Below are positions 1-64,000 of a stretch of DNA of 64,000 nucleotides, piece by piece. Origin of the DNA: a bacterium (GTDB lineage: Bacteria > Patescibacteriota > Microgenomatia > JAMCZE01). Under the pieces are notes generated by a model that saw only the letters and a program-made list of their open reading frames with translations, searched no databases and was not told the origin of the DNA. The position numbers and the translations under genes were made by a program. Numbering within the stretch: the stretch's first letter is position 1; each line of letters starts with the position of its first letter. The stretch is taken from contig JAKBJL010000002.1 in assembly GCA_021836035.1 (NCBI GenBank), positions 71,484 through 135,483 on the forward strand. Direction: 5' to 3'.

Positions 1-662
1 GTTTTTTACCTAAGAGAAAAACTTGGGAATATTTATCTTCACTGGATGTTTTTGGTTACCTTTTAGCGCCACATCATTATGGTACCTGTGATCAGTCACT
101 TCAGGAAAGCATGGCCGCTGGCGTAGTACCTGTCGTTCTGGCGAACCCCATGGAAAGTTATATGGTAAAAAACGGAATTACCGGTATTGTGGTTAAAAAT
201 CAAACTGAATACGTTAGGGCTTTGCATGACTTGTATCGCAACCACAAACTAAGGAAGGTGCTATCTAAAAACGCTAGGCAATACGCTCAGAATTTCTCTC
301 TGGAGAAGATGATCGCAGAGTGGGATAAGGTATTTAAAGAAGCTTTAAGACTGCCAAAAACCCAAAAACGATGGAAAATCAATAGAAAAAACAAATTAGC
401 ACCAAAAGATATTTTTTTGGAATCCCTTGGGAGTTACGGTAAGGTTTTCGCCTCCTACTGCAACTCCAAGACTGACGAGGAAAAAGAGAGAGCTCTCAAA
501 AAAATAATAAAATTGGGGCAATTACCCAGATGGCAATCAGAGACGAAAAGTACGGTGCATAATTTCAATTCTTTTTTGCCTGGAGACAATTACCTAGCTT
601 TCTGGAGCAAAATGATGAGGAAGGCTCAAACCAATTATCAAGCCCAGAATAATAATGTATAA
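1..662 (+). CDS. Glycosyltransferase family 4 (GT-B, group 1), C-terminal part; 5' end outside window
   Basis: The frame is open from position 3 with no stop, so the Met at 111 is internal. The translation ...HHYGTCDQSLQESMAAGVVPVVLANP... matches the conserved C-terminal E-x7-E / 'EAMAaGxPVV' region of GT4 enzymes. Confidence 0.7.
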   Translation, partial: FLPKRKTWEYLSSLDVFGYLLAPHHYGTCDQSLQESMAAGVVPVVLANPMESYMVKNGITGIVVKNQTEYVRALHDLYRNHKLRKVLSKNARQYAQNFSLEKMIAEWDKVFKEALRLPKTQKRWKINRKNKLAPKDIFLESLGSYGKVFASYCNSKTDEEKERALKKIIKLGQLPRWQSETKSTVHNFNSFLPGDNYLAFWSKMMRKAQTNYQAQNNNV

Positions 663-1536
663 CAAGAATTTAGTTAGCGTCGGCATTCCCGCTTTTAATC
701 GTGCCGATAAAATAGAAAGAACAATAGATTCTATCCTTGCCCAGTCTTACAAATATCTTGAGTTAATTATTTCCGATGACGCATCCACGGACTGCACGTG
801 GCAAATCTGCAATGAATATGCCCGAAAAGATAAAAGGGTAAGGTGTTTTAGGCAAAAAAGTAACCTCGGGCTTAACGAAAATTTCAGTTTTCTATTAAGG
901 CAAGGGCGAGGAGAATATTTTTTGTGGATAAACGATGACGATTATTGTCATCCGGATTTTTTGTTGAAGTTAAAGAACGCTTTGGATAAACATCGCAGTT
1001 ACGGTATTGCTATGAGTTCTTTAAAGCAAATATTTGACGACGGCCAAGTGAAAAATGAGATAATTTATAAAGGTAAGAATAACGTTACAAACTATAGTCC
1101 AGGGCAGATTTTTAACGCAGCTATTTTTTATAATCCGCGAATTCACCTTTTTACGCTTGGCCTTTGGCGCCGAAAAGTTCTAGATCAACTTTTTATTCGA
1201 CCACTTCCGGTTACTACTGGAGTTGATAAAATCCTAGTTTGCGAGGCATCTTTCATGACGCGTTTTTATTCTGTCCCAGAAATTCTTTTCTATAAAACGC
1301 TTTATAGGGTTAATATGTTTGAGCGCCCATCCTATGGAGATTACCGAAGATTATATTTGAAGGACAGGGTCAAAATAAACTATACCATTACGCTGATTTT
1401 GTGGCTATTGACATCTCCAAATATTAGCATTCAACAAAAGATATTCTCCTTACCACCAAAGTTATTTTTAATTTTATGGTCAATGAAGTTTGAGCTCCTT
1501 AAGGAGATATTAATTAATTTTAGGAATATTATCTAA
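655..1536 (+). CDS. Glycosyltransferase family 2 (GT-A fold)
   Basis: N-terminal ...SVGIPAFNRADKIERTIDSILAQSY...LIISDDASTDCT... plus a DDD acidic motif (WINDDDY) is typical of GT2. A 4-nt ATGT/TAA-type overlap with the upstream GT4 suggests translational coupling. Confidence 0.75.
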   Translation: MYNKNLVSVGIPAFNRADKIERTIDSILAQSYKYLELIISDDASTDCTWQICNEYARKDKRVRCFRQKSNLGLNENFSFLLRQGRGEYFLWINDDDYCHPDFLLKLKNALDKHRSYGIAMSSLKQIFDDGQVKNEIIYKGKNNVTNYSPGQIFNAAIFYNPRIHLFTLGLWRRKVLDQLFIRPLPVTTGVDKILVCEASFMTRFYSVPEILFYKTLYRVNMFERPSYGDYRRLYLKDRVKINYTITLILWLLTSPNISIQQKIFSLPPKLFLILWSMKFELLKEILINFRNII

Positions 1537-2792
1537 ACCCTATTAATATCCCAATCAAGCTTGGGACGAATTATACCAGGCCAACCAGTATGAACATAAC
1601 GGTGAGCGGTCTTTGGATCATCATTGTCAACAATTTCAAAAGAGAGGGCCTTCGGACATTCGACATTACAACCGCTTACTGGAAAGTAATAATTAATTAT
1701 TGGAGTTATAGAATAAAACCCTGGCGCTAAGAAATTTCCTGGAATCTTGCAAACCGAATTGTAAACACCCGGTATTCTTTGCTTACCTCCGTAAACGGAG
1801 TGTTGGAAATCAAACGATGATAGAAGATGAATTCCTTCTTGAGTTCGAAGATAAAAGCCGGCTGTTGGTCGATAATCACCACGCATAACCCAGTATTGAA
1901 TTTCAATCGAGAATGGATCAGTAATGTTTATCTTACCTGAGACTTGGCCGGATTTATTAAGAATCCTGACTGACTTAAGACGGGCATAGTTATCTCCTGG
2001 AGCTGAATTTTTAGATTTCCATTCTATCTTCGCTTGACTTGATAGTCCCCGTTCCAGATACGTTTCAATTACAAAGTCAGGATTACCAATTGTTACAACT
2101 TTTCCGCCATCCAGTAACATTACGCTATTACAAAGACGTTGAATCGTGGCTACACTATGTGAAACAACCAAAACTGTTCTGCCATCTTTTGCGACCTGCT
2201 CCATTTTTTCCAGGCTTTTTTTCTGAAAAACAACATCACCAGTGGCCAAGACTTCGTCGACAACAAGAATTTCTGAATCAAGATTTGCAGCTACAGCAAA
2301 AGCCAGGCGGGTATACATTCCAGAAGAATAGTATTTAACTGGCGTATCTAAAAAGTTTTCAATTTCAGAAAAGCCCACAATTTCATCAAACTTTCTAGCA
2401 ATAGTTTTTCGGTCCATCCCTAATATTGCCCCATTAAGAAAAACATTCTCTCTTCCAGTTAATTCCGGATGAAAACCGGTGCCAATCTCTAAAAGACTGG
2501 TTAGTCGGCCGGAAATTTCTGCCCGTCCACTAGTCGGGGCTGTGATACGACTTAAAATTTTAAGCAAGGTACTTTTACCCGCTCCGTTTCGGCCAATTAT
2601 CCCCAATATCTCTCCCTGCTTTACCTCAAAAGAAATATCTTTTAGTGCCCAAAACTCATGTTCCTGCAAAACCGGAGCCGACGAATTGGATACGGCTTCC
2701 ATGATGGAATCACGTAATGTATCCTTACGGCGCTTCCCCCCGATAGAATATTTTTTAGAGATCTTATTAACTTTAATAATGGCTTCAGACAT
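1533..2792 (-). CDS. wzt: ABC transporter ATP-binding protein, Wzt/TagH-type polysaccharide exporter with C-terminal extension
   Basis: Walker A GRNGAGKST, ABC signature YSSGM, Walker B ILVVDE and H-loop VVSHS are all present. About 170 beta-rich residues follow the nucleotide-binding domain, as in Wzt proteins with a C-terminal glycan-binding domain. It lies immediately downstream of the ABC-2 permease gene with 2-nt spacing. Confidence 0.85.
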   Translation of the reverse strand: MSEAIIKVNKISKKYSIGGKRRKDTLRDSIMEAVSNSSAPVLQEHEFWALKDISFEVKQGEILGIIGRNGAGKSTLLKILSRITAPTSGRAEISGRLTSLLEIGTGFHPELTGRENVFLNGAILGMDRKTIARKFDEIVGFSEIENFLDTPVKYYSSGMYTRLAFAVAANLDSEILVVDEVLATGDVVFQKKSLEKMEQVAKDGRTVLVVSHSVATIQRLCNSVMLLDGGKVVTIGNPDFVIETYLERGLSSQAKIEWKSKNSAPGDNYARLKSVRILNKSGQVSGKINITDPFSIEIQYWVMRGDYRPTAGFYLRTQEGIHLLSSFDFQHSVYGGKQRIPGVYNSVCKIPGNFLAPGFYSITPIINYYFPVSGCNVECPKALSFEIVDNDDPKTAHRYVHTGWPGIIRPKLDWDINRV

Positions 2793-2794
2793 AT

Positions 2795-3613
2795 TTAAAC
2801 ATAATCAGCAAAGTTGTCTTCAGATCGGGAAAAATAAAATAGTCCAAAGGTAAAGACGATTAAAGTGATTAATAGTGAAATTAACACTAGGCCAAAATCA
2901 ATGTTATTGCTGCCCGCAACTAATGTCCTAAACGTCTCAAAAATACCGGTCAGAGGATTGGCAATCAGAAACCACTTGCGGTAATCGTAAATTATACTTA
3001 GCGGGTAAATTACGGGAGTAACGAAGATCCCAATCTGAACGAAAAAAGGCACAAGAAAACGAATATCACGATAACGGACATTCAGAGTGGCTAAAAATAG
3101 ACCGAGACCCAAAGTATTTAGCGATAGCATAAAGAGAAGCAGCGGAAGGAATAGAATTAACAATGGGCTGGGAATAATTCTATAGTAAATAAACATTAAT
3201 ATTAAAGGTATAAGGGAAACGAAAAAATCGACAACACTGGTCAGTACCGCAGATAACGGGATGAATAATCTCGGAAAATAGATTTTTTTAATAACCGGGC
3301 CCATGAGAACAACACTATTACTCGCCAAAGTTAATCCGCCTGAAAAGAAATTCCATAGGATTAGGCTGGAAAAAGAAAAAAGAGGATAAGGGAGATCTCC
3401 TGACGGAATTTTAGCCAGTTTTCCAAAAAAGATACTAAAAACTGCCGTCGTGACTACCGGTTGAAATAGAACCCATGCAATTCCCAAAAATGTCTGTCGA
3501 TATCGGACTTTTATGTCCCGCCAAACAAATACAAAAAGAAGTTCCCGTGACCGCCAGAGGTCATGAAGATTAATATCCCAAGGGCTTCGTTTTGGTCTGA
3601 TAACTGTGGTCAT
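2795..3613 (-). CDS. wzm: ABC-2 type transporter permease (Wzm/TagG family)
   Basis: The N-terminal amphipathic segment ...LWRSRELLFVFVWRDIKVRYRQTFLGIAWVLFQP... is followed by about 6 hydrophobic helices. The 272-aa size and its pairing with wzt are classic for an O-antigen or teichoic-acid ABC exporter. Confidence 0.8.
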   Translation of the reverse strand: MTTVIRPKRSPWDINLHDLWRSRELLFVFVWRDIKVRYRQTFLGIAWVLFQPVVTTAVFSIFFGKLAKIPSGDLPYPLFSFSSLILWNFFSGGLTLASNSVVLMGPVIKKIYFPRLFIPLSAVLTSVVDFFVSLIPLILMFIYYRIIPSPLLILFLPLLLFMLSLNTLGLGLFLATLNVRYRDIRFLVPFFVQIGIFVTPVIYPLSIIYDYRKWFLIANPLTGIFETFRTLVAGSNNIDFGLVLISLLITLIVFTFGLFYFSRSEDNFADYV

Positions 3614-3849
3614 ATCGGTTAACTTTCTCGTATTAAGTCTAATATTCTCGTGGCTCTAATTTTCCAGGCATATTTCTGATTGATTTCTTTATTAGTAATA
3701 AAACTTAGCATTGCCTAATTGCTGACTATGATATGCCAAGACTTTCGTGATCCGCAACAACCACTTTATCTAAAATTTGCCAATTACCACCTATATTTTA
3801 AACTATTTACCCCCGGATGCCCTTTGCCAGTGCTATCATAAAAAATTCT
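3614..3849 (-). promoter_or_regulatory. AT-rich intergenic region upstream of wzm-wzt; probable promoter/terminator region
   Basis: This is the only non-coding stretch longer than 100 bp in the window, and it lies between the GT4 stop (3850) and the wzm start (3613). No convincing -35/-10 pair or hairpin could be assigned by eye. Confidence 0.25.
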
Positions 3850-5001
3850 TCAATCATACATAAAAAGCCTCAAAAATTTTCCAACACCCTTCAGCAAATC
3901 ATAACTTTTAACTTGTCTGCGCTCGATTTGAGACAGTTTGGTAGATGTTGCGGGCGAGTTAATAAGTTGAATTATTTTCTGAGCAAAGACGGAGGGATCA
4001 CTTGATTTAACAAGACTGCTGCGTTCCATTCCCGATAGTAGATAACGCGGTCCAACAGTATCTGTTGCCACAATAGGAACTCCTATAGCCATTGCTTCCA
4101 AAACCACCCGGGGAAATTCTTCTTCTTTTGAGGGCATAAAAAAAATATCTGCTATGGAAAAATATTTAGATATCTCTCGATTGCTAATTGGGCCAAGCAT
4201 TATAATTTCTTTATTTAAATGTTTTTTGCTCACTTCGGACTTTAAACTTGAGTATAAAGGCCCCCCACCTATGACAATAATAACCACATTTTTGATTCTT
4301 GACATTAACTTTTCGGCTATAGGTATAATCTTGTCGGCACCTTTTCGAGGTGACAACCAATGTACAAATAGCACTATCTTCTTATTCCGAACTCTGAGTT
4401 GTGCTTTTAGTTTATTTTTCTCTAAAGTAGAAAGTCTAGGAAATCTCCTCAAGTTAATCCAGAGCGGAAATATTTTAACTTTAATCTGATTGATATGATA
4501 TGTCGTTATAAAATACTCTTTCATGCCGGGGTTACTTGTGACCAGGAAGGAAACCAAATCCAAATTCAGACGAAAAGCGATTTCTTCCCATATTCTATGT
4601 TTGTGGTGTGAGTAAAACTGGGAGAACCAGAAAAATGATCTACCACCGAAAATTCTGACAATTATTGAGGCTATAATTGAAGAATAAAGAGAATAATGAA
4701 TATAAAAATTCTGATAACCTTTGAACTTTAGAATACTAAAAATGAACATTCTTTCTATAAGATTAAAAGGGGGGATACCAAAATGTGCAAGGTATGCATG
4801 CCCGAAAGGAGGCAGAGCAGAAGAAGGATTTTCCAAATAAATATAGAGATCAGACTTGCTAGACACATTTTCCAACAATTCATATATGTGGAAATAATGG
4901 CTACTAGAGTCAGGATTATATTCTGAAATAACATAACAAATTTTGGATTTCATAATTTTCTTAAAGCGTATAGGGAATATTCTCTGAAGGATATTTTGCA
5001 A
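3850..5001 (-). CDS. Glycosyltransferase family 4
   Basis: The N-terminal KICYVISEYNPDSSSHYFHIYEL and the C-terminal ...FMPSKEEEFPRVVLEAMAIGVPIVATDTVGP... E-x7-E motif are both GT4 hallmarks. Confidence 0.8.
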   Translation of the reverse strand: MQNILQRIFPIRFKKIMKSKICYVISEYNPDSSSHYFHIYELLENVSSKSDLYIYLENPSSALPPFGHAYLAHFGIPPFNLIERMFIFSILKFKGYQNFYIHYSLYSSIIASIIVRIFGGRSFFWFSQFYSHHKHRIWEEIAFRLNLDLVSFLVTSNPGMKEYFITTYHINQIKVKIFPLWINLRRFPRLSTLEKNKLKAQLRVRNKKIVLFVHWLSPRKGADKIIPIAEKLMSRIKNVVIIVIGGGPLYSSLKSEVSKKHLNKEIIMLGPISNREISKYFSIADIFFMPSKEEEFPRVVLEAMAIGVPIVATDTVGPRYLLSGMERSSLVKSSDPSVFAQKIIQLINSPATSTKLSQIERRQVKSYDLLKGVGKFLRLFMYD

Positions 5002-5203
5002 TCTTTCCGAAGAAGATACTGAATATCTCGGCAGTTACCAATGATTGAAATAATACCCAAGTAACCCCCAACAGGGTTTGTTTATATTTAGTTTTAATAT
5101 CCCGCAAGGCAAAAATATAAAATAGTTCTCGATATCGCCAAAGTTCGGACAAATCAATATTTAGTAACGAGGATTGGGGTTTAATAATAAATTCCCTGGT
5201 CAT
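4961..5203 (-). pseudogene. Truncated wzm-like ABC-2 permease remnant (N-terminal 80 codons only)
   Basis: The product MTREFIIKPQSSLLNIDLSELWRYRELFYIFALRDIKTKYKQTLLGVTWVLFQSLVTAEIFSIFFGKIAKYPSENIPYTL aligns over its full length with residues 1-80 of Wzm at 2795..3613 (about 50-60% identity by eye). It stops before any transmembrane helix, and its 3' end is overlapped by the GT4 start at 5001. Confidence 0.6.
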
Positions 5204-5251
5204 TAATTAAGATAAATTATAGCTTAAATATTTTTATATCCAAAATATATA

Positions 5252-5286
5252 TTTACATAAGTATCTTCCCCTGATATTATCATTTC
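5252..5286 (+). promoter_or_regulatory. Sigma70-like promoter for the epimerase gene, probably giving a leaderless transcript
   Basis: -35 TTTACA (5252-5257), an exact 17-nt spacer, an extended -10 TGaTATTAT (TG at 5272-5273, -10 at 5275-5280), and the ATG at 5287. There is no Shine-Dalgarno between the -10 and the ATG, so the predicted transcription start falls at or next to the start codon. Confidence 0.4.
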
Positions 5287-6210
5287 ATGAAAATTCTTAT
5301 CACCGGAGGCGCCGGATTTCAAGGCAGCCATCTTCTGGAGCACCTACTTCCCGGGAACCACCATATTACGATCTTAAATACCTATTCGGAAATCGCGGCC
5401 AGGAATATTAGTCTTTTATGTAAGGATATTAATTGTGTCTGGGGAAGTATTACTGATCCAGAGATAGTAGAAAAAACGATTAGAGGTCAGGACGTCATCG
5501 TTCATATGGCCGCAAGAATACATGTGGGAGAATCCATAAATAATCCCAGTGCCTTCATTGAGACTAACGTTAAGGGGACCCTTAATATTCTAGAGGCAAT
5601 GAGAAATGCCAATAGTAAAGCGCCAAGTTTAATTTATTGGAGTACCTGCGAAGTTTATGGAGCCCCGTTACAAGGCAAATTATCCGAGTGTTCCGAACTG
5701 AGGCCCCAAAGTCCCTACGCCGCCTCAAAAGCGGCTGCTGATCGCCTTTGCTATGCATACTATAAAACATATGGCTTAAATATTACGATCGTTCGACCAT
5801 TTAATATCTTCGGTGAACGACAAAAAATTGGGGTTGGTGGCGCGGTAATACCTACGTTCGTCGAACAAGCTATGAATAATCAACCGTTAACAATTTCCGG
5901 AAGCGGTAAGCAAACCAGAGATTATTTAAACGTCAAAGATGTCATACGCGCTTTTGATATTATTTTGCAAAACAAAAACTTATCCGGCCAGACCATTAAT
6001 TTTGCTACCGGGATAAACACCTCTATTTTAGAAATAGCAAGATACATTGCTAAAAAGTTTAATACCAAGATAATTCATACTAGTCCCAGACCGGGTGAGG
6101 TAATTGCCTTTCCTGCAGACTGCCATAAAGCAAAATCTTTGGGATTTCGACCCAGTATTCCAATTTGGGAAGGTATTGATAACTATATCAATTGGAGATT
6201 GCAGAAATAA
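5287..6210 (+). CDS. NAD-dependent epimerase/dehydratase (extended SDR; UDP-sugar 4-epimerase / NDP-sugar dehydratase-like)
   Basis: Rossmann motif ILITGGAGFQGSHL is present near the N-terminus. The catalytic Y-x3-K YAASK sits at the expected spacing after the S/T residue (WSTCEVYG). The 307-aa length fits the family. Confidence 0.85.
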   Translation: MKILITGGAGFQGSHLLEHLLPGNHHITILNTYSEIAARNISLLCKDINCVWGSITDPEIVEKTIRGQDVIVHMAARIHVGESINNPSAFIETNVKGTLNILEAMRNANSKAPSLIYWSTCEVYGAPLQGKLSECSELRPQSPYAASKAAADRLCYAYYKTYGLNITIVRPFNIFGERQKIGVGGAVIPTFVEQAMNNQPLTISGSGKQTRDYLNVKDVIRAFDIILQNKNLSGQTINFATGINTSILEIARYIAKKFNTKIIHTSPRPGEVIAFPADCHKAKSLGFRPSIPIWEGIDNYINWRLQK

Positions 6211-7396
6211 TTTTTTTACCTCTTTTTTTCCAGGTATATTCTCCTTTAACATCTATAAAAGCCCGACGTGAAATTTTACGGGCAAAATTCTGGTGCCCCA
6301 TAAGAAATACAATTTTATCTGCCAAATCCCGGGGATCATCGGGTTTGGCAAAAATAGCATTCTCTTTATCGTTCAGCACCTCTCTAACTGATGGTAAATT
6401 CGTGGCCAGAATAGGATTACCGCTAGCCATATATTCAAACATTTTTAAAGGGGCCATAGTATACGCATAGTGTTTGTTCCAGGGGAAAGGCATGGCGCAT
6501 ATATCGAAAGCACGCATATATAAATATAGAGTTTTAGGTGGGACATGGCCCAGGAAAAGAGCTTTGGCTTCCGGAATCTCTTCCTCCTCTAGCATTTTTT
6601 GATAGTTAATAATATTTTCCTGGGGCCCACCAACACAGACCAAGAACAAACCGGGATATTTTGGAATCAATAACCCCATCGCTTTAATCAGTTCGGGGAT
6701 TCCTTTTTCCATGCCCGCAGTTACAAAACGACCACCATAACCTACAATAAATTTATCCGTTGGTAAGGATAGTTTTTTCCTGATCCGTGGTTTGGTCGTT
6801 GTAAAATCAAAATCTTCCATGTTAATTCCGTTGGGTAATGTAATAATTTTTTCATTGGGGAATCCCTGCCGCCGATAATAATCGGCAATATTATGATTGG
6901 AGGTTATTAATAAATCTACTCTGTTTATCCCTAATTTCTCAGTCAAATCTTCATACCTGTTTTGTGGTGGGATATGTACTTCGTAAATTACCATGGGCTC
7001 ATAGAATAAACGCGCTATATTTAAAAGGATCAAGGCCTCCTTGCATTCTGTAAAAAGATGAATAATCCGTCTGTTTTTTGACCAGAGATAATAAAGTAGC
7101 GCTATACTGAATGACCAGCTCATGAAAAGATATCTTAAATGAAGGATAATTAGTTCTAATAGTGGTATGCGGGGAAGTTCCAAAGCAAATAATTTTTTAA
7201 TCGGATAAAAGCCTTTTTTAATTTGGTAGTAATCCCAGAAATTAGCTTTTTTCAGTGCAGACACCTGTTTGCGATCAGGAATAACCAATTCTACTTTCTG
7301 GTTATTATCTACATAGGATTTACACATTGAGGCGATAGCGAACGATACGCCCCGCTCCTCCGGCATTCTTATTTTGGTTATGAAAGATATTAGCAT
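6188..7396 (-). CDS. Glycosyltransferase family 4-like (GT-B)
   Basis: The C-terminal half ...GYGGRFVTAGMEKGIPELIKAM...FDICAMPF...MFEYMASGNPILATNLPSVREVL resembles the GT4 donor-binding domain. Its 3' end overlaps the epimerase convergently by 23 nt. Confidence 0.65.
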   Translation of the reverse strand: MLISFITKIRMPEERGVSFAIASMCKSYVDNNQKVELVIPDRKQVSALKKANFWDYYQIKKGFYPIKKLFALELPRIPLLELIILHLRYLFMSWSFSIALLYYLWSKNRRIIHLFTECKEALILLNIARLFYEPMVIYEVHIPPQNRYEDLTEKLGINRVDLLITSNHNIADYYRRQGFPNEKIITLPNGINMEDFDFTTTKPRIRKKLSLPTDKFIVGYGGRFVTAGMEKGIPELIKAMGLLIPKYPGLFLVCVGGPQENIINYQKMLEEEEIPEAKALFLGHVPPKTLYLYMRAFDICAMPFPWNKHYAYTMAPLKMFEYMASGNPILATNLPSVREVLNDKENAIFAKPDDPRDLADKIVFLMGHQNFARKISRRAFIDVKGEYTWKKRGKKIISAISN

Positions 7397-8190
7397 GATG
7401 CACTTATTAAACTACGTCCGCCTCTTAATGCTATCGCATTAAAATGAAAATTTTTAAAAATATCTCTGAATATTTCCAGTGATTTTCCCGTCAAATCTGG
7501 ATGATACTCACCTATATAATTTCGGGCGACCTTCATATCTTTTATTGTCAGAAACGCCCGATATTCTTCTCCCTCAATATCGAATTTAATTATATCCACA
7601 GTCTTTAATTTTAAATTCTTCAATATATCAGTTATTGTTTTACCCCTAACCCATATCGACCGCTGCCCCGCCTCCCTCTTCAAGAGCGATGACGACAAGT
7701 TATTATCCTGGTTTAGATAAAATTTATTATTACCGGATCTGTCGGTAATAGCCCAATTATATGCTTGAGCATTTGTTAACTGTTTTATATTCAACAATAG
7801 CAACTGATAATTTCCGGGGTTGGGTTCAAAACAAATTATTCTCGACTGGGTGAATTTCAGTTTGAAATAGATTACCGATATTCCGATATGCGAACCAAAA
7901 TCAAGAATAATAGGTTTAGAAGCTTTTATGTCATTACGGTAAATTTCTTTTAAAAACACGTCGTCAATAGCTACCAGGTCTGCATCATCTCTTATATAAA
8001 TAAAAAATTTGGTTCCCTTCCAGCACAGCTGCAACTTAACCGGGCTCGAGGTTAAATAGGGTAGTCTTCCCTTAAATAAGGACAGAAAAGACCTAAGGAT
8101 CAATTTGATTTTTGTGGATCTATCCGCACAAAGAAACAATAGTCTCTTGGTTCTATGTAAATTATCAGTAACGTTTTTCAGCAGTTGCAT
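7390..8190 (-). CDS. FkbM-family SAM-dependent methyltransferase
   Basis: ...IILDFGSHIGISVIYF...SRIICFEPNPGNYQLLLLNI...AITDRSGNNKFYL...VDIIKFDIEGEEYRAF... matches the Methyltransf_21/FkbM pattern (DxGAxxG...AFEP...N......KiDvEG.E). Confidence 0.65.
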   Translation of the reverse strand: MQLLKNVTDNLHRTKRLLFLCADRSTKIKLILRSFLSLFKGRLPYLTSSPVKLQLCWKGTKFFIYIRDDADLVAIDDVFLKEIYRNDIKASKPIILDFGSHIGISVIYFKLKFTQSRIICFEPNPGNYQLLLLNIKQLTNAQAYNWAITDRSGNNKFYLNQDNNLSSSLLKREAGQRSIWVRGKTITDILKNLKLKTVDIIKFDIEGEEYRAFLTIKDMKVARNYIGEYHPDLTGKSLEIFRDIFKNFHFNAIALRGGRSLISASC

Positions 8191-8219
8191 TCGTGTTCAA
8201 GAGATAAGATGAACCCTCA

Positions 8220-8864
8220 TTAAATTTTTTTTCCTACAAAAACGATGTCGTCGGCAAACAGATCCGGAAATGATTTTGCTAAAAAGTGGAATTTATCGAC
8301 TGTTAAAGCGTGTACCTCGACATCTGGAAATATGCTTTTAAAAACATTTCTTATAATACTTATTGAAAAAACGTTAAGATGTGTCGGATCGGAAATTGAA
8401 TTCGGAATTTGTCCTTTTAAAAATCTTACTCTTTCTAAAATATGAAAAGCATTCGGTACTGAACCTACGAATATGCCGCCGGGTTTTAGAATTCTAAATA
8501 CCTTCTTAATTACCTCCTTAGGGAAATAAAGATGTTCCAGAATTTCCCCTGCTACTATCACATCAAAGGAATTAGCAGTAAATGGCCAATTTCTGGAATT
8601 TAAATCAAATTGCCTAGTATTTATATATAGATTTTTTTTACAAATAGCTAGTAGTCTCTTATCAATATCTACTCCTAGGACGGTATTTCCTTTAGTAAAA
8701 TATTTCGTCATAGTACCATCACGACACCCAAGATCCAATACTCTTTTACCTCTGCCTATGATATCGGAAAACAATTTTCCGCGCTCTTTTTCAAAATAAG
8801 CAAAATATTCTCGGTGGTTATTCCGATGATGGTACTGATAAATATCGCTAATTACGGATTTCAT
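8220..8864 (-). CDS. Class I SAM-dependent methyltransferase
   Basis: Motif I VLDLGCRDGTMT, motif post-I VLGVDID and motif II/III FDVIVAGEILEHL...LKPGGIFV are all present. Confidence 0.7.
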   Translation of the reverse strand: MKSVISDIYQYHHRNNHREYFAYFEKERGKLFSDIIGRGKRVLDLGCRDGTMTKYFTKGNTVLGVDIDKRLLAICKKNLYINTRQFDLNSRNWPFTANSFDVIVAGEILEHLYFPKEVIKKVFRILKPGGIFVGSVPNAFHILERVRFLKGQIPNSISDPTHLNVFSISIIRNVFKSIFPDVEVHALTVDKFHFLAKSFPDLFADDIVFVGKKI

Positions 8865-8866
8865 GT

Positions 8867-9931
8867 TTATTGTAGGTTATCTACTATAGCGGCGACCAAT
8901 TTATTTTGTGAATAGCTTTCTTTCAGTTTTTTTTGACCTTCCATAACTAAATTCTTAATTTCATTTCGATTTCTCTCTAAACTTTTAATGGCGTTAAAGA
9001 TTTGTTTGATATTCCCCTGCTTACATACATAACCGCCGATTCTATTATTAACAACTTCTCCGGCGCAGCCGGTATCGGTCATGACCACCGGTAAACCGGC
9101 GGCAAGAGCCTCAATAGCACTTAAACCCCATCCTTCATAATTAGAAGTCAACAGGAAGATATCGGACTTCGCCAGGGTCTGTTTAACTTCCAGGCGGTTT
9201 TTCTGGCCAACCAAGAGAACCTTTCCTTCCAATCCTTTTTCGCTGATCAGTCCTTCCAGCTTTGGCCGTTCTTCTCCCTCGCCTACTACCACAAACTTCA
9301 TCTTTGGGTAAGTTTTGCACACTCGTTCCGCCACCCCTATTAATAATGGTATATTTTTCTGTTTAATTAGCCTGGCTACCGTTACAATTTGGTTAAAGCG
9401 CTTTACATGCGGTTTGGACCAAAAGTAGTCGAGGTCAACCGGCACGGGGGCTACGAAGGACTTGTGGCCGTATCCGAGCCTCTTGCTAACCACCCTAACC
9501 GAATCCGCAGAGAGCAAGGTAAGCCTTCCCAGCCAATAAAAGAGATAATTCTGCAGGCTTTCGCGGCGAAAATAAGGGGTCTTAAAATAATCGTTATGAA
9601 TTTGGATATTTAACTTAACCCCCCAGCGGAATTTAGCCAAAACCCCTACCAAAGCGCAGATAAAAGGATCTTGGGTAGAAATTATATCCAGACGGGGTAA
9701 AGCGGTTAATATTTTCAGAGAATCCCCAAGATAATGCCAGCGGCTTAGCGAGTTGGTGGGAATAATATGTAAATTCTCCGCATCGATTCGGGAAAATCCC
9801 GCCAGCTTTAGGGAAAAAACGATAAGGTACAACTCTTTAAAATAATTCGCGTATTCCCGGTGTCTTGCCAGCACGTCGGCGTTTTTACCGGTAAATAAGC
9901 TGGTATCGGTACTGATAAAAACTATCTTCAT
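8867..9931 (-). CDS. Glycosyltransferase family 4, compositionally chimeric
   Basis: EGWGLSAIEALAAGLPVVMTDTGCAGEVV is the E-x7-E motif. The last ~60 codons (8867..~9050) are K/N-rich and about 30-37% GC, while the rest of the gene is about 45-63% GC. Confidence 0.8.
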   Translation of the reverse strand: MKIVFISTDTSLFTGKNADVLARHREYANYFKELYLIVFSLKLAGFSRIDAENLHIIPTNSLSRWHYLGDSLKILTALPRLDIISTQDPFICALVGVLAKFRWGVKLNIQIHNDYFKTPYFRRESLQNYLFYWLGRLTLLSADSVRVVSKRLGYGHKSFVAPVPVDLDYFWSKPHVKRFNQIVTVARLIKQKNIPLLIGVAERVCKTYPKMKFVVVGEGEERPKLEGLISEKGLEGKVLLVGQKNRLEVKQTLAKSDIFLLTSNYEGWGLSAIEALAAGLPVVMTDTGCAGEVVNNRIGGYVCKQGNIKQIFNAIKSLERNRNEIKNLVMEGQKKLKESYSQNKLVAAIVDNLQ

Positions 9932-11751
9932 ATTATCCTCGCGTCTATTTTACCCTGATTATCATAGAATAAATCTATCTTTCGCAACCGGCTATCACCA
10001 CCGCATACCGTGTAGCGCTCCCGATATTGCCCGGGAAAGTAATATGCCCTTATTTTGTCGGAAATACCCAAATAGCGCCGCAGGGACAATTCCGAAATTC
10101 CCCTTTCGACTTTTAAGCAACTATCGGGGGAATAAATTGATTTAACTTTGCCATTGATATTTTTCCAGTTTTGTTCCTTTAGCCAGGCTTGGGTGGTTGA
10201 TGAATAAGTTATTGCGGCGCCGAAAGAATCCCAAGAAATTGCATCATCGTCCAAACCGTTGGACAGATAATTGAATCGGAAAACAGTATTCAGCGTATAG
10301 ACAAGAGACAGCAACCAAATGGCGGCAAACAAAGTAATAATTATGGCTTTAGATTTAAATAACAGTAATGAATCGACAAAGATAATCAGTAACGGCAGAG
10401 TAATAAAAGGCAGGTAATAAGTCCTGACCCCGTTAAGAAGAAATATTACTGCCGAACTGAGGATAAAAATAATTATCAGCAACATATTACCCCCCTGTTT
10501 GCGCGTTGTGCCCATAAGCAGAAATATAATCAGTAAAGAAAAAAGGATAACTCCGTATTGATCAGCTAAAATCAGCGATAAGCGGGTAAGATTGCCGGAC
10601 AAATTCAGGGAAGCCTGTGTGGCCCCCGGATGCGCCGGAGTCTTGAATATCCGGGAGAAAAAGATATCGGTGTATCCCGTTGCAAGATATGCGCCGATGT
10701 TATAAACAATTACCGGGGAAAAGACAGCCAGAGCCGGGACAAACACCCGCAGGCCGTTTTTAATCAGCTCGCGCCTCTTAACAAGAACCAACCCCGCGCT
10801 AATAACGGGAAGTATCACCAGAGCGCTTTCTTTAACCAGCATCGCTCCTCCGAAAAATATCCCGGTTAAAAGTAAATATCTGTTTTCCTTGCCGTTGAAA
10901 AAGCGGAGAAAAACATAGATCGTTATTGTTAAAAGAAAGGTTAAAAACATTTCCCGGTGAAAGATGCGGCTCATAAAAATATGGTAATTATTAACCGCCA
11001 GTAAAGCCGTAACCGCAAAGGCTATAGATTTTTTCTTAAGAATCTCTTCCGACAGAAGATAAGCGAGGGGCAGTAACATTATACCGACTAACGCCGGGCC
11101 AAAGCGAAACATCCAGTCGGATAAGGTAGAAAGCCCCCCGGGCGAAAGAATCTGCATCGTAAAGTGCTGGATATATAAAGCCAGCGGCGGATGGCCGGAA
11201 AAAGAGAGAACCAAAGCTTTGCGACCGGCAAATATTCCGTCCACCAGGTTATCAGCCTGGTAACCGAGGTCATACTCATCACCGTTCAAATCGGGGATAT
11301 TTAACGGCAAAAATATCAGCAACGCGGCGATAAATAATGGCGGAATCAGTAATTTCAGATCCGTCAAGGATACTTTCTCTATTTGATCTTTTTTTCCATA
11401 AAGATACAGGGCCACCAGCGTTGTCAGTATATACATAACCAGCAGTATGAATATGTCGCCGGTCAGATGGTAACCGAAGATAGCTTGCGCTGATCTTCCT
11501 TCATAGAGAACGTTTAAAAACCCCGCGGGATAAGTCAAAAGCAAACTTAACCCGAACGAGATCAGTATTCTTTCCATAAGATCCCGGGACTTCGGGAGCA
11601 AAATCAGACTAAGAGGGTAACCACTGAAGAAAAAAACGAAAAGGAAACCGCTCACCCATCTTAAATACACCAGCCGGCTGTCAAACGACAGCAGAAGCGA
11701 TAGCAGCCCGGAGACTAAACCTGCCAGGAGCAGCTTATTTCTTTTCATCAC
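9928..11751 (-). CDS. Polytopic membrane protein, putative GT-C fold glycosyltransferase (ArnT/PMT-like) with C-terminal extracytoplasmic domain
   Basis: The protein is 607 aa with more than 10 hydrophobic helices in the first ~450 aa. An acidic loop NGDEYDLGYQADN follows the first helices, and a soluble C-terminal domain of about 150 aa follows the membrane part. Confidence 0.45.
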   Translation of the reverse strand: MMKRNKLLLAGLVSGLLSLLLSFDSRLVYLRWVSGFLFVFFFSGYPLSLILLPKSRDLMERILISFGLSLLLTYPAGFLNVLYEGRSAQAIFGYHLTGDIFILLVMYILTTLVALYLYGKKDQIEKVSLTDLKLLIPPLFIAALLIFLPLNIPDLNGDEYDLGYQADNLVDGIFAGRKALVLSFSGHPPLALYIQHFTMQILSPGGLSTLSDWMFRFGPALVGIMLLPLAYLLSEEILKKKSIAFAVTALLAVNNYHIFMSRIFHREMFLTFLLTITIYVFLRFFNGKENRYLLLTGIFFGGAMLVKESALVILPVISAGLVLVKRRELIKNGLRVFVPALAVFSPVIVYNIGAYLATGYTDIFFSRIFKTPAHPGATQASLNLSGNLTRLSLILADQYGVILFSLLIIFLLMGTTRKQGGNMLLIIIFILSSAVIFLLNGVRTYYLPFITLPLLIIFVDSLLLFKSKAIIITLFAAIWLLSLVYTLNTVFRFNYLSNGLDDDAISWDSFGAAITYSSTTQAWLKEQNWKNINGKVKSIYSPDSCLKVERGISELSLRRYLGISDKIRAYYFPGQYRERYTVCGGDSRLRKIDLFYDNQGKIDARII

Positions 11752-12910
11752 TTAAATTTCTAAATTCCCGCAAAACCATTACGGCAATCCGACCCCAGTG
11801 ATATTTCGTCCGGGCCAGTTCCGCACCATTATCGCCCAGGGCAAGGCGGAGATTTTTATCCCTTGCCAACTTTTCGATCGCTTTGGCAAGGTCCTTGGGG
11901 TCGTTTGGCAAAACCAGCAGACCGGTTCGCCGGTCGGTTAAAAAATCCGTGATCCCTCCCACGGGCGTGCCGATTACCGGAAGCCCTACCGCCATTGCTT
12001 CGATAAAGGAAGAGCCGAAACCCTCGTGGCGGGACGGCCGGATAAAAACGGAGCTACGTGAAAGCAGGGCCGGGATGTCCTTATTACTTACTCTTCCTAA
12101 AAAAGTTACCCGGTCGGCAATCCGCAACGACCTTGCCATTTTCTGCAGCTGCTTAAAAAGCGGTCCCTCTCCGGCAATGGTTAATTTCCATTTTAGTCCC
12201 GCCGGAAGAAGGGCGCAGGCTTTAATTAAAATATCGATGCCGTTACGGGGAATAAGCGAGGAGGTAGTCACGATCTCCAGTAGCTTATCTTCACTATTTC
12301 TTACGGGACGAAATTTCTCGATATCTACCCCGTTGGGAATAATCACGATATTTCTTGCTCCCATCCTTTGGGTAATTTTAGCCGAATAACTGCTAACCGC
12401 CGCTACCGTGTCTGCTTTTCTAAAGGACCAGGCGATCAGGGGGGTAATTAAATCAGCAAGTTCCGCGCGCAATTTCATCGGTAGCCAACCCCGAAGAACC
12501 AGCTCTTCCCGGGCCAGCAGCGGGTTCTGGGAAGTTATATATAGCGGAATTCCGGTAAACTTTTTAACCAAAGCTCCGACCTGCGCCTGGGGGAACTCCT
12601 GTTTTGCCCAGACAAGGTCATACTTTTTTAGTTTCGCAAGAACTATGGATAGGGGGGCGGCAAAAAGGATAAACATGATACCGTAGAGATTGGGAATATG
12701 GGGGTAAATTACCCGGTAATAATTTATGTGGGAAAGGCCGGGAAATTCTTTTTTGATCGTGATCTCCGGCCCGGTAACCACCGTCACCGCTTCCAGGTCC
12801 GGAGCTACCCTTTTTAATACTTCCACAAAATGCATTTCCGCCCCACCCAATTTTTCGGGTGTGATATCAGCGGCGATAGCAAGAATCCTCATATAATATC
12901 CAACTACCAA
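11735..12910 (-). CDS. Glycosyltransferase family 4
   Basis: ...RHEGFGSSFIEAMAVGLPVIGTPVGGITDFL... is the E-x7-E motif, and the N-terminal ...GGAEMHF... matches the GT4 N-domain. The likely start is the Met at 12892 (MRILAIAAD...). Confidence 0.8.
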   Translation of the reverse strand: MVVGYYMRILAIAADITPEKLGGAEMHFVEVLKRVAPDLEAVTVVTGPEITIKKEFPGLSHINYYRVIYPHIPNLYGIMFILFAAPLSIVLAKLKKYDLVWAKQEFPQAQVGALVKKFTGIPLYITSQNPLLAREELVLRGWLPMKLRAELADLITPLIAWSFRKADTVAAVSSYSAKITQRMGARNIVIIPNGVDIEKFRPVRNSEDKLLEIVTTSSLIPRNGIDILIKACALLPAGLKWKLTIAGEGPLFKQLQKMARSLRIADRVTFLGRVSNKDIPALLSRSSVFIRPSRHEGFGSSFIEAMAVGLPVIGTPVGGITDFLTDRRTGLLVLPNDPKDLAKAIEKLARDKNLRLALGDNGAELARTKYHWGRIAVMVLREFRNLSDEKK

Positions 12911-12913
12911 TAA

Positions 12914-14281
12914 CTAATTTCTAATCAGGGTCAACGAGCCGTTCGGCAGATAAGTAACGATCTCATCATACGCCGATAATTTTTCGTCTGATGAAATTAC
13001 CCCGCCTTTAATTACCGAAATATTACGGTCGGAGTAGAAGGTTGTGTGCCAGCCTTCAAATTCCATATTCGGTTTTTTAAGTAACAGTAAAACCCTGTCG
13101 GAAATAGCACTGTTTTCCTTAATATACCGCCCGATAACAACCCCATCTTTAAAACGGTCCCCGTTAAGCAGCGTTGCCGTGTATTTAGAGCTTTGAATTA
13201 CCGACAGGGCAATAACCGCAACGGCAAAAAATGCTCCCGCCGGACGGCTTTTTAAAAGCATGCGGCTGATAAAAAACCCCGCGGTAACCGAGATGAACGG
13301 TAATAAATAATAAATTAAATAGTCATGGCGGTTAGCGGCTTCTTCAAAAAGCAGCGGGTGTAAAGACCCGAAAAGCAACAGCATTAAGGGGAATTGATAG
13401 GTTCTTTTGGCAAAAAACAGAAGCAGGCCGGCCAACGAGATCAAAACAAGCGGCTTAGTGAAATACAATAAAATATAGGTTGTTTCCAATTTTAAAAACG
13501 CGAGAAAATCCGGACGGCTGGAGCGGAGGGCGAAAGCGGAGTTAAATCCCCCGCCGGTAAAGGATCCGCTAAGAATAAAGGTTTGGGAAACATGCGCCAG
13601 AAATAACCCTAGCGGCACAATTATCAACCAGACTAACTTTTTCTCAAATTTACGATGAAGCAGGAAGTGGTAAACCAGAAGAGAAACCGGCGTATAGTAA
13701 CCCGGCCAACCGGAAAGGCAACCTAGAATTATTCCGATAATTAACCAGACAAAATTCCGCCTGCTGTTACCTTCGTTCCAGGCGAGATATCTCCAGAGCG
13801 AAAAGAGAAAGAAGAACAAAACCGGTATCTCGTGGACGGCCATTTTCCCGAAGTAAAGGTAAAGCGGCGTAATTATCCAGAAAACGGCAGCAAGAGCGGC
13901 AACGGCGGGGCTATAAAGCTTTTTAACTATTACATAGAGCAATAATACCGTCAAAACGGACAAGATGATGGGTACTAACCGGGTAGATATTTCCGTAATT
14001 CCGAAAAAATAATAGGAAAGAGTCAATAAGGTGATCAACAAACCCGGATGGTGGGTGTGATAGGAAAATTCCGAGGGCGTTACAATTCCGGAGTTTACTA
14101 CCTGCCCGAAACGGGTGACAACCACCCCATAGCGTAAAGTATTTCTGGCAATATTGCCGAAAAAGGCGTTATTGAAGTCGTGATGTCCCCAAAAGGGCTT
14201 GTCCGCCCTATAAAGTAAAGCTATAAAAGCTAAAATAAGGGTTAATAAGAGTATTAAATTATGACGACACAATATCCTCAT
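12914..14281 (-). CDS. Polytopic membrane protein, putative GT-C glycosyltransferase
   Basis: The protein is 455 aa and multi-helical. The first loop, ...YRADKPFWGHHDFNNAFFGNIARN..., carries D/H residues, and the overall architecture resembles ArnT/PMT-type transferases. Confidence 0.4.
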   Translation of the reverse strand: MRILCRHNLILLLTLILAFIALLYRADKPFWGHHDFNNAFFGNIARNTLRYGVVVTRFGQVVNSGIVTPSEFSYHTHHPGLLITLLTLSYYFFGITEISTRLVPIILSVLTVLLLYVIVKKLYSPAVAALAAVFWIITPLYLYFGKMAVHEIPVLFFFLFSLWRYLAWNEGNSRRNFVWLIIGIILGCLSGWPGYYTPVSLLVYHFLLHRKFEKKLVWLIIVPLGLFLAHVSQTFILSGSFTGGGFNSAFALRSSRPDFLAFLKLETTYILLYFTKPLVLISLAGLLLFFAKRTYQFPLMLLLFGSLHPLLFEEAANRHDYLIYYLLPFISVTAGFFISRMLLKSRPAGAFFAVAVIALSVIQSSKYTATLLNGDRFKDGVVIGRYIKENSAISDRVLLLLKKPNMEFEGWHTTFYSDRNISVIKGGVISSDEKLSAYDEIVTYLPNGSLTLIRN

Positions 14282-15398
14282 ATACTTTAAATATTTGCAT
14301 ACTGATATGCTTCCAGGTATAGTATTTTTCTACAAGTTTATAACCTTCCTCCCCCATTTCCCCGCCTATCGGCGATTCTAATATCTTTTCCATTTTAGCA
14401 GCTAAATCTTGGGGGTTACCGGGATCGGTTAAATATCCCGTTTTCCCGTCCTTAATCAACAGACCGACATCTCCGATATCGCTGGCAATTACGGGAAGCC
14501 GGCAGGCCATAGCATCGACAAGTGTCAAGGGAAATCCTTCCGCTGATAATGAAGGCAGAACAAAAGCGTGCGAAGACTTGTATTCCCGGATAAGATCTTC
14601 CCCGTAAAGAGCCGGTTTGATATCTACCTTCTTCTCCAGTTTGGTAGCTGCCACAAGGTCTTTTATCTTAGCTTTTTCCGGACCTTCACCTACCAGAGTT
14701 AAACGAAATCGGGGAAAACGGGAGGCAATATTTTGGGCCGCTTTAATAAGAACCGGGAGACCTTTAACCTCAACAAAACGACCTACCCAGAGAAAGCGAA
14801 AAGCCTTTTTATCCCGGTGCGCCGATAGACTTTTGAATTTTTGCAAATCCACCCCGTTGCCAATGATAAAGGTTTTGCGGGTAGCCACTTTACCGTTTAA
14901 GGATTTTCCCGCGACCGTAATCAAAGCATCATAACGATAAATGTTTACGATAAGATTGCTGAGTATGGCCGGAAGCCCGCTGCGGTTAATTAAACCCGCA
15001 CCCAAACCGCTGCTTCCTAAGCCGTGAAGCGTATAAACGGTCTTTTTGCGCTTCAGCAATCCCAGCAGGGGCAAAAATATTGTGGTCGAATAACTGTGGC
15101 TGTGATAAATATCATAACCGGCAAATAGCGTATAACGGAAAGCGTAAAGGATAAATAAAAGGCGTCCGAAAAACCGGGGAAAAATAAACCGGGGGCCGAG
15201 GCGAAGTACTTTCAGCCTGCCGTTTTCATAAACTTCCCTGCCGGGGTAAATCTTACCAGTTTTATCGGTAAGGTTCGGGACTACGATATCCACCAGGCAT
15301 CCATAATCTTTTACCAGACGCTGTGATACTTCCCAAATATGCGCTTGCCCCCCGCCCCACCAGGGCATCCAGGCGTCAGTCAACATGCAAATCTTCAT
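14259..15398 (-). CDS. Glycosyltransferase family 4
   Basis: The N-terminal MKICMLTDAWMPWWGGGQAHIWEV is a GT4 N-domain motif, and ...SAEGFPLTLVDAMACRLPVIASDIGD... is the E-x7-E motif. Confidence 0.8.
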   Translation of the reverse strand: MKICMLTDAWMPWWGGGQAHIWEVSQRLVKDYGCLVDIVVPNLTDKTGKIYPGREVYENGRLKVLRLGPRFIFPRFFGRLLFILYAFRYTLFAGYDIYHSHSYSTTIFLPLLGLLKRKKTVYTLHGLGSSGLGAGLINRSGLPAILSNLIVNIYRYDALITVAGKSLNGKVATRKTFIIGNGVDLQKFKSLSAHRDKKAFRFLWVGRFVEVKGLPVLIKAAQNIASRFPRFRLTLVGEGPEKAKIKDLVAATKLEKKVDIKPALYGEDLIREYKSSHAFVLPSLSAEGFPLTLVDAMACRLPVIASDIGDVGLLIKDGKTGYLTDPGNPQDLAAKMEKILESPIGGEMGEEGYKLVEKYYTWKHISMQIFKVYEDIVSS

Positions 15399-15425
15399 AA
15401 GCAGCTCAAAGCCAATAGCAAATAG

Positions 15426-16571
15426 CTAACGACTGAATAACGATTTATATACCCTCTCCGTTTCCCGGGCAACTTTCCCCCAGGTATGATTCCGGGCAAA
15501 TTTTAAACCGCTTTGGCTCAGTTTTTGATAGAGATCGTTATCTTTTAATAATTTTTCCAGCTTTTCTGCCAGATCTTCCGGATCTCCCAATTTAAATATT
15601 AACCCTCCGTGACTGGCTGTTTCTATTTCCCTGTTTACGTTAATATCGCTGTTCACAAACGGTATCCCCTGCGACATGGCTTCCAGAGAGACGATCCCAA
15701 AACCTTCGACCGCTGAGGGCAAGGAAAAAATATCCGCCCGGGATATTTCCTTTAGGACTTCCGGGTGGGGTAAATTACCTAAAAATTTGACCCGCTGAGA
15801 AACACCTAATTTTTCGGCTAAATCTTCCATTACCTTCCGCCGCTCCCCTTCGCCGATAATTCGGTAACGAAGATCATATCCGCGTTCCACCAGAATAGCC
15901 AAAGCCCGGATAACCGTGTCGGTTTTTTTATAATTAACCAGTCTTTGTACGGAAATAATAGTGGCCGGATTTCCTCTTGCCTTTTTTGCCTCCTTGGCGG
16001 TTTGCTTAACACCGGGATAAATAACTTCTACTTTTCCCTCCGGCAAGCCAAGCTTTTTAAGTTTATCGTAAGTTTGGTAACTTAAAGCAATATATTTATC
16101 GGCCGGCAAATATACCATTGATTTTTCGATTAAATTAGCCAGGTAACCCTTAATTCTTCCTGCCGCTTTCTGCCAGGTGATAAGCGCTACCACATCCGGC
16201 ACCCAATAAACCAGCTTTTTACCCCTGAGTCTGGCCGCCAGATATGCCGCCGCATAGACATTTCCGTTATTGCCGTCAACCAATTCATAATCCAAGGTCA
16301 GAGCTTTAAAGACTGCGGCAATAATAAAAACAAACCGGTTCAGCAGTTGCCCATAGCGGGTATAGGGGCGATTTAATCCCACCCTAAATATTTCTAAACC
16401 ATGCCAGTTGTCATACGCCGTTGTCCCCGGCAGACGGCAGGTAATCACTTTTATGCCGTGGGTCCGCAATAACAATTCTTGGGCCAGATAATAAGTACGG
16501 GCTTCCGCGCCGCCGGTAACCTTGCCGCTGTCTTCTGTGGGAAAAAATTCCGAAATAAAAAGGAGTTTCAC
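15426..16571 (-). CDS. Glycosyltransferase family 4
   Basis: ...FPTEDSGKVTGGAEARTYYLAQEL... at the N-terminus and ...SAVEGFGIVSLEAMSQGIPFVNSDI... at the C-terminus. Confidence 0.8.
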   Translation of the reverse strand: MKLLFISEFFPTEDSGKVTGGAEARTYYLAQELLLRTHGIKVITCRLPGTTAYDNWHGLEIFRVGLNRPYTRYGQLLNRFVFIIAAVFKALTLDYELVDGNNGNVYAAAYLAARLRGKKLVYWVPDVVALITWQKAAGRIKGYLANLIEKSMVYLPADKYIALSYQTYDKLKKLGLPEGKVEVIYPGVKQTAKEAKKARGNPATIISVQRLVNYKKTDTVIRALAILVERGYDLRYRIIGEGERRKVMEDLAEKLGVSQRVKFLGNLPHPEVLKEISRADIFSLPSAVEGFGIVSLEAMSQGIPFVNSDINVNREIETASHGGLIFKLGDPEDLAEKLEKLLKDNDLYQKLSQSGLKFARNHTWGKVARETERVYKSLFSR

Positions 16572-16921
16572 TTTGGCTTGTTTGCTTTGTTGCCGTTTTC
16601 GAGGGCAATTTTCCGAACTAGCTCCGTAATCTGGTGAGAAAGGTTTTCCATGAGAACATAAGCCCGGAAAATTAAATAGAAAAGGACAATAATGGAAACA
16701 TAAATAACCAGATCCGCTCCCCGCCCGATACCGAAAAGCCGCGCCAACCGCGTTGTTTCTCCCGGAAAAAGAACACCGAAGATAGCCGAGACAAAAACTA
16801 CCGACCAGAAAATAAACTCCTTATATTTAATTTGCCCGCCCCGGAAGCGCAGAAATACCCGGCTTAAGGCAAACAAAAGAAAAAGCAGCAGAATGAGCTG
16901 AATTATGATGATACTGCTCAT
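16568..16921 (-). CDS. Small 3-4 TM membrane protein, DUF2304-like
   Basis: The protein is 117 aa with hydrophobic segments MSSIIIIQLILLLFLLFAL, IFWSVVFVSAIFGVLF and LVIYVSIIVLFYLIF. Its size, topology and position in an operon with a Dpm1-type GT2 match what I recall of the DUF2304 family. Confidence 0.4.
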   Translation of the reverse strand: MSSIIIIQLILLLFLLFALSRVFLRFRGGQIKYKEFIFWSVVFVSAIFGVLFPGETTRLARLFGIGRGADLVIYVSIIVLFYLIFRAYVLMENLSHQITELVRKIALENGNKANKPK

Positions 16922-17679
16922 GTTTTTTGCGCGATAACAAAATTAGTCTGCCCTAATAACCGCCCCAAAAAACGATCCAGAAACTTATCCAACTTATCTA
17001 ATTGCCCGGGATAACGGTTAATTATTTTTTCCCGGACAAAGGGAAAAATCCGGCCGATATAAGCGGGCAGGACACCGCTTCTTCCCGCCTTAAGGATATT
17101 ATAACCGCTGTTGGCGATAAGCGATACAACTTCTCCCAGGCCCTGTCTCTCCAAACCCCGATGGGCACCCGGAAGCCCGAAAATACGATTTAGCAATTCC
17201 GCGGGCGCATATTTATTCGGGAAATTATAAATAAAAAGCAGGCCCCCCGTCTTTAAGACCTTTCGTATTTTTAAAAGGGCCAGACGCCGGTCCTGAAATA
17301 CCCGATAAGCGTCGCCTTTACCTAGATGTTCTAAAACGCCGAACATCACCACGGCATGAAAACAATCTTTGGGAAAAGGCAGAAGACCTCCGTCATAAGT
17401 CTTAAAATACGGCCCCGCCTTTCTCCAAATGGGGTGCGGGGCTACCTCTAGGCCCACTGTCTCCATTCCCAACTCCCGTAATATCAAAACATTCTGCCCC
17501 TCGCCGCAGCCGAAATCTAAAACCCGCCAATCCTCCCCGGGAAAATGCCTCTCCAGTGTTCGTCTGACCTCCCTGGCACTGCGGACATACCTGGATAAAT
17601 ACAGGAAGTTATGTACTGTTTCCCATTCCGAAGCGGTCATCTTTCGGGCGATACTTTGTATCAACTTCCCGTCGGTCAT
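16918..17679 (-). CDS. Class I SAM-dependent methyltransferase
   Basis: Motif I VLDFGCGEGQN and ...FHAVVMFGVLEHL...LKTGGLLFI are present. The start is assigned to the Met of MTDGKL at 17679; the ORF Met at 17727 would overlap the upstream GT2 by 47 nt. Confidence 0.65.
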   Translation of the reverse strand: MTDGKLIQSIARKMTASEWETVHNFLYLSRYVRSAREVRRTLERHFPGEDWRVLDFGCGEGQNVLILRELGMETVGLEVAPHPIWRKAGPYFKTYDGGLLPFPKDCFHAVVMFGVLEHLGKGDAYRVFQDRRLALLKIRKVLKTGGLLFIYNFPNKYAPAELLNRIFGLPGAHRGLERQGLGEVVSLIANSGYNILKAGRSGVLPAYIGRIFPFVREKIINRYPGQLDKLDKFLDRFLGRLLGQTNFVIAQKT

Positions 17680-17680
17680 A

Positions 17681-18370
17681 TCAACGAAATATCCGCAGCA
17701 GCATTTTAAAAGCGACCCGTACGGCATTCAGATTACCGAATCCCTCCTGACCTTTCTGCCGGCTATAATCGGTATAAATCGCCGGGATAGGAATTTCGCT
17801 AAACCGCAAGCCGTTCCTTTTCACTTCCCGGAAAAATTCACTGCTGACTTCCATCCGGTCCGTTTTGATATTAATTAAGGTTAAGGCTTTTTTATTAAAA
17901 GCCCGGAGTCCCGACTGGGAATCGGTCGTCCAAACACCATAGAGCAGATAAGTCAAAATATTGCTTAACCAATTTAAAATCTCCCGGTCTCTGGGCATCC
18001 GGCCGTCTTCGATAAGCCGGCTGCCGATAACCATATCGCTTTGCCCGGAGATTAAAGGCGAAATCAATCTTTTGATATCCGCGGCCCGGTGCTGGCCGTC
18101 GGCATCGAAAGTCACGGCAATATCGAAACCGTTTTTCCGGGCATATTCTAAACCGGAACCGAGAGCCGCGCCTAGTCCCCGGTTAATAATATGGGTTAAC
18201 ACGGGTTTGCCTTTTCTCCGGGCGATGTCCGCGGTTTGATCTCCCGAGCCGTCGTTAATCACTACTATATCCCGGAAACCGTTGGCCGCCAGATCGTCAA
18301 GAACCGCGCCGATTTTTTCCTGCTCATTGAAGGCCGGAACAATAACCAGTATTTTCATCAGCTTACCCAA
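17681..18370 (-). CDS. GT2 polyprenyl-phosphate sugar synthase (Dpm1/GtrB/ArnC-like), soluble form
   Basis: ILVIVPAFNEQEKIGAVLDDL...VVINDGSGDQTADIA...DIAVTFDADGQHRAADI... matches the Dpm1 pattern. The protein is 229 aa with no C-terminal transmembrane helices. Confidence 0.8.
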   Translation of the reverse strand: MGKLMKILVIVPAFNEQEKIGAVLDDLAANGFRDIVVINDGSGDQTADIARRKGKPVLTHIINRGLGAALGSGLEYARKNGFDIAVTFDADGQHRAADIKRLISPLISGQSDMVIGSRLIEDGRMPRDREILNWLSNILTYLLYGVWTTDSQSGLRAFNKKALTLINIKTDRMEVSSEFFREVKRNGLRFSEIPIPAIYTDYSRQKGQEGFGNLNAVRVAFKMLLRIFR

Positions 18371-19473
18371 TACCCCCTGACAAAAAACGTCGTCAATACC
18401 ACTTCCAGGAGCGCGAACAGTATCGCTAACCCGATCTTAAACGGGCGATTTTTTATTAGGGCCAGGCCGATAAAAACGGGAAAGACAGTCAACAGATAGC
18501 GCGGCAGGGAAGAGAGAGTACCGGAAAATACGGGTAAAACGAGAGCCGGCCAGGAGTAAACCAAATAAGATAAGGGCACCTTCCGCCGTACGGTCAGCCA
18601 GGTTAGGATTCCTACGCCGAAAAGAAAAGCGGTAAACTCCAGAACGGCAACCCAAAAATCATAGTGGGTAACACTGGCGGTCAGAAATATCCTCAGATAG
18701 CGGTAAAGGACCTGCGGCGGCGTTACCAAACCGGAAAGGGTATTCGCCCGGGCATTCTTAAACGCTCCCTGGTTAAATAAAAACAACAAGGGGTTGCCGA
18801 ACTGGCGCCAGAGGTAAAACATATAACTAAGAACTCCCCCGGCTGCGATTATTCTCCACCGGTTTAGGGGTTTAAATATTGCCGTCGGGGCGAGAAACGC
18901 CCCCACCAGCCTCACGCCCCCGGCTAATAACCCGGCTATCCCACCAGCGATACCCGGCAAAAAGAAAGCCAGCAGTAACAGCAGTAAAAATAGCGCTTCC
19001 GTATAAACCGCACCGAAAAAAAACGAAGTCGGAAAAGCAAAAAGAAAAATAACCGACCAGAAGGCTACGTTTTTATTCAGGTCCCGGCTGACCAATTTAT
19101 AAAGGAGGATAGCCGCAAGCAATGCGGAGACATTAGCAATCAGCAATCCCGCCAGAAATAAATTACCGGTAAGAAAGGAGACAAGCTTTATTAAAAGGGG
19201 ATAAACCGGGAAAAATACCTGCTCCCCGTTAATCAGACCGGCATAGCCGTGACGGGCTACCGTCAGATAATGAACCCCGTCAAAATTACCCCACTGCCAA
19301 AGCCACTGGGGATAACCGGAAATGATCAGGGACTCGTTAATCAGGGGAAAACTGGCCTTAAATTCCAGAAGACGGAGAGCGATTATTCCCCATAAAAAAA
19401 GCAGCCCGCGCCAGAGAAGGAAAGCAAGTATTACCGGCTTAAGCTCCGTTATTGATCTTTTCATAGACCGCAA
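18358..19473 (-). CDS. GT-C membrane mannosyltransferase, PIG-V/Gpi18-like
   Basis: ...WGNFDGVHYLTVARHGYAGLINGEQVFFPVYPLL... resembles the PIG-V family signature (WD..Y..IA..GY...AFFPLYP). The protein is 371 aa with about 8 helices. Confidence 0.55.
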   Translation of the reverse strand: MRSMKRSITELKPVILAFLLWRGLLFLWGIIALRLLEFKASFPLINESLIISGYPQWLWQWGNFDGVHYLTVARHGYAGLINGEQVFFPVYPLLIKLVSFLTGNLFLAGLLIANVSALLAAILLYKLVSRDLNKNVAFWSVIFLFAFPTSFFFGAVYTEALFLLLLLLAFFLPGIAGGIAGLLAGGVRLVGAFLAPTAIFKPLNRWRIIAAGGVLSYMFYLWRQFGNPLLFLFNQGAFKNARANTLSGLVTPPQVLYRYLRIFLTASVTHYDFWVAVLEFTAFLFGVGILTWLTVRRKVPLSYLVYSWPALVLPVFSGTLSSLPRYLLTVFPVFIGLALIKNRPFKIGLAILFALLEVVLTTFFVRGYWVS

Positions 19474-20500
19474 GTGTCCCGAGCGCCGTTTTTTCCCAAC
19501 TGAACTGTCCGGCTTGGGAGAGACAATTTCGGCTTAGGCTTTGATAGCCTTCGGGTGATAGGCTTAAAACCTGGACGACTTTGGCACATAAATCTTCAGG
19601 GCTTTTGATATCGGCATAAACACCGGCTTCTCCGGCAACCTCCGGCAGGCTGCTGTTCTTTCCACAGACCACCGGACAACCGCAGGCCATCGCCTCAACT
19701 ACCGGCAAACCGAATCCTTCATACAACGACGGTTGGACATAAACCTTTGCCAGGTTATAAAAAACCGCCAGGTCTTCCGGCGGGACAAAACCGGGTGAGA
19801 CGACTTTTTCCGCAATTCCCAAAGCCTCCGCCTCCCTTTTTATTTCCCCCGCCTCCGGAATTTCCAGAGAATTAAAAGACCTTCCCGCCAAAACCAGATT
19901 AACCCCCCGGTATTTTTTTAGACCTATCAGTTTGGCGAAAGCCCGTAACAGACCGGCCAGGTTTTTATTGTAATTGATGTCTCCGACATAAAGAATAAAC
20001 TCCTCAGGCAACTGATATTTATCCTTAACCGCGAACAACCTATCTCCGTCTTTAAGCGGTCTAAAATCCGCACCCGGAGCTTCATAAGTAACAAAGATTT
20101 TATTTTTGGGGAAACCAACCAGGCGGATGATATCGTTTTTAGATGAACGGGAAACGGTAATAAGAGCGTCGGAAAAACGCAGGGAAAATTTTTGGATTTG
20201 CCATTTTAATTTTCCCTTAAATCCCCGGGGGAATCCGGCGGGAAACAAAAGCGGCGTCAGGTCATGAACCGTAACCACCGAATTTTTCCGGATCATAAAC
20301 GGCAGGGTCAAAAAGAAAGTGTCGTAATAGGGAAAATGGACAATATCAAACTTTTTATACGGCGAGGACAGGTAAGAAAAATCGACCAGCTCGATATCGG
20401 CGTTAAGTTTTACTAAGGCTTCAAACAGTCTTTCCGTATAAAAGCCTACTCCCCTGACGGTATTGGCAAGATTCGGCGGCCGGACCAAAGCGATATTCAT
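19439..20500 (-). CDS. Glycosyltransferase family 4
   Basis: ...PSLYEGFGLPVVEAMACGCPVVCGKNSSLPEVAG... is the E-x7-E motif. Confidence 0.8.
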   Translation of the reverse strand: MNIALVRPPNLANTVRGVGFYTERLFEALVKLNADIELVDFSYLSSPYKKFDIVHFPYYDTFFLTLPFMIRKNSVVTVHDLTPLLFPAGFPRGFKGKLKWQIQKFSLRFSDALITVSRSSKNDIIRLVGFPKNKIFVTYEAPGADFRPLKDGDRLFAVKDKYQLPEEFILYVGDINYNKNLAGLLRAFAKLIGLKKYRGVNLVLAGRSFNSLEIPEAGEIKREAEALGIAEKVVSPGFVPPEDLAVFYNLAKVYVQPSLYEGFGLPVVEAMACGCPVVCGKNSSLPEVAGEAGVYADIKSPEDLCAKVVQVLSLSPEGYQSLSRNCLSQAGQFSWEKTALGTLAVYEKINNGA

Positions 20501-21240
20501 AATTTCTCCCGGGATTTAAAATAAGCGATCGGAAAATTCAAAGACGAAAAAAGCGCCCAGATAAAACCCGGAAAACCGTCCAGGAATCCCAGATGGCGGA
20601 AATATATAGTAAAAAAACCCTGCCGGCTGTCAAACAAAGGTCTAACCAGCATATTGGCTAAAAAACCGCCGCTTACCGTTTCCGCCCATAAATCCGTATA
20701 GCGGTTAAAGTGTTCCAGATAGCGGTAGAAGGTTTCATTGGCGTAGTGCAGCAAATCGTGTTTCAAATATCCGGTTTTTCCCGTAACTTCAGCCTGTTCG
20801 TGAACGCTTTTGCAGGGCAGGCGCCCCTTACCGCGGCGGTATAACCTTAAGGTATAGTCGGGATATGCTCCGCCTTTCTTTAAGAACTTTCCCAGAAAAA
20901 AATTACTCCGGGGCAGCCAAAAGCCGTTTTCCGGCGGATCCGCCGCTAAAACGCTGTCGATCTCTTTCTTTAAATCGGGGGTGACCACTTCGTCCGCGTC
21001 CAGCTGCAAAATCCAATCGCCGCGGGCCTGTTCAATGGCCTTTTGCTTATTGAGGTGAAAGATCGGCGGATTATCGGTAACCGTAACCTTGGCACCGTAT
21101 TTTTCGGCAATGGCCACCGTCTTATCCGTTGAGGTACCGTCAACAACGATAATCTCCCCGGCCCAGCCCTTTACCGCCGCGAGGCATCTGGCCAAGTTTT
21201 GTTCCTCGTTGAACGTTGCTAAGACTACCGAAAGCCTCAT
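20497..21240 (-). CDS. Glycosyltransferase family 2, WaaE/KdtX-like (paralog 1 of 3)
   Basis: RLSVVLATFNEEQNLARCLAAVKGWAGEIIVVDGTSTDKT...WILQLDADEVVT... is shared with the GT2s at 41008..41811 and 44385..45281. Confidence 0.7.
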   Translation of the reverse strand: MRLSVVLATFNEEQNLARCLAAVKGWAGEIIVVDGTSTDKTVAIAEKYGAKVTVTDNPPIFHLNKQKAIEQARGDWILQLDADEVVTPDLKKEIDSVLAADPPENGFWLPRSNFFLGKFLKKGGAYPDYTLRLYRRGKGRLPCKSVHEQAEVTGKTGYLKHDLLHYANETFYRYLEHFNRYTDLWAETVSGGFLANMLVRPLFDSRQGFFTIYFRHLGFLDGFPGFIWALFSSLNFPIAYFKSREKL

Positions 21241-22919
21241 ACTATGAATATTACCAAGGTTATGGCCAAAGCGCCAAGCGAAATAAGGTCGGAAAATTTT
21301 CTCACCGGAGTTTCTCCGAATTGGGCAGTCACATCGTGGGTGCCGGCGGGGACGCTAACGAGCATGGTACCGCTGTAATCGGTTCCGTCCGGAGATAGGG
21401 AACTGCCGCTGACGCTTAAACCGGAATCGAGCGGCACAGCTTTGCCGTCCAGATTTACCCGCCAGCCGGGAAAATAAAGCGTGTTTAAACGTAGGGAGGA
21501 GGCGGTGGCTACCGTAATTGTATATTCCTGAAAATGAGAGGTTATTTTGTCAACGATGATTTTCCCCTGTCCCCCGATAAGCTGAGCCCGCTGGGCAACC
21601 GGCGGAAAGGACATTGCCAAACGATCTTTAGGTGTAAATTCACCAAGCTGGGTTCCCGACTCAGCAAAGGAGAATAAAAAGTCATCACGGTAATTTAGCA
21701 CCTCGTTAATGCGCGTATGGTTACGGTTGGCGATAATTACGGCCATAACCAGCAAAACTGCGCCGCCCAGCTGCAGAATCCTTCCGGGTATTTGGCGTAC
21801 CAATAAAGCTCCGAGAATGGCCGAGGAAAAAACCGTTACCCCCAATAGCCTCCAGGGATAATCGATAGTGGATAAGGCGTTCACGTTTTTCCAGAGAAAA
21901 ACGACCGGAGGGATATCGGTCATCAAAATGACGGTTAAACCAAGGCAAAACAAAGCAAAAATAAATAAATATTTATCACCTCCGGTATATATTTTCTTTT
22001 TTAAAATTAAAGCGACGGGTACAACTATGACGGCTAAAAATACCGTAAGAATTTGTCCTAGTCCGATCTGAAAACTCATCATGTCATTTGCCGTCCCGGG
22101 AAAGGAAAAACCATAGCCCCAGGGTGAGCGGAAAAACTGCCAGAAGGCCACCAAGTGCTGCGCGGAGTAATTCATTACCTGATCAAAACGGACATCGGAC
22201 CGCTCCAGGACATCCGGAATATAAATAAAGGCTGCCAGGCAAAACCCCAATAAGGAAAATAGCGCATAATGAAAAATGCCGCTCCACTTCCTTGTCCGGT
22301 ACAAAAGCAACGCGGCATATAAAGATCCCAGCGGTAAAAAGATGAAAGCGACCAGATTATGGGCCAGCATAAGCAATCCGGTAGCGAAAGCGCCGACAGC
22401 TATCCACTTGCGATTTCCCGTCCCGAAGACTTCATCAATGGCTAAAAATACCGGCGGAATAAAAGCGTAGGCAATGCTTTCGGCGTAAGCGGCACGCACA
22501 AAAATCATTAAAAAGCGATAGGGCGCCCAGAGGTAAAATACCGCCCCGACCAGGGCCGGGATTTTTCCCAATTTCTTCTCCAGCCAGAGATAAAAAGTAA
22601 TTCCGGATAAAAGATAGGCGCCGCCCAGAACCGCTTTAAAACTATCAGTAACCGTGAGCCCGAGATAATGCAGTAAAGCTCCCAGAAAGTAGGGTAAAGG
22701 ATAGATATAGGAAAATATTGGTGAACCCAGAAATCCGTTCAAATTCTGCGCCCAACGGACGGGTAACTGACCGTCTTTTAACGCCAGGAAAAAGTTGGCG
22801 ATGCGGACCGTATGGTGCAAGCCGTCATGGCTGGTGTAAAAACCCGGTGTCAGCAAAGCTTTAATTCCCAATAGTCCCAGGAAAAATAGCAGGAAAATAA
22901 TTAAGGTTCTGTTTCTCAT
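21237..22919 (-). CDS. Polytopic membrane protein, short YfhO-related family (PTPS-related-like); putative GT-C
   Basis: The N-terminal ...FYTSHDGLHHTVRIANFFLALKDGQLPVRW... and C-terminal ...YFPGWRVNLDGKAV...HDVTAQFGETPVRKFSDLISLGALAITL are shared with 46704..48443 and 48440..49984. Confidence 0.5.
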   Translation of the reverse strand: MRNRTLIIFLLFFLGLLGIKALLTPGFYTSHDGLHHTVRIANFFLALKDGQLPVRWAQNLNGFLGSPIFSYIYPLPYFLGALLHYLGLTVTDSFKAVLGGAYLLSGITFYLWLEKKLGKIPALVGAVFYLWAPYRFLMIFVRAAYAESIAYAFIPPVFLAIDEVFGTGNRKWIAVGAFATGLLMLAHNLVAFIFLPLGSLYAALLLYRTRKWSGIFHYALFSLLGFCLAAFIYIPDVLERSDVRFDQVMNYSAQHLVAFWQFFRSPWGYGFSFPGTANDMMSFQIGLGQILTVFLAVIVVPVALILKKKIYTGGDKYLFIFALFCLGLTVILMTDIPPVVFLWKNVNALSTIDYPWRLLGVTVFSSAILGALLVRQIPGRILQLGGAVLLVMAVIIANRNHTRINEVLNYRDDFLFSFAESGTQLGEFTPKDRLAMSFPPVAQRAQLIGGQGKIIVDKITSHFQEYTITVATASSLRLNTLYFPGWRVNLDGKAVPLDSGLSVSGSSLSPDGTDYSGTMLVSVPAGTHDVTAQFGETPVRKFSDLISLGALAITLVIFIV

Positions 22920-24370
22920 TCTAAAAATTGCCTGGCATCAAACATCAGAGAATCTCCCAAGAGATGGCGATTATGGTCCGTATCCTCAAAGTATACTCCC
23001 CGGAAATTTTCCCCGAAATAGAGACGGAACATATCCGTCCCGCCGGTAGCGTAGGCCAATTCCCGGGAGGGATGTAATTTATTCCCGGTTAAAGCACAAA
23101 CCGGATTATTGTTATTGCGAAAATAAATATTAGGGTAAAAAACCGGCGACGAACCGCTCAAAACTAAAAGCCGCATGACCCTTTCGGCAGCAACCGCTCT
23201 TTTCACCGACCAATGGTTGGAGATATTGAAATTCAATGCGGAAAAACTTAATAACAGATAGATAAAACAGGCAAGAACGATCATTTGCCGCGAAAGATTC
23301 CGGACCACTACTGCCAGTATCAGGGCTAACCCGCAAAGCGGCAGAGTCAGGCTATAGGCAAACTTGTGAAAGGGATAAAAAGCCACGGGCAAAAGGAAAA
23401 CGACAAAAAAAACCACCCCGAAAATAAGTATGTTCACGGGTTCTTCTCTTATCCGGCGCCATCTGTCGCGGCTGTTTTCCCACATCCGGGCTAAACCTAA
23501 GGAAAGCAACCCGAAGAACCCGGCAAACATTCCTAAAACCCTGTTACCCCATAAACCAAATTCGGTAAAAATCGCCGGGTTAATTAGCAGGGGAAGCTTA
23601 AACAATTTAATGTTGACATAGGCTTCCGGCAACCCCAACCCCCAAAGTCCGTACCAGAAATAATTATTGAGAATTTGCTTCGGATTAAAGTTAAAAGCAT
23701 AAGCTTCCCCGGAAGCAAAACCGAAAAATTTAAGGCGCGCAATTACATATAAAGCAACTACCATCAAAGACGCGCCCAAAAGCGGCCACTTGATCTTTTT
23801 CTGCCATAACCAGTCTGCAAAAAATAAAACCGGCGGGATGACGACCGCCGTTTCTTTAGAGGCTAACGCCAACAGAAAACCAGCTAAAAATAACCAACTG
23901 CCGCGCAAATAAAAAATGACCGTTAAAAGTCCGAAAGTCGCTAAAGCCAATTCCTGTATCTGGGAGAGGAAAAAGAGGCGGTAAAAATGGGATCCCGAAA
24001 AGGCGTAAAAAAAGGATGTTAAAACAGCCAAGCCGTCGTTCCGGCAGAGAAGCTTTACTAACCAGAAAACCAGCAGGATATTAACTAGGAAGAAACCAAA
24101 AGCGATTAGATGATACCCCAGGGGTTGGAGACCGAAGAGATTTTGACCGAGGCGCCAAAACAGCTGCGTCGTCAACGGACGATAAAATTTAAAATCGAGG
24201 ACGGGGGCCTTAAAAATATTAAAAGCGTCACCCAGGCTTTGGCTGTTAGCCAGAAGCATATTAAAAAAATCGTCCTGGAAGAAAAAATTTCCTAATGCCT
24301 GCCGGTAGAATAAGGCGGCAACCGGAAGGAGCAAAACCAGCAGATATTGCGGTTTGGCAAAGGTTTTCAT
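22916..24370 (-). CDS. Polytopic membrane protein, putative GT-C glycosyltransferase
   Basis: The protein is 484 aa and multi-helical. The first extracytoplasmic loop, ...GNFFFQDDFFNMLLANSQSLGDAFN..., carries a DD motif. Confidence 0.4.
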   Translation of the reverse strand: MKTFAKPQYLLVLLLPVAALFYRQALGNFFFQDDFFNMLLANSQSLGDAFNIFKAPVLDFKFYRPLTTQLFWRLGQNLFGLQPLGYHLIAFGFFLVNILLVFWLVKLLCRNDGLAVLTSFFYAFSGSHFYRLFFLSQIQELALATFGLLTVIFYLRGSWLFLAGFLLALASKETAVVIPPVLFFADWLWQKKIKWPLLGASLMVVALYVIARLKFFGFASGEAYAFNFNPKQILNNYFWYGLWGLGLPEAYVNIKLFKLPLLINPAIFTEFGLWGNRVLGMFAGFFGLLSLGLARMWENSRDRWRRIREEPVNILIFGVVFFVVFLLPVAFYPFHKFAYSLTLPLCGLALILAVVVRNLSRQMIVLACFIYLLLSFSALNFNISNHWSVKRAVAAERVMRLLVLSGSSPVFYPNIYFRNNNNPVCALTGNKLHPSRELAYATGGTDMFRLYFGENFRGVYFEDTDHNRHLLGDSLMFDARQFLE

Positions 24371-25140
24371 GAACCTGAGGAAAATATCGGACTATGATAT
24401 ATCCCCCATCGATGGAGAAGATATAAAAACACTTCCCAGCAGCTTTCAAGACCGAACTTCAAACCGCGCCAGCCGCTGATGGAAGATTGCTGGTCGTGAT
24501 AGCGGGTCGGGATAGGGATTTCCCCGATCGCTAGCCCCGCGGCGACCGCCGAAATCGTAAATTGCTGATCGAAAACAAAATCGTTGGAAAAACGCTGAAA
24601 AGGAACTTTCTCCAGGCACTTGCGGCTGTAGGCGCGTAACCCGCTCATATATTCAGACAAATTTTCGCCGAGGATAATATTGGCAAAAAGCGTAAACAGG
24701 CGGTTAAAAAAATATTTTTGCTTCGGCATCCCGCCGGCCAGCGCCATCCCGCGGTTTTTTATCCGGCTGCCGAACATCATATCGTAATCCCCGTTTAAAA
24801 TCGGGTCGACCAAACCCTTGATTTTCGATCCGTCATACTGGTAGTCGGGATGAAGCATCACTACGACGTCCGGATTCCTTTTTAACGCTTCCCAATAACA
24901 GGTTTTTTGATTACCGCCGTACCCCAGGTTATGAGGATGCCTAAAAACCGTTAAGCCCAGTTTTTGCGCCGTCTCCGCCGTTTTATCCTTGCTTCCGTCA
25001 TCAACCAGAATTATTTCGCTTACTAACCCCGCCGGAATTTCCCGAAAAGTGCTCTCGACCGTCCGCTCGGCATAGTAAGCCGGCATAACGACGACAATTT
25101 TCGGTTTCGTTTTTGCCATCTTTTTACTCCATTCTAGCAA
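24367..25140 (-). CDS. GT2 polyprenyl-phosphate sugar synthase (Dpm1/Ppm1-like)
   Basis: KIVVVMPAYYAERTV...IILVDDGSKDKTAETA...VVVMLHPDYQYDGSKI... matches the Dpm1 pattern. It sits immediately downstream of a PMT_2-type GT-C gene. Confidence 0.8.
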   Translation of the reverse strand: MLEWSKKMAKTKPKIVVVMPAYYAERTVESTFREIPAGLVSEIILVDDGSKDKTAETAQKLGLTVFRHPHNLGYGGNQKTCYWEALKRNPDVVVMLHPDYQYDGSKIKGLVDPILNGDYDMMFGSRIKNRGMALAGGMPKQKYFFNRLFTLFANIILGENLSEYMSGLRAYSRKCLEKVPFQRFSNDFVFDQQFTISAVAAGLAIGEIPIPTRYHDQQSSISGWRGLKFGLESCWEVFLYLLHRWGIYHSPIFSSGS

Positions 25141-26725
25141 AATTAAAGGCCGGTGATCCGTCGGGGAAATTGATAGTTTTAAACACTGTTAGTCCCGAAG
25201 CGTTGTCTTTGGGCGAGAGGATATACAGACCGCCGGGATCGCGCCTATCCAGAGAAAACTGATATTTATCAAAGCCGGCGTAAAAATAACCGTTATTCTT
25301 AACTACCGGAGAAACCCGGCCGTAAAAAAGAAAATAAATATAGGGCTGATCGTAAGCGGAAGTGACATAAATCCGGTCGTAATTATTTTCCGTTGCCAGA
25401 ACGTCTTTTACCACTTCCCGGTATCCATACAGCCAGGCGGGAGCGTATTCTACCGGTAAATGCACAAAATACATATGCAAATAATAAAAGCTATTCAACA
25501 ACAGCATTAAACAAACAGACGATATTGCAAAACCCCGAGATAATCTTGGCCAAACCGTAGGCGACAGCACAGAGCTTTTAACCTTTAGCCTGAAGTTTTT
25601 GGCCAAATTAATAGTTTTAATCAACCCGTATCCCGTAATAATCTGGTAAGTCGGCAGATATAATAAAGCCCGGATGGCGTGGGGAGTTTCCGTAGTCACA
25701 GCGGCAGCAGACGGGGCGAGCAAAAACCACCAAGCCAGCGGGAAAAGCCACTTGGGCCTGCGAGCTAATAAAAAATAGCTCCCGGCCAAAAGGAAAGGCA
25801 GCTCCCAAAGATAGAGCATCCCCATATTCGGAGCATGGTGCCGAAAGTTAGCGTCCCCGTTTAGAAACAAAAAGTTAAAATCGAGGTGGTCTAGATAATT
25901 TTTGGCATAGCGCGCCGCTAAAGCCGGCGGATCGGAGGGCCCCGGTCCGGAAAAGATACTGACTTCTCCGAAACGGGCGCCCACGCTTCCGACATGCAGG
26001 GTGTTGCGCACCAGGGGGTAAAGTAAAATGAAAGCCATAATTACCCCCGCAAGGCTTATTTTCCAATGGGTGAAAAATATTTTCCGGTAATAAAAGGCTA
26101 TTCCCGCTAAAAAAAGCGGTACTACCAGGCGGCTGCTGTGATAACAATATAGCGACAGGATAAAAAAGAAAATTGAGAAAAAAAGGGAAAAATAAGAGGG
26201 CAGTCTAACAAACCGGAAAAGGAAAACACTGCCCGCGATAAAAAGAAAAAGTGCCAGATTAGCCTCAAAGGCTCCGCGGCTAAACTGGATCGACCAGGGA
26301 GAAATCGCTAAGAGGAAAGCCGCTAAAAACGGTAGGGCTTGCCATTTATCTCCCCCGGTGTCGTTATCCAAGGCTAGCCACTGCCGCACCAGAAAAAAAG
26401 TCGCTATCACCGCCAGCACCCCCGCCAAGGCCGAGGGAAACCGCACGGAAAATTCGTTTAATCCCTCCAGAGCGATTCCCGGAATGGCGGCATAAATATA
26501 AACCGGCGGCTTGTAATCGTTAAAAGAGCGGAAGGAAACGGGCAGTTTATTCCCATATTCGTCGCTGCCGGTAGCAAGCAAAGAATAGGCATTCCACCCC
26601 AGGGAAGCCTCATCCCAATCCAATCCCGGGGGATTAATCCCCAGCCGGTAAAACCGCAGCAAAAAAGCCAACAGGACAATTAGCGCCAGTATAAATAGAT
26701 ATTTCCCTTTCCCGATTGGTTTCAT
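25124..26725 (-). CDS. GT-C glycosyltransferase, PMT_2/ArnT family (GT39/GT83-like), paralog A1
   Basis: ...LRFYRLGINPPGLDWDEASLGWNAYSLLATGSDEYGNKLPVSF... carries the DE-A acidic motif after TM1. The start is placed at MKPIGKGKYLF (26725) by alignment with paralog N-termini; the ORF Met at 26803 adds a non-conserved 26-aa extension. Confidence 0.7.
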   Translation of the reverse strand: MKPIGKGKYLFILALIVLLAFLLRFYRLGINPPGLDWDEASLGWNAYSLLATGSDEYGNKLPVSFRSFNDYKPPVYIYAAIPGIALEGLNEFSVRFPSALAGVLAVIATFFLVRQWLALDNDTGGDKWQALPFLAAFLLAISPWSIQFSRGAFEANLALFLFIAGSVFLFRFVRLPSYFSLFFSIFFFILSLYCYHSSRLVVPLFLAGIAFYYRKIFFTHWKISLAGVIMAFILLYPLVRNTLHVGSVGARFGEVSIFSGPGPSDPPALAARYAKNYLDHLDFNFLFLNGDANFRHHAPNMGMLYLWELPFLLAGSYFLLARRPKWLFPLAWWFLLAPSAAAVTTETPHAIRALLYLPTYQIITGYGLIKTINLAKNFRLKVKSSVLSPTVWPRLSRGFAISSVCLMLLLNSFYYLHMYFVHLPVEYAPAWLYGYREVVKDVLATENNYDRIYVTSAYDQPYIYFLFYGRVSPVVKNNGYFYAGFDKYQFSLDRRDPGGLYILSPKDNASGLTVFKTINFPDGSPAFNFARME

Positions 26726-26726
26726 C

Positions 26727-27965
26727 TCAATATAAATTAAAATGCGGGTAAATACCCCAAAGACTTGAAAGATATAAAGCGTTAAATAAAATTCCCAGGA
26801 CAATTAGGGATTTGGCAAAAAGCGATAGCCGCGGCCGGAGATTCGGAAGCAGGGCTAAAAAGAGAAAGGGTAAAAAGTCCAGTGCATAGCGATAGCCGAA
26901 CTGGGTGAAACCGACTCCGTAATATAAGAGCGAAGGAACCGCCAGTACTAAAACACTTAGCCAGGCGGAGCGGGAATAAGCTTCCTTTTTAGCACGGAAA
27001 AGCAGGAGAAACAACGGGGAAGTAAACCAGAGGGCCATCCCCCAGCCATCAGCTTTCAGATAGGGAAACTTTAAGACAAAACCACCTCCCGGCGCTAAAA
27101 CCGGATCCGGAGCTTTCAGCAATAAGGAATAAAGATTGGCCGGCAGATGACTAAGGCTCATAAAACCATACCCGGCATTGACATTCATCGGATAATTTTT
27201 TAGCGTCAGATTATAACGGTATCCGGTTTCCCAGGGCGTCCGGAAACGTTTGTAATTATAAGCCCCCAAAATTAAAAGCGAAATAACGACCGGCAAAAAA
27301 AGAAGCAGGACCGCCCGGTAATTAAATTTCGTCCGGAAGATTTCCGCCAGGAAATAAACCAGCGAAAAATATAAAGTCATGCGGGTCAACCCGGCCAGCG
27401 CTACCAAAATCCCGATCAGCCACCAACGCCGACTGCCGAAATACTCCCCAAGCGCGAACAGAACGAAGGTAAAACCCACCGCCTGAACCAGATAAGCGGA
27501 AATATTCACCAGGCCGGCCCCGAAAAGCACGGTGGAAAAAACCAAAAAGAGCGCCAGCCAAAAGCTGTCGCTATCAGAAAACTTTAATTTTAGCGCGAGA
27601 AAATAGGCGGTACAAAAAGAAAACAAAAGCGCTCCCCAGCCTAAAACCTCCTGGAGCTGATTATTCTTTGTCAAGAAAGCCAGCGGCATAAGAAGTATGG
27701 AAGGCCAGGGACCGAAATAAATAAACCGCCTGTCAAAAAACGCGACAATATCCCCGTTCGGAAGCCCCAAAGGAGAGAGCTCCACGCTTCCCTTGAGAAA
27801 CTGCCGGGCCAGAAGCATCAGGTGGATATCCCCGCCGGCTTGCTTTGCCGCTATCGGCCCGAAAATCAAAATCGCGGAAAAAAGAGCAAAATAAAGCAAC
27901 AAAAAGGGCAGCCACCAAACTTTTAAAAAAGCTCTCATGCCCCGCACTCCCCCTTTATTGATCAT
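26727..27965 (-). CDS. Polytopic membrane protein, putative GT-C-like glycosyltransferase
   Basis: The protein is 412 aa with about 10 helices. It has a periplasmic-loop D (NGDIVAFFD) and an ArnT-like C-terminal helix bundle. Confidence 0.35.
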   Translation of the reverse strand: MINKGGVRGMRAFLKVWWLPFLLLYFALFSAILIFGPIAAKQAGGDIHLMLLARQFLKGSVELSPLGLPNGDIVAFFDRRFIYFGPWPSILLMPLAFLTKNNQLQEVLGWGALLFSFCTAYFLALKLKFSDSDSFWLALFLVFSTVLFGAGLVNISAYLVQAVGFTFVLFALGEYFGSRRWWLIGILVALAGLTRMTLYFSLVYFLAEIFRTKFNYRAVLLLFLPVVISLLILGAYNYKRFRTPWETGYRYNLTLKNYPMNVNAGYGFMSLSHLPANLYSLLLKAPDPVLAPGGGFVLKFPYLKADGWGMALWFTSPLFLLLFRAKKEAYSRSAWLSVLVLAVPSLLYYGVGFTQFGYRYALDFLPFLFLALLPNLRPRLSLFAKSLIVLGILFNALYLSSLWGIYPHFNLY

Positions 27966-29481
27966 TGCCCGGTAGAACCTGATATAACTGCAGATAGTCC
28001 CCGCTATTTCCCTGCTGATATTTGGCCAGAAGCTTCACTTTCCAGCTGATGGGAGGCTGGGGCCGTTGATAAACAACAAAAAAAGTGGGCTGGCTCTTTG
28101 CTGCCAGGGCAATCTCCGCGGGCACTTTTTCCGGCAGCGGCCAATAATCTTTAATCCGGACATTCGGATAATCTTTCTGATAAAGCTGCAGGGAATAAGG
28201 CATCAGGCCGAAAGTGCCCTCCGTTCCGATTAAGACTTCGGGGTATTGCTGTGACTGTGCAGTTAAAAAATCCCGGATCTCTTTTACTCCGTAACCCGCC
28301 GGCCAGCCGTTGATATATTGGTGGGAATCGCCGTCAGGGATAGGAGCCCCGGGCGGGTCAGTGACCAGCTTAAAGTCGGTAAATAGTGGGATAAATAAAA
28401 CCCCGGCGGTAATAAGAAGCAGCAGCTTGGGCGGGGACAGAAACTTAATCTTGGGTAAATGACTAAACTTTACTATTCCCGCTGCCGCCAGAACCAAAAG
28501 CGGCGGAGTAAAAGTCAATAAAAAACGCGGAAAAATGCTTTTGTTAAAACTGGCCATCGCGATAAAAAAACAAAGGTAAACGGCAAGTAAGACAAAAGCG
28601 GTAATATTTTTACGCACTATTGCCAAAGCGGCGCCGAATAAAGTGAAAAAAGCTACGGGCACCGTCAGATAACCTATCTGCCAACGTAAGAGCGTAAGCG
28701 CGTTATCGCGAAATAAACTGAAGGGGTGCCTTAAAAATTCCCCGAAGGAAACGACAAATTCCGCGTTCTTTTGGGCAACCATATGGAATAAAGGAAATAA
28801 ACGTAAAATCCCGTAAATCAACTCCGCTTCGAATAATGCCACCCCCAGGAGACCGGCCCAGATCAATAACCGGGTAGGCCGCCGCTCCTTTTGCCAATCA
28901 AAAAATACCAGTAGCAGCGGTTGGAAAAGAAGAAAAAAAAGTGCCGGAGTTTTAGTCAACAAGCCAAAACCGACGGCCCAGCCCAAGAGCAGGGCTGCAT
29001 CCGGACGCAGGCTGCGGGCCAACCAGATGCCCAAAACCAGACTCCAGGTGGCCCACATGGCAAGCATCGTATCCGCCAAACCGAAACGATCGTAAAAAAA
29101 AGTGAAAGGCACCAGAAGGTAAAGCACCGCGGATAAATAAGCAATCTTCCGATCGCCAAAAACCTGGCGGGCCAATAAATAGATACCGACCATGCCCCCG
29201 AACCCGGCAGCAACCGAAACCAAACGCCCGGAAATAACCGGATCGAACACGGGCAGCAGCCTCAATACGCCGGATACCGCCCACATAAAAAGCGGCGGTT
29301 TTCCGTCCACCAGCGGTAAATAGCGTAAAGAGGCATCGTAAGCCATAATCTGGCTCCAGCGCAGATAAATTGCCTCGTCGGTAAATATAGGTATTATTCC
29401 GAGGTTAACCAGCCTGGTAAGAACATAAACGACGCATAGCGCCGCCCAGGCTAAAATTACCGTTCTATATCTTTTCCACAT
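27955..29481 (-). CDS. GT-C glycosyltransferase, ArnT-like (GT83-like)
   Basis: ...LTRLVNLGIIPIFTDEAIYLRWSQIM... resembles the ArnT DEaRYa first-loop motif. The protein is 508 aa and multi-helical with a C-terminal soluble domain. Confidence 0.55.
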   Translation of the reverse strand: MWKRYRTVILAWAALCVVYVLTRLVNLGIIPIFTDEAIYLRWSQIMAYDASLRYLPLVDGKPPLFMWAVSGVLRLLPVFDPVISGRLVSVAAGFGGMVGIYLLARQVFGDRKIAYLSAVLYLLVPFTFFYDRFGLADTMLAMWATWSLVLGIWLARSLRPDAALLLGWAVGFGLLTKTPALFFLLFQPLLLVFFDWQKERRPTRLLIWAGLLGVALFEAELIYGILRLFPLFHMVAQKNAEFVVSFGEFLRHPFSLFRDNALTLLRWQIGYLTVPVAFFTLFGAALAIVRKNITAFVLLAVYLCFFIAMASFNKSIFPRFLLTFTPPLLVLAAAGIVKFSHLPKIKFLSPPKLLLLITAGVLFIPLFTDFKLVTDPPGAPIPDGDSHQYINGWPAGYGVKEIRDFLTAQSQQYPEVLIGTEGTFGLMPYSLQLYQKDYPNVRIKDYWPLPEKVPAEIALAAKSQPTFFVVYQRPQPPISWKVKLLAKYQQGNSGDYLQLYQVLPGNDQ

Positions 29482-30832
29482 TGCTTTGATAAAAATAAAA
29501 CAGCGCCGGCGGAACAGCCAGCAGTAAATATATTATACCCGTCCCGGCGAAACTTTGCGGATTAAGCCGCAAGACGCCCCAATATACGGCATAGGCCAAT
29601 AGTGAGGTGAAAGAAAAGAGCAAAAAAGTTTTCGCCAACCTGCCGAAAGGCAGAAGCGGTATAAAAACCAAACCCCAGAGAACATACCAGTTCCAGTAAA
29701 AAGTGGTCACAAACAGCAAATAAACCAGAATAGCCCGCAAATAGAGGGATAACGGTTCTTCTTTGCCCAGAAAATTTCGCCGCAACAACCAAAGGAAATA
29801 AATTAGAAAACCGGCGGTAATGATTACCCTGCTGCCCGGAATTATGGGGGTTAGTAACATCGGCAGGGATTGCCAGTAAATACCCGAGCCGTAAACCAAG
29901 CGGTCGAGAAAACCCGTTAAACCGTTCCCCAATAGCGCCAGACCGGTAAGATTAGCCGCTAAAAAAGCGCCGGTAAAAGTAATCAACGGTTTCCGCTTTA
30001 GCTCTTTAACCAGCCCGGCAAAGAGAAAGACCGCAAGGACAACGGCGATAAATTTCGCCTGGACCGCCGCTCCCAAGAGCAGCCCGGCCCAAAGGTACTT
30101 TTTCCCCAGATAAAAATATAAACCCGCCAGGAGGCAGAAAAGCATAATGATATCGTTATGCGCCGAGCCGGCAAGTTCCCAAACGAAGAGCGGATTCCAA
30201 CCGACCAATACCAGTCCCTGTTCTACCCGGTCAGGAAAAAAGCGGGATAACGTTTGGAAAAGCAAAATAAGAAACCCGGCAGCAAAAATTATGGCTACTA
30301 ATTTATGGGTAATGACACTGAGTAATAAACTATTGCCGCCGGCCAAACCAGCCAGGGTGTAAAAAAACTGGTTTACCGGCCCGTAGGGATTTACCGTAGT
30401 CTGCCAACTGGCCAGTTGATAAAAAGGGTCCTTGGGATAAGCCGCCGGAGCGGTTACCCAAATGTTCTGGTGATAAACGTTAACTATCCGGTCTTCTAAA
30501 ATGTAATCAAAAATATCCGTGGAAAGCACGGGATAAGAGAAAAAAACAATACCCAGGAAAAGAAAGCTGAAAAACAGAATCTTTTTCGCAGATATCCGGC
30601 AGCGCAGCGCCCGGTAATAAAAATAAAATGCGCCGCTAACCAGTGCGGCAAATAAAGCGGTAGGGACCGTATTTAGGTGAAGGGAAAGCAATAAAGTCCG
30701 GCCGGAAACAAGAAGCGCACCCAGATGCGGATATAATTTTTCGTACACGGCGAGCGCTCTTTCGTCCCGGAAGAGAATTATCCAGGAAAGCAGGGTATAA
30801 AGCGTATAGAATATGGCTAAATAAATACCCAT
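29465..30832 (-). CDS. Polytopic membrane protein, GT87/DUF2029-like putative glycosyltransferase
   Basis: ...LSTDIFDYILEDRIVNVYHQN...VNPYGPVNQFFY... resembles the DUF2029/PimE-type D..Y...NPY motif. Confidence 0.4.
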   Translation of the reverse strand: MGIYLAIFYTLYTLLSWIILFRDERALAVYEKLYPHLGALLVSGRTLLLSLHLNTVPTALFAALVSGAFYFYYRALRCRISAKKILFFSFLFLGIVFFSYPVLSTDIFDYILEDRIVNVYHQNIWVTAPAAYPKDPFYQLASWQTTVNPYGPVNQFFYTLAGLAGGNSLLLSVITHKLVAIIFAAGFLILLFQTLSRFFPDRVEQGLVLVGWNPLFVWELAGSAHNDIIMLFCLLAGLYFYLGKKYLWAGLLLGAAVQAKFIAVVLAVFLFAGLVKELKRKPLITFTGAFLAANLTGLALLGNGLTGFLDRLVYGSGIYWQSLPMLLTPIIPGSRVIITAGFLIYFLWLLRRNFLGKEEPLSLYLRAILVYLLFVTTFYWNWYVLWGLVFIPLLPFGRLAKTFLLFSFTSLLAYAVYWGVLRLNPQSFAGTGIIYLLLAVPPALFYFYQSNVEKI

Positions 30833-32470
30833 TTAAGTTTTGGCAGAAATTTCCCAGATACTCCGGCCGTCCGGGGCGGAAATCGTTTTTAATAATTTTG
30901 CGTCTTTGGGTGTAGCCCCCGGCTCACGCAAATAAAGCCAGCGCCCGTTATCCCCTGACGTTGTTCCGAATAACAGCTTAGCGAAACCGTGAACATACCA
31001 AAAACCGTACCAATCCCGATCCGCGGATCTGGTAGCCCAATATTTCTCCGGAGGATATTGCTCGTAAAAAAGAAAAAAGATATAAGGACGCCCATAGGCC
31101 TCGCTGACGCTGATATGATCATACTCATCAGCGTGCGCGGCAACATACGCTACCGCTTCTTTATAACCGTATTGCCAATCCAGGGCATATTTTTCCGGAT
31201 AAGTGAAATAATAATCCCGAAGGTAAACAAGCAGGGACAAAGCATAGATTACGGCGACGGTCAAACCCAGGGCTCTTTGGAAGCGGGAACTTCCCGCTAT
31301 TTCCCAAATTGCCGCCAGCCCCCAGGCGGCAATTACCGACCATATGGGAAGTACCGGCAGAATCCTTAGAGCGTGCGGTGTTTCCCGCGCAACAGCCGCC
31401 GGTATGGGCGCAATTAACAGCCAGGCAAAAATTACTCCCGTCGCTTTACTCCGCCTCCGCAGGAGATAATATATTCCCGGAATGATCAATAACAAATCGG
31501 CCCAGTACAATTCGCCTACGGATTGGACGGATAACCGCGGATTAACATCACCGTGATAGAAAAGAAAATCACCGCGGAAATGATCAGTATAATGCTGTAA
31601 AAATTCCCAGGTATAAACTACTCTGCGGTTGTGCAGGATCTTAGACCACCAGGTATCGCCGTCTTGTGTGATCCTGGCGTTAGAAAGTTCGATCGGTTTT
31701 AGGTCGTTAAGCCAGGTAACCTCATAAAAACGCAGACGCCCCTCCCGCGAAAATATATGGGGCAACATAGGTAGAAGCAATAAGGCGGTGACTGTGCCAA
31801 AAACAATAAATTGCCGCCGGTTTGACCAAATATTCCGATAAAAAATAAGTAAAAGGGCGGCTATCATTAAGGGTACAAAAACACGGTGGGAATTGAAAGT
31901 ATACATGGAAAGAGCAAAAAAGATACCCGATAAAAGACAACTTAGCCATCCCCGGGTACGAATTGTGCGCAAAAATAAATAAATACCCAGGCCGCTGAAA
32001 AGAGTTGCCAAGTTTGCTTCAAACGCCCCGCGGCTAAACTGCAACGCCCAGGGGGATATCGCTAAAAACAGAGCTGCTAGGGCGGGTAAATATTTATTCC
32101 GCCCCCGGGCCATCGATTTACCACCGTCCAAATAGAGCAATTCCCGGGTTAAATAATAAGAAACCATGACTAAAAGTGCGCCGGCCAACGCCGAAGGCAA
32201 TCTGACGCTGAATTCAGATAGGCCGAGAATTTTTACAAAGAGAGCGTCGAGATAAATATAGCCGGGAGGTTTATAATCACCGAAGGCGATAAAGCGCGCT
32301 ATGGGCAGAAATTCTCCGTGTTCGTCGCGCAGGGTTTGAGAAATCGCGTAAGCGTTATAACCCAGCGAAGCCTCATCCCAATTAAGGCTGGGCGGAATAC
32401 TTCCGAGATCATATAGCCTTAAGACAAGCGCGAGGAAGATAATCAGTGCCGGAAATAATATTTTTTTCAT
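30833..32470 (-). CDS. GT-C glycosyltransferase, PMT_2/ArnT family, paralog A2
   Basis: MKKILFPALIIFLALVLRLYDLGSIPPSLNWDEASLGYNAYAISQTLRDEHGEFLPIARF... carries the family motif. Confidence 0.7.
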   Translation of the reverse strand: MKKILFPALIIFLALVLRLYDLGSIPPSLNWDEASLGYNAYAISQTLRDEHGEFLPIARFIAFGDYKPPGYIYLDALFVKILGLSEFSVRLPSALAGALLVMVSYYLTRELLYLDGGKSMARGRNKYLPALAALFLAISPWALQFSRGAFEANLATLFSGLGIYLFLRTIRTRGWLSCLLSGIFFALSMYTFNSHRVFVPLMIAALLLIFYRNIWSNRRQFIVFGTVTALLLLPMLPHIFSREGRLRFYEVTWLNDLKPIELSNARITQDGDTWWSKILHNRRVVYTWEFLQHYTDHFRGDFLFYHGDVNPRLSVQSVGELYWADLLLIIPGIYYLLRRRSKATGVIFAWLLIAPIPAAVARETPHALRILPVLPIWSVIAAWGLAAIWEIAGSSRFQRALGLTVAVIYALSLLVYLRDYYFTYPEKYALDWQYGYKEAVAYVAAHADEYDHISVSEAYGRPYIFFLFYEQYPPEKYWATRSADRDWYGFWYVHGFAKLLFGTTSGDNGRWLYLREPGATPKDAKLLKTISAPDGRSIWEISAKT

Positions 32471-32913
32471 TTACGCGGCAAAAATATTTTAAATATACCG
32501 TAAACCAACTGCCAAACAGCATAGATTATTACCAGGCCTTCGACAACATATAAAATAACGGCTTCCGCAGAGATATTATTAGGTATCTTAAATAAAGGAA
32601 GCAACGGAACTATCAGTAACACGGCCAAGAGCAACCAGCGTCTATTAAAGACCAGGTAAAATACACCCGCCAGAAAGAAGACCATGCCGATAAAAGAAAA
32701 AGCGCCGGTAATAAAATCCGGCGAGAGATAGGAGAGATAACAGCGCAAAATATTGTCCGGATAGAACAGGAATTTGTTGTGAAAAAGCCGCGTCAGAAAA
32801 GTATGGGCCCGGATACCGTCCGCGGTTTGCGCTTCCCATATTTGGTGGGGAACATCCAGCTTGATCCACTCCCAGTTGCAGGTAAAATCAGTACTCATAT
32901 ACCCGGAAAGCAA
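32467..32913 (-). CDS. Hypothetical small membrane protein (2-3 C-terminal TM helices)
   Basis: The 148-aa product has a soluble N-terminal half and a hydrophobic C-terminal half (IGMVFFLAGVFYLVF..LLLAVLLIVPLLPLF..AVILYVVEGLVIIYAVW). It couples to the downstream PMT_2 paralog by a 4-nt overlap. I recognise no family. Confidence 0.35.
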   Translation of the reverse strand: MLSGYMSTDFTCNWEWIKLDVPHQIWEAQTADGIRAHTFLTRLFHNKFLFYPDNILRCYLSYLSPDFITGAFSFIGMVFFLAGVFYLVFNRRWLLLAVLLIVPLLPLFKIPNNISAEAVILYVVEGLVIIYAVWQLVYGIFKIFLPRK

Positions 32914-34390
32914 TATCGCCGTTTACCATTCTGATCGGTGCCAGTTCTTTCTTCGTGGCTATCCCCATCCAGGAGGGCGTGATAGCCAACGATTTTTCTA
33001 AAGGCCTCGGCCTTGTCGGTTCGGTCTTAAAATCCACGATATAATATTTGTCCAGAAAGCGGGTCAAATTATGCCCGCTTCTCTGGAGAGCGAGCGGGTC
33101 ATAAGGCAAATATAAGGCTAAATACACCGGATTGAGATCTTGGGTAATAAATATCTGGCCGTAGTTACCCTGTACGCGCTTCAGATAGCTGACTAGTTGT
33201 TTGCTGCCGTCCTGCCAGTCGGGAGCATAAGCTTTTGGGTAATGGATAAAATAAATATGCAGGTATACTAAAAAGGCAAAAACAAATAAAACCATAAATA
33301 CGGGCCTGCTTACTAACGGAAATTTGGACAATAAAAACACCATTCCTATTGCCGATAAGATCTGCCAGCCGATTACGGAATCCAGACCTCTTAGCGCGTG
33401 AGGAGATACCCTGGTTAAGGCGACGGGAAGGGCTGCGGAGAGGATTAATAAAATAAGAATTAATCCCCCCCTGCCGCGGCGGCGGAAAATCAGGTATGCT
33501 CCGGCCAGGACAGCGGGCAATTGCCAGATATATAATTCCCCAATCTTTTTTACCGAGTGTCTGCCCTCCTGGTCTCCTTTGAAAAAAAGATAATCGCTGC
33601 TGAAATTGGCGACATAATTATTGACCACGTTGGTCAACAGATCGCCCGGTTCCTGTTGCACGCTCTCCGCGCGGAAACGTGACCCCCCCTCGGGGGAAAA
33701 TACATAGGTCTGTAAATAGGGCCATAATAAAATGCCGGCAAGTAGAATTGCCACTAAAACCGTCTTCCAGGCGGCCAGCAGTTTTCGCGCGTACGCCATA
33801 CTCAAACCTAAAAACACTAAGGGAATAGTAACGGCCGGGCTCAGATAAGTATAAAAACAAAGCACCAGGGAAAAAGCGGAAGCGAAAAGATAATTAATAT
33901 TTTCTCTCACCGCCAGCAGAAAAAATAATATGCCCATACTTAAAAAGAACAACGCCAGGTTGGCTTCAAATCCCGCCCGGCTGAATTGTATATGCCAGGG
34001 AGAAACGGCCAGAAATAAAGCGGACAGCAGGGCCAATTTGGCACGGTAGGGAAACAACTGCCTGACCAAATAAAAAATTAGCGCAACCGTGGCCGTCCCC
34101 GCCAGTACGGAAGGGAAACGTACCGCAAAATCTTTCAGCCCGAAAACCTTCTCCGAGACAGCAACCGCGTAAACATATAGGGGTAATTTAAAATCTCCGA
34201 AGGACTTGATCGTCAACGGGTAAGCTATCCCCCATTCGTCTTTACCCGTCTGCAGAAGGGAATAGGCATTGTAAGCGATAGAGGCTTCATCCCAATAAAG
34301 CGACGGCGGATTAACCGTAAACTTATAAATACGCAAAATAAACGCCAGCAGTACGGTCAGCCCCAACAACAAGCCATAGGTTTTATTCAT
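32888..34390 (-). CDS. GT-C glycosyltransferase, PMT_2/ArnT family, paralog A3
   Basis: ...LRIYKFTVNPPSLYWDEASIAYNAYSLLQTGKDEWGIAYPLTIKSFGDFKLPLYVYA... carries the family motif. Confidence 0.7.
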   Translation of the reverse strand: MNKTYGLLLGLTVLLAFILRIYKFTVNPPSLYWDEASIAYNAYSLLQTGKDEWGIAYPLTIKSFGDFKLPLYVYAVAVSEKVFGLKDFAVRFPSVLAGTATVALIFYLVRQLFPYRAKLALLSALFLAVSPWHIQFSRAGFEANLALFFLSMGILFFLLAVRENINYLFASAFSLVLCFYTYLSPAVTIPLVFLGLSMAYARKLLAAWKTVLVAILLAGILLWPYLQTYVFSPEGGSRFRAESVQQEPGDLLTNVVNNYVANFSSDYLFFKGDQEGRHSVKKIGELYIWQLPAVLAGAYLIFRRRGRGGLILILLILSAALPVALTRVSPHALRGLDSVIGWQILSAIGMVFLLSKFPLVSRPVFMVLFVFAFLVYLHIYFIHYPKAYAPDWQDGSKQLVSYLKRVQGNYGQIFITQDLNPVYLALYLPYDPLALQRSGHNLTRFLDKYYIVDFKTEPTRPRPLEKSLAITPSWMGIATKKELAPIRMVNGDIAFRVYEY

Positions 34391-36045
34391 TTATTTCTCC
34401 CGACAATATAAACCGATTCCTGCCCATTCAAATAATAATACTTTTTCAGAACCGGGGCATCCGGCGGGAACTCGGAAGGTTTACCCACGGCCAATATTTC
34501 CGCATGGTCCTTGATTGTTCCCCAATCAATCGGTTGAAAATAATATTTTCCGAAATGATTGCCGGTTTCCCTGAATCCTCCGGAAACAGTCCCCCCGTCT
34601 TGAGAAAGATAGGTCCGCGGATCGTAGCGGAGGAAAAAGGTAAAAAAATTCTGGGGCTGGCGGAGATTAGTGGAAACTATGATCTTTTGATATTTTCTGC
34701 CAAGGCGATCGGTATCGGCTACGACCTCTTTATACCCGTAAAACCACAATTGCGAATAATCCGCCGGAGCATGAATCAACATCATGTGCAGATACAAAAT
34801 TATACCCCCCATAACCAGAAGGGGGAAAAGGTACCTTAAGCGCTGCAGCAAAAACCGCTCTCCGGCATATTCCCATAATCTGAAAAGGCCGAATGCCGAG
34901 AGCAATTGGTAAGCCGGTAAGACCGCCGTGGTGCGGATAGAACTGGGCGTGGCGGAAGTCACTGCCGCCGGAAGCGGTGCCAAAAGAATCCAACCGCTAA
35001 GCAGCCAGGCCAATTGTTTGTGATTGCGCCAAACATCGAAAAGTCCGATTAAAAGCAGGGGCATTTCCCAAAGATAGAGCAAGCCGATATTAGCAACATA
35101 ATTTACCGGCGGTCCGCTCTCTCCCAAAAAAAGAAAGTCCGGACGGAAATGGGACAAATAACTTACCGCCGCTTTTTGGGCATAGGCCAAAATCTGGGGA
35201 TGGAAAAGAACCAGGGCGTTATTATCGCCTTTTGCTTGGTCATAAAAGCGCCAGGAAAGATTAATTTCCCGGGGTTTTGGATCCTGAAGAATACTGGTTC
35301 CCTGTAAACGCATTTGGCCGGCGGTGGTTGTTGCTAAAAGCAGCGTAGGCAATAACAGCAAGCCGAACAGTAACAGGGGTAAAGATATTTTTTTACGCTG
35401 CGGCCACAGCGTGCGGAAAAAAACCCAAAAAAGCAGGAGAATAAACAAGGGAACAAAAACCCTGGCGGCCTGATATAAATATAGTTCCGTACCGAAAAAG
35501 AGAAAAGCCAGTAACCAGAGGTATAATCTCGCCATTCTAAGACCCCGCAGCCACAACCATAAGCCGGTGGCAGTCATGAAAACGACGCTGCCGGACTCGA
35601 AGGCTACCCGCGTAAACTGCAAATGCCAGGGGGCAATGGCTAACAAGAAGGCGGCCGTGAAGGGAACAACCCAAAACAATTTCGGGTCCGGATTGGGCCT
35701 GCCGAGATACAAGAGCTCCCGTGCAAGCAGGTAAGTGGCTGCAACAGCCAGGACTCCCAAAAGCGCGGAGGGAAAACGTACCGCATATTCAGTTAACCCG
35801 AAAACCGCGACAGCAGGCACTGTCAGATAAATATATAAAGGAGGCTTGTAATCATCATGGGAACGAAAAACCAGCGGCAGAAATTGACCGTACTCATCAC
35901 GACCGGTTTTTAAAATGCTGTAGGCATTCCAGCCGATTGCTGCTTCGTCGAGATTGATGCCCGGCGGAATTTTACCCAATTGATAAAAACGCAGGACAAA
36001 AGCCAACAAAAGGATGAATATGAACAATAATCCTTTTCGGTTCAT
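34387..36045 (-). CDS. GT-C glycosyltransferase, PMT_2/ArnT family, paralog A4
   Basis: ...LRFYQLGKIPPGINLDEAAIGWNAYSILKTGRDEYGQFLPLVFRSHDDYKPPLYIYL... carries the family motif. Confidence 0.7.
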   Translation of the reverse strand: MNRKGLLFIFILLLAFVLRFYQLGKIPPGINLDEAAIGWNAYSILKTGRDEYGQFLPLVFRSHDDYKPPLYIYLTVPAVAVFGLTEYAVRFPSALLGVLAVAATYLLARELLYLGRPNPDPKLFWVVPFTAAFLLAIAPWHLQFTRVAFESGSVVFMTATGLWLWLRGLRMARLYLWLLAFLFFGTELYLYQAARVFVPLFILLLFWVFFRTLWPQRKKISLPLLLFGLLLLPTLLLATTTAGQMRLQGTSILQDPKPREINLSWRFYDQAKGDNNALVLFHPQILAYAQKAAVSYLSHFRPDFLFLGESGPPVNYVANIGLLYLWEMPLLLIGLFDVWRNHKQLAWLLSGWILLAPLPAAVTSATPSSIRTTAVLPAYQLLSAFGLFRLWEYAGERFLLQRLRYLFPLLVMGGIILYLHMMLIHAPADYSQLWFYGYKEVVADTDRLGRKYQKIIVSTNLRQPQNFFTFFLRYDPRTYLSQDGGTVSGGFRETGNHFGKYYFQPIDWGTIKDHAEILAVGKPSEFPPDAPVLKKYYYLNGQESVYIVGRNK

Positions 36046-36746
36046 TAGCCGATAAATCGATATTTAACTAATGTCCAAACGGCGGCAAAACCATCATGCC
36101 AGCGGATTTTTTTGCCTTCGGAAAAACCCCGCTTGCGATAGCTAATCGGTAATTCCCGGATGGGAATTTTCTTTTTTAGCAGTTTTGCGGTTATCTCCGG
36201 CTCAAAATTAAACCGCCGGCTATTAATTTCGATCCCCCTTAAAGACGCCCGGGGAATTAATTTGTAACAAGTCTCCATATCCGAGATCCGGCAGCCGTAA
36301 AGGAAATTGGTTAGCCAGGTAAGCAGCATATTGCCGAATTTATGTCCTGGTACCGTATCCTCATACGGTCCGGTAAAACGGGAGCCGTAGATTGCCGTTC
36401 CGGGCAGGTTTTTTGCCAACGTCACCATTCTCCGGATATCCCGGGGGTCGTATTCCAGATCGGCATCCTGAATAATTACGTGAGTACCGTTAGCATGCCG
36501 TAAGCCGCTTTTAATCGCCGCTCCTTTGCCGTAATTTTGGGCATGATTAACCACAAACAATTTTTTCCGCCGCCGGTAAGCGGCCAAAATTTTATCGGAC
36601 CCGTCGCTGGAACAATCATTCACCGCAATTATTTCCCGGTCCCAACCGTCAAGGTCCAGTGAGAGTAACCGATCAATAACCGTACCGACAGTCCGCGCCT
36701 CATTAAAAACCGGAACAATTACCGAAAGCTTAGAAGAGCTCTTCAT
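36045..36746 (-). CDS. GT2 polyprenyl-phosphate sugar synthase (Dpm1/ArnC-like)
   Basis: KLSVIVPVFNEARTVGTVIDRL...IIAVNDCSSDGSDKIL...HVIIQDADLEYDPRDI... matches the Dpm1 pattern. It lies directly downstream of the three tandem PMT_2 paralogs. Confidence 0.8.
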   Translation of the reverse strand: MKSSSKLSVIVPVFNEARTVGTVIDRLLSLDLDGWDREIIAVNDCSSDGSDKILAAYRRRKKLFVVNHAQNYGKGAAIKSGLRHANGTHVIIQDADLEYDPRDIRRMVTLAKNLPGTAIYGSRFTGPYEDTVPGHKFGNMLLTWLTNFLYGCRISDMETCYKLIPRASLRGIEINSRRFNFEPEITAKLLKKKIPIRELPISYRKRGFSEGKKIRWHDGFAAVWTLVKYRFIG

Positions 36747-37695
36747 TTTTCAGCGGCCGGGCAAAGGCAAAATATTTCCCAACTTCCCGATCGGAAAGGA
36801 TAAATTTTTTTCCGGTCTGTAAACGGCGCCTAAACGCCTGGGGTATTTTAAATATCGCCAGGATTAAACCGTAAACCATCGCCCCGTCCCCTCTTAAAAT
36901 CGCCCTTAAAAGGTGGAAGGGCAGCCAGTAAAAATAGTTGAAAATATATCCCGGATCCGTAATATCTTTCCACACGATTATATTTTGATTACGGAATGCT
37001 ACCGCCCGGCGATAAAAGGGGGAAAAATGTCCCCGGATAGGACCCTCTTCGTGGAAATGGCCTACGACAATCCGCGGATCAAATATTATGCGGTAACCGC
37101 TTTTCCAGGCGCGATAACCTAAATCCAGGTCTTCACCGTAAAAAGGATCAAGTATTGTGTCCAAACCTCCCAAATCCTGCCATTTTCGGCGATGGAAAGC
37201 CCCGCTGCCGCCGTTGGCCCAAAGACTGACCCCGGGCTTAATTTCCCCTAAATTATGCATCAAAAACCCGCGGGCGAATCGGCCTACCGCCCTGCCCCGT
37301 TCCACGATCCTCCCTTTTTCGTAACTGCGATCTAAAAAACCTACGGCAAAAATACGGTCGTCGCCGAAGTCTGCCGGCAGATACTGAAGGAAATTATTTT
37401 CCGGACGAACATCGGTATTTAACAAAACGACAATCTCTCCCCGCGCTTTACTAACTCCCGCATTGACCGCGCTGGAAAAACCGCTATTTTTTTTCTGGAC
37501 AATTAATTTTAAATTCTCAAAGCGTCCGGCCAATTCCCGGACCACTTCCCGGCTATTATCCCGGGAGCCGTCATCGACAACAATCACTTCCGTCTCCGGC
37601 CCGGCGGCAGTTAACACCGCCGGTAAATTTTTCGCCAGCAAGGCGGCACCGTTCCAATTGGGAATCACGATACTAATCGCGTTATTTGCTTGCAC
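36730..37695 (-). CDS. Glycosyltransferase family 2 (WbbL/rhamnosyltransferase-like)
   Basis: ISIVIPNWNGAALLAKNL...VIVVDDGSRDNS...LNTDV...YGEDLDLGYRAWKSGYRI matches the GT2 Glyco_tranf_2_3 pattern. Confidence 0.7.
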   Translation of the reverse strand: MQANNAISIVIPNWNGAALLAKNLPAVLTAAGPETEVIVVDDGSRDNSREVVRELAGRFENLKLIVQKKNSGFSSAVNAGVSKARGEIVVLLNTDVRPENNFLQYLPADFGDDRIFAVGFLDRSYEKGRIVERGRAVGRFARGFLMHNLGEIKPGVSLWANGGSGAFHRRKWQDLGGLDTILDPFYGEDLDLGYRAWKSGYRIIFDPRIVVGHFHEEGPIRGHFSPFYRRAVAFRNQNIIVWKDITDPGYIFNYFYWLPFHLLRAILRGDGAMVYGLILAIFKIPQAFRRRLQTGKKFILSDREVGKYFAFARPLKNEELF

Positions 37696-37709
37696 AAGAT
37701 TTCCGCTGC

Positions 37710-39953
37710 CTACCAGCCCATATTATATTCTACTTTATGTTTCCCCGCGGGCACGATTAAACCGCGGAAATTATAATCGCTTAAATATATTTTGCTCTCT
37801 TTACCGTCAATCATTGCCTGCCAGCCGGGATAAAAACTATCTGTTAAAATAAGAAATGACTCGCCCGGACTCTGCGTAAATATTTCTATCCTGTTTGCGG
37901 AATAATAGCTGATCTCAGCGCGTCCGGCGGTAAATTCCCCCGCCGGCACCGCTTCTTCGATAACCGCGGTGTTTCTTAAATCAACGGTGAACATCTTTTC
38001 CAATACCGCCTGTTTTGAGCCGGCAGTTACGACACTACCGACCATGAATGCCCGGGGAAAGGCCCCGCTATCCTCATAAACTTTTGTATTTCCCTCAGAC
38101 ATTACCTCTTTTAGGTTTATATCGGACAGGGGCCCCAAAGATAAAAGATACCTGACGCCCAGAAGTTTGAGGAACGGGCTCCGATAATTTTTGGGAACTA
38201 TTATGCGGTTAAAGCCCCAGGGAGTATGGATATCGGCCCTGTTTCTTTCTGAAGCTGCCATCAGTTCTCCGTATCTTTTAAGATACAGCGGGTCGTAACC
38301 TCCGGGCATACTCAAGCCGTAAACAGAATTAAAATTAGGCGGAAAGATACGGTCATCAAGGGCTAATATTCTGCTATGATCACTTCCCGTATGCGTTTGC
38401 AGATATCGGGTAATTATAGTATCCGGATATAAGTAAGACCTGTCTGTGAACGGCGTATATTTAGTCCCAAACCTCAGTAAATCGAGCAATAAAATAAATA
38501 TCAAGCCGTACTTGGCAATTTGAGAAAGCAAACGGTTACGAACCGCAAACATGACGACCAACAGGCATAAAAATACGGAAAACGCGAAAAATAAGGCGGG
38601 GAAATAAAGATTTCTTTCGCTAATTAAAAAGTTTCCCGTCCGGTGGTTCAACACCCAAATCCACAGCGCGAGGATGGCCGTGCCCGGAATCGCCAGGGGG
38701 ACAAGGATCATTTTTAAGCGTTTTTTTAAGGTAAATTCGTGTCCTAAAAAATAATCTAACCCCAGCGATGCCAAAACGGCCAAGCTAAAGTCGACAATCA
38801 TGATAATTCTGGAAGGCTGGGCGGTAGAAATAAAAGGCAGGTTTAGCATATAGGGAAGTTTCGCCGGCAGTGTAGGAAGGGCCAGCAATAAAGCCGATAG
38901 ACCAACAACAGTATAATAAAATGTTTTGCGGTCCCGGCGAAAGATTACGGCGAAGATAGCAAAAACCAAAGGAAGCAAGCCGATATAGCCGACAAACTCC
39001 TGGTAATTCCAAACCCCAAAATAATTTAAAGTGGCTGGATTACCAAAGAAATCCGGGGCTACAAACTGAATTAAATTCTGCCATGGTAGAAACCAGTCGG
39101 GCCGCTGCCAATTAGCCTGATCGATATTGCGCGCTGATTGCAGGATAAATTGCAGGGTTGGTATCCATTGGACAGCGGTCAAAAATAAAAAGACCACGAA
39201 ACAAATAGCCAGGAGGGGAATTTTTCTCAGGCTCCCGGTAATCCGGACTTTGGCCAGTATATACAGAAAAGTAAAGGTAATGACATAAAAAGCGGGCTGT
39301 AAATAACCCGCCAATAAACTGGCCGACAAGGCAAAGACCAGTATTGCCGCCCACCTAAGGCTTTTCCCCCCCGCCATGATTTTATCGACAGTAAGGAGTA
39401 TCAGCGGAAGCCATAGGTATGCCTGCACCGTAGTATTCCAAACCAGCCAGGCAATAAAAAAACCGCTCCCGATAAAAACCAGGGAACCGAAAGAGGCGGA
39501 AAAGGGAGTAACACGCTGCTGGCGCAGATATAAATACATAAACACGCCTCCCATTAACATTTGTAAAAGAACCTGCCAACTCCAGGCGTCGGCAAATCTT
39601 AAAAATACATATAAAATATTTAGGGGGTAAAACGGGGCTGCCTGCATATTAGCCAGAAGCGGGGTTCCGGAGAAATTGTAAGGGTTCCAAAGCGGCAATT
39701 GCCCTTTTTTAAGGCTGTCCCAAGCAAGCAGCCGCCAGGGATACTGTTGTCTGACCGCATCGGTAATCTGAAAATTTTTAAACGGAACTCCGTTGGGAAA
39801 TTCACTCTGCCGGGAATCAATCCAGGGGTGATACATTCCCATAATTGTATCCGCGGGAATGGGTAACCTGCCCCGTAGGATAAACGGGGAGAAAAATAAC
39901 AGGATGAATAAGATCACAATACCAAAAGGGAAATTACGCTTAAACGTCTTCAT
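37710..39953 (-). CDS. YfhO-family GT-C membrane glycosyltransferase, paralog Y1
   Basis: The protein is 747 aa with about 12-14 helices. The N-terminal ...MGMYHPWIDSRQSEFPNGVPFK...LWNPYNFSGTPLLANMQAAPFYP and the C-terminal ...FYPGWQAMIDGKESKIYLSDYNFRGLIVPAGKHKVEYNMGW match what I recall of the YfhO signature. Confidence 0.6.
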   Translation of the reverse strand: MKTFKRNFPFGIVILFILLFFSPFILRGRLPIPADTIMGMYHPWIDSRQSEFPNGVPFKNFQITDAVRQQYPWRLLAWDSLKKGQLPLWNPYNFSGTPLLANMQAAPFYPLNILYVFLRFADAWSWQVLLQMLMGGVFMYLYLRQQRVTPFSASFGSLVFIGSGFFIAWLVWNTTVQAYLWLPLILLTVDKIMAGGKSLRWAAILVFALSASLLAGYLQPAFYVITFTFLYILAKVRITGSLRKIPLLAICFVVFLFLTAVQWIPTLQFILQSARNIDQANWQRPDWFLPWQNLIQFVAPDFFGNPATLNYFGVWNYQEFVGYIGLLPLVFAIFAVIFRRDRKTFYYTVVGLSALLLALPTLPAKLPYMLNLPFISTAQPSRIIMIVDFSLAVLASLGLDYFLGHEFTLKKRLKMILVPLAIPGTAILALWIWVLNHRTGNFLISERNLYFPALFFAFSVFLCLLVVMFAVRNRLLSQIAKYGLIFILLLDLLRFGTKYTPFTDRSYLYPDTIITRYLQTHTGSDHSRILALDDRIFPPNFNSVYGLSMPGGYDPLYLKRYGELMAASERNRADIHTPWGFNRIIVPKNYRSPFLKLLGVRYLLSLGPLSDINLKEVMSEGNTKVYEDSGAFPRAFMVGSVVTAGSKQAVLEKMFTVDLRNTAVIEEAVPAGEFTAGRAEISYYSANRIEIFTQSPGESFLILTDSFYPGWQAMIDGKESKIYLSDYNFRGLIVPAGKHKVEYNMGW

Positions 39954-41011
39954 AGCGCAAGCAGTTTCTCCAATTCCCCGAAGAATTTCTCTTTGCTAAA
40001 ATACCCGCTCCTTATGACTGCGCCTGAGGATAACTGCTGCCACAAATCGAAATCTTTAATAAGATTAAGGGTCTTCTCTTTTAATTCTTCCGGGGTTTTC
40101 CAAAGAAAACCGGACTTGCCGTCTTCAATTATTTCCAGTTGCCCCCCGCCGGCAAAACTTAAGGGAACACACCCGGCCGCCATGGCTTCCACAGTAGCGA
40201 TACCGAAATGTTCGGCTTTATCGGGGTATTTCTCCAAGTTCTCTCCATATCCTGCAGCGTGCCAGAATATTTTGGCTTTACTATAATATTCCTGTAAAAC
40301 CGGAAAAGCGCTATCGGCGATAATTTTTATAGGAAAGCCCGTGCTTTTTTTGCGGAGCCGGTCGATTTCCTTACGCGACCCCGCAGTAATCCCCCCGATA
40401 AGCACCAGCCGCCAGCCACGCAGTTTATTTTTATATAAATCCACAAATTCCCTAATCAGTATTTCCTGTTTTTTAGGATTTGCGGGGGCAAAAAACCGCC
40501 CGACAGCAAGAATGATATTTTCCTTAACCCCCGGCCGGAAAGACTCTACATCCACCGGCGGATAAATTACCCGGCTTTGTACATGGTAGCTTTCGTCAAT
40601 ATATTTCTTGGTAAAATAAGAATTACAAATCACCGTATTTATACGGCGCAGTTTTAGCCAATCCAGGATATTTACTCCCTTAGCGGGGATCGGCATCTGG
40701 AAATGAAGTATATTTTTGGCAGCGAAACTTAAGGGGATACTGCCGTCCGAGAGGAACAAAATCAGATCATATGGTCGGGTCCGGGATATCTTCTCACGGT
40801 AATTTCCCCTTTGAGCAAATACATTTTTAACGAATTTTAAACCCGTCAGGTCAAGATTAAAACGATCTTTGATTTGGGAAGTGCTTGCTTCCCCCTCCCC
40901 GAAAATATCTACTTCATCACCGCGGCGTAAAAAGAATTCCGCCGCCGTAAGCATGTACCTTTCGCCTCCCCCCATGGTGGCAACATAAGGAGTGAACAGC
41001 CCGACTTTCAT
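39950..41011 (-). CDS. Glycosyltransferase family 4
   Basis: MKVGLFTPYVATMGGGERYMLTAAEFF... at the N-terminus and ...KAEHFGIATVEAMAAGCVPLSFAGGGQLEII at the C-terminus. Confidence 0.8.
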   Translation of the reverse strand: MKVGLFTPYVATMGGGERYMLTAAEFFLRRGDEVDIFGEGEASTSQIKDRFNLDLTGLKFVKNVFAQRGNYREKISRTRPYDLILFLSDGSIPLSFAAKNILHFQMPIPAKGVNILDWLKLRRINTVICNSYFTKKYIDESYHVQSRVIYPPVDVESFRPGVKENIILAVGRFFAPANPKKQEILIREFVDLYKNKLRGWRLVLIGGITAGSRKEIDRLRKKSTGFPIKIIADSAFPVLQEYYSKAKIFWHAAGYGENLEKYPDKAEHFGIATVEAMAAGCVPLSFAGGGQLEIIEDGKSGFLWKTPEELKEKTLNLIKDFDLWQQLSSGAVIRSGYFSKEKFFGELEKLLAL

Positions 41012-41811
41012 ATTTCCGCCGCCAAGATTTTTTTATCAATATTTCTGTAAGTTTCCGCCAGCGGCTCTTTCCTTTGCAGCTCCCAGAGACGCACATAGAC
41101 GATAAAAAAGGAAAAAACCTGGAAAAGGCCGTCAAGCCATCCCTCGGTACCCTGTCGCCAGGCTTGGTATTTGATAAATCTTTGCCAAAATTCCGTAGCC
41201 ATTATCCGTAACAACCGCCACCAGGAAACGGGCGGATGGTTATTAGCAAAGCGCAATTTGGCTTCGTGATCGGAAAAATTAATGGTTTTAGCCATCATGG
41301 TATAAATATCCCGGTGCGTGAGATGATAAAGCGGCTTATAAAGCTCGCCTATCGGGCCATCCACCCGGGAAGTTTCATGTATCTCGCCGCTCCATCCTTT
41401 GAGCTTATCCTTTTTAAAGAGCCTGGTAAGATAATCCGGGTAACGGTCGCCGTAGCGCACTTCTTTTCCCAGGAAAAAATTTACCCGACGTAACTTATAA
41501 GCACAATATTGGGGGTTCTTCAATTCCTTTTGCATTTCCTCCCGCAACGTAGCTGATACCCGCTCGTCAGCGTCCAGATACAAAAGCCAGTCTCCCCCGG
41601 CTTTTTCTTTTCCCAGGTTATGGCGCTGGGAAAAATCAGTTGAGCTGCTGGGGTAAATTTTGTCGGTATATTTTCGCACGATGTTAAGAGTATCCGCATC
41701 TGCGCCGTTATCAATAACGATAATCTCGTTGGCCCATTTTACCGACTCGAGGGCTGCGGAAATATATTCCTTTTCTTCCGGCCAAAAAGTAAATAAAATT
41801 ACGGTTAACAT
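41008..41811 (-). CDS. Glycosyltransferase family 2, WaaE/KdtX-like (paralog 2 of 3)
   Basis: MLTVILFTFWPEEKEYISAALESVKWANEIIVIDNGADADT...WLLYLDADERVS.... Confidence 0.7.
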   Translation of the reverse strand: MLTVILFTFWPEEKEYISAALESVKWANEIIVIDNGADADTLNIVRKYTDKIYPSSSTDFSQRHNLGKEKAGGDWLLYLDADERVSATLREEMQKELKNPQYCAYKLRRVNFFLGKEVRYGDRYPDYLTRLFKKDKLKGWSGEIHETSRVDGPIGELYKPLYHLTHRDIYTMMAKTINFSDHEAKLRFANNHPPVSWWRLLRIMATEFWQRFIKYQAWRQGTEGWLDGLFQVFSFFIVYVRLWELQRKEPLAETYRNIDKKILAAEI

Positions 41812-43535
41812 TAATTTTCCCTCTCAAAAACCAGAGCGCTTTCGTTCTCAAAAACGATTTTAAACCTTCCGGCTTCTACCATTTTAGCAAAATCGATCGC
41901 TTCGGGCCTCAGGAAGAACAGATAATCATAATTTGCCGACGGCGGAGTAACCGCCCCTACTTGTTGGTTAAAATCCTCTCCGGCCCCGATAGTCCGGCGT
42001 TCGGCAAGAGAGCTAAACCATAGATACCTTCTGTTGAAATCATTCGGGGGTAAATAAAATACTGCCGACGGGGGGGTCTTAGTTTTAACATAATCCACGG
42101 CCGCTAAGACCTTCCGGGGGATGACAATCGGTTCACGGTTGGGTTGCCATCTCGAGGATAATTCTTCCCGATCAGACCATAAGACAAATATTACTAAAAG
42201 TCCCAGCAGCAGAGCTTTGCTTTTCCCGGTCCCTACAGAAATAATTTTAAACACGGCCACCGTGAACATAATCCCCATAAGGGTCGTAAAATAGGGCGTA
42301 AACTGAACCACGTCATAGGCTTTTTTCATCTGGTTAAAAAACAAAGGGATTAGCAAAGAAATGAAACCGGCACATAAAAGAAACGCTTCCGCAGCGGTAA
42401 TCTTGGTAGTTTTTTTAAGGATCGCCACCAGAGATATGATTCCCATGAGCCTTATCCCCAAACTACCTACCAGATAAAAAAGGAGAGCGTAGCTATATAA
42501 AATAATTAAGCGCCAATAGCTGTGGATCAGAAGATATTGATCCCGGGCAATTAAAAATCGGGGCGTATTCAACCGGTCAAGATCAATCATCATTTTATCC
42601 AGGAGCCAAAAGGGTGCGAATTGTAAACCGGCTACTCCCCTGTCTATCGTGAGGAAAAACCATATCCCCATAACTATCCCTCCAAAAATCCCGAACCAGA
42701 GGATTTTTTGATCCCTGCGGAAAATTAATTGCCAGACCCCGGCCAATAATACTGCCGGCAGCATAACAATCCCCCCATAGGCTTTTATGCCGAAGGATAA
42801 TCCCAGAAGCAGCGCCATTAAGACCAAATTGCCTACTCTTCCGGTTTCCTGGTATTTGCTCAACAGGAGAAAAATAACCAGAAACAGTATTAATCCCACC
42901 AGGGCCTGGGGATTAACCATCATTCCCAATAACTGATCGGTCATAAAAAGATTGCTGGCTGAGTGATTGGGGTGCAAACCGAAGCGGTACCAAAATGACG
43001 GATCCAGGGTTCCGAAACCGGTTCCGAAGATGGTAAAAAATATCGCCGTCGCGGCACAAAGCGTGTTCCCCGTCAGCCTTTTAGTCGTAAAATAAACGGC
43101 TGCCGCCAGGCTAACGGATATAACCGCCGGAATAATCCGAAAATATAAGTCCAGCACGGAAAAGGGGGAAACCTTGCTTATTAAAGCCACCCCGGCGTCA
43201 AAGAGATAGTGGTAATTTTTAAGAGGTGTCGTTCCGCCAGCGGCAAAGTTGGTCGGCGGAAAACGGTGCCGCATTTCCGCAATTAAAGACAGATGAACGT
43301 TGCTGTCGTGGAAAAGGACATAACCGTTGAACAGCAAATTTCCTTCTTGGTCTCTTAATCCGCTTCTGGCTATCTCAGAGCCCTGGGCCCAAACCGACAG
43401 CAAGGTAAAAAGGACGGCGATAATAAAAACCATGATTGGCTTGGGACGAGAAGGAAATTTAAAAGCCGATCTTTTGGGAGACGACATAATAGGGGCGGTG
43501 TTTGACTTCATCATAAATTCTGCCGATATATTCAC
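41811..43535 (-). CDS. Polytopic membrane protein, putative GT-C (GtrC-like partner of adjacent GtrB-like GT2)
   Basis: The ORF is 574 aa with more than 10 helices and a ...FHDSNVHLSLIAEMRHRFPPTNFAAGG... loop. The true start is probably an internal Met (for example 43433), because the annotated 5' end overlaps the upstream GT2 by 77 nt. Confidence 0.4.
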   Translation of the reverse strand: MNISAEFMMKSNTAPIMSSPKRSAFKFPSRPKPIMVFIIAVLFTLLSVWAQGSEIARSGLRDQEGNLLFNGYVLFHDSNVHLSLIAEMRHRFPPTNFAAGGTTPLKNYHYLFDAGVALISKVSPFSVLDLYFRIIPAVISVSLAAAVYFTTKRLTGNTLCAATAIFFTIFGTGFGTLDPSFWYRFGLHPNHSASNLFMTDQLLGMMVNPQALVGLILFLVIFLLLSKYQETGRVGNLVLMALLLGLSFGIKAYGGIVMLPAVLLAGVWQLIFRRDQKILWFGIFGGIVMGIWFFLTIDRGVAGLQFAPFWLLDKMMIDLDRLNTPRFLIARDQYLLIHSYWRLIILYSYALLFYLVGSLGIRLMGIISLVAILKKTTKITAAEAFLLCAGFISLLIPLFFNQMKKAYDVVQFTPYFTTLMGIMFTVAVFKIISVGTGKSKALLLGLLVIFVLWSDREELSSRWQPNREPIVIPRKVLAAVDYVKTKTPPSAVFYLPPNDFNRRYLWFSSLAERRTIGAGEDFNQQVGAVTPPSANYDYLFFLRPEAIDFAKMVEAGRFKIVFENESALVFEREN

Positions 43536-44388
43536 CGATTATTCCCAAGATAATCAATTGGCCACCCCCGACAATCAAAATGGAAAGCATGGGTCCGGAC
43601 CAACCCAAAATAGCGGTATGGCTGATAAACTTCTGATAGAAAACATCCAGAATTCCGGCTATAGCCCCCAGGGAAATAAGTAAGCCGAAGATAGTCGCCG
43701 CCCGCAGCGGTACGTAAGAAAAAGAAAACAGGGCATCAAACCCCATAGCAAGCAATTTCCGAAAGGTCTGCGGCGGTTTACCGGCAAACCGCTCCTGTTT
43801 CTCATAAACCAATTCCGTCTGGCGAAAACCGACCCATGCCCGCAGCCCCGCAACATAGCGGTTGCGCTCGGAGAGGGATACTAATATGTCCACCACGGGG
43901 CGGCGCATTACGGAAAAGGCTCCCACATTGGCGGGCATTTTGTATGAAGCCAGTCTGTCCATTAACAGATAGAAGGAACGGAAAAGGAACATTCTTAAGA
44001 GCGGGTCCCTGCGTTTATCATGGGTAGCCAAAACTACATCATAACCTTCGTTCAGTTTGGCAAGCAAGTTGGGAATAAACTCCGGAGCATCCTGAAGATC
44101 TCCGTCCATTAAAACCACTGTTTCTCCGCTGGTATTGTCCAGCGCCGCCGTAACCGCGGCTTCGTGACCGAAATTCCGGGAAAGAGAAACCACCCTGACA
44201 TTTTTGTCTCGTTCATGAATACTTTCCAGTTTAGCCAGCGTTGTATCCCGGCTGCCATCATCTACCGCTACGATTTCATAGCTTTTGCCCAAATCCTTAA
44301 GCACGACACTTACGCGGCGGTAAAACTCCTCCACGTTCTGTTCCTCATTATAAAAAGGCACCGCCACCGACAAGCTTAAATTGTTCAT
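43459..44388 (-). CDS. GT2 polyprenyl-phosphate glycosyltransferase, GtrB/ArnC type with C-terminal TM helices
   Basis: SVAVPFYNEEQNVEEF...IVAVDDGSRDTT...VVLMDGDLQDAPEFIP... matches the GtrB pattern. Two C-terminal hydrophobic helices (ATIFGLLISLGAIAGIL, LSILIVGGGQLIILGIIGEYI) are typical of bactoprenol-phosphate glucosyltransferases. Confidence 0.8.
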   Translation of the reverse strand: MNNLSLSVAVPFYNEEQNVEEFYRRVSVVLKDLGKSYEIVAVDDGSRDTTLAKLESIHERDKNVRVVSLSRNFGHEAAVTAALDNTSGETVVLMDGDLQDAPEFIPNLLAKLNEGYDVVLATHDKRRDPLLRMFLFRSFYLLMDRLASYKMPANVGAFSVMRRPVVDILVSLSERNRYVAGLRAWVGFRQTELVYEKQERFAGKPPQTFRKLLAMGFDALFSFSYVPLRAATIFGLLISLGAIAGILDVFYQKFISHTAILGWSGPMLSILIVGGGQLIILGIIGEYIGRIYDEVKHRPYYVVSQKIGF

Positions 44389-45281
44389 AAAAGCGGCAGT
44401 TTATTTCTTAATTTATAGTACAACTTTTTTAGGGGATTCGTGCTTTTAACCATTAGCCAGTAACGGAAGTCATGGGCGGTCTTTTTCGCCTCTATGGTAA
44501 TCTGGTCCATAAAATCGCCGCTATCGTAGGCGGTAAACCCCTGCATTTCCCATAGCTTAGCAAAAACAATTAAACGATTGGATGCTTGTAATAAAGAAAG
44601 AACCAAGCCATGCAGACCGTCTAAATAACCCTCCCAAAAGAAAAAACGCTTGAAGAACTCATCGGTGGGAAATTTAATAGCGTCCGACCAGACAACCCTT
44701 TCTCCCTTTTCCTTTAAATAGCGGGCATCATCCGTAGTATAGCGGTTCAGGCGGTCTACATACTGGAAGACGGAACTATAATGATTATGAACCAGGTCGC
44801 TTTTCAGGACTCCCGGATTCCCGACTATTTCTATCTGCTCATGAACCGATTTACAGGGATATTTACCCTTCCCCTTTTTAAACAATTTTATCTGGTAATC
44901 GGGGTACCATCCGGAATGTTCTATCCATTTACCGAAAATGTAATTTTTCCGGGGAATCTGATATCCGAAAGATTGCCCGTTACCGCTTATCACCTTCCTG
45001 ATTTCCTGCTCCAGATCCGCCGTAACCACTTCGTCCGCGTCCAGCTGTAAAATCCATTCCCCGCTACAGGCATCAACCGCTTTCTGCTTCGTCCGGTGGA
45101 ACATTTCCTGATGTTCCGTAATAAACACCTTATCGGTAAATTTTTTGGCGATAGCTACAGTTCCGTCCGAAGAGTTTTCGTCAAACAGCACAACTTCATC
45201 CGCCCATTTGACTGATGCCAGGCAGTCGGCAATATTATTTTCTTCATTGCGGGCGGCAATCGCCACCGATAGTTTCTTCAT
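44385..45281 (-). CDS. Glycosyltransferase family 2, WaaE/KdtX-like (paralog 3 of 3)
   Basis: KLSVAIAARNEENNIADCLASVKWADEVVLFDENSSDGT...WILQLDADEVVTADL.... Confidence 0.7.
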   Translation of the reverse strand: MKKLSVAIAARNEENNIADCLASVKWADEVVLFDENSSDGTVAIAKKFTDKVFITEHQEMFHRTKQKAVDACSGEWILQLDADEVVTADLEQEIRKVISGNGQSFGYQIPRKNYIFGKWIEHSGWYPDYQIKLFKKGKGKYPCKSVHEQIEIVGNPGVLKSDLVHNHYSSVFQYVDRLNRYTTDDARYLKEKGERVVWSDAIKFPTDEFFKRFFFWEGYLDGLHGLVLSLLQASNRLIVFAKLWEMQGFTAYDSGDFMDQITIEAKKTAHDFRYWLMVKSTNPLKKLYYKLRNKLPLL

Positions 45282-46729
45282 TTCCGGTATGCCTGATAAA
45301 TCAGATTAAAATTCTCGCGTATTTTTCTTCCGTCCAGTAACCAAATCGCCGATAAGTAAATTATAGCACCGGTAAGGCCCGCCAAAATGAAAGTGAGGTA
45401 GGTAACCGGCAAAAAGCGCCATAATCCCCAAAGCACCGCAGCCATAATAAGGCTGGCCAGGGCAGGTTTAAGAACGTTCCCCAGAAAATTAAACGTGACC
45501 ACCCGTTTGACCAGATAGATAGTCAGAAATATGGTTAAACTGACTACCAGGGGGGCGACGGCTACCCCGTTATACCCGTAGAGGGAAACAAAAAAGATGG
45601 TAAGCGGCCAGATAAGCAATATCCATAAAACCATCAGCCCCAGGGTTTTGCGGACATTGCCGGTCGCGTCTAAAGCATTAACTAAAATCCCGGAAAGCGA
45701 GGAAACCGCCGCCCCGGCCAGAAAAAAATAAAATAGCGGCAAACCCGGAGCCCATTTCTGGTATTTGGGTAAAAGGAAAAGCAGCTTGTCAATCAATACC
45801 GCCATGAGCGTCAGAACCGGAAACATGATCAGGCTCACCCCATATAAAGAGCGTTCAATCCCCGATTGTAATTTTCCCGCCTGATCCTGGACCCGCGCAT
45901 AGGTCGGAAAAGTAACTTTGGTTACGCTGCTGACAATAAAATTAAAAGGGCTATATGCCCACCTTTGCCACCAGCCGACATAACCCAATCCGACGGTTCC
46001 TACGGCAGGCAAACCCGAGAGAAAAACTACCAAAAGATTATCCTTAATCAAAGCCAGGCCGTTTTTGGCTTGATACATAATTCCGAAAGATAATAACCGC
46101 CGGGCCCGGCCCCAAGACAAACCGAAAGACACTTTCCAGGGCGACAGCAAATAATAAAGAGGCAAGCCTGCCAGGGCGGAAATAAGGTAAGCCCAGGAGT
46201 ATGCGGCCACCTGAAACTTATTATAAGCCAAAATCACGACGATCACGCTGAAAACAAATTGCTCCACGAGAGACGGAATAATCTGGGTTTCAAAAGCGAT
46301 TTTCCTCTCCAGGAGTATTGAGGGAATAGATTTCAGGGAAGAAATGAATAAAACCAGGAGAAAGACATAGTAAAGATTAATGCCGTCAGTTCCCAGCCGC
46401 GCAAAGGAAGCAATAAAAGGAGTTAAAAGCCATCCCACGGCGATGACCAGGAAAACAAGAATTTCCTGGAGCGTAAAGACGGTCCGGAGATCATTTTCTT
46501 CCAGGTTTTCGTGTTTCTGCACCAGCGCGGCTCCCAAACCCAGATCAACGAAAAAATTAAAGAAGGGGTAAATGGCGGAGACGGCAACATAAGTACCGAA
46601 GGCCTGCTGGGACAAAAACAATCCCAGAGGAATAAGCGTCAGCATGGTAATGACCTGGTTGATCATCTGCCGGCTTGTCAGGGCGACAATACTCCGGATG
46701 GTTTTATTTTTTATTTCTTCTGATTCCAT
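45278..46729 (-). CDS. wzx: Wzx-type oligosaccharide/polysaccharide flippase (MOP superfamily)
   Basis: The protein is 483 aa with about 12-14 helices. The N-terminal ...RSIVALTSRQMINQVITMLTLIPLGLFLSQQAFGTYVAVSAIYPFFNFFVDLGLGAALVQ... matches the Polysacc_synt family pattern. Confidence 0.7.
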   Translation of the reverse strand: MESEEIKNKTIRSIVALTSRQMINQVITMLTLIPLGLFLSQQAFGTYVAVSAIYPFFNFFVDLGLGAALVQKHENLEENDLRTVFTLQEILVFLVIAVGWLLTPFIASFARLGTDGINLYYVFLLVLFISSLKSIPSILLERKIAFETQIIPSLVEQFVFSVIVVILAYNKFQVAAYSWAYLISALAGLPLYYLLSPWKVSFGLSWGRARRLLSFGIMYQAKNGLALIKDNLLVVFLSGLPAVGTVGLGYVGWWQRWAYSPFNFIVSSVTKVTFPTYARVQDQAGKLQSGIERSLYGVSLIMFPVLTLMAVLIDKLLFLLPKYQKWAPGLPLFYFFLAGAAVSSLSGILVNALDATGNVRKTLGLMVLWILLIWPLTIFFVSLYGYNGVAVAPLVVSLTIFLTIYLVKRVVTFNFLGNVLKPALASLIMAAVLWGLWRFLPVTYLTFILAGLTGAIIYLSAIWLLDGRKIRENFNLIYQAYRK

Positions 46730-48443
46730 AAATTAATACCGCTAACCCTCCCAGGGAAATAAGAGACAGCGTATTCCCCGCAGTTCTTACCGGGGTATTT
46801 GTAAATTTCCCGGCAATCCCATGGTTCCCCGGGGGGACCATAACCGAGATCAGTTTATATTGATTGGCGTCGTTTATCGCTGCCGGCTTATTATCGATCC
46901 AAACTTTCCAACCGGGGAAATCAGCAAGATGGAACTGTAACTGCGCCCCGTAGGCAGAATTTCCGCTCAGCAAAAAACGATCCGGGGCGAATTGGGAGCT
47001 GCTTGGGGTAAAATCGCCGGATAAAATCCGGAATTTTTCGTTCCACGAAGGCGAAACAACCTCGTTTTCATTGATATCCACCAATACGGTTCCGAGGGGG
47101 CTAATTTTGGTAGCAATTCCAAAAGGCAGATACTCAAAAGAGCTGTTGCTGACGTGCCATTTAACCTGTTGGTCGGTTAGGAGACTGTTATCGGTGGCGG
47201 CGGTCAAATATTTTTGGGGTACAAAGAGTTTAGCGTTGTAAAAAAGTAGTCCGGCCAATACTACTATGGCAGTCAGTATCTTGAGATAAAACTTATTGAG
47301 CAGGAGAAACAGGGATCCGGCAAGCAAGGAGGCAAATAAGGCGGTAAACTCTAAAAAACGCCAGGGAAACTGCAGGTACCACAAGGGAGGAAGGTTATCC
47401 CAAATAAAGCCGGAATAAGCGGTGGTCATCCAGGCAGAAAAAATCAACAGCAAAAAGAGAGAAAACAGCAATCCGGCGGCTTTTTTCCGCTTTCTTAACC
47501 ACAACCAGATAGCGGCGGGTAAGGAAAGAAAAGCCAAAATTAAATGCAGCTTGCCGATTTTAAAAGACATCCCGTCCAGGCAGCCCGGCCCGGATCCCCC
47601 GTAACCCCAAAGGCTGTTCCAGAGTTGTTCAGGACAGACAAAATGAATCCGATAAGAAGCCAGGTTTTTAATCAGCAATTGGTCCACTAGGGTATCTTGT
47701 TTTTCGGTAAGCGCGGGCAGCCAAAAAAAAGCCGTCAGCGAGAAAGTAATAAAAGTTAAAAGCAAATAGCTAAAAGCAAATAGCTTGATGTTCCCTTTAC
47801 CGTAAATCAAATATATAAGTACATACCAGAGGGAAAATACACCAAAAAAGGGCAGGAATACTAAATTGTGGGTAATCATGAGAAGTGCAAAAAATATTCC
47901 CGTTAATACGGCCCATTGCCACTTCCCTTCTTTAATTAGCTTATAGGAAGTTAAAAGAATTAAGGGGAGCCAGACAAAGGAGAAGAGTTCCGCCAGGGCG
48001 CCGCGGACGTAGGCGTCCACGGCGTGGTAAGGCGCGTAAAGATAAAACAACGCGGCAACTCCTCCTCCTATCCGACCGAAAAGTTCTTTCGCCAGCAGGT
48101 ACATTGAGACCACCGATCCGGCGAGAGCCAGGAACCAGACAATTTTTGTGGAGTCCAAAAATCCCGTTCCCAAAAACAGGTGTACGGCCTCTCCCAAGTA
48201 GTAAACCAAAGGCGGGTAAAAATTAAAGAGGGGATAACCAAGCCCGAAGCCGAGATCCGGTACCCAACGAACCGGGAATTGGCCGGCAGAGAGCGATTTG
48301 TCCAGCTGCGCGAGACGCGCTACCTGTTGGTCATCATGCATGACAAAATAGCCCTGATGCACCAATGGCTGCCAGGCAAAATAACTTAATACCAAAACTG
48401 CCAATAAAATCCCCAGGCCGCGCTTGTTTAATAGGATATTCAC
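46704..48443 (-). CDS. Polytopic membrane protein, short YfhO-related family, paralog S2
   Basis: ...FVMHDDQQVARLAQLDKSLSAGQFPVRWVPDLGFGLGYPLFNFYPPLVYYLGE... and the C-terminal ...FPGWKVWIDNKPAA...TNTPVRTAGNTLSLISLGGLAVLIYG are shared with 21237..22919 and 48440..49984. Confidence 0.5.
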   Translation of the reverse strand: MNILLNKRGLGILLAVLVLSYFAWQPLVHQGYFVMHDDQQVARLAQLDKSLSAGQFPVRWVPDLGFGLGYPLFNFYPPLVYYLGEAVHLFLGTGFLDSTKIVWFLALAGSVVSMYLLAKELFGRIGGGVAALFYLYAPYHAVDAYVRGALAELFSFVWLPLILLTSYKLIKEGKWQWAVLTGIFFALLMITHNLVFLPFFGVFSLWYVLIYLIYGKGNIKLFAFSYLLLTFITFSLTAFFWLPALTEKQDTLVDQLLIKNLASYRIHFVCPEQLWNSLWGYGGSGPGCLDGMSFKIGKLHLILAFLSLPAAIWLWLRKRKKAAGLLFSLFLLLIFSAWMTTAYSGFIWDNLPPLWYLQFPWRFLEFTALFASLLAGSLFLLLNKFYLKILTAIVVLAGLLFYNAKLFVPQKYLTAATDNSLLTDQQVKWHVSNSSFEYLPFGIATKISPLGTVLVDINENEVVSPSWNEKFRILSGDFTPSSSQFAPDRFLLSGNSAYGAQLQFHLADFPGWKVWIDNKPAAINDANQYKLISVMVPPGNHGIAGKFTNTPVRTAGNTLSLISLGGLAVLIYGIRRNKK

Positions 48444-49984
48444 TGCTCGTCTTTAGCTAACTTCTTATTGTAGGCTTTCAGAAGAAAAAATAATAATCCC
48501 CCCAGGCTTAATAAACTTACTAAATCAGCCAATTGTCTTACGGGAGTTTCCCGGAAACGGGCGTTTATCTCATGTTCTCCCACCGGTATACTAATATCCA
48601 GAAACCCCTCGTTTTCATAACGGATATTTACCGGTGCTCCGTCGACTAAAACCTGCCAGCCGGGAAAATAAATCCTGTTAATCCGCAATTTTAAAGGGGT
48701 ATCAGCAATTACCTGTCGATCGGAAACAATAGTCCCCATGCCCGATAAGATCGTTAATTTACCCGGCGGCAAGGTTAAAAATTCATTCTTCACCCAGCGA
48801 CTCAGGTATTCATTCTTAACCGTGGTCGTATCGTCTTTTCCGGTATAGTAAGTTTCCGGATAAAAGATTTTATCGATTTTATAGCTTTGAAGCCCGTTGA
48901 TTATGATAATACCCATGACAAGCAACACTGCCGGCCATTTTCCCCATCGCTTTATTACCGCACCGGCAAGAACCGATCCCAGAAAAACCGTGACCGAAAG
49001 AAAGCGCCAGGGAAACTGGACCAGCCGGGGTAAAAATCCGTATCGCCAAACAGGAGTAAATAACGGCAGGGCGGGGACAAGCGATAATATTGTCAGCGCA
49101 ATTAAAATAAATAAAGATCGGTTATGGTTCTTAACGGCGATCAGCAATGCCGCAAGGACCGCGAATGGCAAAGCAGGACCCAATAAATAATTAAGATTAT
49201 CCGGGTAAAGAAAATAATTTTTAAACTCGGCAATCTGCACACTTGCGGCCCGGGTATATTGCAGATCATAAAATGCCGGCAGCCAGAAAAACGTTGTTAA
49301 ACCGACGCCAAGCGCCAGGGAAACAACCTCCAGGACAAATCCGGAAACATCCCGGTCTTTTTTAGTTAACGGCTGGAGGACAAAAAGAACGATCAGCGGA
49401 GTGAAAATAAAAGCCAGGACATTATGCGAAGTTATTAAGGCGGCGTAAAAAAAAGCGCCCAAAGCGATATCGACCCCGCGGTGTTTTTCCCTGACGCGAA
49501 AGAGGTAATAAATAATCAACGGGAGAAAAATAAAAGCCAGCGCTTCACCCAACGACCCGCGTTTATAAACGTCAAATACCCGGTAGGGAGCGTAGGTATA
49601 AAGAACGGCCGAAACCAACCCGGCTTTTACACCCCATTTGGAAGCAACCAGACGGTACATGGCAAAAGCAGAGAGCAGAAAGCTTAAGGCAAAAAGCAAC
49701 TTTATCGAATCCATAAAGGAAAAACCCGCCAGATGGATTAATTCACCGATATAAAAAGGCAACGGATAGAGAAAATCCAATACGGGATAGCCATACCCGT
49801 GGTTGATCGTTTCCAGAAAACGCACGGGAAACTGCCCGGTTTTGAGGGTTTCATGAAACGCAAAAAGACGGGTAATCATAAATCCACCGTCATCCGTCCG
49901 AAAAAAACCCGCGGTAAGAATCGGCTGGATAAGCGGAAGCGTAAACAGGAAAAGCAACAGTAAGGGCATCAACTTCTTGATCAT
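48440..49984 (-). CDS. Polytopic membrane protein, short YfhO-related family, paralog S3
   Basis: ...FFRTDDGGFMITRLFAFHETLKTGQFPVRFLETINHGYGYPVLDFLYPLPFYIGE... and the C-terminal ...YFPGWQVLVDGAPV...RFRETPVRQLADLVSLLSLGGLLFFLL. Confidence 0.5.
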   Translation of the reverse strand: MIKKLMPLLLLFLFTLPLIQPILTAGFFRTDDGGFMITRLFAFHETLKTGQFPVRFLETINHGYGYPVLDFLYPLPFYIGELIHLAGFSFMDSIKLLFALSFLLSAFAMYRLVASKWGVKAGLVSAVLYTYAPYRVFDVYKRGSLGEALAFIFLPLIIYYLFRVREKHRGVDIALGAFFYAALITSHNVLAFIFTPLIVLFVLQPLTKKDRDVSGFVLEVVSLALGVGLTTFFWLPAFYDLQYTRAASVQIAEFKNYFLYPDNLNYLLGPALPFAVLAALLIAVKNHNRSLFILIALTILSLVPALPLFTPVWRYGFLPRLVQFPWRFLSVTVFLGSVLAGAVIKRWGKWPAVLLVMGIIIINGLQSYKIDKIFYPETYYTGKDDTTTVKNEYLSRWVKNEFLTLPPGKLTILSGMGTIVSDRQVIADTPLKLRINRIYFPGWQVLVDGAPVNIRYENEGFLDISIPVGEHEINARFRETPVRQLADLVSLLSLGGLLFFLLKAYNKKLAKDEQ

Positions 49985-52353
49985 TTATTTAGCCGGCTCC
50001 TTTTTTGCCGGAATATTTCCCAAAGGATTCCTCCCACGATGACTAACAAACCCAGGGCAGTCAGCAACCCGCCGTAACGGAAACTTTGAGGGTCATAATT
50101 AAATTCGACGGTATGTTTTCCCGCCGGTACGGGTACAGCCCGGAAAGCATAATCCGCCCGATAAATTTTAGTTCCCCGGCCGTCAATCATCGCCTGCCAG
50201 CCGGGAAAATAAGTGTCGGAGAGAAATAGCAATTTGGGCTTGTCCGCCCTGGTTTCAATTACCACTTTATCGGGTTGGTATTTAATAATCTTCACCGAGG
50301 CTGCGCCTCCTTCTGAGGGGACCAGGCCTGGTTCTTCTTCCAGAATCAAAGTGGAACGCAGATTTGCACCCGGACGATAAATTGCTGCGAGAATTTTTCC
50401 CGGATCCTTCTCTACCAGGTAGTTGTCGGCCAGAAAAGCCCGCGGCAGGACAGTTTTGCGCTCGTAGGCTTTCCATTTAAAATTCTGCCAAAAAAGCGCA
50501 TATTTCTGCGGAGAAAATTTCGCCGTTTCCGGTTCCCAATTGGATTGGGGAAAATCATTCTTATCTAAAATATATTTCACTCCCAAAAGATCAAAAAGTC
50601 GGTTGCGGTAAGCATTATCCTGCGAGGGGAAAACGGCATCTGAACGCAAGACCGACCGGGGGAACTTTCCGTCAGCAGCGGAAGCTAACAATTCTCCGTA
50701 GCGCTTGATATAGAGCGAATCCCATCCCTCAGGGGAATAAACAGCGAAATAAGTCGTAAAATTATTATCGATGTAAGCCGTACCGAAGCCGTAAAAACGG
50801 TCTAAACCCGCTTTCTGCTGTAAAAAATTCGTGACCGGATGATGGGGAAAAACAAATTTCTCCGGCGCAAAGGGCTGGTATTTATTAAAAAAATAAGCAT
50901 ACTCTAACACGGCCAGGGTCGTCAAAACTCCGGCGGATAGCCAAATTATTTTCCGGCGGATTTTAACCGCTAGAAACGCTAAAGCCGTTATCACAAAAGT
51001 AGCGCTGGGCAGAAGCAAATTATTACGGGCGATGCGGAATTCCCAGGTGTGGTGCCCCAAAACTACGACCCACAACAGCAAATATGCCAAGCCGACTGCG
51101 GCTATCGGAAAAATAATATTTCTGTCCGTCTTTTGCTCTGTCCACCAACAATGGAAACCGTATGCCGCAAGGACCACCGCCGAGAATTGGAAAATAAAGA
51201 GGCTGCGCGCCGGTACCCCGGTGGCTAAAATAGGAATACGCAGAAGATGCGGCAGATAAACCAGCGGCGCCAAAGCGAAAAGTAAGCCGACAACTCCCAG
51301 GATAAAGAACAATTTCATCTCCTTGACCGCTAAACTCCGGACCGCCCCGATCAGGGTGAAAACAAAGGCGACAACTCCGAAATAAACCTGGAAATCACCG
51401 TACTGCTTGCCCCAAAAATTTCCGCTCGCCGGATTGCCGAAAAAATCCGGAGCCAGAATAGTAATTAAATTAGACCAGGGGAGGATAAAAGGGGCGAAAA
51501 GCTGCCGTGTTGCTTCCCCTTCCCGGGCGGAATGCAGATATATTTCCAGAGTCGGCAGCAACTGGATTGCCCCGATAAGAAAGCCGCATCCCAGACAAAA
51601 AGCAATTTCTCTAAGCGTCAGTTTCCGCAAGAACATATAAGGGACGGCTATTATCAATAAATAGATATAGGTTTGGGCATGCCCTCCGAAAATGGCAAAA
51701 GCGAATAAAAGCGGCAGGAAAAGCAAATAGATTAAGCGGCGTTTGTTACTGTATTGATTGACCACCCAGAGAATCAGCGGTAGAAAAAGCACGACCTGGC
51801 TGATGATCAGTTGCTCGTGCCATACCACCAGGTAGCCGATATTGGCCATGGCAATGCCCCCGAAAACCGCCGCGGGGCGGGAAAGTTTCAGGGAACGGAA
51901 AAAAAGATAAGTAAACACCGTCAGCAAAAAAGGAAGAGATATAACCAGAGCAATCCAGGCCTTAAGGGTAGGTAAGCATAAGAAAAGGACATTGCCCGGA
52001 AAGAAGATCGAAGATTGCAGGTCGGCAATTAAAGGATAGCCGGAAAAATTATAAGGATCCCAAAGCGGCCAGCGGAAATTTCTGATTTGTTCAAAAGCGA
52101 AAACCTTCCAGGGATACATCTGGCGGATCACATCCGCGGCAATTACCGCTTTATGGGTTGTCCAGGAATTGTACCCGGCGAACCCTCCGGAATTCCAGGG
52201 AAAGAAAAAGGAAACCAGCAAATCTCCGGGAAAAGGAAGCAAACCTTTAAAATAAAACTGCCAGAATACGGCCAGATGGGCAAAAAGAATTATCAGTCCG
52301 ACCAGAACTATCTGGTAGCGGCGAACCAGCTTTTTAATAACAGCCATAGCCAT
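49981..52353 (-). CDS. YfhO-family GT-C membrane glycosyltransferase, paralog Y2
   Basis: The protein is 790 aa. ...LLPFPGDLLVSFFFPWNSGGFAGYNSWTTHK...LWDPYNFSGYPLIADLQSSIFFPGN... and the C-terminal ...YFPGWQAMIDGRGTKIYRADYAFRAVPVPAGKHTVEFNYDPQSFRYGG... match the family. Confidence 0.65.
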   Translation of the reverse strand: MAMAVIKKLVRRYQIVLVGLIILFAHLAVFWQFYFKGLLPFPGDLLVSFFFPWNSGGFAGYNSWTTHKAVIAADVIRQMYPWKVFAFEQIRNFRWPLWDPYNFSGYPLIADLQSSIFFPGNVLFLCLPTLKAWIALVISLPFLLTVFTYLFFRSLKLSRPAAVFGGIAMANIGYLVVWHEQLIISQVVLFLPLILWVVNQYSNKRRLIYLLFLPLLFAFAIFGGHAQTYIYLLIIAVPYMFLRKLTLREIAFCLGCGFLIGAIQLLPTLEIYLHSAREGEATRQLFAPFILPWSNLITILAPDFFGNPASGNFWGKQYGDFQVYFGVVAFVFTLIGAVRSLAVKEMKLFFILGVVGLLFALAPLVYLPHLLRIPILATGVPARSLFIFQFSAVVLAAYGFHCWWTEQKTDRNIIFPIAAVGLAYLLLWVVVLGHHTWEFRIARNNLLLPSATFVITALAFLAVKIRRKIIWLSAGVLTTLAVLEYAYFFNKYQPFAPEKFVFPHHPVTNFLQQKAGLDRFYGFGTAYIDNNFTTYFAVYSPEGWDSLYIKRYGELLASAADGKFPRSVLRSDAVFPSQDNAYRNRLFDLLGVKYILDKNDFPQSNWEPETAKFSPQKYALFWQNFKWKAYERKTVLPRAFLADNYLVEKDPGKILAAIYRPGANLRSTLILEEEPGLVPSEGGAASVKIIKYQPDKVVIETRADKPKLLFLSDTYFPGWQAMIDGRGTKIYRADYAFRAVPVPAGKHTVEFNYDPQSFRYGGLLTALGLLVIVGGILWEIFRQKRSRLNK

Positions 52354-54653
52354 AAGAAAAAACCCAGGCCGGAAATAATTGCACCCGCTAAAAACGATAG
52401 CGGACGATAGGCAAATAAAACCATCTGCTCGCCCGCGGGAAGAGCAACCGCACGGAAAGTATAATCGGCCCGCAATACCGTCCAGGGAATGCCATTAACC
52501 TCGGCCTGCCACCCGGGATAAAAAGTATCGGATAAAAAAAGAAGTTTTGGTTTATCTGTCCTGGTTTTGATCATAACTTCTCCGGGTCCGTAAGAAATTA
52601 TTTCCGCAGAAGCAGCGCCGCCCGCTTCCGGTTTAATACCCGGCTCCCCCTCTAAAATTAGGCGGTTATGATAATCAAAAGCCGGGTCATACAATCTTTT
52701 AATTATCTCCCCTTTTCCCCTAATTATCTCATAATTGCCGGTTAAAAACGCCCGGGGCAGGGCGGTTTTTCTTTCGTAGGCTATCCATTTGTCCTGTTTC
52801 CAGGCGAGGGTATAAAGCTCCGCCGGGAATTTACCCCTGTCGGGTTGCCAATCGGGTTTGATATCTTCCTTTTTATCCAATAAGTATTTAACCCCAAGCA
52901 AATCCAGCAGCCTTTCTTTGCCGGGGCTCTCCGACGGGGGCAGCATGGCATCTGCGCGGGAAAAATCCTGCGTCGCTTCGCCCTTTTGGGACGCAGCCAG
53001 TAACTCTCCGTACCGGCGGATATACAACGGATCGTAGCCCTGGGGATCATAGATGCCGTAATAGGTTGCAAAATTAACATCTATTTGCGCCGTCCCCTGC
53101 CCGGCAAAACGGTTAAAACCTGCCGTCTTTTGCAGAAATTGCAAGACCGGATGCTCCGGATAGGCAAATGCCTGCGGCGCAAACGGCTCAATTTTATTAA
53201 AATAACGGGCATACTCCCAAATCGCCAAAGTAAAAATCGCCAGCGCCGCGAAATACCACAATCTCCGAATTGTCCCCGGTATAGCTAAAATAACCACCGT
53301 GAGGATAAATATTCCCGAAGGCAAGAGAAGATTACGGCGCGAAACGGCCAGCTGTTCGCCCCCTTTTATAAAAACAAAGAGCCAAAGTATCAGATAAGAG
53401 AGGAAAAGCAGCAAAAGAGGGCGGCTGATTTCTTTAAGGACCGCCCCTCTCTTTTTGAGCCACCAATTCAAACCGTAAGCCGCGAGAATACAAAAACCGA
53501 ATTGAAAAAGAAAAATCGTCCGGGCGGCGATACCCGTAGAAAAAATCGGGATCCGCAAGATTATGAAAAGATAGGCCAGCGGAGCAAGAGAAAAGGCTGC
53601 TCCCAAAAAGGAAAGCAGCAAAAAAAAGCGCACATTCCGGTCCGATCCGGATTTAACGATTGCCAGCAAAGCAAAGACTAAAGCGACAATTCCGACATAG
53701 GTCAGCGAATTATGATAATCCCAACCCCAGAAATTCCCCGTCACCGGATTGCCGAAAAAATCCGGTGCCAAGATAGTAATTAAATTACGCCAGGGGAAAA
53801 TATGTTCCGCAAATAATTTAGCGGTATTTGCTCCCTCCCGGGCCGAAAAGAAATATAGCTCCAGGGAGGGTCCCAGTTGTATAGCCGCCAGGATCAGAGA
53901 AAAAAAGACCGTAAAAAGCAGCCACTTTATAGGCACCCGGCGAAACAGAGCAAATAAAAATATAATGGCGTAAAAATACAAGGCCGTCTGGGCGTGGCCG
54001 CCGAAAACAGCTAAAGTCAAAACCGGGGCTAAAAGCAGGAGATAAAAATTCCACTGTTTTTCCCGATATTTGTTGACCAGCCATAGACCCAGCGGTAAAA
54101 ATAACAGCGTCTGGGTAATCACCAGCAGCTCATGCCAGTTAAGAAGATAGGTGATATTGGATACCGCCAATCCCCCGAAAGCCGCAGCGAGGGCTGATAA
54201 ACCCTGCGAGCGCAGAAAAATATAAGTGAAGATTCCGAGCAGAAAAAGCAAAGTCAATACCTGTAAAATCCAGGCGGACAGCGGCGGCATCAGAAAATAA
54301 AAAATATTTCCGGGGAAAAACACCGACGACTGGAGATTGGCTAATAAAGGCGTTCCGGAAAAGTTGTAAGGGTTCCAAAGAGGAAAATGTCCTGCCAGGA
54401 TCTGTTCCATCACCAAATTCTTCCAGGGGAATAATGCCCGGATGGCATCTGAAGCGATTAACTCCTTGTGGGTTGTCCAGGAGTTGTATCCGGCAAACCC
54501 CCCGGAATTCCAGGGAAAATAAAAGGAAACCAGCAAGTCTCCGGGGAAGGGAAGCAAACCCCGGAAATAAAACGGGCGGAAGGAGATAATATTTGCGGCA
54601 ACTAAAAAAAGAACCGGCCAGTGCTGCTTAATAAGATTTTTAAGAAAAGACAT
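52308..54653 (-). CDS. YfhO-family GT-C membrane glycosyltransferase, paralog Y3 (recent tandem duplicate of Y2)
   Basis: ...LLPFPGDLLVSFYFPWNSGGFAGYNSWTTHK... and the C-terminal ...FYPGWQAEVNGIPWTVLRADYTFRAVALPAGEQMVLFAYRPLSF.... It is about 70% identical in protein to Y2, with roughly 85-90% nucleotide identity over patches. The start is placed at MSFLKNL (54653) by alignment to Y2. Confidence 0.65.
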   Translation of the reverse strand: MSFLKNLIKQHWPVLFLVAANIISFRPFYFRGLLPFPGDLLVSFYFPWNSGGFAGYNSWTTHKELIASDAIRALFPWKNLVMEQILAGHFPLWNPYNFSGTPLLANLQSSVFFPGNIFYFLMPPLSAWILQVLTLLFLLGIFTYIFLRSQGLSALAAAFGGLAVSNITYLLNWHELLVITQTLLFLPLGLWLVNKYREKQWNFYLLLLAPVLTLAVFGGHAQTALYFYAIIFLFALFRRVPIKWLLFTVFFSLILAAIQLGPSLELYFFSAREGANTAKLFAEHIFPWRNLITILAPDFFGNPVTGNFWGWDYHNSLTYVGIVALVFALLAIVKSGSDRNVRFFLLLSFLGAAFSLAPLAYLFIILRIPIFSTGIAARTIFLFQFGFCILAAYGLNWWLKKRGAVLKEISRPLLLLFLSYLILWLFVFIKGGEQLAVSRRNLLLPSGIFILTVVILAIPGTIRRLWYFAALAIFTLAIWEYARYFNKIEPFAPQAFAYPEHPVLQFLQKTAGFNRFAGQGTAQIDVNFATYYGIYDPQGYDPLYIRRYGELLAASQKGEATQDFSRADAMLPPSESPGKERLLDLLGVKYLLDKKEDIKPDWQPDRGKFPAELYTLAWKQDKWIAYERKTALPRAFLTGNYEIIRGKGEIIKRLYDPAFDYHNRLILEGEPGIKPEAGGAASAEIISYGPGEVMIKTRTDKPKLLFLSDTFYPGWQAEVNGIPWTVLRADYTFRAVALPAGEQMVLFAYRPLSFLAGAIISGLGFFLWLWLLLKSWFAATR

Positions 54654-56833
54654 AAGGTTACCGCCAACCCTACAGTGCTTAGCCACAAGCCGTAACGAAA
54701 ACTGTCCGGTTCGTAGCTAAATACTACCTCATTTTGACCCGGGGGTACAGATACCGCCCGGAAAGCATAATCCGCCAGCAAAATTTTTGTGGCTTTGCCC
54801 CCGACCGTTGCCTTCCACCCCGGATAATAGGTGTCGGAGAGGAAAAGCAAACTCCGGCCGGGGGAGTCGGTCTTTATGGAAACTTTCCCGGGGGTATAGT
54901 TTGTAATTTCCGCGGTACCCGGGCCGATTACCCCGGATAACGGTTCGTTTAGTATCACTGTTTTGCTTAGGTCCGTTGCCCCGGCATAAAAAGTTCTGAT
55001 CGTTTCCTCTTTACGTCTGACCAGATAATTTTCCGCTAAAAAGACCCTGGGCAAAGCTTCCCGATTTTCATAAACGGCTGCTTCTCCCCAATGTTTTAAA
55101 AAATTAAACTGCTCCGGAGGATATTTCAGCAAATTCGGTTTGTCGGTTTCTTGCGGATTTTCGGCCCGGTCGAAGAAGTACTTAACTCCCAATAAATTTA
55201 ATAATTTACGGCGATAGGGGGTATCCGCTTCGGTTAAAAAAATATCCGCCCGGTTTACTTTCTCCGGAATTGTCCCCGTCTCCGCCGAAGCGATCAATTG
55301 GCCATACCAGCGCGGCGATAGACTATCGTAACCCTCCGGACTATAAATCCGGTAGAAAGTAGCAAAATTGGTAGCGAAGCGGGAGGAACCATATCCGAAA
55401 ACCCGGTTATATCCGCCGTAATTTTGCACAAAACCCAGCAGGGGATGACGGGGATAAAAATACTTGCTGTCTCCGAAGGGGCTGACCTTTAAAAGAAAGA
55501 TACCCCCGCTGACCAGCAGCAGAAGAAGCACGGCTCCGGAAAATAATTTCCGGGGAAGTAGCAGGCTGAAGATAAAGAGCAAAAGCCACGCCAGCTGTAA
55601 TAAAGTGTTGCGGACCGCCGTCGACGATTGCCGCCCGAAAAACAGAAGTCCTAACGCCGCTGCTAAAATTATCAGTGTGATGGGAAGAACGCGGCGGGGG
55701 TTTTTCGGCAAAACTTTATTTAATCCCCAGCCAGCCAGAACCGCGGCGGCAAATTGAAAAAGAAAAAGGCTGTTCCAGGGGCCGCCGCTGGAGAGAATCG
55801 GGATACGCAAAAACCTCGGCAAGTAAGCGATCGGATTCCGGAAAGAGAGTAATAAACCGGCTGCGGCTACGGCAGCCCAAAAGGCGATTTCCTTCTGCTT
55901 TCTCAGGGAGAACAACGCGTAAACGGCAAAAATCAGCGGGATAACCCCGAAATAAGCGTTTACCCCGCTGTAATCCTGTCCGCCTTCGTAATTATTGGTT
56001 GCCGGACTGCCCCAAAAGTCCGGAGAAATTATTTGCACCAGGTGCTTCCATTCGACAATTGAACCGTTATAGGCATCATTTGTAGCTTTCCCCTCCCGCA
56101 GCGAGTTTTGGTAAAGCTCGGCTGTCGGCAACAGCTGCACGGCACAAACCATTAGCGTTAATAAAACCGCCGCTGTTAACGGCAGCATTCTTTTTATGCC
56201 CGCCCGGAATAAAAAATAGCTGCCGGCGATGAGAAATCCGAAGACAGCATCCTGCGGATACCCTCCCAGAACGTTCAAAACCAATAGCGGCGAGAGAAAG
56301 GCGATGAATTTTAACCCGCCTATCTTGGTATCTGCGAACTTATCCACCACCAGAAGTTCCAGCGGCAGCCAAATTAAAGGGTGCAGATACACCCCCCAAA
56401 AATAGCGGGTGGCAAAAAAGGCGCAAAAGATCAAAGTCAATGCTCCGAAAAGGGCAGCCGTTTTTGACTGCAGTTTATTTTTAAGAAACCAGAACATAAA
56501 AATGCCCGCTAAAACCGGTTGGGAAAATATATAAATAGACCAGGCAGCTATTGCCGGCAGGAAAAGAAATCCCCAGCTTAGGGGATAAAAAACCGAAGAC
56601 TGGAAATTAGCCAAGAGCGGCTGACCGGAAAAGTTATAAGGGTTCCAAAGGGGCCATGTTCCCTGCCGCAAAAGGGAAAAAGCATATTCTTTCCAGATAA
56701 AAATCTGGCGCAGGGCGTCAACCGCCAGCAATTCTTTATGTGCCACAAAAGGGGTAAAGCCCGGCCAGGAGGGCGTATTCCAGGGGAAAAACCAGAAAGG
56801 CAAAAGATTGGTCTGTAAAGGCAACCAGTTCAT
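54602..56833 (-). CDS. YfhO-family GT-C membrane glycosyltransferase, paralog Y4 (lacks the N-terminal helix seen in Y2/Y3)
   Basis: The protein is 743 aa and begins directly at MNWLPLQTNLLPFWFFPWNTPSWPGF..., which corresponds to residue ~35 of Y2/Y3. The C-terminal ...YYPGWKATVGGKATKILLADYAFRAVSVPPGQNEVVFSYEPDSFRYG... matches the family. It overlaps the upstream gene by 4 nt. Confidence 0.6.
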   Translation of the reverse strand: MNWLPLQTNLLPFWFFPWNTPSWPGFTPFVAHKELLAVDALRQIFIWKEYAFSLLRQGTWPLWNPYNFSGQPLLANFQSSVFYPLSWGFLFLPAIAAWSIYIFSQPVLAGIFMFWFLKNKLQSKTAALFGALTLIFCAFFATRYFWGVYLHPLIWLPLELLVVDKFADTKIGGLKFIAFLSPLLVLNVLGGYPQDAVFGFLIAGSYFLFRAGIKRMLPLTAAVLLTLMVCAVQLLPTAELYQNSLREGKATNDAYNGSIVEWKHLVQIISPDFWGSPATNNYEGGQDYSGVNAYFGVIPLIFAVYALFSLRKQKEIAFWAAVAAAGLLLSFRNPIAYLPRFLRIPILSSGGPWNSLFLFQFAAAVLAGWGLNKVLPKNPRRVLPITLIILAAALGLLFFGRQSSTAVRNTLLQLAWLLLFIFSLLLPRKLFSGAVLLLLLVSGGIFLLKVSPFGDSKYFYPRHPLLGFVQNYGGYNRVFGYGSSRFATNFATFYRIYSPEGYDSLSPRWYGQLIASAETGTIPEKVNRADIFLTEADTPYRRKLLNLLGVKYFFDRAENPQETDKPNLLKYPPEQFNFLKHWGEAAVYENREALPRVFLAENYLVRRKEETIRTFYAGATDLSKTVILNEPLSGVIGPGTAEITNYTPGKVSIKTDSPGRSLLFLSDTYYPGWKATVGGKATKILLADYAFRAVSVPPGQNEVVFSYEPDSFRYGLWLSTVGLAVTLCLFLKILLSSTGRFFF

Positions 56834-58638
56834 TTATCCGTTACTAAGGAAACCAGATCGGTATTCGCCGGTACTTCCGCTTCGATCAGGCGGAAAGCGG
56901 GAGTATTATCAGGATAAGAGATAGTTTGCCAGACTTTCATCCGCGGCCTGACTTCCGCAGGTTTATAACTCCTTTGAAGATCCCCTTTAATAAAACCGGG
57001 CGGCAAATCTTCATCCCAGTCGATAAGCAGCAGGCGCTTAGACGGTGCCTCAAGAAAACGCGAGGCGTCATAAATTTTACCCCAGGCAATCGATCCGGGA
57101 AAATAATAATTCGCAAAACTGCGGACATGAACAAAACCCTCGCTGGTTGCCGGATACCTTACGGCCTCTTGCCAGTAAAGTGCGGGCGGAAAACTCTGAT
57201 AAAAAAGGAAAAAAATGTAAGGCGAACGGTCGGGATGAGGTACCACGACCATATCAAATTCCTTTTGCCGGCTGATTGCCGATTTCACCGCTTCTCTTAA
57301 GCCATAATTCCAGGCTCCGGCGCGCTGGGCCGCTTCCAGGGGTCCGTAATTCCAAATCTCGGGAGATGTTTGGGGGAAGTGCACAAAATAAGCATCCACA
57401 AAAAGCAAATTGCCGTATATATAGGCGCCGCCCAGAAACGCCAGGCCGGCCAAGGACAGAACCCGGGACAAATTTCTTAATATCCGGTAAATAAACAACA
57501 ATCCGTAGGCGGAAATGAGGGGAATTACTCCCGCGGCGAAAATCGACCGGCTGAAATGGGGCGCATCCCGGGTTATGGTTGCCGGCAACGGAGCTAACAG
57601 CAACCACGAAAGTAAAATCCATTTATTAGACAGCCGGCTATTTAACAAACCTAAGATCCCGGCAAGAAGCAAAAAGTAATCGAGGTAATTTAAGTTGCCC
57701 CGATCGGGAAGATTATGTTGAATGTTAGTACCGCCGCCTTCTACTAAAAATTGGGGCGAGAAAAAGTTGAGATAATTATTGGCGGATTGCTGCAGCATAT
57801 AAACCAGTCGGTTGTGAAGCAGGGGAACCAGCGGCTCCAATATTCCGTGCGGTTGACTACGCGGTAAATCAATAATTTTATTTAATTGAGCCCGGTCGCT
57901 TAATAAGCCGATTCCGGAAATTTTCACCACATCCGCCCCGGTTAAAGTGGTCAGTAAACTTAAGGCCCACAAAACGATAAAAACTAGCCCGGTTGTTAGG
58001 CTTAACCAACCCCGCGGCAGATTTTTCCTTTGCAGAAAGAGAAAAATAACCAGGAATGCCGGAATGAAAACATGGCTGGCATGATAGGAAAAAAGGGTAG
58101 CGGCCATTAGTAAAGCCGATAAAACCAGTAAAACACGGTGCCTGTCAGAATCATAAAAAGAAAGCACAGCGCCTAAAAATAAAGCCAAAGCAAAGTTTGC
58201 TTCATAAGCCGCCCTGCTGAAAAAAACGCTCCAGGGCAAAAAAGCGAAAAGGGCTGCCGAAATCAGCGCCAAAATATCCCGGTATTTATCCTCCGGATAG
58301 ATTTTGCGGGCCAGGAAAAAAAGCAGAATAACGCTAAGTACCCCGGAGGTGGCGGATACAAAGCGAACGGCAAACTCCGTTAAAGAAAACAGCTTTACCG
58401 CCGGAATAGTAGCAAAAACGTAAAGCGGCAATTTCCAGTCGCCGAAAGATTCGAGCGACAACGGAAAAAACCGCCCGTACTCATCCCGGCCGGTGGTTAA
58501 GAGGGAATAGGCCGTGTAGCCGATTGAGGCCTCGTCGCGGTTTAATCCTACCGGAACGGTCCCCAGCTCGTAAAAACGCAATAATATAGCCATCAGCAGG
58601 ACTAACCCCAGGGAAAAACCCAGCAATTTTTTGCTCAT
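56830..58638 (-). CDS. GT-C glycosyltransferase, PMT_2/ArnT family, paralog A5
   Basis: ...LRFYELGTVPVGLNRDEASIGYTAYSLLTTGRDEYGRFFPLSLESFGDWKLPLYVFA... carries the family motif. The protein is 602 aa with a C-terminal soluble domain. Confidence 0.7.
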   Translation of the reverse strand: MSKKLLGFSLGLVLLMAILLRFYELGTVPVGLNRDEASIGYTAYSLLTTGRDEYGRFFPLSLESFGDWKLPLYVFATIPAVKLFSLTEFAVRFVSATSGVLSVILLFFLARKIYPEDKYRDILALISAALFAFLPWSVFFSRAAYEANFALALFLGAVLSFYDSDRHRVLLVLSALLMAATLFSYHASHVFIPAFLVIFLFLQRKNLPRGWLSLTTGLVFIVLWALSLLTTLTGADVVKISGIGLLSDRAQLNKIIDLPRSQPHGILEPLVPLLHNRLVYMLQQSANNYLNFFSPQFLVEGGGTNIQHNLPDRGNLNYLDYFLLLAGILGLLNSRLSNKWILLSWLLLAPLPATITRDAPHFSRSIFAAGVIPLISAYGLLFIYRILRNLSRVLSLAGLAFLGGAYIYGNLLFVDAYFVHFPQTSPEIWNYGPLEAAQRAGAWNYGLREAVKSAISRQKEFDMVVVPHPDRSPYIFFLFYQSFPPALYWQEAVRYPATSEGFVHVRSFANYYFPGSIAWGKIYDASRFLEAPSKRLLLIDWDEDLPPGFIKGDLQRSYKPAEVRPRMKVWQTISYPDNTPAFRLIEAEVPANTDLVSLVTDK

Positions 58639-60212
58639 TAAATTCCCTCCAGTTTTACTACGGAAATATTTCCCGGAAAATCTTTCTGCTCAAGAATCTT
58701 CCCCATTCTCTGTAGCCCTTTTTGCCACTCTGCCCTCGCTGCCGGCCTGTCCCTGTCCGGCTCTAAGATTAAATAGTATAACCCTCCGATCTTTCGGGGA
58801 ATTTTAACCTGCTCTCCGATTCCTAACGGCGGTACCGCCACATTTAAATTCTGCGGCGCATAGCCGTAAGTTTTCCGGCCGTACCAATAAAAATCATATT
58901 GCCAGATATAATCATAGACCGGCGGGGTATAGGCAAAAAAAGCAAATTTATTTCCTCCTGCCGAATGGTACACGTAATCTACCACCCGGATTTGGTTGCG
59001 GAGAGTCCCGGTATCCCCCGGACCGGGATTGGTTAGGCCGGCTAAACCTTCGCCGCTGACCAGGCTGGCCGAGAGCCCCCAAATGCTCAGGCCCAGTATT
59101 AAATAACGGGTCAGATTGGCGCTCTGCCAAAGCACGGCAAAGGGGATAACGATTAAAAGGGCATAAACTACCGGTAATCCGGCACGGTACCAAGCCCAAA
59201 GCGGTCCCGGATATAAGCTGAAACCAAGGTAAAATACCGCCAGAACCGTAAGGAGAATTTTTAAAACATTTAAACAGGGTACTAATTTTTGGCGATAAGC
59301 GGTAATCCAACCCCAGAGGGCCAGCAAGGTCACCGGCAAAATAAAATACCAGGCAGATAGCGGCATGGCCATTTGGATAAAATCGGCGGCCATGGTTTTA
59401 GCGCGTTCCCAGAACCGAAGATAGAGAGGCAGGGCTGAGCCGTAAAGGCTGCGGTTCTCGCCGGTCAGAAAATGCAGCAAACTGTTAGCCATTAAAAAGC
59501 GGTGCCGGATATCGAAAATCACCTGGGGTAAAAATGTCAGCAACAGGATACCTAAACCCAGGAAAAAATAGCGGGACTTTAAAGTATTTGTTTTTTTAAA
59601 AATTAACAGCAGCGCCAATATCACCGGAAGAGTAAAAACGGCAAAGCCGATCTCCAACTGGAAAAAGACACCAACCAATAACCACCAAAGCAGCCAAAAA
59701 ACATCCCGCCGGTTAACCATAATTTCGTAGGCGCACCAGATAAAGAAAAAGAACAGATAGGCTAGCGGCAGAGGACTTAAAACCACCTGAGAACCGCCGA
59801 TAAAATGCGGGCTCAGCAGCAGAAAAATATAAGTGGCGACAGCTTCCTTTTCTCCCCATATCCGACGCACGATAAAGTAAGCCGCAACTGTTGCCGCCAG
59901 ACTAAAAATTACCAGATAGAGCATATTAGCTGCGGGATTACCGCCGCTTAAAAGGAACGGCACGGCTAAAAACCAGGTCCAGAGCGGTCCCATCAGCACC
60001 CCTTCCAAACCGCTGTATCGGCTGATCAGGTTGAGCTTATGATCTACAACCAGCTGCTTGACCATGATCATATCCAGGCCCTGATCAAAACCGAAAAAAA
60101 CGCCGTTGTGGATGAGCGGAATAATCCGCAGGAATGCTGCCAGCAGAAAAACAACTATTAAAACAAGTGGTTTAATCTTTGAACGCATAGCAGTCATACA
60201 AATCATTAGCAT
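58638..60212 (-). CDS. Polytopic membrane protein, FGFDQ-motif family (putative GT-C), paralog F1
   Basis: The protein is 524 aa. ...LRIIPLIHNGVFFGFDQGLDMIMVKQLVVDHKLNLISRYSGLEGVLMGPLWTW... is shared with 61061..62581 and 62594..63895. Confidence 0.4.
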   Translation of the reverse strand: MLMICMTAMRSKIKPLVLIVVFLLAAFLRIIPLIHNGVFFGFDQGLDMIMVKQLVVDHKLNLISRYSGLEGVLMGPLWTWFLAVPFLLSGGNPAANMLYLVIFSLAATVAAYFIVRRIWGEKEAVATYIFLLLSPHFIGGSQVVLSPLPLAYLFFFFIWCAYEIMVNRRDVFWLLWWLLVGVFFQLEIGFAVFTLPVILALLLIFKKTNTLKSRYFFLGLGILLLTFLPQVIFDIRHRFLMANSLLHFLTGENRSLYGSALPLYLRFWERAKTMAADFIQMAMPLSAWYFILPVTLLALWGWITAYRQKLVPCLNVLKILLTVLAVFYLGFSLYPGPLWAWYRAGLPVVYALLIVIPFAVLWQSANLTRYLILGLSIWGLSASLVSGEGLAGLTNPGPGDTGTLRNQIRVVDYVYHSAGGNKFAFFAYTPPVYDYIWQYDFYWYGRKTYGYAPQNLNVAVPPLGIGEQVKIPRKIGGLYYLILEPDRDRPAARAEWQKGLQRMGKILEQKDFPGNISVVKLEGI

Positions 60213-61083
60213 AATAAGGAACTATTAAACGCGGCAAACCAAAAGTTTTTATCGCACCTTGCGCTACCGCGGCTAATTTTTTGTTGATCGCCTTTAGGCG
60301 GGAGGCCAGATAACCCAGGGAAAGGCGGCGCCAATGCGGGCGGAAGATTACTTTGGAAAAACCGATGCGCTGAAGATAACTATCCGCTGTCCGGCGGCTT
60401 AAAAAGACCCGGTGCATTTCCATATACCAGGGCCATTTACTGCCCATAAATCTCGCCAGGGGGCTCTCCGGATCAACAGTTGAAAAGGCCAATACTCCCC
60501 CGGATTTTAAATACCGGCAAACTTTTTTTAACTCGGCTACGGGGTCGGCAAAGTGTTCGATTACGTCCCACATGGTAATAACATCAAAACTGTTTTCAGG
60601 AAATACGCCCGAGGCGAAAGGTTTATTAATTAAATCAATTTGGTAGTTCTTCAGGGCAAACTCTACCGCCCAACGGTTGGGCTCCAGTCCCCGGGCGTTC
60701 CAACCGCGATCGCGGGCAATTTTGACAAAAAGCCCGGTATTGGTGCCCACGTCCAACAGCTTTCCCCGCTCCGGGTAAATTTTTTCCAGCTTAGAGAGAT
60801 AAATTTCAAAAGTCTTGCGGCGGGCTTCTTGTTCCGCAAAATAAAGGGGATCCTGGGAAACTTCATAATAGGTACTGATCCGTTCCTGGGATAGGTTTTC
60901 ATTGCTGTAGATCATTCCGCAAAGGTCGCATTTTACAATCGGTCCGTGCATCCCGAAGCCGCAGTTGGTACAGGAAAATTCCCCGGCCTTCAGGGAACCG
61001 GTATTATTAGTCGGAGGATAAATCAGCTTTACCGCCCCTTGGCCGCAAAAACGGCAATGATCAGTTTTTTTCCGTACATCCAT
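60172..61083 (-). CDS. SAM-dependent methyltransferase with N-terminal Cys4 zinc-ribbon
   Basis: N-terminal C-x2-C...C-x2-C (CRFCGQG...CTNCGFG) and a further C-x2-C (CDLCG). Motif I LLDVGTNTGLF. ...FDVITMWDVIEHF...LKSGGVLAFS. The architecture resembles the zinc-binding domain plus Methyltransf_23 of NDP-sugar/polysaccharide methyltransferases. Confidence 0.6.
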   Translation of the reverse strand: MDVRKKTDHCRFCGQGAVKLIYPPTNNTGSLKAGEFSCTNCGFGMHGPIVKCDLCGMIYSNENLSQERISTYYEVSQDPLYFAEQEARRKTFEIYLSKLEKIYPERGKLLDVGTNTGLFVKIARDRGWNARGLEPNRWAVEFALKNYQIDLINKPFASGVFPENSFDVITMWDVIEHFADPVAELKKVCRYLKSGGVLAFSTVDPESPLARFMGSKWPWYMEMHRVFLSRRTADSYLQRIGFSKVIFRPHWRRLSLGYLASRLKAINKKLAAVAQGAIKTFGLPRLIVPYYANDLYDCYAFKD

Positions 61084-62581
61084 AGGCGACTCTCTTCTGA
61101 ACGGTAAATTGCCCGAATCTCTTTTCGGAAATTAAATTGGATTCCCGGTTTTCGCCGTCATAAAACTCACTGACAAACCATCCGGCGATACCTCTTTGCG
61201 GCTCCGCAATAACATACCGCCGGCAAGTCCCCTCCGCCCCCTCGGGTAAACTGCCCGGAAACTGTGGATTATTGCCCCAGGAAAAAGCAGGAAAGTAGCC
61301 GTAGGATTTTCCGTATTGCCGGTAAAGATAAGCCCAGGTGGTTTGAATCTTGAGCGGCATGGAAAGAGTTTTAATCTGGAATTTTTCTCCCGCGGCTTCA
61401 CGGTAAGTATAATCCACAACCGCCCGTTCATCCCGCAGCATCATGCCGTTTTGAACCGCCAATAATCCCCAGACCAGCCCGTTTCTTCCCTGGCTAAGCA
61501 ATAATTTAATATTACCAAGGAGTATGAGGATAATCAGCAAAGTTAAAACCGCTTTATTCCTTATTAGCTTCAACATTAAAAATACCGTAAGGAGGGTAAG
61601 GGGTATGGCAACGCCGATATTGGTCATAAAATAACCCAGGGTGGCAATATTGGCAAAATACAGAACCAGCGGACCGGCAACCCAGACCAGTAAAAAAAGC
61701 ATTTCCCGGCGGTAGCGTTGCTCTTTTAAAGCAAGATAAAGGAGAAGGAAAAAAACCAATGCCGAGAAAAATAAGCTGAAACCAAATAAATTAAGATAAA
61801 TATGCTGGAAATATTTCTCGAGAATGACGGTTAGATGATCGCTTACCCGGTAAAGTTCCTGCCCGGAGGAAGCAAAAAACTTTAACAAGGATACGGTCAT
61901 TCTGAGCGGATACTTAATTTCAGCTAGAAGATAATTTCCGATTGTCCCCCCAAAAACCAGGAGGGAAATAAGCAGCCACTTCCGGTTAATTTCAACAGTC
62001 TTGTGATATAAAAATAAATTGACCGGGGGAATAATCGCCAGGTATATTAAAAAAAATTCGAAATGGATAGCCGTCCCCAGGCCCGCGGCTAACAGCACCA
62101 GGCCCCAGGGTTTGTTTTTTAAAAAGAAAAGCAGGCAGCCGAGGTAAAATATCAAAACGGATATCATTGCGGGTGAAGGATTGGCCGCGTAATAGGAATA
62201 CTGGTATTGCTCAAAGGAAAAAGCATAAAAAAGGGCCGCCAGGAGTCCCGCCTTTTTCCCGAACAAAAGGCTTCCGATAAGATAGACCAGAAATACCCCG
62301 CCGGCATTTAAGACCATAAGCGCGGCAAACGGCAATTGCGGATCGCCGCGGGACAAAGCGTAAAAAGGGCCGATTAAATAATAGTAAAGCGGCCCCTGGA
62401 AGACACCGCTAATATCCGTGGGCGGACCGAGAAGCTTAATACTGCGATCCCCTATCCATTGCCGGGAAACATAAGCATCCCTCGCCTGATCAAAGCCGAA
62501 ATAAATATTGCCCGGGAAGTAGACAAAACGATAGAGCAGAGCGCCAGCAAAAACCGCTAGCAGGATAAGCCAATACTTCAC
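61061..62581 (-). CDS. Polytopic membrane protein, FGFDQ-motif family (putative GT-C), paralog F2
   Basis: ...LYRFVYFPGNIYFGFDQARDAYVSRQWIGDRSIKLLGPPTDISGVFQGPLYYYLIGPFY.... Confidence 0.4.
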   Translation of the reverse strand: MKYWLILLAVFAGALLYRFVYFPGNIYFGFDQARDAYVSRQWIGDRSIKLLGPPTDISGVFQGPLYYYLIGPFYALSRGDPQLPFAALMVLNAGGVFLVYLIGSLLFGKKAGLLAALFYAFSFEQYQYSYYAANPSPAMISVLIFYLGCLLFFLKNKPWGLVLLAAGLGTAIHFEFFLIYLAIIPPVNLFLYHKTVEINRKWLLISLLVFGGTIGNYLLAEIKYPLRMTVSLLKFFASSGQELYRVSDHLTVILEKYFQHIYLNLFGFSLFFSALVFFLLLYLALKEQRYRREMLFLLVWVAGPLVLYFANIATLGYFMTNIGVAIPLTLLTVFLMLKLIRNKAVLTLLIILILLGNIKLLLSQGRNGLVWGLLAVQNGMMLRDERAVVDYTYREAAGEKFQIKTLSMPLKIQTTWAYLYRQYGKSYGYFPAFSWGNNPQFPGSLPEGAEGTCRRYVIAEPQRGIAGWFVSEFYDGENRESNLISEKRFGQFTVQKRVAYGCTEKN

Positions 62582-62593
62582 TAGGCTATTCTA

Positions 62594-63895
62594 TCAGAAA
62601 TTTTTAACTACCTTAATATCCCCGAAAGTTGCCCCGCTTTCAGAGCTTAAATCCCCGGGGAGAAAGAGGGTGTAACGGGAATTAACAGCGCCGGATTGAG
62701 CCTGAGGATCGCGTAGCCAAAACAGGTAGGGAAAACCGTTATTTAATCCCGGTGCCGCCATAACCCCGTAAGTCACCTGGGGGCACTGACAGTTTGCCAA
62801 AACATAATTTACCGCCCGCTCTTTAGAAAGGAGGCTATAGGGATTTGCCGCGACCATAAAACTCCTGAGATTAAGATAAAAAAACACCGCGGCTGCGATT
62901 GGCAATAACGCCCGTCCGACCCCGCTTCCGGCCAGACGACGGGCGAGGGTAGCGTAAATTAAAATAATCGCGGGAAAAGTTAACAAAAAATAATATTCCG
63001 GAACGGGACCGGGATAAAAAGAGAACACTAAAAGCGGGACGGCGATCCAGATTAAATATTCCCGGATGTGCTGCCGGGCCAACCATATTACCGCCGCTAT
63101 CATAATTATCCCCTGCCAGGCACCCGGTAAGCCGAAAATGGCCAAAAAATTCTGGATATTAATCCTGGCCAGGAGCAGCATTTTAAAAATAAACGGATAA
63201 GCTGCGCCCGGCTGCGCGCCCGCCGTAAAAATCTCCCCAAATCTCTGAACCTCCCCGAATCCGTGCCTCAGTTCAAAAAGAAGCGAAGGCAGGATAAGGA
63301 GGATAAAACCGGCTAACCCCAGATAAACCGAGCTACGGGAGGCTTTGAATTTATGGCCCAAGCCCTCCGCAAGAGATACCGGCAACATTAACATTCCGGT
63401 AGGATGAAAATTCCAGCTGACGCCTGATAATAAGAAACTCACGGGGATATTCTGCCGGAATTCCCAGGCTAATAACGCCAGGAAAATCAAGGGATTGGAA
63501 GGCGCGCTACCCCGGTCTACTAAAATAATCCGGAAGGAAAAAATATAGATAAAGAGGGCCCATATCCCGCCGAGCCGATAGATCAAAACCATGCTCCCGA
63601 GAGCGAAAAACATCTGCAAGACATTTCCCGCTAACGGGTTCATTCCCCCCAGAAAATAAAAAACGCTTAACAGGTAATAATACCCCGGGCCGGTAAATAT
63701 CCCGCCGAGGGAAATTTGCTGCCCGATGAGGGAAATTTTATGATCCACTAAAAAACTTTTTATCCACCAAGCGGCAGCTTCCTGGTCAAAATCAAAGCCG
63801 GCAAAGCGCTCAATTTGATAAAAGCGAATAGCTAAACCCAAAGCCATAAATCCGGCCGCCAAAAAAAACTTCAGAAAACGCTTATTTTTAATCAC
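62594..63895 (-). CDS. Polytopic membrane protein, FGFDQ-motif family (putative GT-C), paralog F3; GTG start or 5' end outside window
   Basis: ...IRFYQIERFAGFDFDQEAAAWWIKSFLVDHKISLIGQQISLGGIFTGPGYYYLLSVFY.... The codon at 63893-63895 is GTG. The frame stays open to the window edge (no in-frame stop in 63896-64000), so the true N-terminus is uncertain. Confidence 0.4.
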   Translation of the reverse strand: MIKNKRFLKFFLAAGFMALGLAIRFYQIERFAGFDFDQEAAAWWIKSFLVDHKISLIGQQISLGGIFTGPGYYYLLSVFYFLGGMNPLAGNVLQMFFALGSMVLIYRLGGIWALFIYIFSFRIILVDRGSAPSNPLIFLALLAWEFRQNIPVSFLLSGVSWNFHPTGMLMLPVSLAEGLGHKFKASRSSVYLGLAGFILLILPSLLFELRHGFGEVQRFGEIFTAGAQPGAAYPFIFKMLLLARINIQNFLAIFGLPGAWQGIIMIAAVIWLARQHIREYLIWIAVPLLVFSFYPGPVPEYYFLLTFPAIILIYATLARRLAGSGVGRALLPIAAAVFFYLNLRSFMVAANPYSLLSKERAVNYVLANCQCPQVTYGVMAAPGLNNGFPYLFWLRDPQAQSGAVNSRYTLFLPGDLSSESGATFGDIKVVKNF

Positions 63896-64000
63896 AGTTT
63901 TATGATGCCGACGGCACCGAAGCGGGTTGCCAGAGCATTTGTATCTACTAAAAAATAAGGCAGGATAATCTTGTAAGTTCGGTGGGTGGCAACGGACATG

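Follow-up and report, generated by a model that had tools for sequence, protein, structure and literature searches.

In Bacillus subtilis, YfhO is required for the GlcNAc modification of lipoteichoic acid and has been proposed to use a C55-P-sugar outside the cell (PMC5836110). That YfhO-type enzymes transfer a sugar from C55-P-sugar, outside the cell, to a polymer or protein of the cell envelope is known solely through genetic work on B. subtilis, Listeria, and streptococci (PMC5836110, PMC12041528). Members of the family have ~13 transmembrane (TM) helices, the final two of which are separated by a large extracytoplasmic domain (PMC5836110). In S. mutans, the YfhO-family enzymes PgfM1 and PgfM2 are involved in Pgf protein O-glycosylation, being encoded in one operon and acting in one pathway (10.1101/2022.10.10.511621; PMC12041528). 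Concerning the GT-C glycosyltransferases, the solved structures described in the AftD study possess a first TM helix (TM1), and two juxtamembrane helices lie between TM1 and TM2 (10.1101/2019.12.22.885152).

The DNA analyzed here is a stretch of 64,000 nt (the window) from a metagenome-assembled genome of an uncultured Microgenomates (Patescibacteria). It carries four ORFs related to YfhO, Y1 to Y4, all on the minus strand and at the coordinates proposed by a first-pass annotation made from the sequence (Table 1). Y4, Y3, and Y2 are adjacent and would be co-transcribed in this order, within what appears to be a gene cluster for glycan biosynthesis that exceeds 55 kb. The window contains ~18 GT-C genes in one run, tight gene overlaps are common across the whole cluster, and several GT2 genes are also present, for instance 36045..36746 and 36730..37695, which adjoin Y1, and 43459..45281. 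In the YfhO family, an association with GT2 polyprenyl-phosphate glycosyltransferases of the CsbB/GtlA type is expected, to which the GT2 genes of this cluster may or may not belong. The csbB-yfhO operon of B. subtilis consists of two genes only, whereas four paralogues are found here among the ~18 GT-C genes, and the patescibacterial host may not make lipoteichoic acid. Similarly, several YfhO-type paralogues are encoded together as in the case of PgfM1/PgfM2, but the latter exceed them in length (models of 955 and 884 positions).

Judging by homology, each paralogue would use a polyprenyl-phosphate-sugar as donor and pass the sugar to an acceptor at the cell surface, on the outer side of the membrane; the donors would be made by GT2 enzymes encoded in the cluster, and the paralogues would differ in specificity. 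Our overall reading, to which we assign a probability of about 0.8, is that of an ancient and vertically inherited YfhO array, including a TM1-less subfamily represented by Y4, conserved gene overlaps that most likely couple translation, and a short patch of high DNA identity that reflects a conserved motif, with functions predicted from sequence. As such, this would be an ordinary ancient paralogue array of surface-glycosylation enzymes, issued from old duplication and divergence, and its modest novelty lies in a GT-C subfamily without helix 1. The window illustrates the share of coding capacity that a small-genome Microgenomates spends on glycan assembly at the outer face of the membrane, and such a run of GT-C genes bears on the surface biology of uncultured, probably host-attached bacteria.

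Table 1. Genes and sequence features of the YfhO-type locus (window coordinates).
Feature	Coordinates	Strand	Basis or remark
PTPS_related GT-C gene downstream, 514 aa	48440..49984	-	Pfam PTPS_related 48.7 bits; syntenic end of YfhO block
Y1, distant fourth YfhO-family paralogue with TM1, 747 aa	37710..39953	-	Pfam YfhO 68.8 bits
Y2, full-length YfhO-family gene, 790 aa	49981..52353	-	Pfam YfhO 91.5 bits; AF2 pLDDT 92.5
Y3, full-length YfhO-family gene, 781 aa from ATG	52308..54653	-	Pfam YfhO 41.9 bits
Y4, YfhO-family GT-C glycosyltransferase without TM1, 743 aa	54602..56833	-	first gene of the trio in transcription order
PMT_2-like GT-C gene upstream of Y4, 602 aa	56830..58638	-	Pfam PMT_2 27.9 bits; ATGA overlap with Y4
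Y2 patch, codons 37-69, conserved loop-1 motif LLPFPGDLLVSFFFPWNSGGFAGYNSWTTHK	52147..52245	-	87-88% DNA identity to Y3
Y3 counterpart of patch, codons 32-64	54462..54560	-	alignment to Y2 patch
Y2 residues 2-36, K/R-rich cytoplasmic tail and TM1, no Y4 counterpart	52246..52350	-	AF2 helices 2-29 and 31-36
Y3 3' end/Y2 5' end out-of-frame overlap, 46 nt	52308..52353	-	only ATGs before motif at codons 1 and 3
Y4 3' end/Y3 5' end out-of-frame overlap, 52 nt	54602..54653	-	Y3 ATG
Codon of Y4 Asp39 (Asp74 in Y2)	56717..56719	-	invariant in alignments of 45 and 43 sequences
Y4 start junction: in-frame TAA 56836..56834, ATG 56833..56831, upstream-gene TGA 56832..56830	56830..56836	-	read from sequence

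All four proteins belong to the YfhO family as had been proposed, since each exceeds the Pfam PF09586 profile HMM gathering score of 28.5 bits that we used as cut-off, with Y4 scoring highest (97.9 bits), and NCBI names their homologues 'YfhO family protein'. However, they are distant in sequence from B. subtilis YfhO. The Pfam similarity lies mostly in the C-terminal ~80 residues plus part of the membrane domain, and the only NCBIfam matches are to PgfM1/PgfM2, for Y1, Y2, and Y4, at 22-40 bits against equivalog cutoffs of 1400-1500; we therefore regard them as distant YfhO-like proteins. The PTPS_related protein encoded downstream also matches the YfhO C-terminal motif.

The AF2 models of Y2 and Y4 (the latter with pLDDT 92.4) display 14 and 13 TM helices, respectively, and a mixed alpha/beta domain of ~260 residues ahead of the last helix, an architecture similar to that of B. 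subtilis YfhO. The fold of the Y4 model matches those of solved GT-C enzymes, although sequence identity to AftD (6wbx), STT3B (6s7t), Pmt4, PglB (5ogl), and ArnT (5f15) is only 8-13%, and Y4 starts past the position of their TM1. Y2 has the canonical GT-C N-terminus (TM1, a loop with juxtamembrane helices, and TM2), with TM1 at residues 2-36 (AF2 helices 2-29 and 31-36), a 19-residue hydropathy peak at residues 9-17, and loop helices at 43-49 and 73-91; the N-termini of Y3 and Y1 equal it in length. Y4 departs from this arrangement, and from B. subtilis YfhO, in that the loop helices are present in its model (10-14 and 38-56) but TM1 is absent.

The first-pass annotation had considered Y2, Y3, and Y4 as recent tandem duplicates, with Y2 and Y3 ~70% identical in protein, and thus as material on which homologous recombination or gene conversion could act. 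This is refuted by our measurements. Protein identity is 49.6-49.8% between Y2 and Y3, 36-37% between either of them and Y4, and about 31-32% between Y1 and the other three. Over the whole codon alignment, Y2 and Y3 share 57% DNA identity, the best long blastn segment reaching 68% over 524 nt and the longest exact match being only 22 nt, a length that speaks against recombination. DNA identity of 87-88% is restricted to one patch of ~100 nt. Synonymous divergence between Y2 and Y3 is saturated (dS ~2.1, dN 0.46) and ranges from 2.1 to 4.0 among the three paralogues, and where Y2 and Y3 share an amino acid they use the same codon in 48% of cases, which is background level.

Phylogeny and synteny agree with an old origin. 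In neighbour-joining trees, the only type that we inferred and where support at deep nodes is poor, positional orthology is recovered at 96-100% bootstrap. Y3 groups with L002_B and L088_B (96%), which are the middle genes of two loci from other metagenomes, L002 and L088, and Y2 groups with L088_C, L008_B, and L004_B (96%), the third genes of syntenic loci, while none of the 200 bootstrap replicates pairs Y2 with Y3. Each paralogue thus has an orthologue in another genome that is closer to it than its neighbours are. Synteny is kept in L002/L003, L004/L005, L006, L007, L008, and L088, even though identity to Y4 among its orthologues there is no higher than 41-57%. A Y4-type gene is directly followed by a full-length YfhO gene, and the YfhO genes by a PTPS_related gene, in 7/7 loci examined, and a PMT_2-like gene occupies the same upstream position in L002, L004, and L088. 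Based on the low identities, the dS values, the background codon identity, the positional orthology, and the synteny, we conclude that Y2, Y3, and Y4 are ancient, long-diverged paralogues. An array in which a TM1-less YfhO gene precedes one or two full-length ones and then a PTPS_related GT-C gene would have been inherited vertically, each member having its own orthologue in related genomes. Adjacency, common family membership, and the single patch of high identity are all that would speak for recent duplication, which saturated dS, trees, and synteny render extremely improbable, and a reading of the array as a recombination hotspot should be dropped.

The patch itself deserves consideration, as it underlies the earlier estimate of 85-90% DNA identity. 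This holds for a core of 99-106 nt (87-88%), whereas the aligned 131-nt windows of the stretch originally quoted are 79% identical. The core is the sole such stretch between Y2 and Y3 and outranks all other windows of 33 codons along the gene, with 94% protein identity, dN 0.04, and dS 0.66, to be compared with 2.1 for the whole gene. A short conversion tract between Y2 and Y3 might have homogenised codons ~30-70 over an otherwise ancient divergence. Such an event could account for the low dS, for the fact that identity is 87% within this genome versus 65-77% between genomes, and for the residues AGYNS, common to Y2 and Y3 alone. Moreover, within the patch Y2 equals Y3 at 16 sites and Y3 equals its orthologue at 6, the respective counts outside it being 334 and 344 (post-hoc Fisher p = 0.049). 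However, the patch was picked post hoc, and scan permutations that correct for this choice are not significant, neither for the clustering of identical codons (p = 0.11-0.15) nor for same-genome sites in the patch region (p = 0.57-0.82). The motif is also near-invariant across the family, and Y2 and Y3 share the codon bias of their genome. We consequently consider a conversion tract unlikely, and favour the view that the identity of the patch would result from a near-invariant protein motif combined with shared codon usage rather than from recent common ancestry. Nucleotide site patterns supporting same-genome grouping (112) and orthology (120) are nearly equal, and some concerted evolution or compositional convergence may therefore have occurred.

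Concerning Y4, it had been noted that the protein starts ~35 residues later than Y2 and Y3 and lacks the first TM helix, and that it might be either a decaying copy or a variant topology. The late start is borne out: Y4 begins with MNWLPLQTN, its first 31 residues bear no charge, and no hydropathy window before residue 85 exceeds 1.6. There is no in-frame upstream start that could restore the helix, as zero codons separate the Y4 ATG from an in-frame TAA. A decaying or truncated copy, or one whose true start or TM1 lies elsewhere through a mis-called start, a frameshift out of the preceding gene, or a split gene, would fit with the shorter N-terminus and with a Y4 ATG that overlaps the stop codon of the PMT_2-like gene. 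However, the truncated start is confirmed in the DNA of six loci. In-frame stops occur 0-6 codons upstream of the Y4-type start in five of them, the 41 in-frame codons available in the sixth would encode a highly charged peptide, and a search of all frames in the 240 nt upstream of the Y4-type starts of the six loci revealed no hydrophobic peptide. The upstream gene is not a plausible source of the helix either, because the C-terminal tail of the PMT_2-like protein is soluble and non-hydrophobic, and in L008 the gene upstream is divergent; just ~53 nt of intergenic DNA precede the Y4-type gene in L006 and L008. Moreover, the 743-aa ORF is intact, its model is of high confidence, and 15 full-length homologues at 41-57% identity have a similar length and start alike, M(x0-5)PL(P/Q/H)TN.

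Y4 also retains 22/22 invariant columns of a 45-sequence alignment, including D39 and D272. The preservation of every family-invariant residue indicates a conserved variant and not a decaying copy; together with the start shared by the 15 homologues, this leads us to reject decay, and a mis-called or degenerate Y4 appears highly improbable. Of the two options originally proposed, variant topology is thus the one supported, and Y4 probably belongs to a small, conserved subfamily without canonical TM1. GT-C enzymes have a conserved acidic residue in their first extracytoplasmic loop, and Asp39 fits this feature, being placed by the AF2 model within loop helix 38-56. Its invariance and position make it a candidate catalytic or donor-binding acid.

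Based on these models, Y4 would have a full GT-C fold minus TM1, with 13 TM helices left and a large outer domain before the last one, and the protein would begin directly at the first extracytoplasmic loop. Consistently, an N-out model of Y4 gives 14 K+R in short loops inside versus 5 outside. Y4 may be enzymatically active and expose its N-terminus, a signal-less tail of ~90 residues, to the outside of the cell. Such a tail is uncommon, which counts against the proposal. The E. coli protein ProW reportedly has an N-terminal tail of ~100 residues that is translocated without a signal peptide, and may serve as a precedent for a long N-out tail before the first TM helix, although a topological one only, as ProW belongs to an unrelated family. 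A conserved and apparently functional TM1-less subfamily would show that TM1 is dispensable for the GT-C fold, and poses a concrete, testable question of membrane insertion.

The unusually long out-of-frame overlaps reported at the two junctions of the trio (46 and 52-85 nt) are real and recur elsewhere: 9/10 YfhO-to-YfhO junctions in seven genomes overlap by 34-58 nt. The relative frame is the same in all eight junctions examined at sequence level, usually with one ATG available, and the Y3/Y2-equivalent junctions of other loci conform to it. The overlaps would place the downstream start within the codons for the K/R-rich cytoplasmic tail of the upstream gene, and most likely couple the translation of the paralogues.

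It is tempting to go further and regard Y4-type proteins as non-autonomous, obligate partners of the downstream full-length YfhO, either catalytic or as a scaffold/pseudo-enzyme, with the partner compensating for the missing TM1. The constant presence of a full-length YfhO gene directly after the Y4-type gene, and an overlap of 40-58 nt between the two in 6/7 loci, in one relative frame where the sequence was read, would be consistent with this. The Pmt1-Pmt2 heterodimer (6p2r) offers a model of paired paralogous GT-C enzymes, although both of its subunits possess TM1 and the likeness to Y4/Y3 is an analogy. If true, Y4-type and full-length YfhO would form a heteromeric GT-C machine in the surface glycosylation of Patescibacteria. 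However, the retention of all invariant residues argues against a pseudo-enzyme, in P0030, another lineage lacking TM1, no YfhO gene comes next, and tight overlaps are widespread in the cluster. We hence view obligate partnership as doubtful, if somewhat less so than gene conversion in the patch, and the same applies to the composite picture of Y4-type proteins as a TM1-less GT-C lineage with a signal-less tail of ~90 residues and a role as translationally coupled partner of the downstream YfhO.

The two lengths reported for the Y4/Y3 overlap correspond to alternative starts of Y3: 52 nt if it begins with the ATG at 54653, and 85 nt if it begins with a GTG at 54686, which would lengthen Y3 by 11 residues. 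Orthologue N-termini favour the ATG, which gives the same N-terminal length as in L002_B. This codon-1 ATG is the sole start-type codon up to the LLPFPGD motif, and a start of Y3 after the Y4 stop would leave only 14 codons before that motif.

The four YfhO-type genes of the window (Y1 to Y4) were correctly assigned by the first-pass annotation: they score 41.9-97.9 bits against the Pfam YfhO profile (PF09586), all above its gathering score of 28.5 bits. They lie within a single long minus-strand gene run that starts at ~9.9 kb and continues up to the window's end, Y4, Y3, and Y2 forming an adjacent trio transcribed in this order. An identical Y4 protein is recorded on the NCBI contig DAHXMT010000003.1 (236 kb, assembly GCA_027371575.1), and the named relatives of Y4 belong to Microgenomates/Patescibacteria MAGs. 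A PDB sequence search with Y2 as query returned no match at E <= 1. Y1-Y4 belong to the YfhO family as distant relatives and share the fold of the solved GT-C enzymes, whose common arrangement has two juxtamembrane helices between the first transmembrane helix (TM1) and TM2 (10.1101/2019.12.22.885152). Compared to these solved enzymes, Y4-type proteins lack TM1 but display the other features.

Coordinates of the YfhO-type genes, of the loop-1 motif, and of other genes in the window
Feature	Position	Strand	Description
Y4	54602..56833	minus	743 aa; Pfam YfhO 97.9 bits
Y3	52308..54653	minus	781 aa from ATG, 792 aa from upstream GTG; Pfam YfhO 41.9 bits
Y2	49981..52353	minus	790 aa; Pfam YfhO 91.5 bits
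Y1 (distant)	37710..39953	minus	747 aa; Pfam YfhO 68.8 bits
PFPGD motif, loop 1, Y2	residues 40-44		
PFPGD motif, loop 1, Y4	residues 5-9		PLQTN
PTPS_related gene	48440..49984		PF10131
Flippase gene	45278..46729		Wzx-type
ABC_tran + Wzt_C gene	1533..2792		
ABC2_membrane gene	2795..3613		
Pfam-less ORF	62594..63895		
Pfam-less ORF	41811..43535		
Pfam-less ORF	29465..30832		
Pfam-less ORF	26727..27965		
Pfam-less ORF	22916..24370		

The absence of an N-terminal helix in Y4, already noticed in the first-pass annotation, is borne out both at the DNA level and among its relatives. The ATG of Y4 (56833..56831) shares bases with the TGA that ends the upstream PMT_2-like gene and is directly preceded by an in-frame TAA, and the C-terminal tail of the protein encoded upstream is soluble and non-hydrophobic. 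In five of six loci read at the DNA level, in-frame stops lie 0, 2, 4, 4, and 6 codons 5' of the Y4-type start; in the sixth (L002) the stop lies 41 codons 5', and the intervening in-frame peptide is highly charged. Loci L006 and L008 have ~53 nt of intergenic DNA before the Y4-type gene, the neighbour in L008 being divergent. We could not find any hydrophobic segment in any frame within 240 nt 5' of the Y4-type start in the six loci, and on this three-frame reading we rejected an upstream exon, a frameshift, or an alternative start restoring TM1. All 15 full-length proteins from various metagenomes that are 41-57% identical to Y4 (P0002-P0017 minus P0015, which is N-terminally truncated) start within a few residues of the Y4 start and share the pattern M(x0-5)PL(P/Q/H)TNL.P.W.FPW, whereas almost all of the ~100 more distant homologues listed have 25-45 additional N-terminal residues corresponding to TM1.

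Y4 had been regarded as either a decaying copy or a variant topology. The start conserved in the 15 homologues argues for the variant, and decay is contradicted by residue conservation: in an alignment of 45 family sequences, Y4 retains each of the 22 invariant columns, among them Asp39 (loop-1 helix) and Asp272. Structural models of Y4 and Y2 (pLDDT 92.4 and 92.5, respectively) match element for element except for an extra Y2 helix (2-36), with Y2 helices 43-49, 73-91, and 129-154 corresponding to 10-14, 38-56, and 94-120 of Y4. No 19-residue window of Y4 exceeds a hydropathy of 1.6 before residue 85, and its residues 1-31 carry no charge. With the N-terminus outside, the short loops of Y4 contain 14 K+R inside versus 5 outside; with the N-terminus inside, those of Y2 contain 23 inside versus 1 outside. 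Y4 thus belongs to a conserved subfamily with a TM1-less variant architecture and is not a decaying copy; a limited literature search found no description of TM1-less GT-C enzymes, nor of YfhO proteins from Patescibacteria.

Concerning loop 1, the Asp of the PFPGD motif is replaced by Asn in Y4 (QTN). We considered this change as a sign of inactivation and dropped it: it is not diagnostic, as this position of an otherwise highly conserved motif holds Asn, or occasionally Glu, in many full-length members of the family too. Since it varies, the PFPGD Asp would, judging from the alignment, be an unlikely catalytic base. In loop 1, the acid that does not vary is the Asp in the A-x-D-x-x-R-Q helix that comes next, and Y4 keeps it (D39).

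At 50% identity, the Y4 subfamily amounts to two clusters (P0016 and P0017) among the 1.84 billion representatives of the library searched, where the family as a whole counts 2,476 at E <= 1e-30. A scan of GTDB species-representative genomes gave only one close Y4-type locus (L009), whose Y4-type protein is the same as that of L002. The N-terminus of the L009 protein is also that of a protein assigned by NCBI to a Microgenomates MAG. Many of the MAG records with close homologues (L009, L012, L015-L018, and others) are titled 'uncultured Gammaproteobacteria bacterium', and such titles look unreliable. Outside the Y4 clade, three YfhO-like singletons also appear to lack TM1: P0030 (L087 1301..3619), P0215, and P0222, with N-termini MLFPIPSNEF..., MPADTMVAAYYPW..., and MPFPADNLLG... 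among them. P0030 is separated by a 6-nt gap from its upstream gene, and the next gene is not a YfhO. These singletons could be either independent TM1 losses or gene-call artefacts.

The trio had been interpreted as the product of recent tandem duplication, with Y2 and Y3 ~70% identical in protein and offering substrates for recombination. We measured a Y2/Y3 protein identity of 49.8%, compared to 36.5% for Y2/Y4, 37.1% for Y3/Y4, and ~31-32% for Y1 versus the rest. At the DNA level, the full codon alignment of Y2 and Y3 shows 57% identity, their best long blastn segment reaches 68% over 524 nt, and their longest exact match is 22 nt. Their dS is 2.1 (saturated) and their dN 0.46 (Nei-Gojobori), and for pairs with Y4 or Y1 dS is above this value or incalculable. 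At identical amino acids, 48% of Y2/Y3 codons are identical, against a background of 42-48% across all paralogue pairs.

Other metagenomic contigs keep the same arrangement, though their Y4 orthologues are only 41-57% identical. The shared gene order is methyltransferase, PMT_2-like, TM1-less YfhO, one or two full-length YfhO, PTPS_related, and, further on, flippase; the triple array is present in L002/L003 and L088, while a single full-length YfhO follows the Y4-type gene in L004/L005, L006, L007, and L008. Neighbour-joining trees (200 bootstraps) unite the Y4-type genes with 100% bootstrap support and the middle genes Y3, L002_B, and L088_B with 96%; Y2 falls together with L088_C and the single-copy genes L008_B and L004_B, also at 96%, and a Y2+Y3 sister grouping is recovered in 0/200 replicates. 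The saturated dS, the background codon identity, the shared arrangement, and these clades therefore indicate that the Y2/Y3 duplication is older than the split of these genomes. The trio represents an ancient paralogy with positional orthologues, which refutes recent duplication and, with it, the recombination-substrate reading. The array itself is ordinary.

The stretch of high Y2/Y3 identity quoted in the first-pass annotation is nevertheless real, with 87-88% DNA identity over ~100 nt (patch at 52147..52245 in Y2 and 54462..54560 in Y3). It is the single best 33-codon window of the Y2/Y3 gene alignment, and encodes LLPFPGDLLVSF(F/Y)FPWNSGGFAGYNSWTTHK, a motif that is almost invariant family-wide and in which the Y2 and Y3 proteins are 94% identical. 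A short gene-conversion tract between the two genes is a minor alternative, possible but unproven: the Y2/Y3 identity of this patch (87%) exceeds that of all between-genome comparisons (65-77%), the residues AGYNS are common to Y2 and Y3 alone, the patch dS is 0.66, and same-genome site patterns give a post-hoc Fisher p = 0.049. However, the patch was picked as a maximum and hence calls for scan-permutation tests, in which neither the clustering of identical codons (p = 0.11-0.15) nor the same-genome four-taxon and triplet patterns (p = 0.57-0.82) demonstrated conversion. Strong protein constraint together with shared codon bias is sufficient as an explanation. Over the whole genes, four-taxon nucleotide patterns of Y2/Y3 versus L002_B/L002_C number 112 by genome, 120 by orthology, and 63 for the third pattern, the excess falling mostly at third codon positions; the by-genome excess could reflect codon-bias convergence or low-level concerted evolution.

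The long out-of-frame overlaps reported for the trio are confirmed, with 46 nt for Y3/Y2 (52308..52353) and 52 nt for Y4/Y3 (54602..54653) when Y3 is read from its ATG, a start supported by orthologue N-termini. Nine of ten YfhO-to-YfhO junctions in seven genomes overlap by 34-58 nt (L002, L004, L006, L008, L088, and the window), whereas that of L007 has a 6-nt gap. Reading eight junctions in six genomes at the sequence level gave seven overlaps of 34-58 nt, all in the same relative frame and usually with one ATG available; two further junctions, in L088, overlap by 43 nt each. In both of the overlapping frames, the encoded cytoplasmic tail is rich in K/R, and a downstream start placed after the upstream stop would leave 14-21 residues before the LLPFPGD motif, truncating TM1 and removing the K/R-rich cytoplasmic anchor. 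Given this conserved frame and length and the truncation caused by later starts, we regard the overlaps as genuine and conserved features. They suggest that translation of the YfhO paralogues is coupled. Ribosomes are known to reinitiate at start codons situated 5' of a stop.

In B. subtilis, YfhO is needed for the GlcNAc decoration of lipoteichoic acid, its proposed role being the extracellular transfer of the sugar from a C55-P-sugar (PMC5836110). In streptococci, a protein O-glycosylation pathway includes the YfhO-type enzymes PgfM1 and PgfM2 (PMC12041528). PgfM1/PgfM2 are the only NCBIfam matches here, and are far below threshold. From these roles we infer that Y2, Y3, and Y4 may each transfer their own sugar or linkage onto a surface polymer or protein at the outer face of the membrane, with donors that would be supplied by GT2 enzymes of the same cluster. 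That Y4 is an obligate partner of the adjacent full-length paralogue seems to us rather unlikely.

The genes are embedded in a glycan-assembly supercluster (8867..64000, minus strand) that occupies nearly the whole window and runs on past its end (L001). It encodes ~18 GT-C-type membrane glycosyltransferases (11 PMT_2-like, 3 PTPS_related, and 4 YfhO), at least seven GT4 and ~8 GT2 enzymes, methyltransferases, and a Wzx-type flippase. For a genome of the Patescibacteria, so large an investment is striking. Five cluster ORFs of 412-574 aa match no Pfam entry at E <= 0.01, and may represent further divergent membrane glycosyltransferases or polymerases. The first 10 kb (1..10000) have a GC content of 0.37-0.39, versus 0.45-0.50 elsewhere in the window, and encode a Wzm/Wzt-type ABC-transporter glycan pathway, together with GT4 and GT2 genes, an epimerase/dehydratase, and an FkbM methyltransferase; this region may be a variable module or one acquired separately. 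Finally, the PTPS_related protein listed in the table also aligns with the final ~40 positions of the YfhO profile (YFPGW...VDG beta-sandwich motif), and the two GT-C families therefore appear, from this profile match, to share a common C-terminal module.

Follow-up and report, generated by a model that had tools for sequence, protein, structure and literature searches.

What does a run of tandem membrane proteins with a shared acidic first-loop motif do in a patescibacterial genome, and why is a methyltransferase gene embedded in it? The CPR/Patescibacteria live uncultured as episymbionts with tiny genomes, and almost nothing is known of their cell surface; our literature searches found nothing on GT-C glycosyltransferases in Patescibacteria and nothing specific on CPR mannosyltransferases and the cell envelope. 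The locus lies toward one end of the window, that is, the whole 64,000-nucleotide stretch of DNA that was analyzed. An earlier note had described it as three tandem paralogs (F1, F2, and F3) of an unnamed FGFDQ-motif family with a zinc-ribbon methyltransferase (MT) inserted between F1 and F2, and all four open reading frames are present at those positions on the minus strand. The features are as follows.

49981..58638, minus strand: genes downstream of F1 on the same strand, encoding an "RDE" PMT_2 protein and three YfhO-family GT-C proteins
56830..58638, minus strand: the canonical "RDE" PMT_2 protein
58638..60212, minus strand: F1, putative GT-C (PMT_2) membrane glycosyltransferase paralog; longest open reading frame 524 aa, 516 aa from the ATG at 60188
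60072..60095, minus strand: F1 first-loop motif FGFDQGLD (F32 to D39), with D35 invariant and D39 nearly so
60172..61083, minus strand: MT, Cys4 zinc-ribbon class I SAM-dependent methyltransferase, 303 aa
60733..60756, minus strand: MT SAM-binding motif I, LDVGTNTG (residues 110 to 117)
60919..61056, minus strand: MT N-terminal zinc ribbon, C10xxC13 and C52xxC55 with a C38xxC41 insert
61061..62581, minus strand: F2, putative GT-C (PMT_2) paralog, 506 aa, GTG start
62477..62500, minus strand: F2 motif FGFDQARD
62594..63895, minus strand: F3, putative GT-C paralog, 433 aa, GTG start
63779..63799, minus strand: F3 motif GFDFDQE (DxD form)
63892..64000, minus strand: 3' end of F4, a fourth paralog (473 aa on the contig), motif FGFDYDQE

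MT overlaps the end of F2 by 23 nt and the start of F1 by 17 to 41 nt, and the values of 23 and 41 nt given in the earlier note are right for the longest open reading frames. The F1 start is probably the ATG at 60188, which would reduce the MT/F1 overlap to 17 nt, because the upstream codons (MLMICMTA) are an other-frame reading of the conserved MT C terminus (YYANDLYDCYAFKD). A conserved N-terminal extension of F1 orthologues (M.M..MTAM) was considered as a functional signal and rejected as an out-of-frame shadow of that same C terminus. The GTG start of F3, with a frame open to the window edge, had been noted correctly. Reading upstream from this GTG, the parent contig has no start codon before an in-frame stop 120 nt away; the GTG overlaps the TGA stop of the upstream F4 gene (GTGA) and is backed by the N termini of orthologues. 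The public gene call for F3 begins at an ATG 16 codons downstream and cuts into TM1, which explains why an exact-sequence look-up of the GTG-start protein returned no record.

Pairwise BLASTP confirmed the kinship of F1 with F2 (E of 4.8e-13, 24% identity over 244 aa), F1 with F3 (2.6e-12, 29% over 303 aa), and F2 with F3 (1.4e-8, 33% over 97 aa); judging from these alignments, the similarity is homology and not chance. The count of three did not hold. The family has at least six paralogs here, three of them just outside the window (locus L001, positions 5771-7192, 4287-5774, and 954-2441), and they stand within a supercluster of at least 20 GT-C genes. The nearest paralog of F2 is the protein at L001 4287-5774, and F3, which like F5 has no match of its own in the Pfam search, is linked to the PMT_2-positive F4 (L001 5771-7192) with an E value of 4e-46.

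Nor is the family unnamed. F1 and F2 score 35.5 and 30.4 bits against Pfam PF13231 (PMT_2), above its gathering cut-off of 26.1; 31 of the 37 F1 orthologues match it as well, and NCBI names the homologues GT39/ArnT family. NCBIfam yielded no match for F1 or F3 and trace matches only for F2. Neither Pfam PMT (PF02366) nor MIR was matched in F1 to F3 at E≤1, PF02366 being matched by other window proteins (12914..14281 and 27955..29481). The ArnT equivalog model (NCBIfam PRK13279) likewise found no match in F1 to F3; it gave a trace match to the neighbor at 56830..58638, with 11 bits against a cut-off of 567. The GT39 label is thus a generic, PMT_2-based name that carries no evidence of protein O-mannosylation. 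Since a phmmer search of F1 against PDB sequences returned chance matches only, a fold search was used, and it gave structural matches to AftA, AftB, Emb, and PimE. The F proteins are multipass membrane proteins with a GT-C fold, their predicted helix number falling in the range of 8 to 13 usual for it, and their identity to all solved GT-C enzymes is 8 to 14%. By sequence, all three F proteins belong, as divergent paralogs, to a single GT-C subfamily (Pfam PMT_2, ArnT/PMT-like). With about 2,400 clusters (50% identity) at E≤1e-30, this is a large subfamily; it has a clear signature and contains no characterized member, which makes it a reasonable target for subfamily naming.

The acidic first-loop signature proposed for these proteins is borne out by an invariant acidic residue after TM1. 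All 37 orthologues keep F32, D35, G63, and G67, and at least 90% of them keep each of Q36, G37, D39, and P68. A broader set, 144 relatives taken from clusters at 50% identity, retains D35 throughout (144/144) and D39 in 131, together with R/K228 (140/144), H229 (129/144), and E179 (117/144). Q36, however, is found in 78 of the 144; the FGFDQ motif is therefore present only as a subfamily form, the general pattern being D-x-G-x-D. The residue after the loop-1 Asp is Q in F1 to F5, E in F6, and Q, V, H, S, or N family-wide, so that F6 carries D-E where the other paralogs have D-Q; F3 and F4 have a DxD in this loop. The six paralogs agree without exception at R21, F32, D35, L54, G63, G67, and P68 (numbered as in F1, counting from MRSKIKP). 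The family signature further includes FDxRH and a C-terminal "EP" domain, and an FQxE motif is also conserved. In hhalign comparisons, the F profile set D-Q on the D-E of the RDE motif of the protein at 56830..58638 at a weak 23% probability, and its alignment with the PMT/PMT_2 paralog at 12914..14281 ran from TM2 onward only, with loop 1 uncovered.

From predicted helices and the positive-inside rule, F1, F2, and F3 are each predicted to have 11 TM helices and a cytoplasmic N terminus, the K/R-rich short loops all being on the N-terminal side. This topology would place the D-x-G-x-D loop with its invariant Asp on the outer face of the membrane, and FDxRH, FQxE, and the C-terminal alpha/beta domain of about 120 aa likewise outside. 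With a first-loop motif that is both conserved and predicted to be extracytoplasmic, and with a known family that is a glycosyltransferase family, F1 to F3 are very likely GT-C glycosyltransferases. We give little credence to the idea that they share the fold without the activity, either as PIG-U-like noncatalytic scaffold subunits or as transferases of nonsugar groups.

The identification of MT as a Cys4 zinc-ribbon SAM methyltransferase stands, and the enzyme belongs to class I. It contains three CxxC pairs, of which C10/C13/C52/C55 form the Cys4 site and are invariant in 22 homologues; the Chisholmbacteria homologue lacks the C38xxC41 insert, and three others have a different residue in place of C41. 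L110, D111, G113, T116, and G117 of SAM motif I are also invariant among the homologues. Pfam Methyltransf_23 (PF13489) matches MT with 88 bits against a cut-off of 27, and PF08421 and PF08484 do not match it at E≤1. An AF2 model (pLDDT 90) matched many class I methyltransferases in Foldseek at an E value of 1e-12. The leading matches of MT, in sequence as well as in structure, are generic (a Thermotoga methyltransferase, phosphoethanolamine N-methyltransferases, and UbiG); by E value, the best structural ones are small-molecule methyltransferases, and the top whole-length TM-scores are to MtmC (0.58) and KijD1 (0.57). A profile of MT homologues also matched TcaB9 and, over positions 4 to 242 including the zinc region, KijD1 (5t64; E of 4e-5).

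A gene-neighborhood survey of 80 loci showed that the association of MT with glycosylation genes is conserved. In the window and in loci L002, L003, L008, L010, and L011, the F1 orthologue is the gene that MT immediately precedes and overlaps; another GT-C gene follows MT in L009, L006, and L012, and a convergent gene of unknown type in the CPR locus L007. L004 and L005, which hold distant family members (<30% identity), have no adjoining MT. Of the 43 closest F1 orthologues, at least 26 match a listed MT homologue in the length of the longest contig, and the order F1 to YfhO is kept in other genomes. Among orthologues, MT is more conserved (57 to 64% identity) than F1 (44 to 50%), and its position is retained. 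In Chloroflexota, 48 loci have the MT homologue behind a DPMS/ArnC-like GT2 gene, the two separated by a median of about 13 nt. The gene at +1 of the Chloroflexota MT encodes a "DPDxWWH" multi-TM protein family (alignment A6), for which hhalign against the F family gave a probability of 3.8% and searches of Pfam and PDB sequences found no relation. This gene order backs the earlier suggestion that MT serves a glycosylation pathway, and on balance we regard it as more likely than not that MT is functionally tied to one.

These genes lie within a very large gene cluster for a cell-surface glycan. The supercluster extends over more than 70 kb and contains GT2 genes resembling PpgS/AglJ/DPMS/ArnC (17681..18370, 24367..25140, 36045..36746, and L001 2511..3281), a GT2+GtrA_DPMS_TM fusion gene at the start of L001, and an MptA_B-family gene. 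The parts of three-component systems, i.e., a polyprenyl-P-sugar-synthase-like GT2, a GtrA flippase domain, and GT-C proteins (F1 to F6), are thereby colocated. A Wzm/Wzt exporter (1533..3613), whose Wzt carries a Wzt_C cap-binding domain, has two further methyltransferase genes beside it (7390..8190 and 8220..8864), and an epimerase/4,6-dehydratase-family gene lies at 5287..6210. A soluble enzyme, which the earlier note had called odd among membrane proteins, is not so in this setting: GT2 and GT4 genes are interspersed as well, and so are three further genes for methyltransferases. Taken together, the earlier interpretation is partly supported.

The explanation that we favor, and consider quite probable as a whole, is that the F proteins are GT-C paralogs and MT an auxiliary enzyme in a pathway that makes a surface glycan from lipid-linked sugars. 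Cytoplasmic GT2s of the DPM-synthase/PpgS/ArnC type would charge polyprenyl phosphate with sugars, and the polyprenyl-linked sugars would then be flipped across the membrane. Outside, each GT-C paralog would add one sugar, with its own linkage, to a growing surface glycan or glycoconjugate; action on the acceptor would fall to the loop-1 Asp, and holding the lipid phosphate to the R/H motif. MT would assist this pathway as an auxiliary enzyme in the cytoplasm, translationally coupled to F1, and we infer that it most likely methylates the sugar of F1's branch, as a nucleotide sugar or a polyprenyl-phosphate sugar. Action specifically on the lipid-linked donor is a tentative and unlikely refinement. 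It is similarly unlikely that MT methylates a polyprenyl-phosphate-linked monosaccharide at the cytoplasmic face, after which a dedicated GT-C protein transfers the premethylated sugar outside; if true, this would be a new route for installing O-methyl sugars on surface glycans and a "four-component" methyl-glycosylation module (GT2 synthase, methyltransferase, flippase, and GT-C) common to two phyla. In Microgenomates, F1 would play this dedicated part; in Chloroflexota, it would fall to the "DPDxWWH" protein, whose family is unplaced.

Other roles for MT have to be weighed against this explanation. Like enzymes of the TcaB9/KijD1/MtmC/TylC3 type, it could methylate nucleotide sugars at C or O; the product, a cytoplasmic NDP-sugar that is methylated or methyl-branched, would be used by ordinary GT2 or GT4 enzymes, and the link to F1 would be operonic only. 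The shared architecture (an N-terminal Cys4 zinc site and a class I core), the KijD1 and TcaB9 profile matches, the best whole-length TM-scores, and the dehydratase-like gene in the window all speak for such a role. Yet identity to these enzymes is only 14 to 16%, MT lacks their Pfam families (PF08421/PF08484), and at 303 aa, against about 416 aa, it largely lacks the C-terminal sugar-binding domain; moreover, the dehydratase-like gene is 54 kb distant, and the constant partner in Chloroflexota is a polyprenyl-P-sugar-synthase-like GT2 rather than NDP-sugar enzymes. We therefore hold this role to be improbable.

We hold it equally improbable that MT acts on a finished or growing glycan at the cytoplasmic face and not on the monosaccharide donor of F1. 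Precedents are WbdD, which adds a terminal cap controlling chain length and export, and AglP, which decorates a lipid-linked oligosaccharide; the Wzm/Wzt exporter with its cap-binding domain fits such a function, and Methyltransf_23-type enzymes are common at such loci. MT, however, has no WbdD-like kinase or coiled-coil domain, lies about 57 kb from the exporter, and in most CPR loci has a GT-C gene as its coupled neighbor, and the two methyltransferases beside Wzm/Wzt are better cap candidates. A Wzt-recognized chain terminator was likewise judged less likely from this distance and these better-placed enzymes. A methyltransferase of small molecules, lipids, or macromolecules, merely carried in a dense CPR operon, would account for the generic top matches and for a window packed with overlapping genes throughout. 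That reading seems to us distinctly improbable, given a glycosylation linkage that recurs in two distantly related phyla, where the partner differs (a downstream GT-C gene in CPR, an upstream DPMS-like GT2 gene in Chloroflexota), and the greater conservation of MT in a kept position.

The pairing of the MT gene with glycosylation genes, conserved in two phyla, offers a concrete lead on how methylated sugars might enter polyprenyl-phosphate-dependent glycosylation. The size of the supercluster and its number of GT-C enzymes suggest a complex surface glycoconjugate, built outside the membrane, which could mediate host attachment. None of this overturns current understanding.

Among known systems, ArnT (CAZy GT83; Cupriavidus metallidurans, 5EZM/5F15) shares only 12 to 14% identity with the F proteins and has 13 TM helices against the 11 predicted here, and the signature of D-x-G-x-D, FDxRH, and "EP" domain is the F family's own. 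To our knowledge, CPR bacteria lack LPS, so that the F acceptor is surely not lipid A. CAZy GT39 enzymes (yeast Pmt1/2/4 and bacterial Rv1002c) have a loop-1 Asp-Glu (DE), whereas the second residue is variable in the F family, and F1 to F3 lack the PF02366 and MIR domains. The assembly of mycobacterial and corynebacterial LM, LAM, and arabinogalactan (MptA/B/C, PimE, EmbA-C, and AftA-D) resembles what we propose in using many GT-C paralogs, one linkage each, with polyprenyl-P-sugar donors outside the membrane; the genes for that assembly, however, are dispersed rather than gathered in one supercluster, the phylum differs, and we know of no methyltransferase coupled to its GT-C enzymes. TcaB9, KijD1, and MtmC, which are sugar C3-methyltransferases, share with MT an N-terminal Cys4 zinc site ahead of a class I SAM domain; MT (303 aa against 394 to 419 aa in such targets) lacks a C-terminal domain of about 110 aa and has no adjacent NDP-4-keto-sugar genes. 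Three-component systems (GtrA/GtrB/Gtr*, CsbB/GtcA/YfhO, and Citrobacter PPPRS/MATE/GT136) have the same parts list of GT2, flippase, and GT-C, but with one GT-C gene per system in place of many in tandem. GtlB, a GT-C enzyme, has essential Asp residues in its first loop (PMC5836110), and in the Citrobacter three-component locus an auxiliary soluble epimerase remodels the lipid-linked sugar and so sets the identity of the sugar transferred (PMC11127046). Here the auxiliary enzyme would be a methyltransferase, for which the cited literature on three-component systems describes no counterpart. The F proteins are thus divergent copies of a known GT-C enzyme type, and their linkage to MT is a useful lead rather than a new kind of system.

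The four open reading frames (ORFs) claimed in the earlier note were all recovered on the minus strand in an ORF listing, and the overlaps of 41 nt (MT/F1) and 23 nt (F2/MT) hold for the longest ORFs:

58638..60212, minus strand: F1, membrane paralog, longest ORF, 524 aa
60172..61083, minus strand: MT, zinc-ribbon methyltransferase, ORF of 303 aa
61061..62581, minus strand: F2, membrane paralog, ORF of 506 aa with a GTG start
62594..63895, minus strand: F3, membrane paralog, ORF of 433 aa with a GTG start

To compare these genes, we used all-against-all BLASTP among the 49 long ORFs of the window. F1 matched F2 and F3 with E values of 4.8e-13 and 2.6e-12, and F2 matched F3 with 1.4e-8, at 24 to 33% identity; by sequence, the three are true paralogs of old divergence. 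They are not a set of three, as had been described, but at least six, with three more on L001, a database contig stretch that runs past the window's edge. L001 belongs to NCBI assembly GCA_027371575.1, contig DAHXMT010000003.1 (235,983 bp), in which the MT sequence is deposited. One GT2 gene and one MptA_B-family gene lie among these additional paralogs:

L001 5771-7192: paralog F4, motif FGFDYDQE
L001 4287-5774: paralog, motif SFFYDQGRD
L001 954-2441: paralog, motif FLGDEGRD

F1 and F2 scored above the Pfam gathering threshold for PMT_2 (PF13231), and PMT_2 matches were present in 31 of 37 F1 orthologues; F3 had no PMT_2 match of its own in the Pfam search. NCBI calls homologues "glycosyltransferase family 39 protein" or "ArnT family glycosyltransferase." The homologues with named hosts are in Microgenomates-group, Gottesmanbacteria, and Chisholmbacteria MAGs, which places the window in a CPR/Patescibacteria genome. 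Topology was derived from the helices of a predicted model and per-column K/R frequencies. The K/R-rich short loops (107-113, 158-163, 197-205, 299-302, and 355-361) all fall on the side of the basic N terminus. The predicted arrangement has 11 TM helices with the N terminus inside, and would place the first loop, the FDxRH segment, the YPGP loop, and a C-terminal alpha/beta domain of ~120 aa outside, matching the topology expected of GT-C enzymes. The GT-C part of the earlier interpretation is right, but the description of the family as unplaceable was wrong at the Pfam and GT-C clan level. Membership tests placed the F proteins in no specific CAZy family, and the family is without any characterised member.

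Across 1.84 billion cluster representatives, exhaustive profile searching recovered 2,397 proteins with E ≤ 1e-30; at the looser cut-off of E ≤ 1e-10 the number was 6,479. The motif block reported for the paralogs is present, with R21, F32, D35, L54, G63, G67, and P68 invariant across the six (F1 numbering from MRSKIKP). We further aligned F1 with the 143 newly returned representatives from the top 150 (n = 144). D35 was kept in all 144 and D39 in 131; position 37 was G in 121 and A in 23. G63 (142), G67 (141), E179 (117), F225 (141), R/K228 (140), and H229 (129) were also conserved, and Q36 occurred in just 78. Since D35, G37, and D39 are kept while Q36 varies, the family-wide signature is D-x-G-x-D, and the string "FGFDQ" is one subfamily's version of it. 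Members of the F3/F4 type show the classical DxD form (D-F/Y-D-Q), and F6, the outermost paralog, has D-E where the others have D-Q. In a weak hhalign placement, D-Q was set against RDE in the canonical PMT_2 protein encoded by 56830..58638. First-loop Asp motifs are regarded as characteristic of GT-C enzymes, and in GtlB, itself a GT-C enzyme, first-loop Asp residues are essential (PMC5836110).

The four ATGs in frame at the head of F1 (60212, 60206, 60197, and 60188) result from TAT-G and AAT-G codon junctions within the strongly conserved C terminus of MT, YYANDLYDCYAFKD. Many F1 orthologues align with the same "M.M..MTAM" extension, which is therefore a frame shadow of the MT C terminus, so that its recurrence is a sign of the overlap between MT and F1 and not of a peptide. 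The extension MLMICMTA (60172..60212) was accordingly rejected as a real peptide, being an out-of-frame reading of MT. The true F1 start is probably 60188 (MRSKIKP), and the overlap would then be 17 nt. Extension beyond position 64000 fixed the F3 start: on L001, the frame read upstream from the GTG meets a stop after 120 nt with no intervening start codon, the GTG shares GTGA with the TGA stop of the upstream gene, and orthologues in four other genomes align at the basic N terminus and TM1. Thus, F3 starts at GTG 63895. Its public call is an ATG start of 417 aa that cuts into TM1. Public calls of F3-type proteins begin too far downstream in L002 (7893-9125, at "MDFDQD"), a homologous locus, and in L001 (7237..8490, at M17), both deleting TM1; such calls may explain some members without precomputed Pfam hits.

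MT (METHYLTRANSFERASE) is a class I enzyme of Methyltransf_23 (Pfam, 88 bits). Its homologues share invariant motifs (motif I LDVGTNTG and DVIEH) and invariant C10/C13/C52/C55, and a third CxxC pair (C38/C41) lies within an insert that a Chisholmbacteria homologue lacks. The AF2 model (pLDDT 90) matched generic class I methyltransferases by E value. MT could be an NDP-sugar C-methyltransferase: its best whole-length overlaps were MtmC and KijD1 (TMq 0.57 to 0.58), which are zinc-containing sugar C3-methyltransferases, and the profile of its homologues reached TcaB9 and KijD1, zinc region included. MT lacks the C-terminal domain and Pfam families of these enzymes, so it lies outside the sugar C3-methyltransferase family. 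It could also be a glycan-capping methyltransferase.

MT could, alternatively, be an unrelated passenger, and here gene order bears on the question. In the context survey proposed earlier, a same-strand GT-C gene followed MT in 9 of 10 informative loci, two contigs ending at MT being left out of the count. MT lay directly upstream of and overlapping an F1 orthologue in the window/L001, L002 (48% F1 identity), L003 (Chisholmbacteria, 35%), L008, L010, and L011; the gene downstream was another F-family member in L009, a PMT_2 protein in L006, a YfhO protein in L012, and a convergent unknown 9-TM protein in L007. Among the 43 nearest F1 orthologues, 26 or more have a longest contig equal in length to that of a listed MT homologue, and MT is more conserved (57 to 64% identity) than F1 (44 to 50%). 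In the loci inspected, distant F relatives (<30% identity) had no adjoining MT. A role for the methyltransferase in the F glycosylation pathway is plausible, with synteny support, but unproven. The contigs of L006 to L013 and L015 are titled "uncultured Gammaproteobacteria bacterium," with genes 45 to 60% identical to the Microgenomates cluster; these titles are probably a taxonomic mislabel in TPA assemblies.

A genome scan unexpectedly found full-length MT homologues with the zinc ribbon (~40% identity) in Chloroflexota. In 48 loci, a 245-aa GT2 closest to dolichol-phosphate mannose synthase (5mlz, E 6e-32) and ArnC is immediately upstream on the same strand (median gap, ~13 nt). In 17 of these, a ~490-aa multi-TM protein lies at most two genes downstream, immediately so in 14:

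~6001-6890 in L014-L085: MT homologues
L014:4455-5192: GT2
L071:7019-8521 and L060:6925-8406: multi-TM proteins

In the first loop of the multi-TM protein, the motif DPD(M/F)WWHLRTG is invariant. The protein has no detectable Pfam, PDB-sequence, or F-family relationship; it may represent an unnamed GT-C family. This grouping of a GT2, the zinc-ribbon MT, and a multi-TM protein across phyla is the most interesting point left by the analysis.

Nearly the entire window and at least 10 kb past its edge form one minus-strand glycan supercluster (~6188..64000 plus L001 1..10000; >70 kb on a single strand of a CPR genome). For so small a genome, the share taken up by this cluster is unusually large. 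It holds ~23 GT-C-like genes (~12 PMT_2-type, 4 YfhO, 3 PTPS_related, 1 MptA_B-like, and 3 unplaced multi-TM), with ~8 GT4 and ~9 GT2 genes (several DPMS/PpgS/AglJ/ArnC-like), three methyltransferases besides MT, a Wzx-like flippase, Wzm/Wzt with Wzt_C, and an epimerase/dehydratase. Soluble enzymes among membrane proteins are thus usual in this cluster, and the position of MT, previously called odd, is unremarkable. Multi-TM ORFs 22916..24370, 26727..27965, and 41811..43535 (13, 9, and 13 hydrophobic segments) had no Pfam match at E ≤ 0.001; each is a candidate for one more unplaced protein of GT-C-like or polymerase/ligase type. The Wzm/Wzt ABC exporter (1533..3613; Wzt with a cap-binding Wzt_C) shares the cluster with the Wzx-type flippase (45278..46729). 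Two methyltransferases near Wzm/Wzt could supply a chain-terminating methyl cap:

7390..8190: FkbM-type methyltransferase
8220..8864: Methyltransf_23 methyltransferase

GC content is 0.37 to 0.39 in 1..10000 versus 0.45 to 0.50 elsewhere in the window, and this end (GT4s, Wzm/Wzt, epimerase) may be of different origin.

Going beyond the homology, the fold, and the conservation of motifs and gene order shown here, we infer that the F paralogs would be extracytoplasmic glycosyltransferases using polyprenyl-phosphate-sugar donors, fed by the cluster's DPMS-like GT2s and flippases, each responsible for its own sugar or linkage in a surface glycan. Such a pathway would resemble mycobacterial LM/LAM assembly or three-component glycosylation systems. 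Most simply, MT would be a cytoplasmic auxiliary enzyme in the branch that F1 serves and would methylate the sugar while it is carried by a nucleotide or by a lipid. ArnD and DprE1/E2 have similar auxiliary roles in other GT-C pathways. A close precedent for an auxiliary soluble enzyme is the Citrobacter O2 locus, in which ORF13, a predicted cytoplasmic epimerase, alone sets the pentofuranose added by a GT-C enzyme (PMC11127046).
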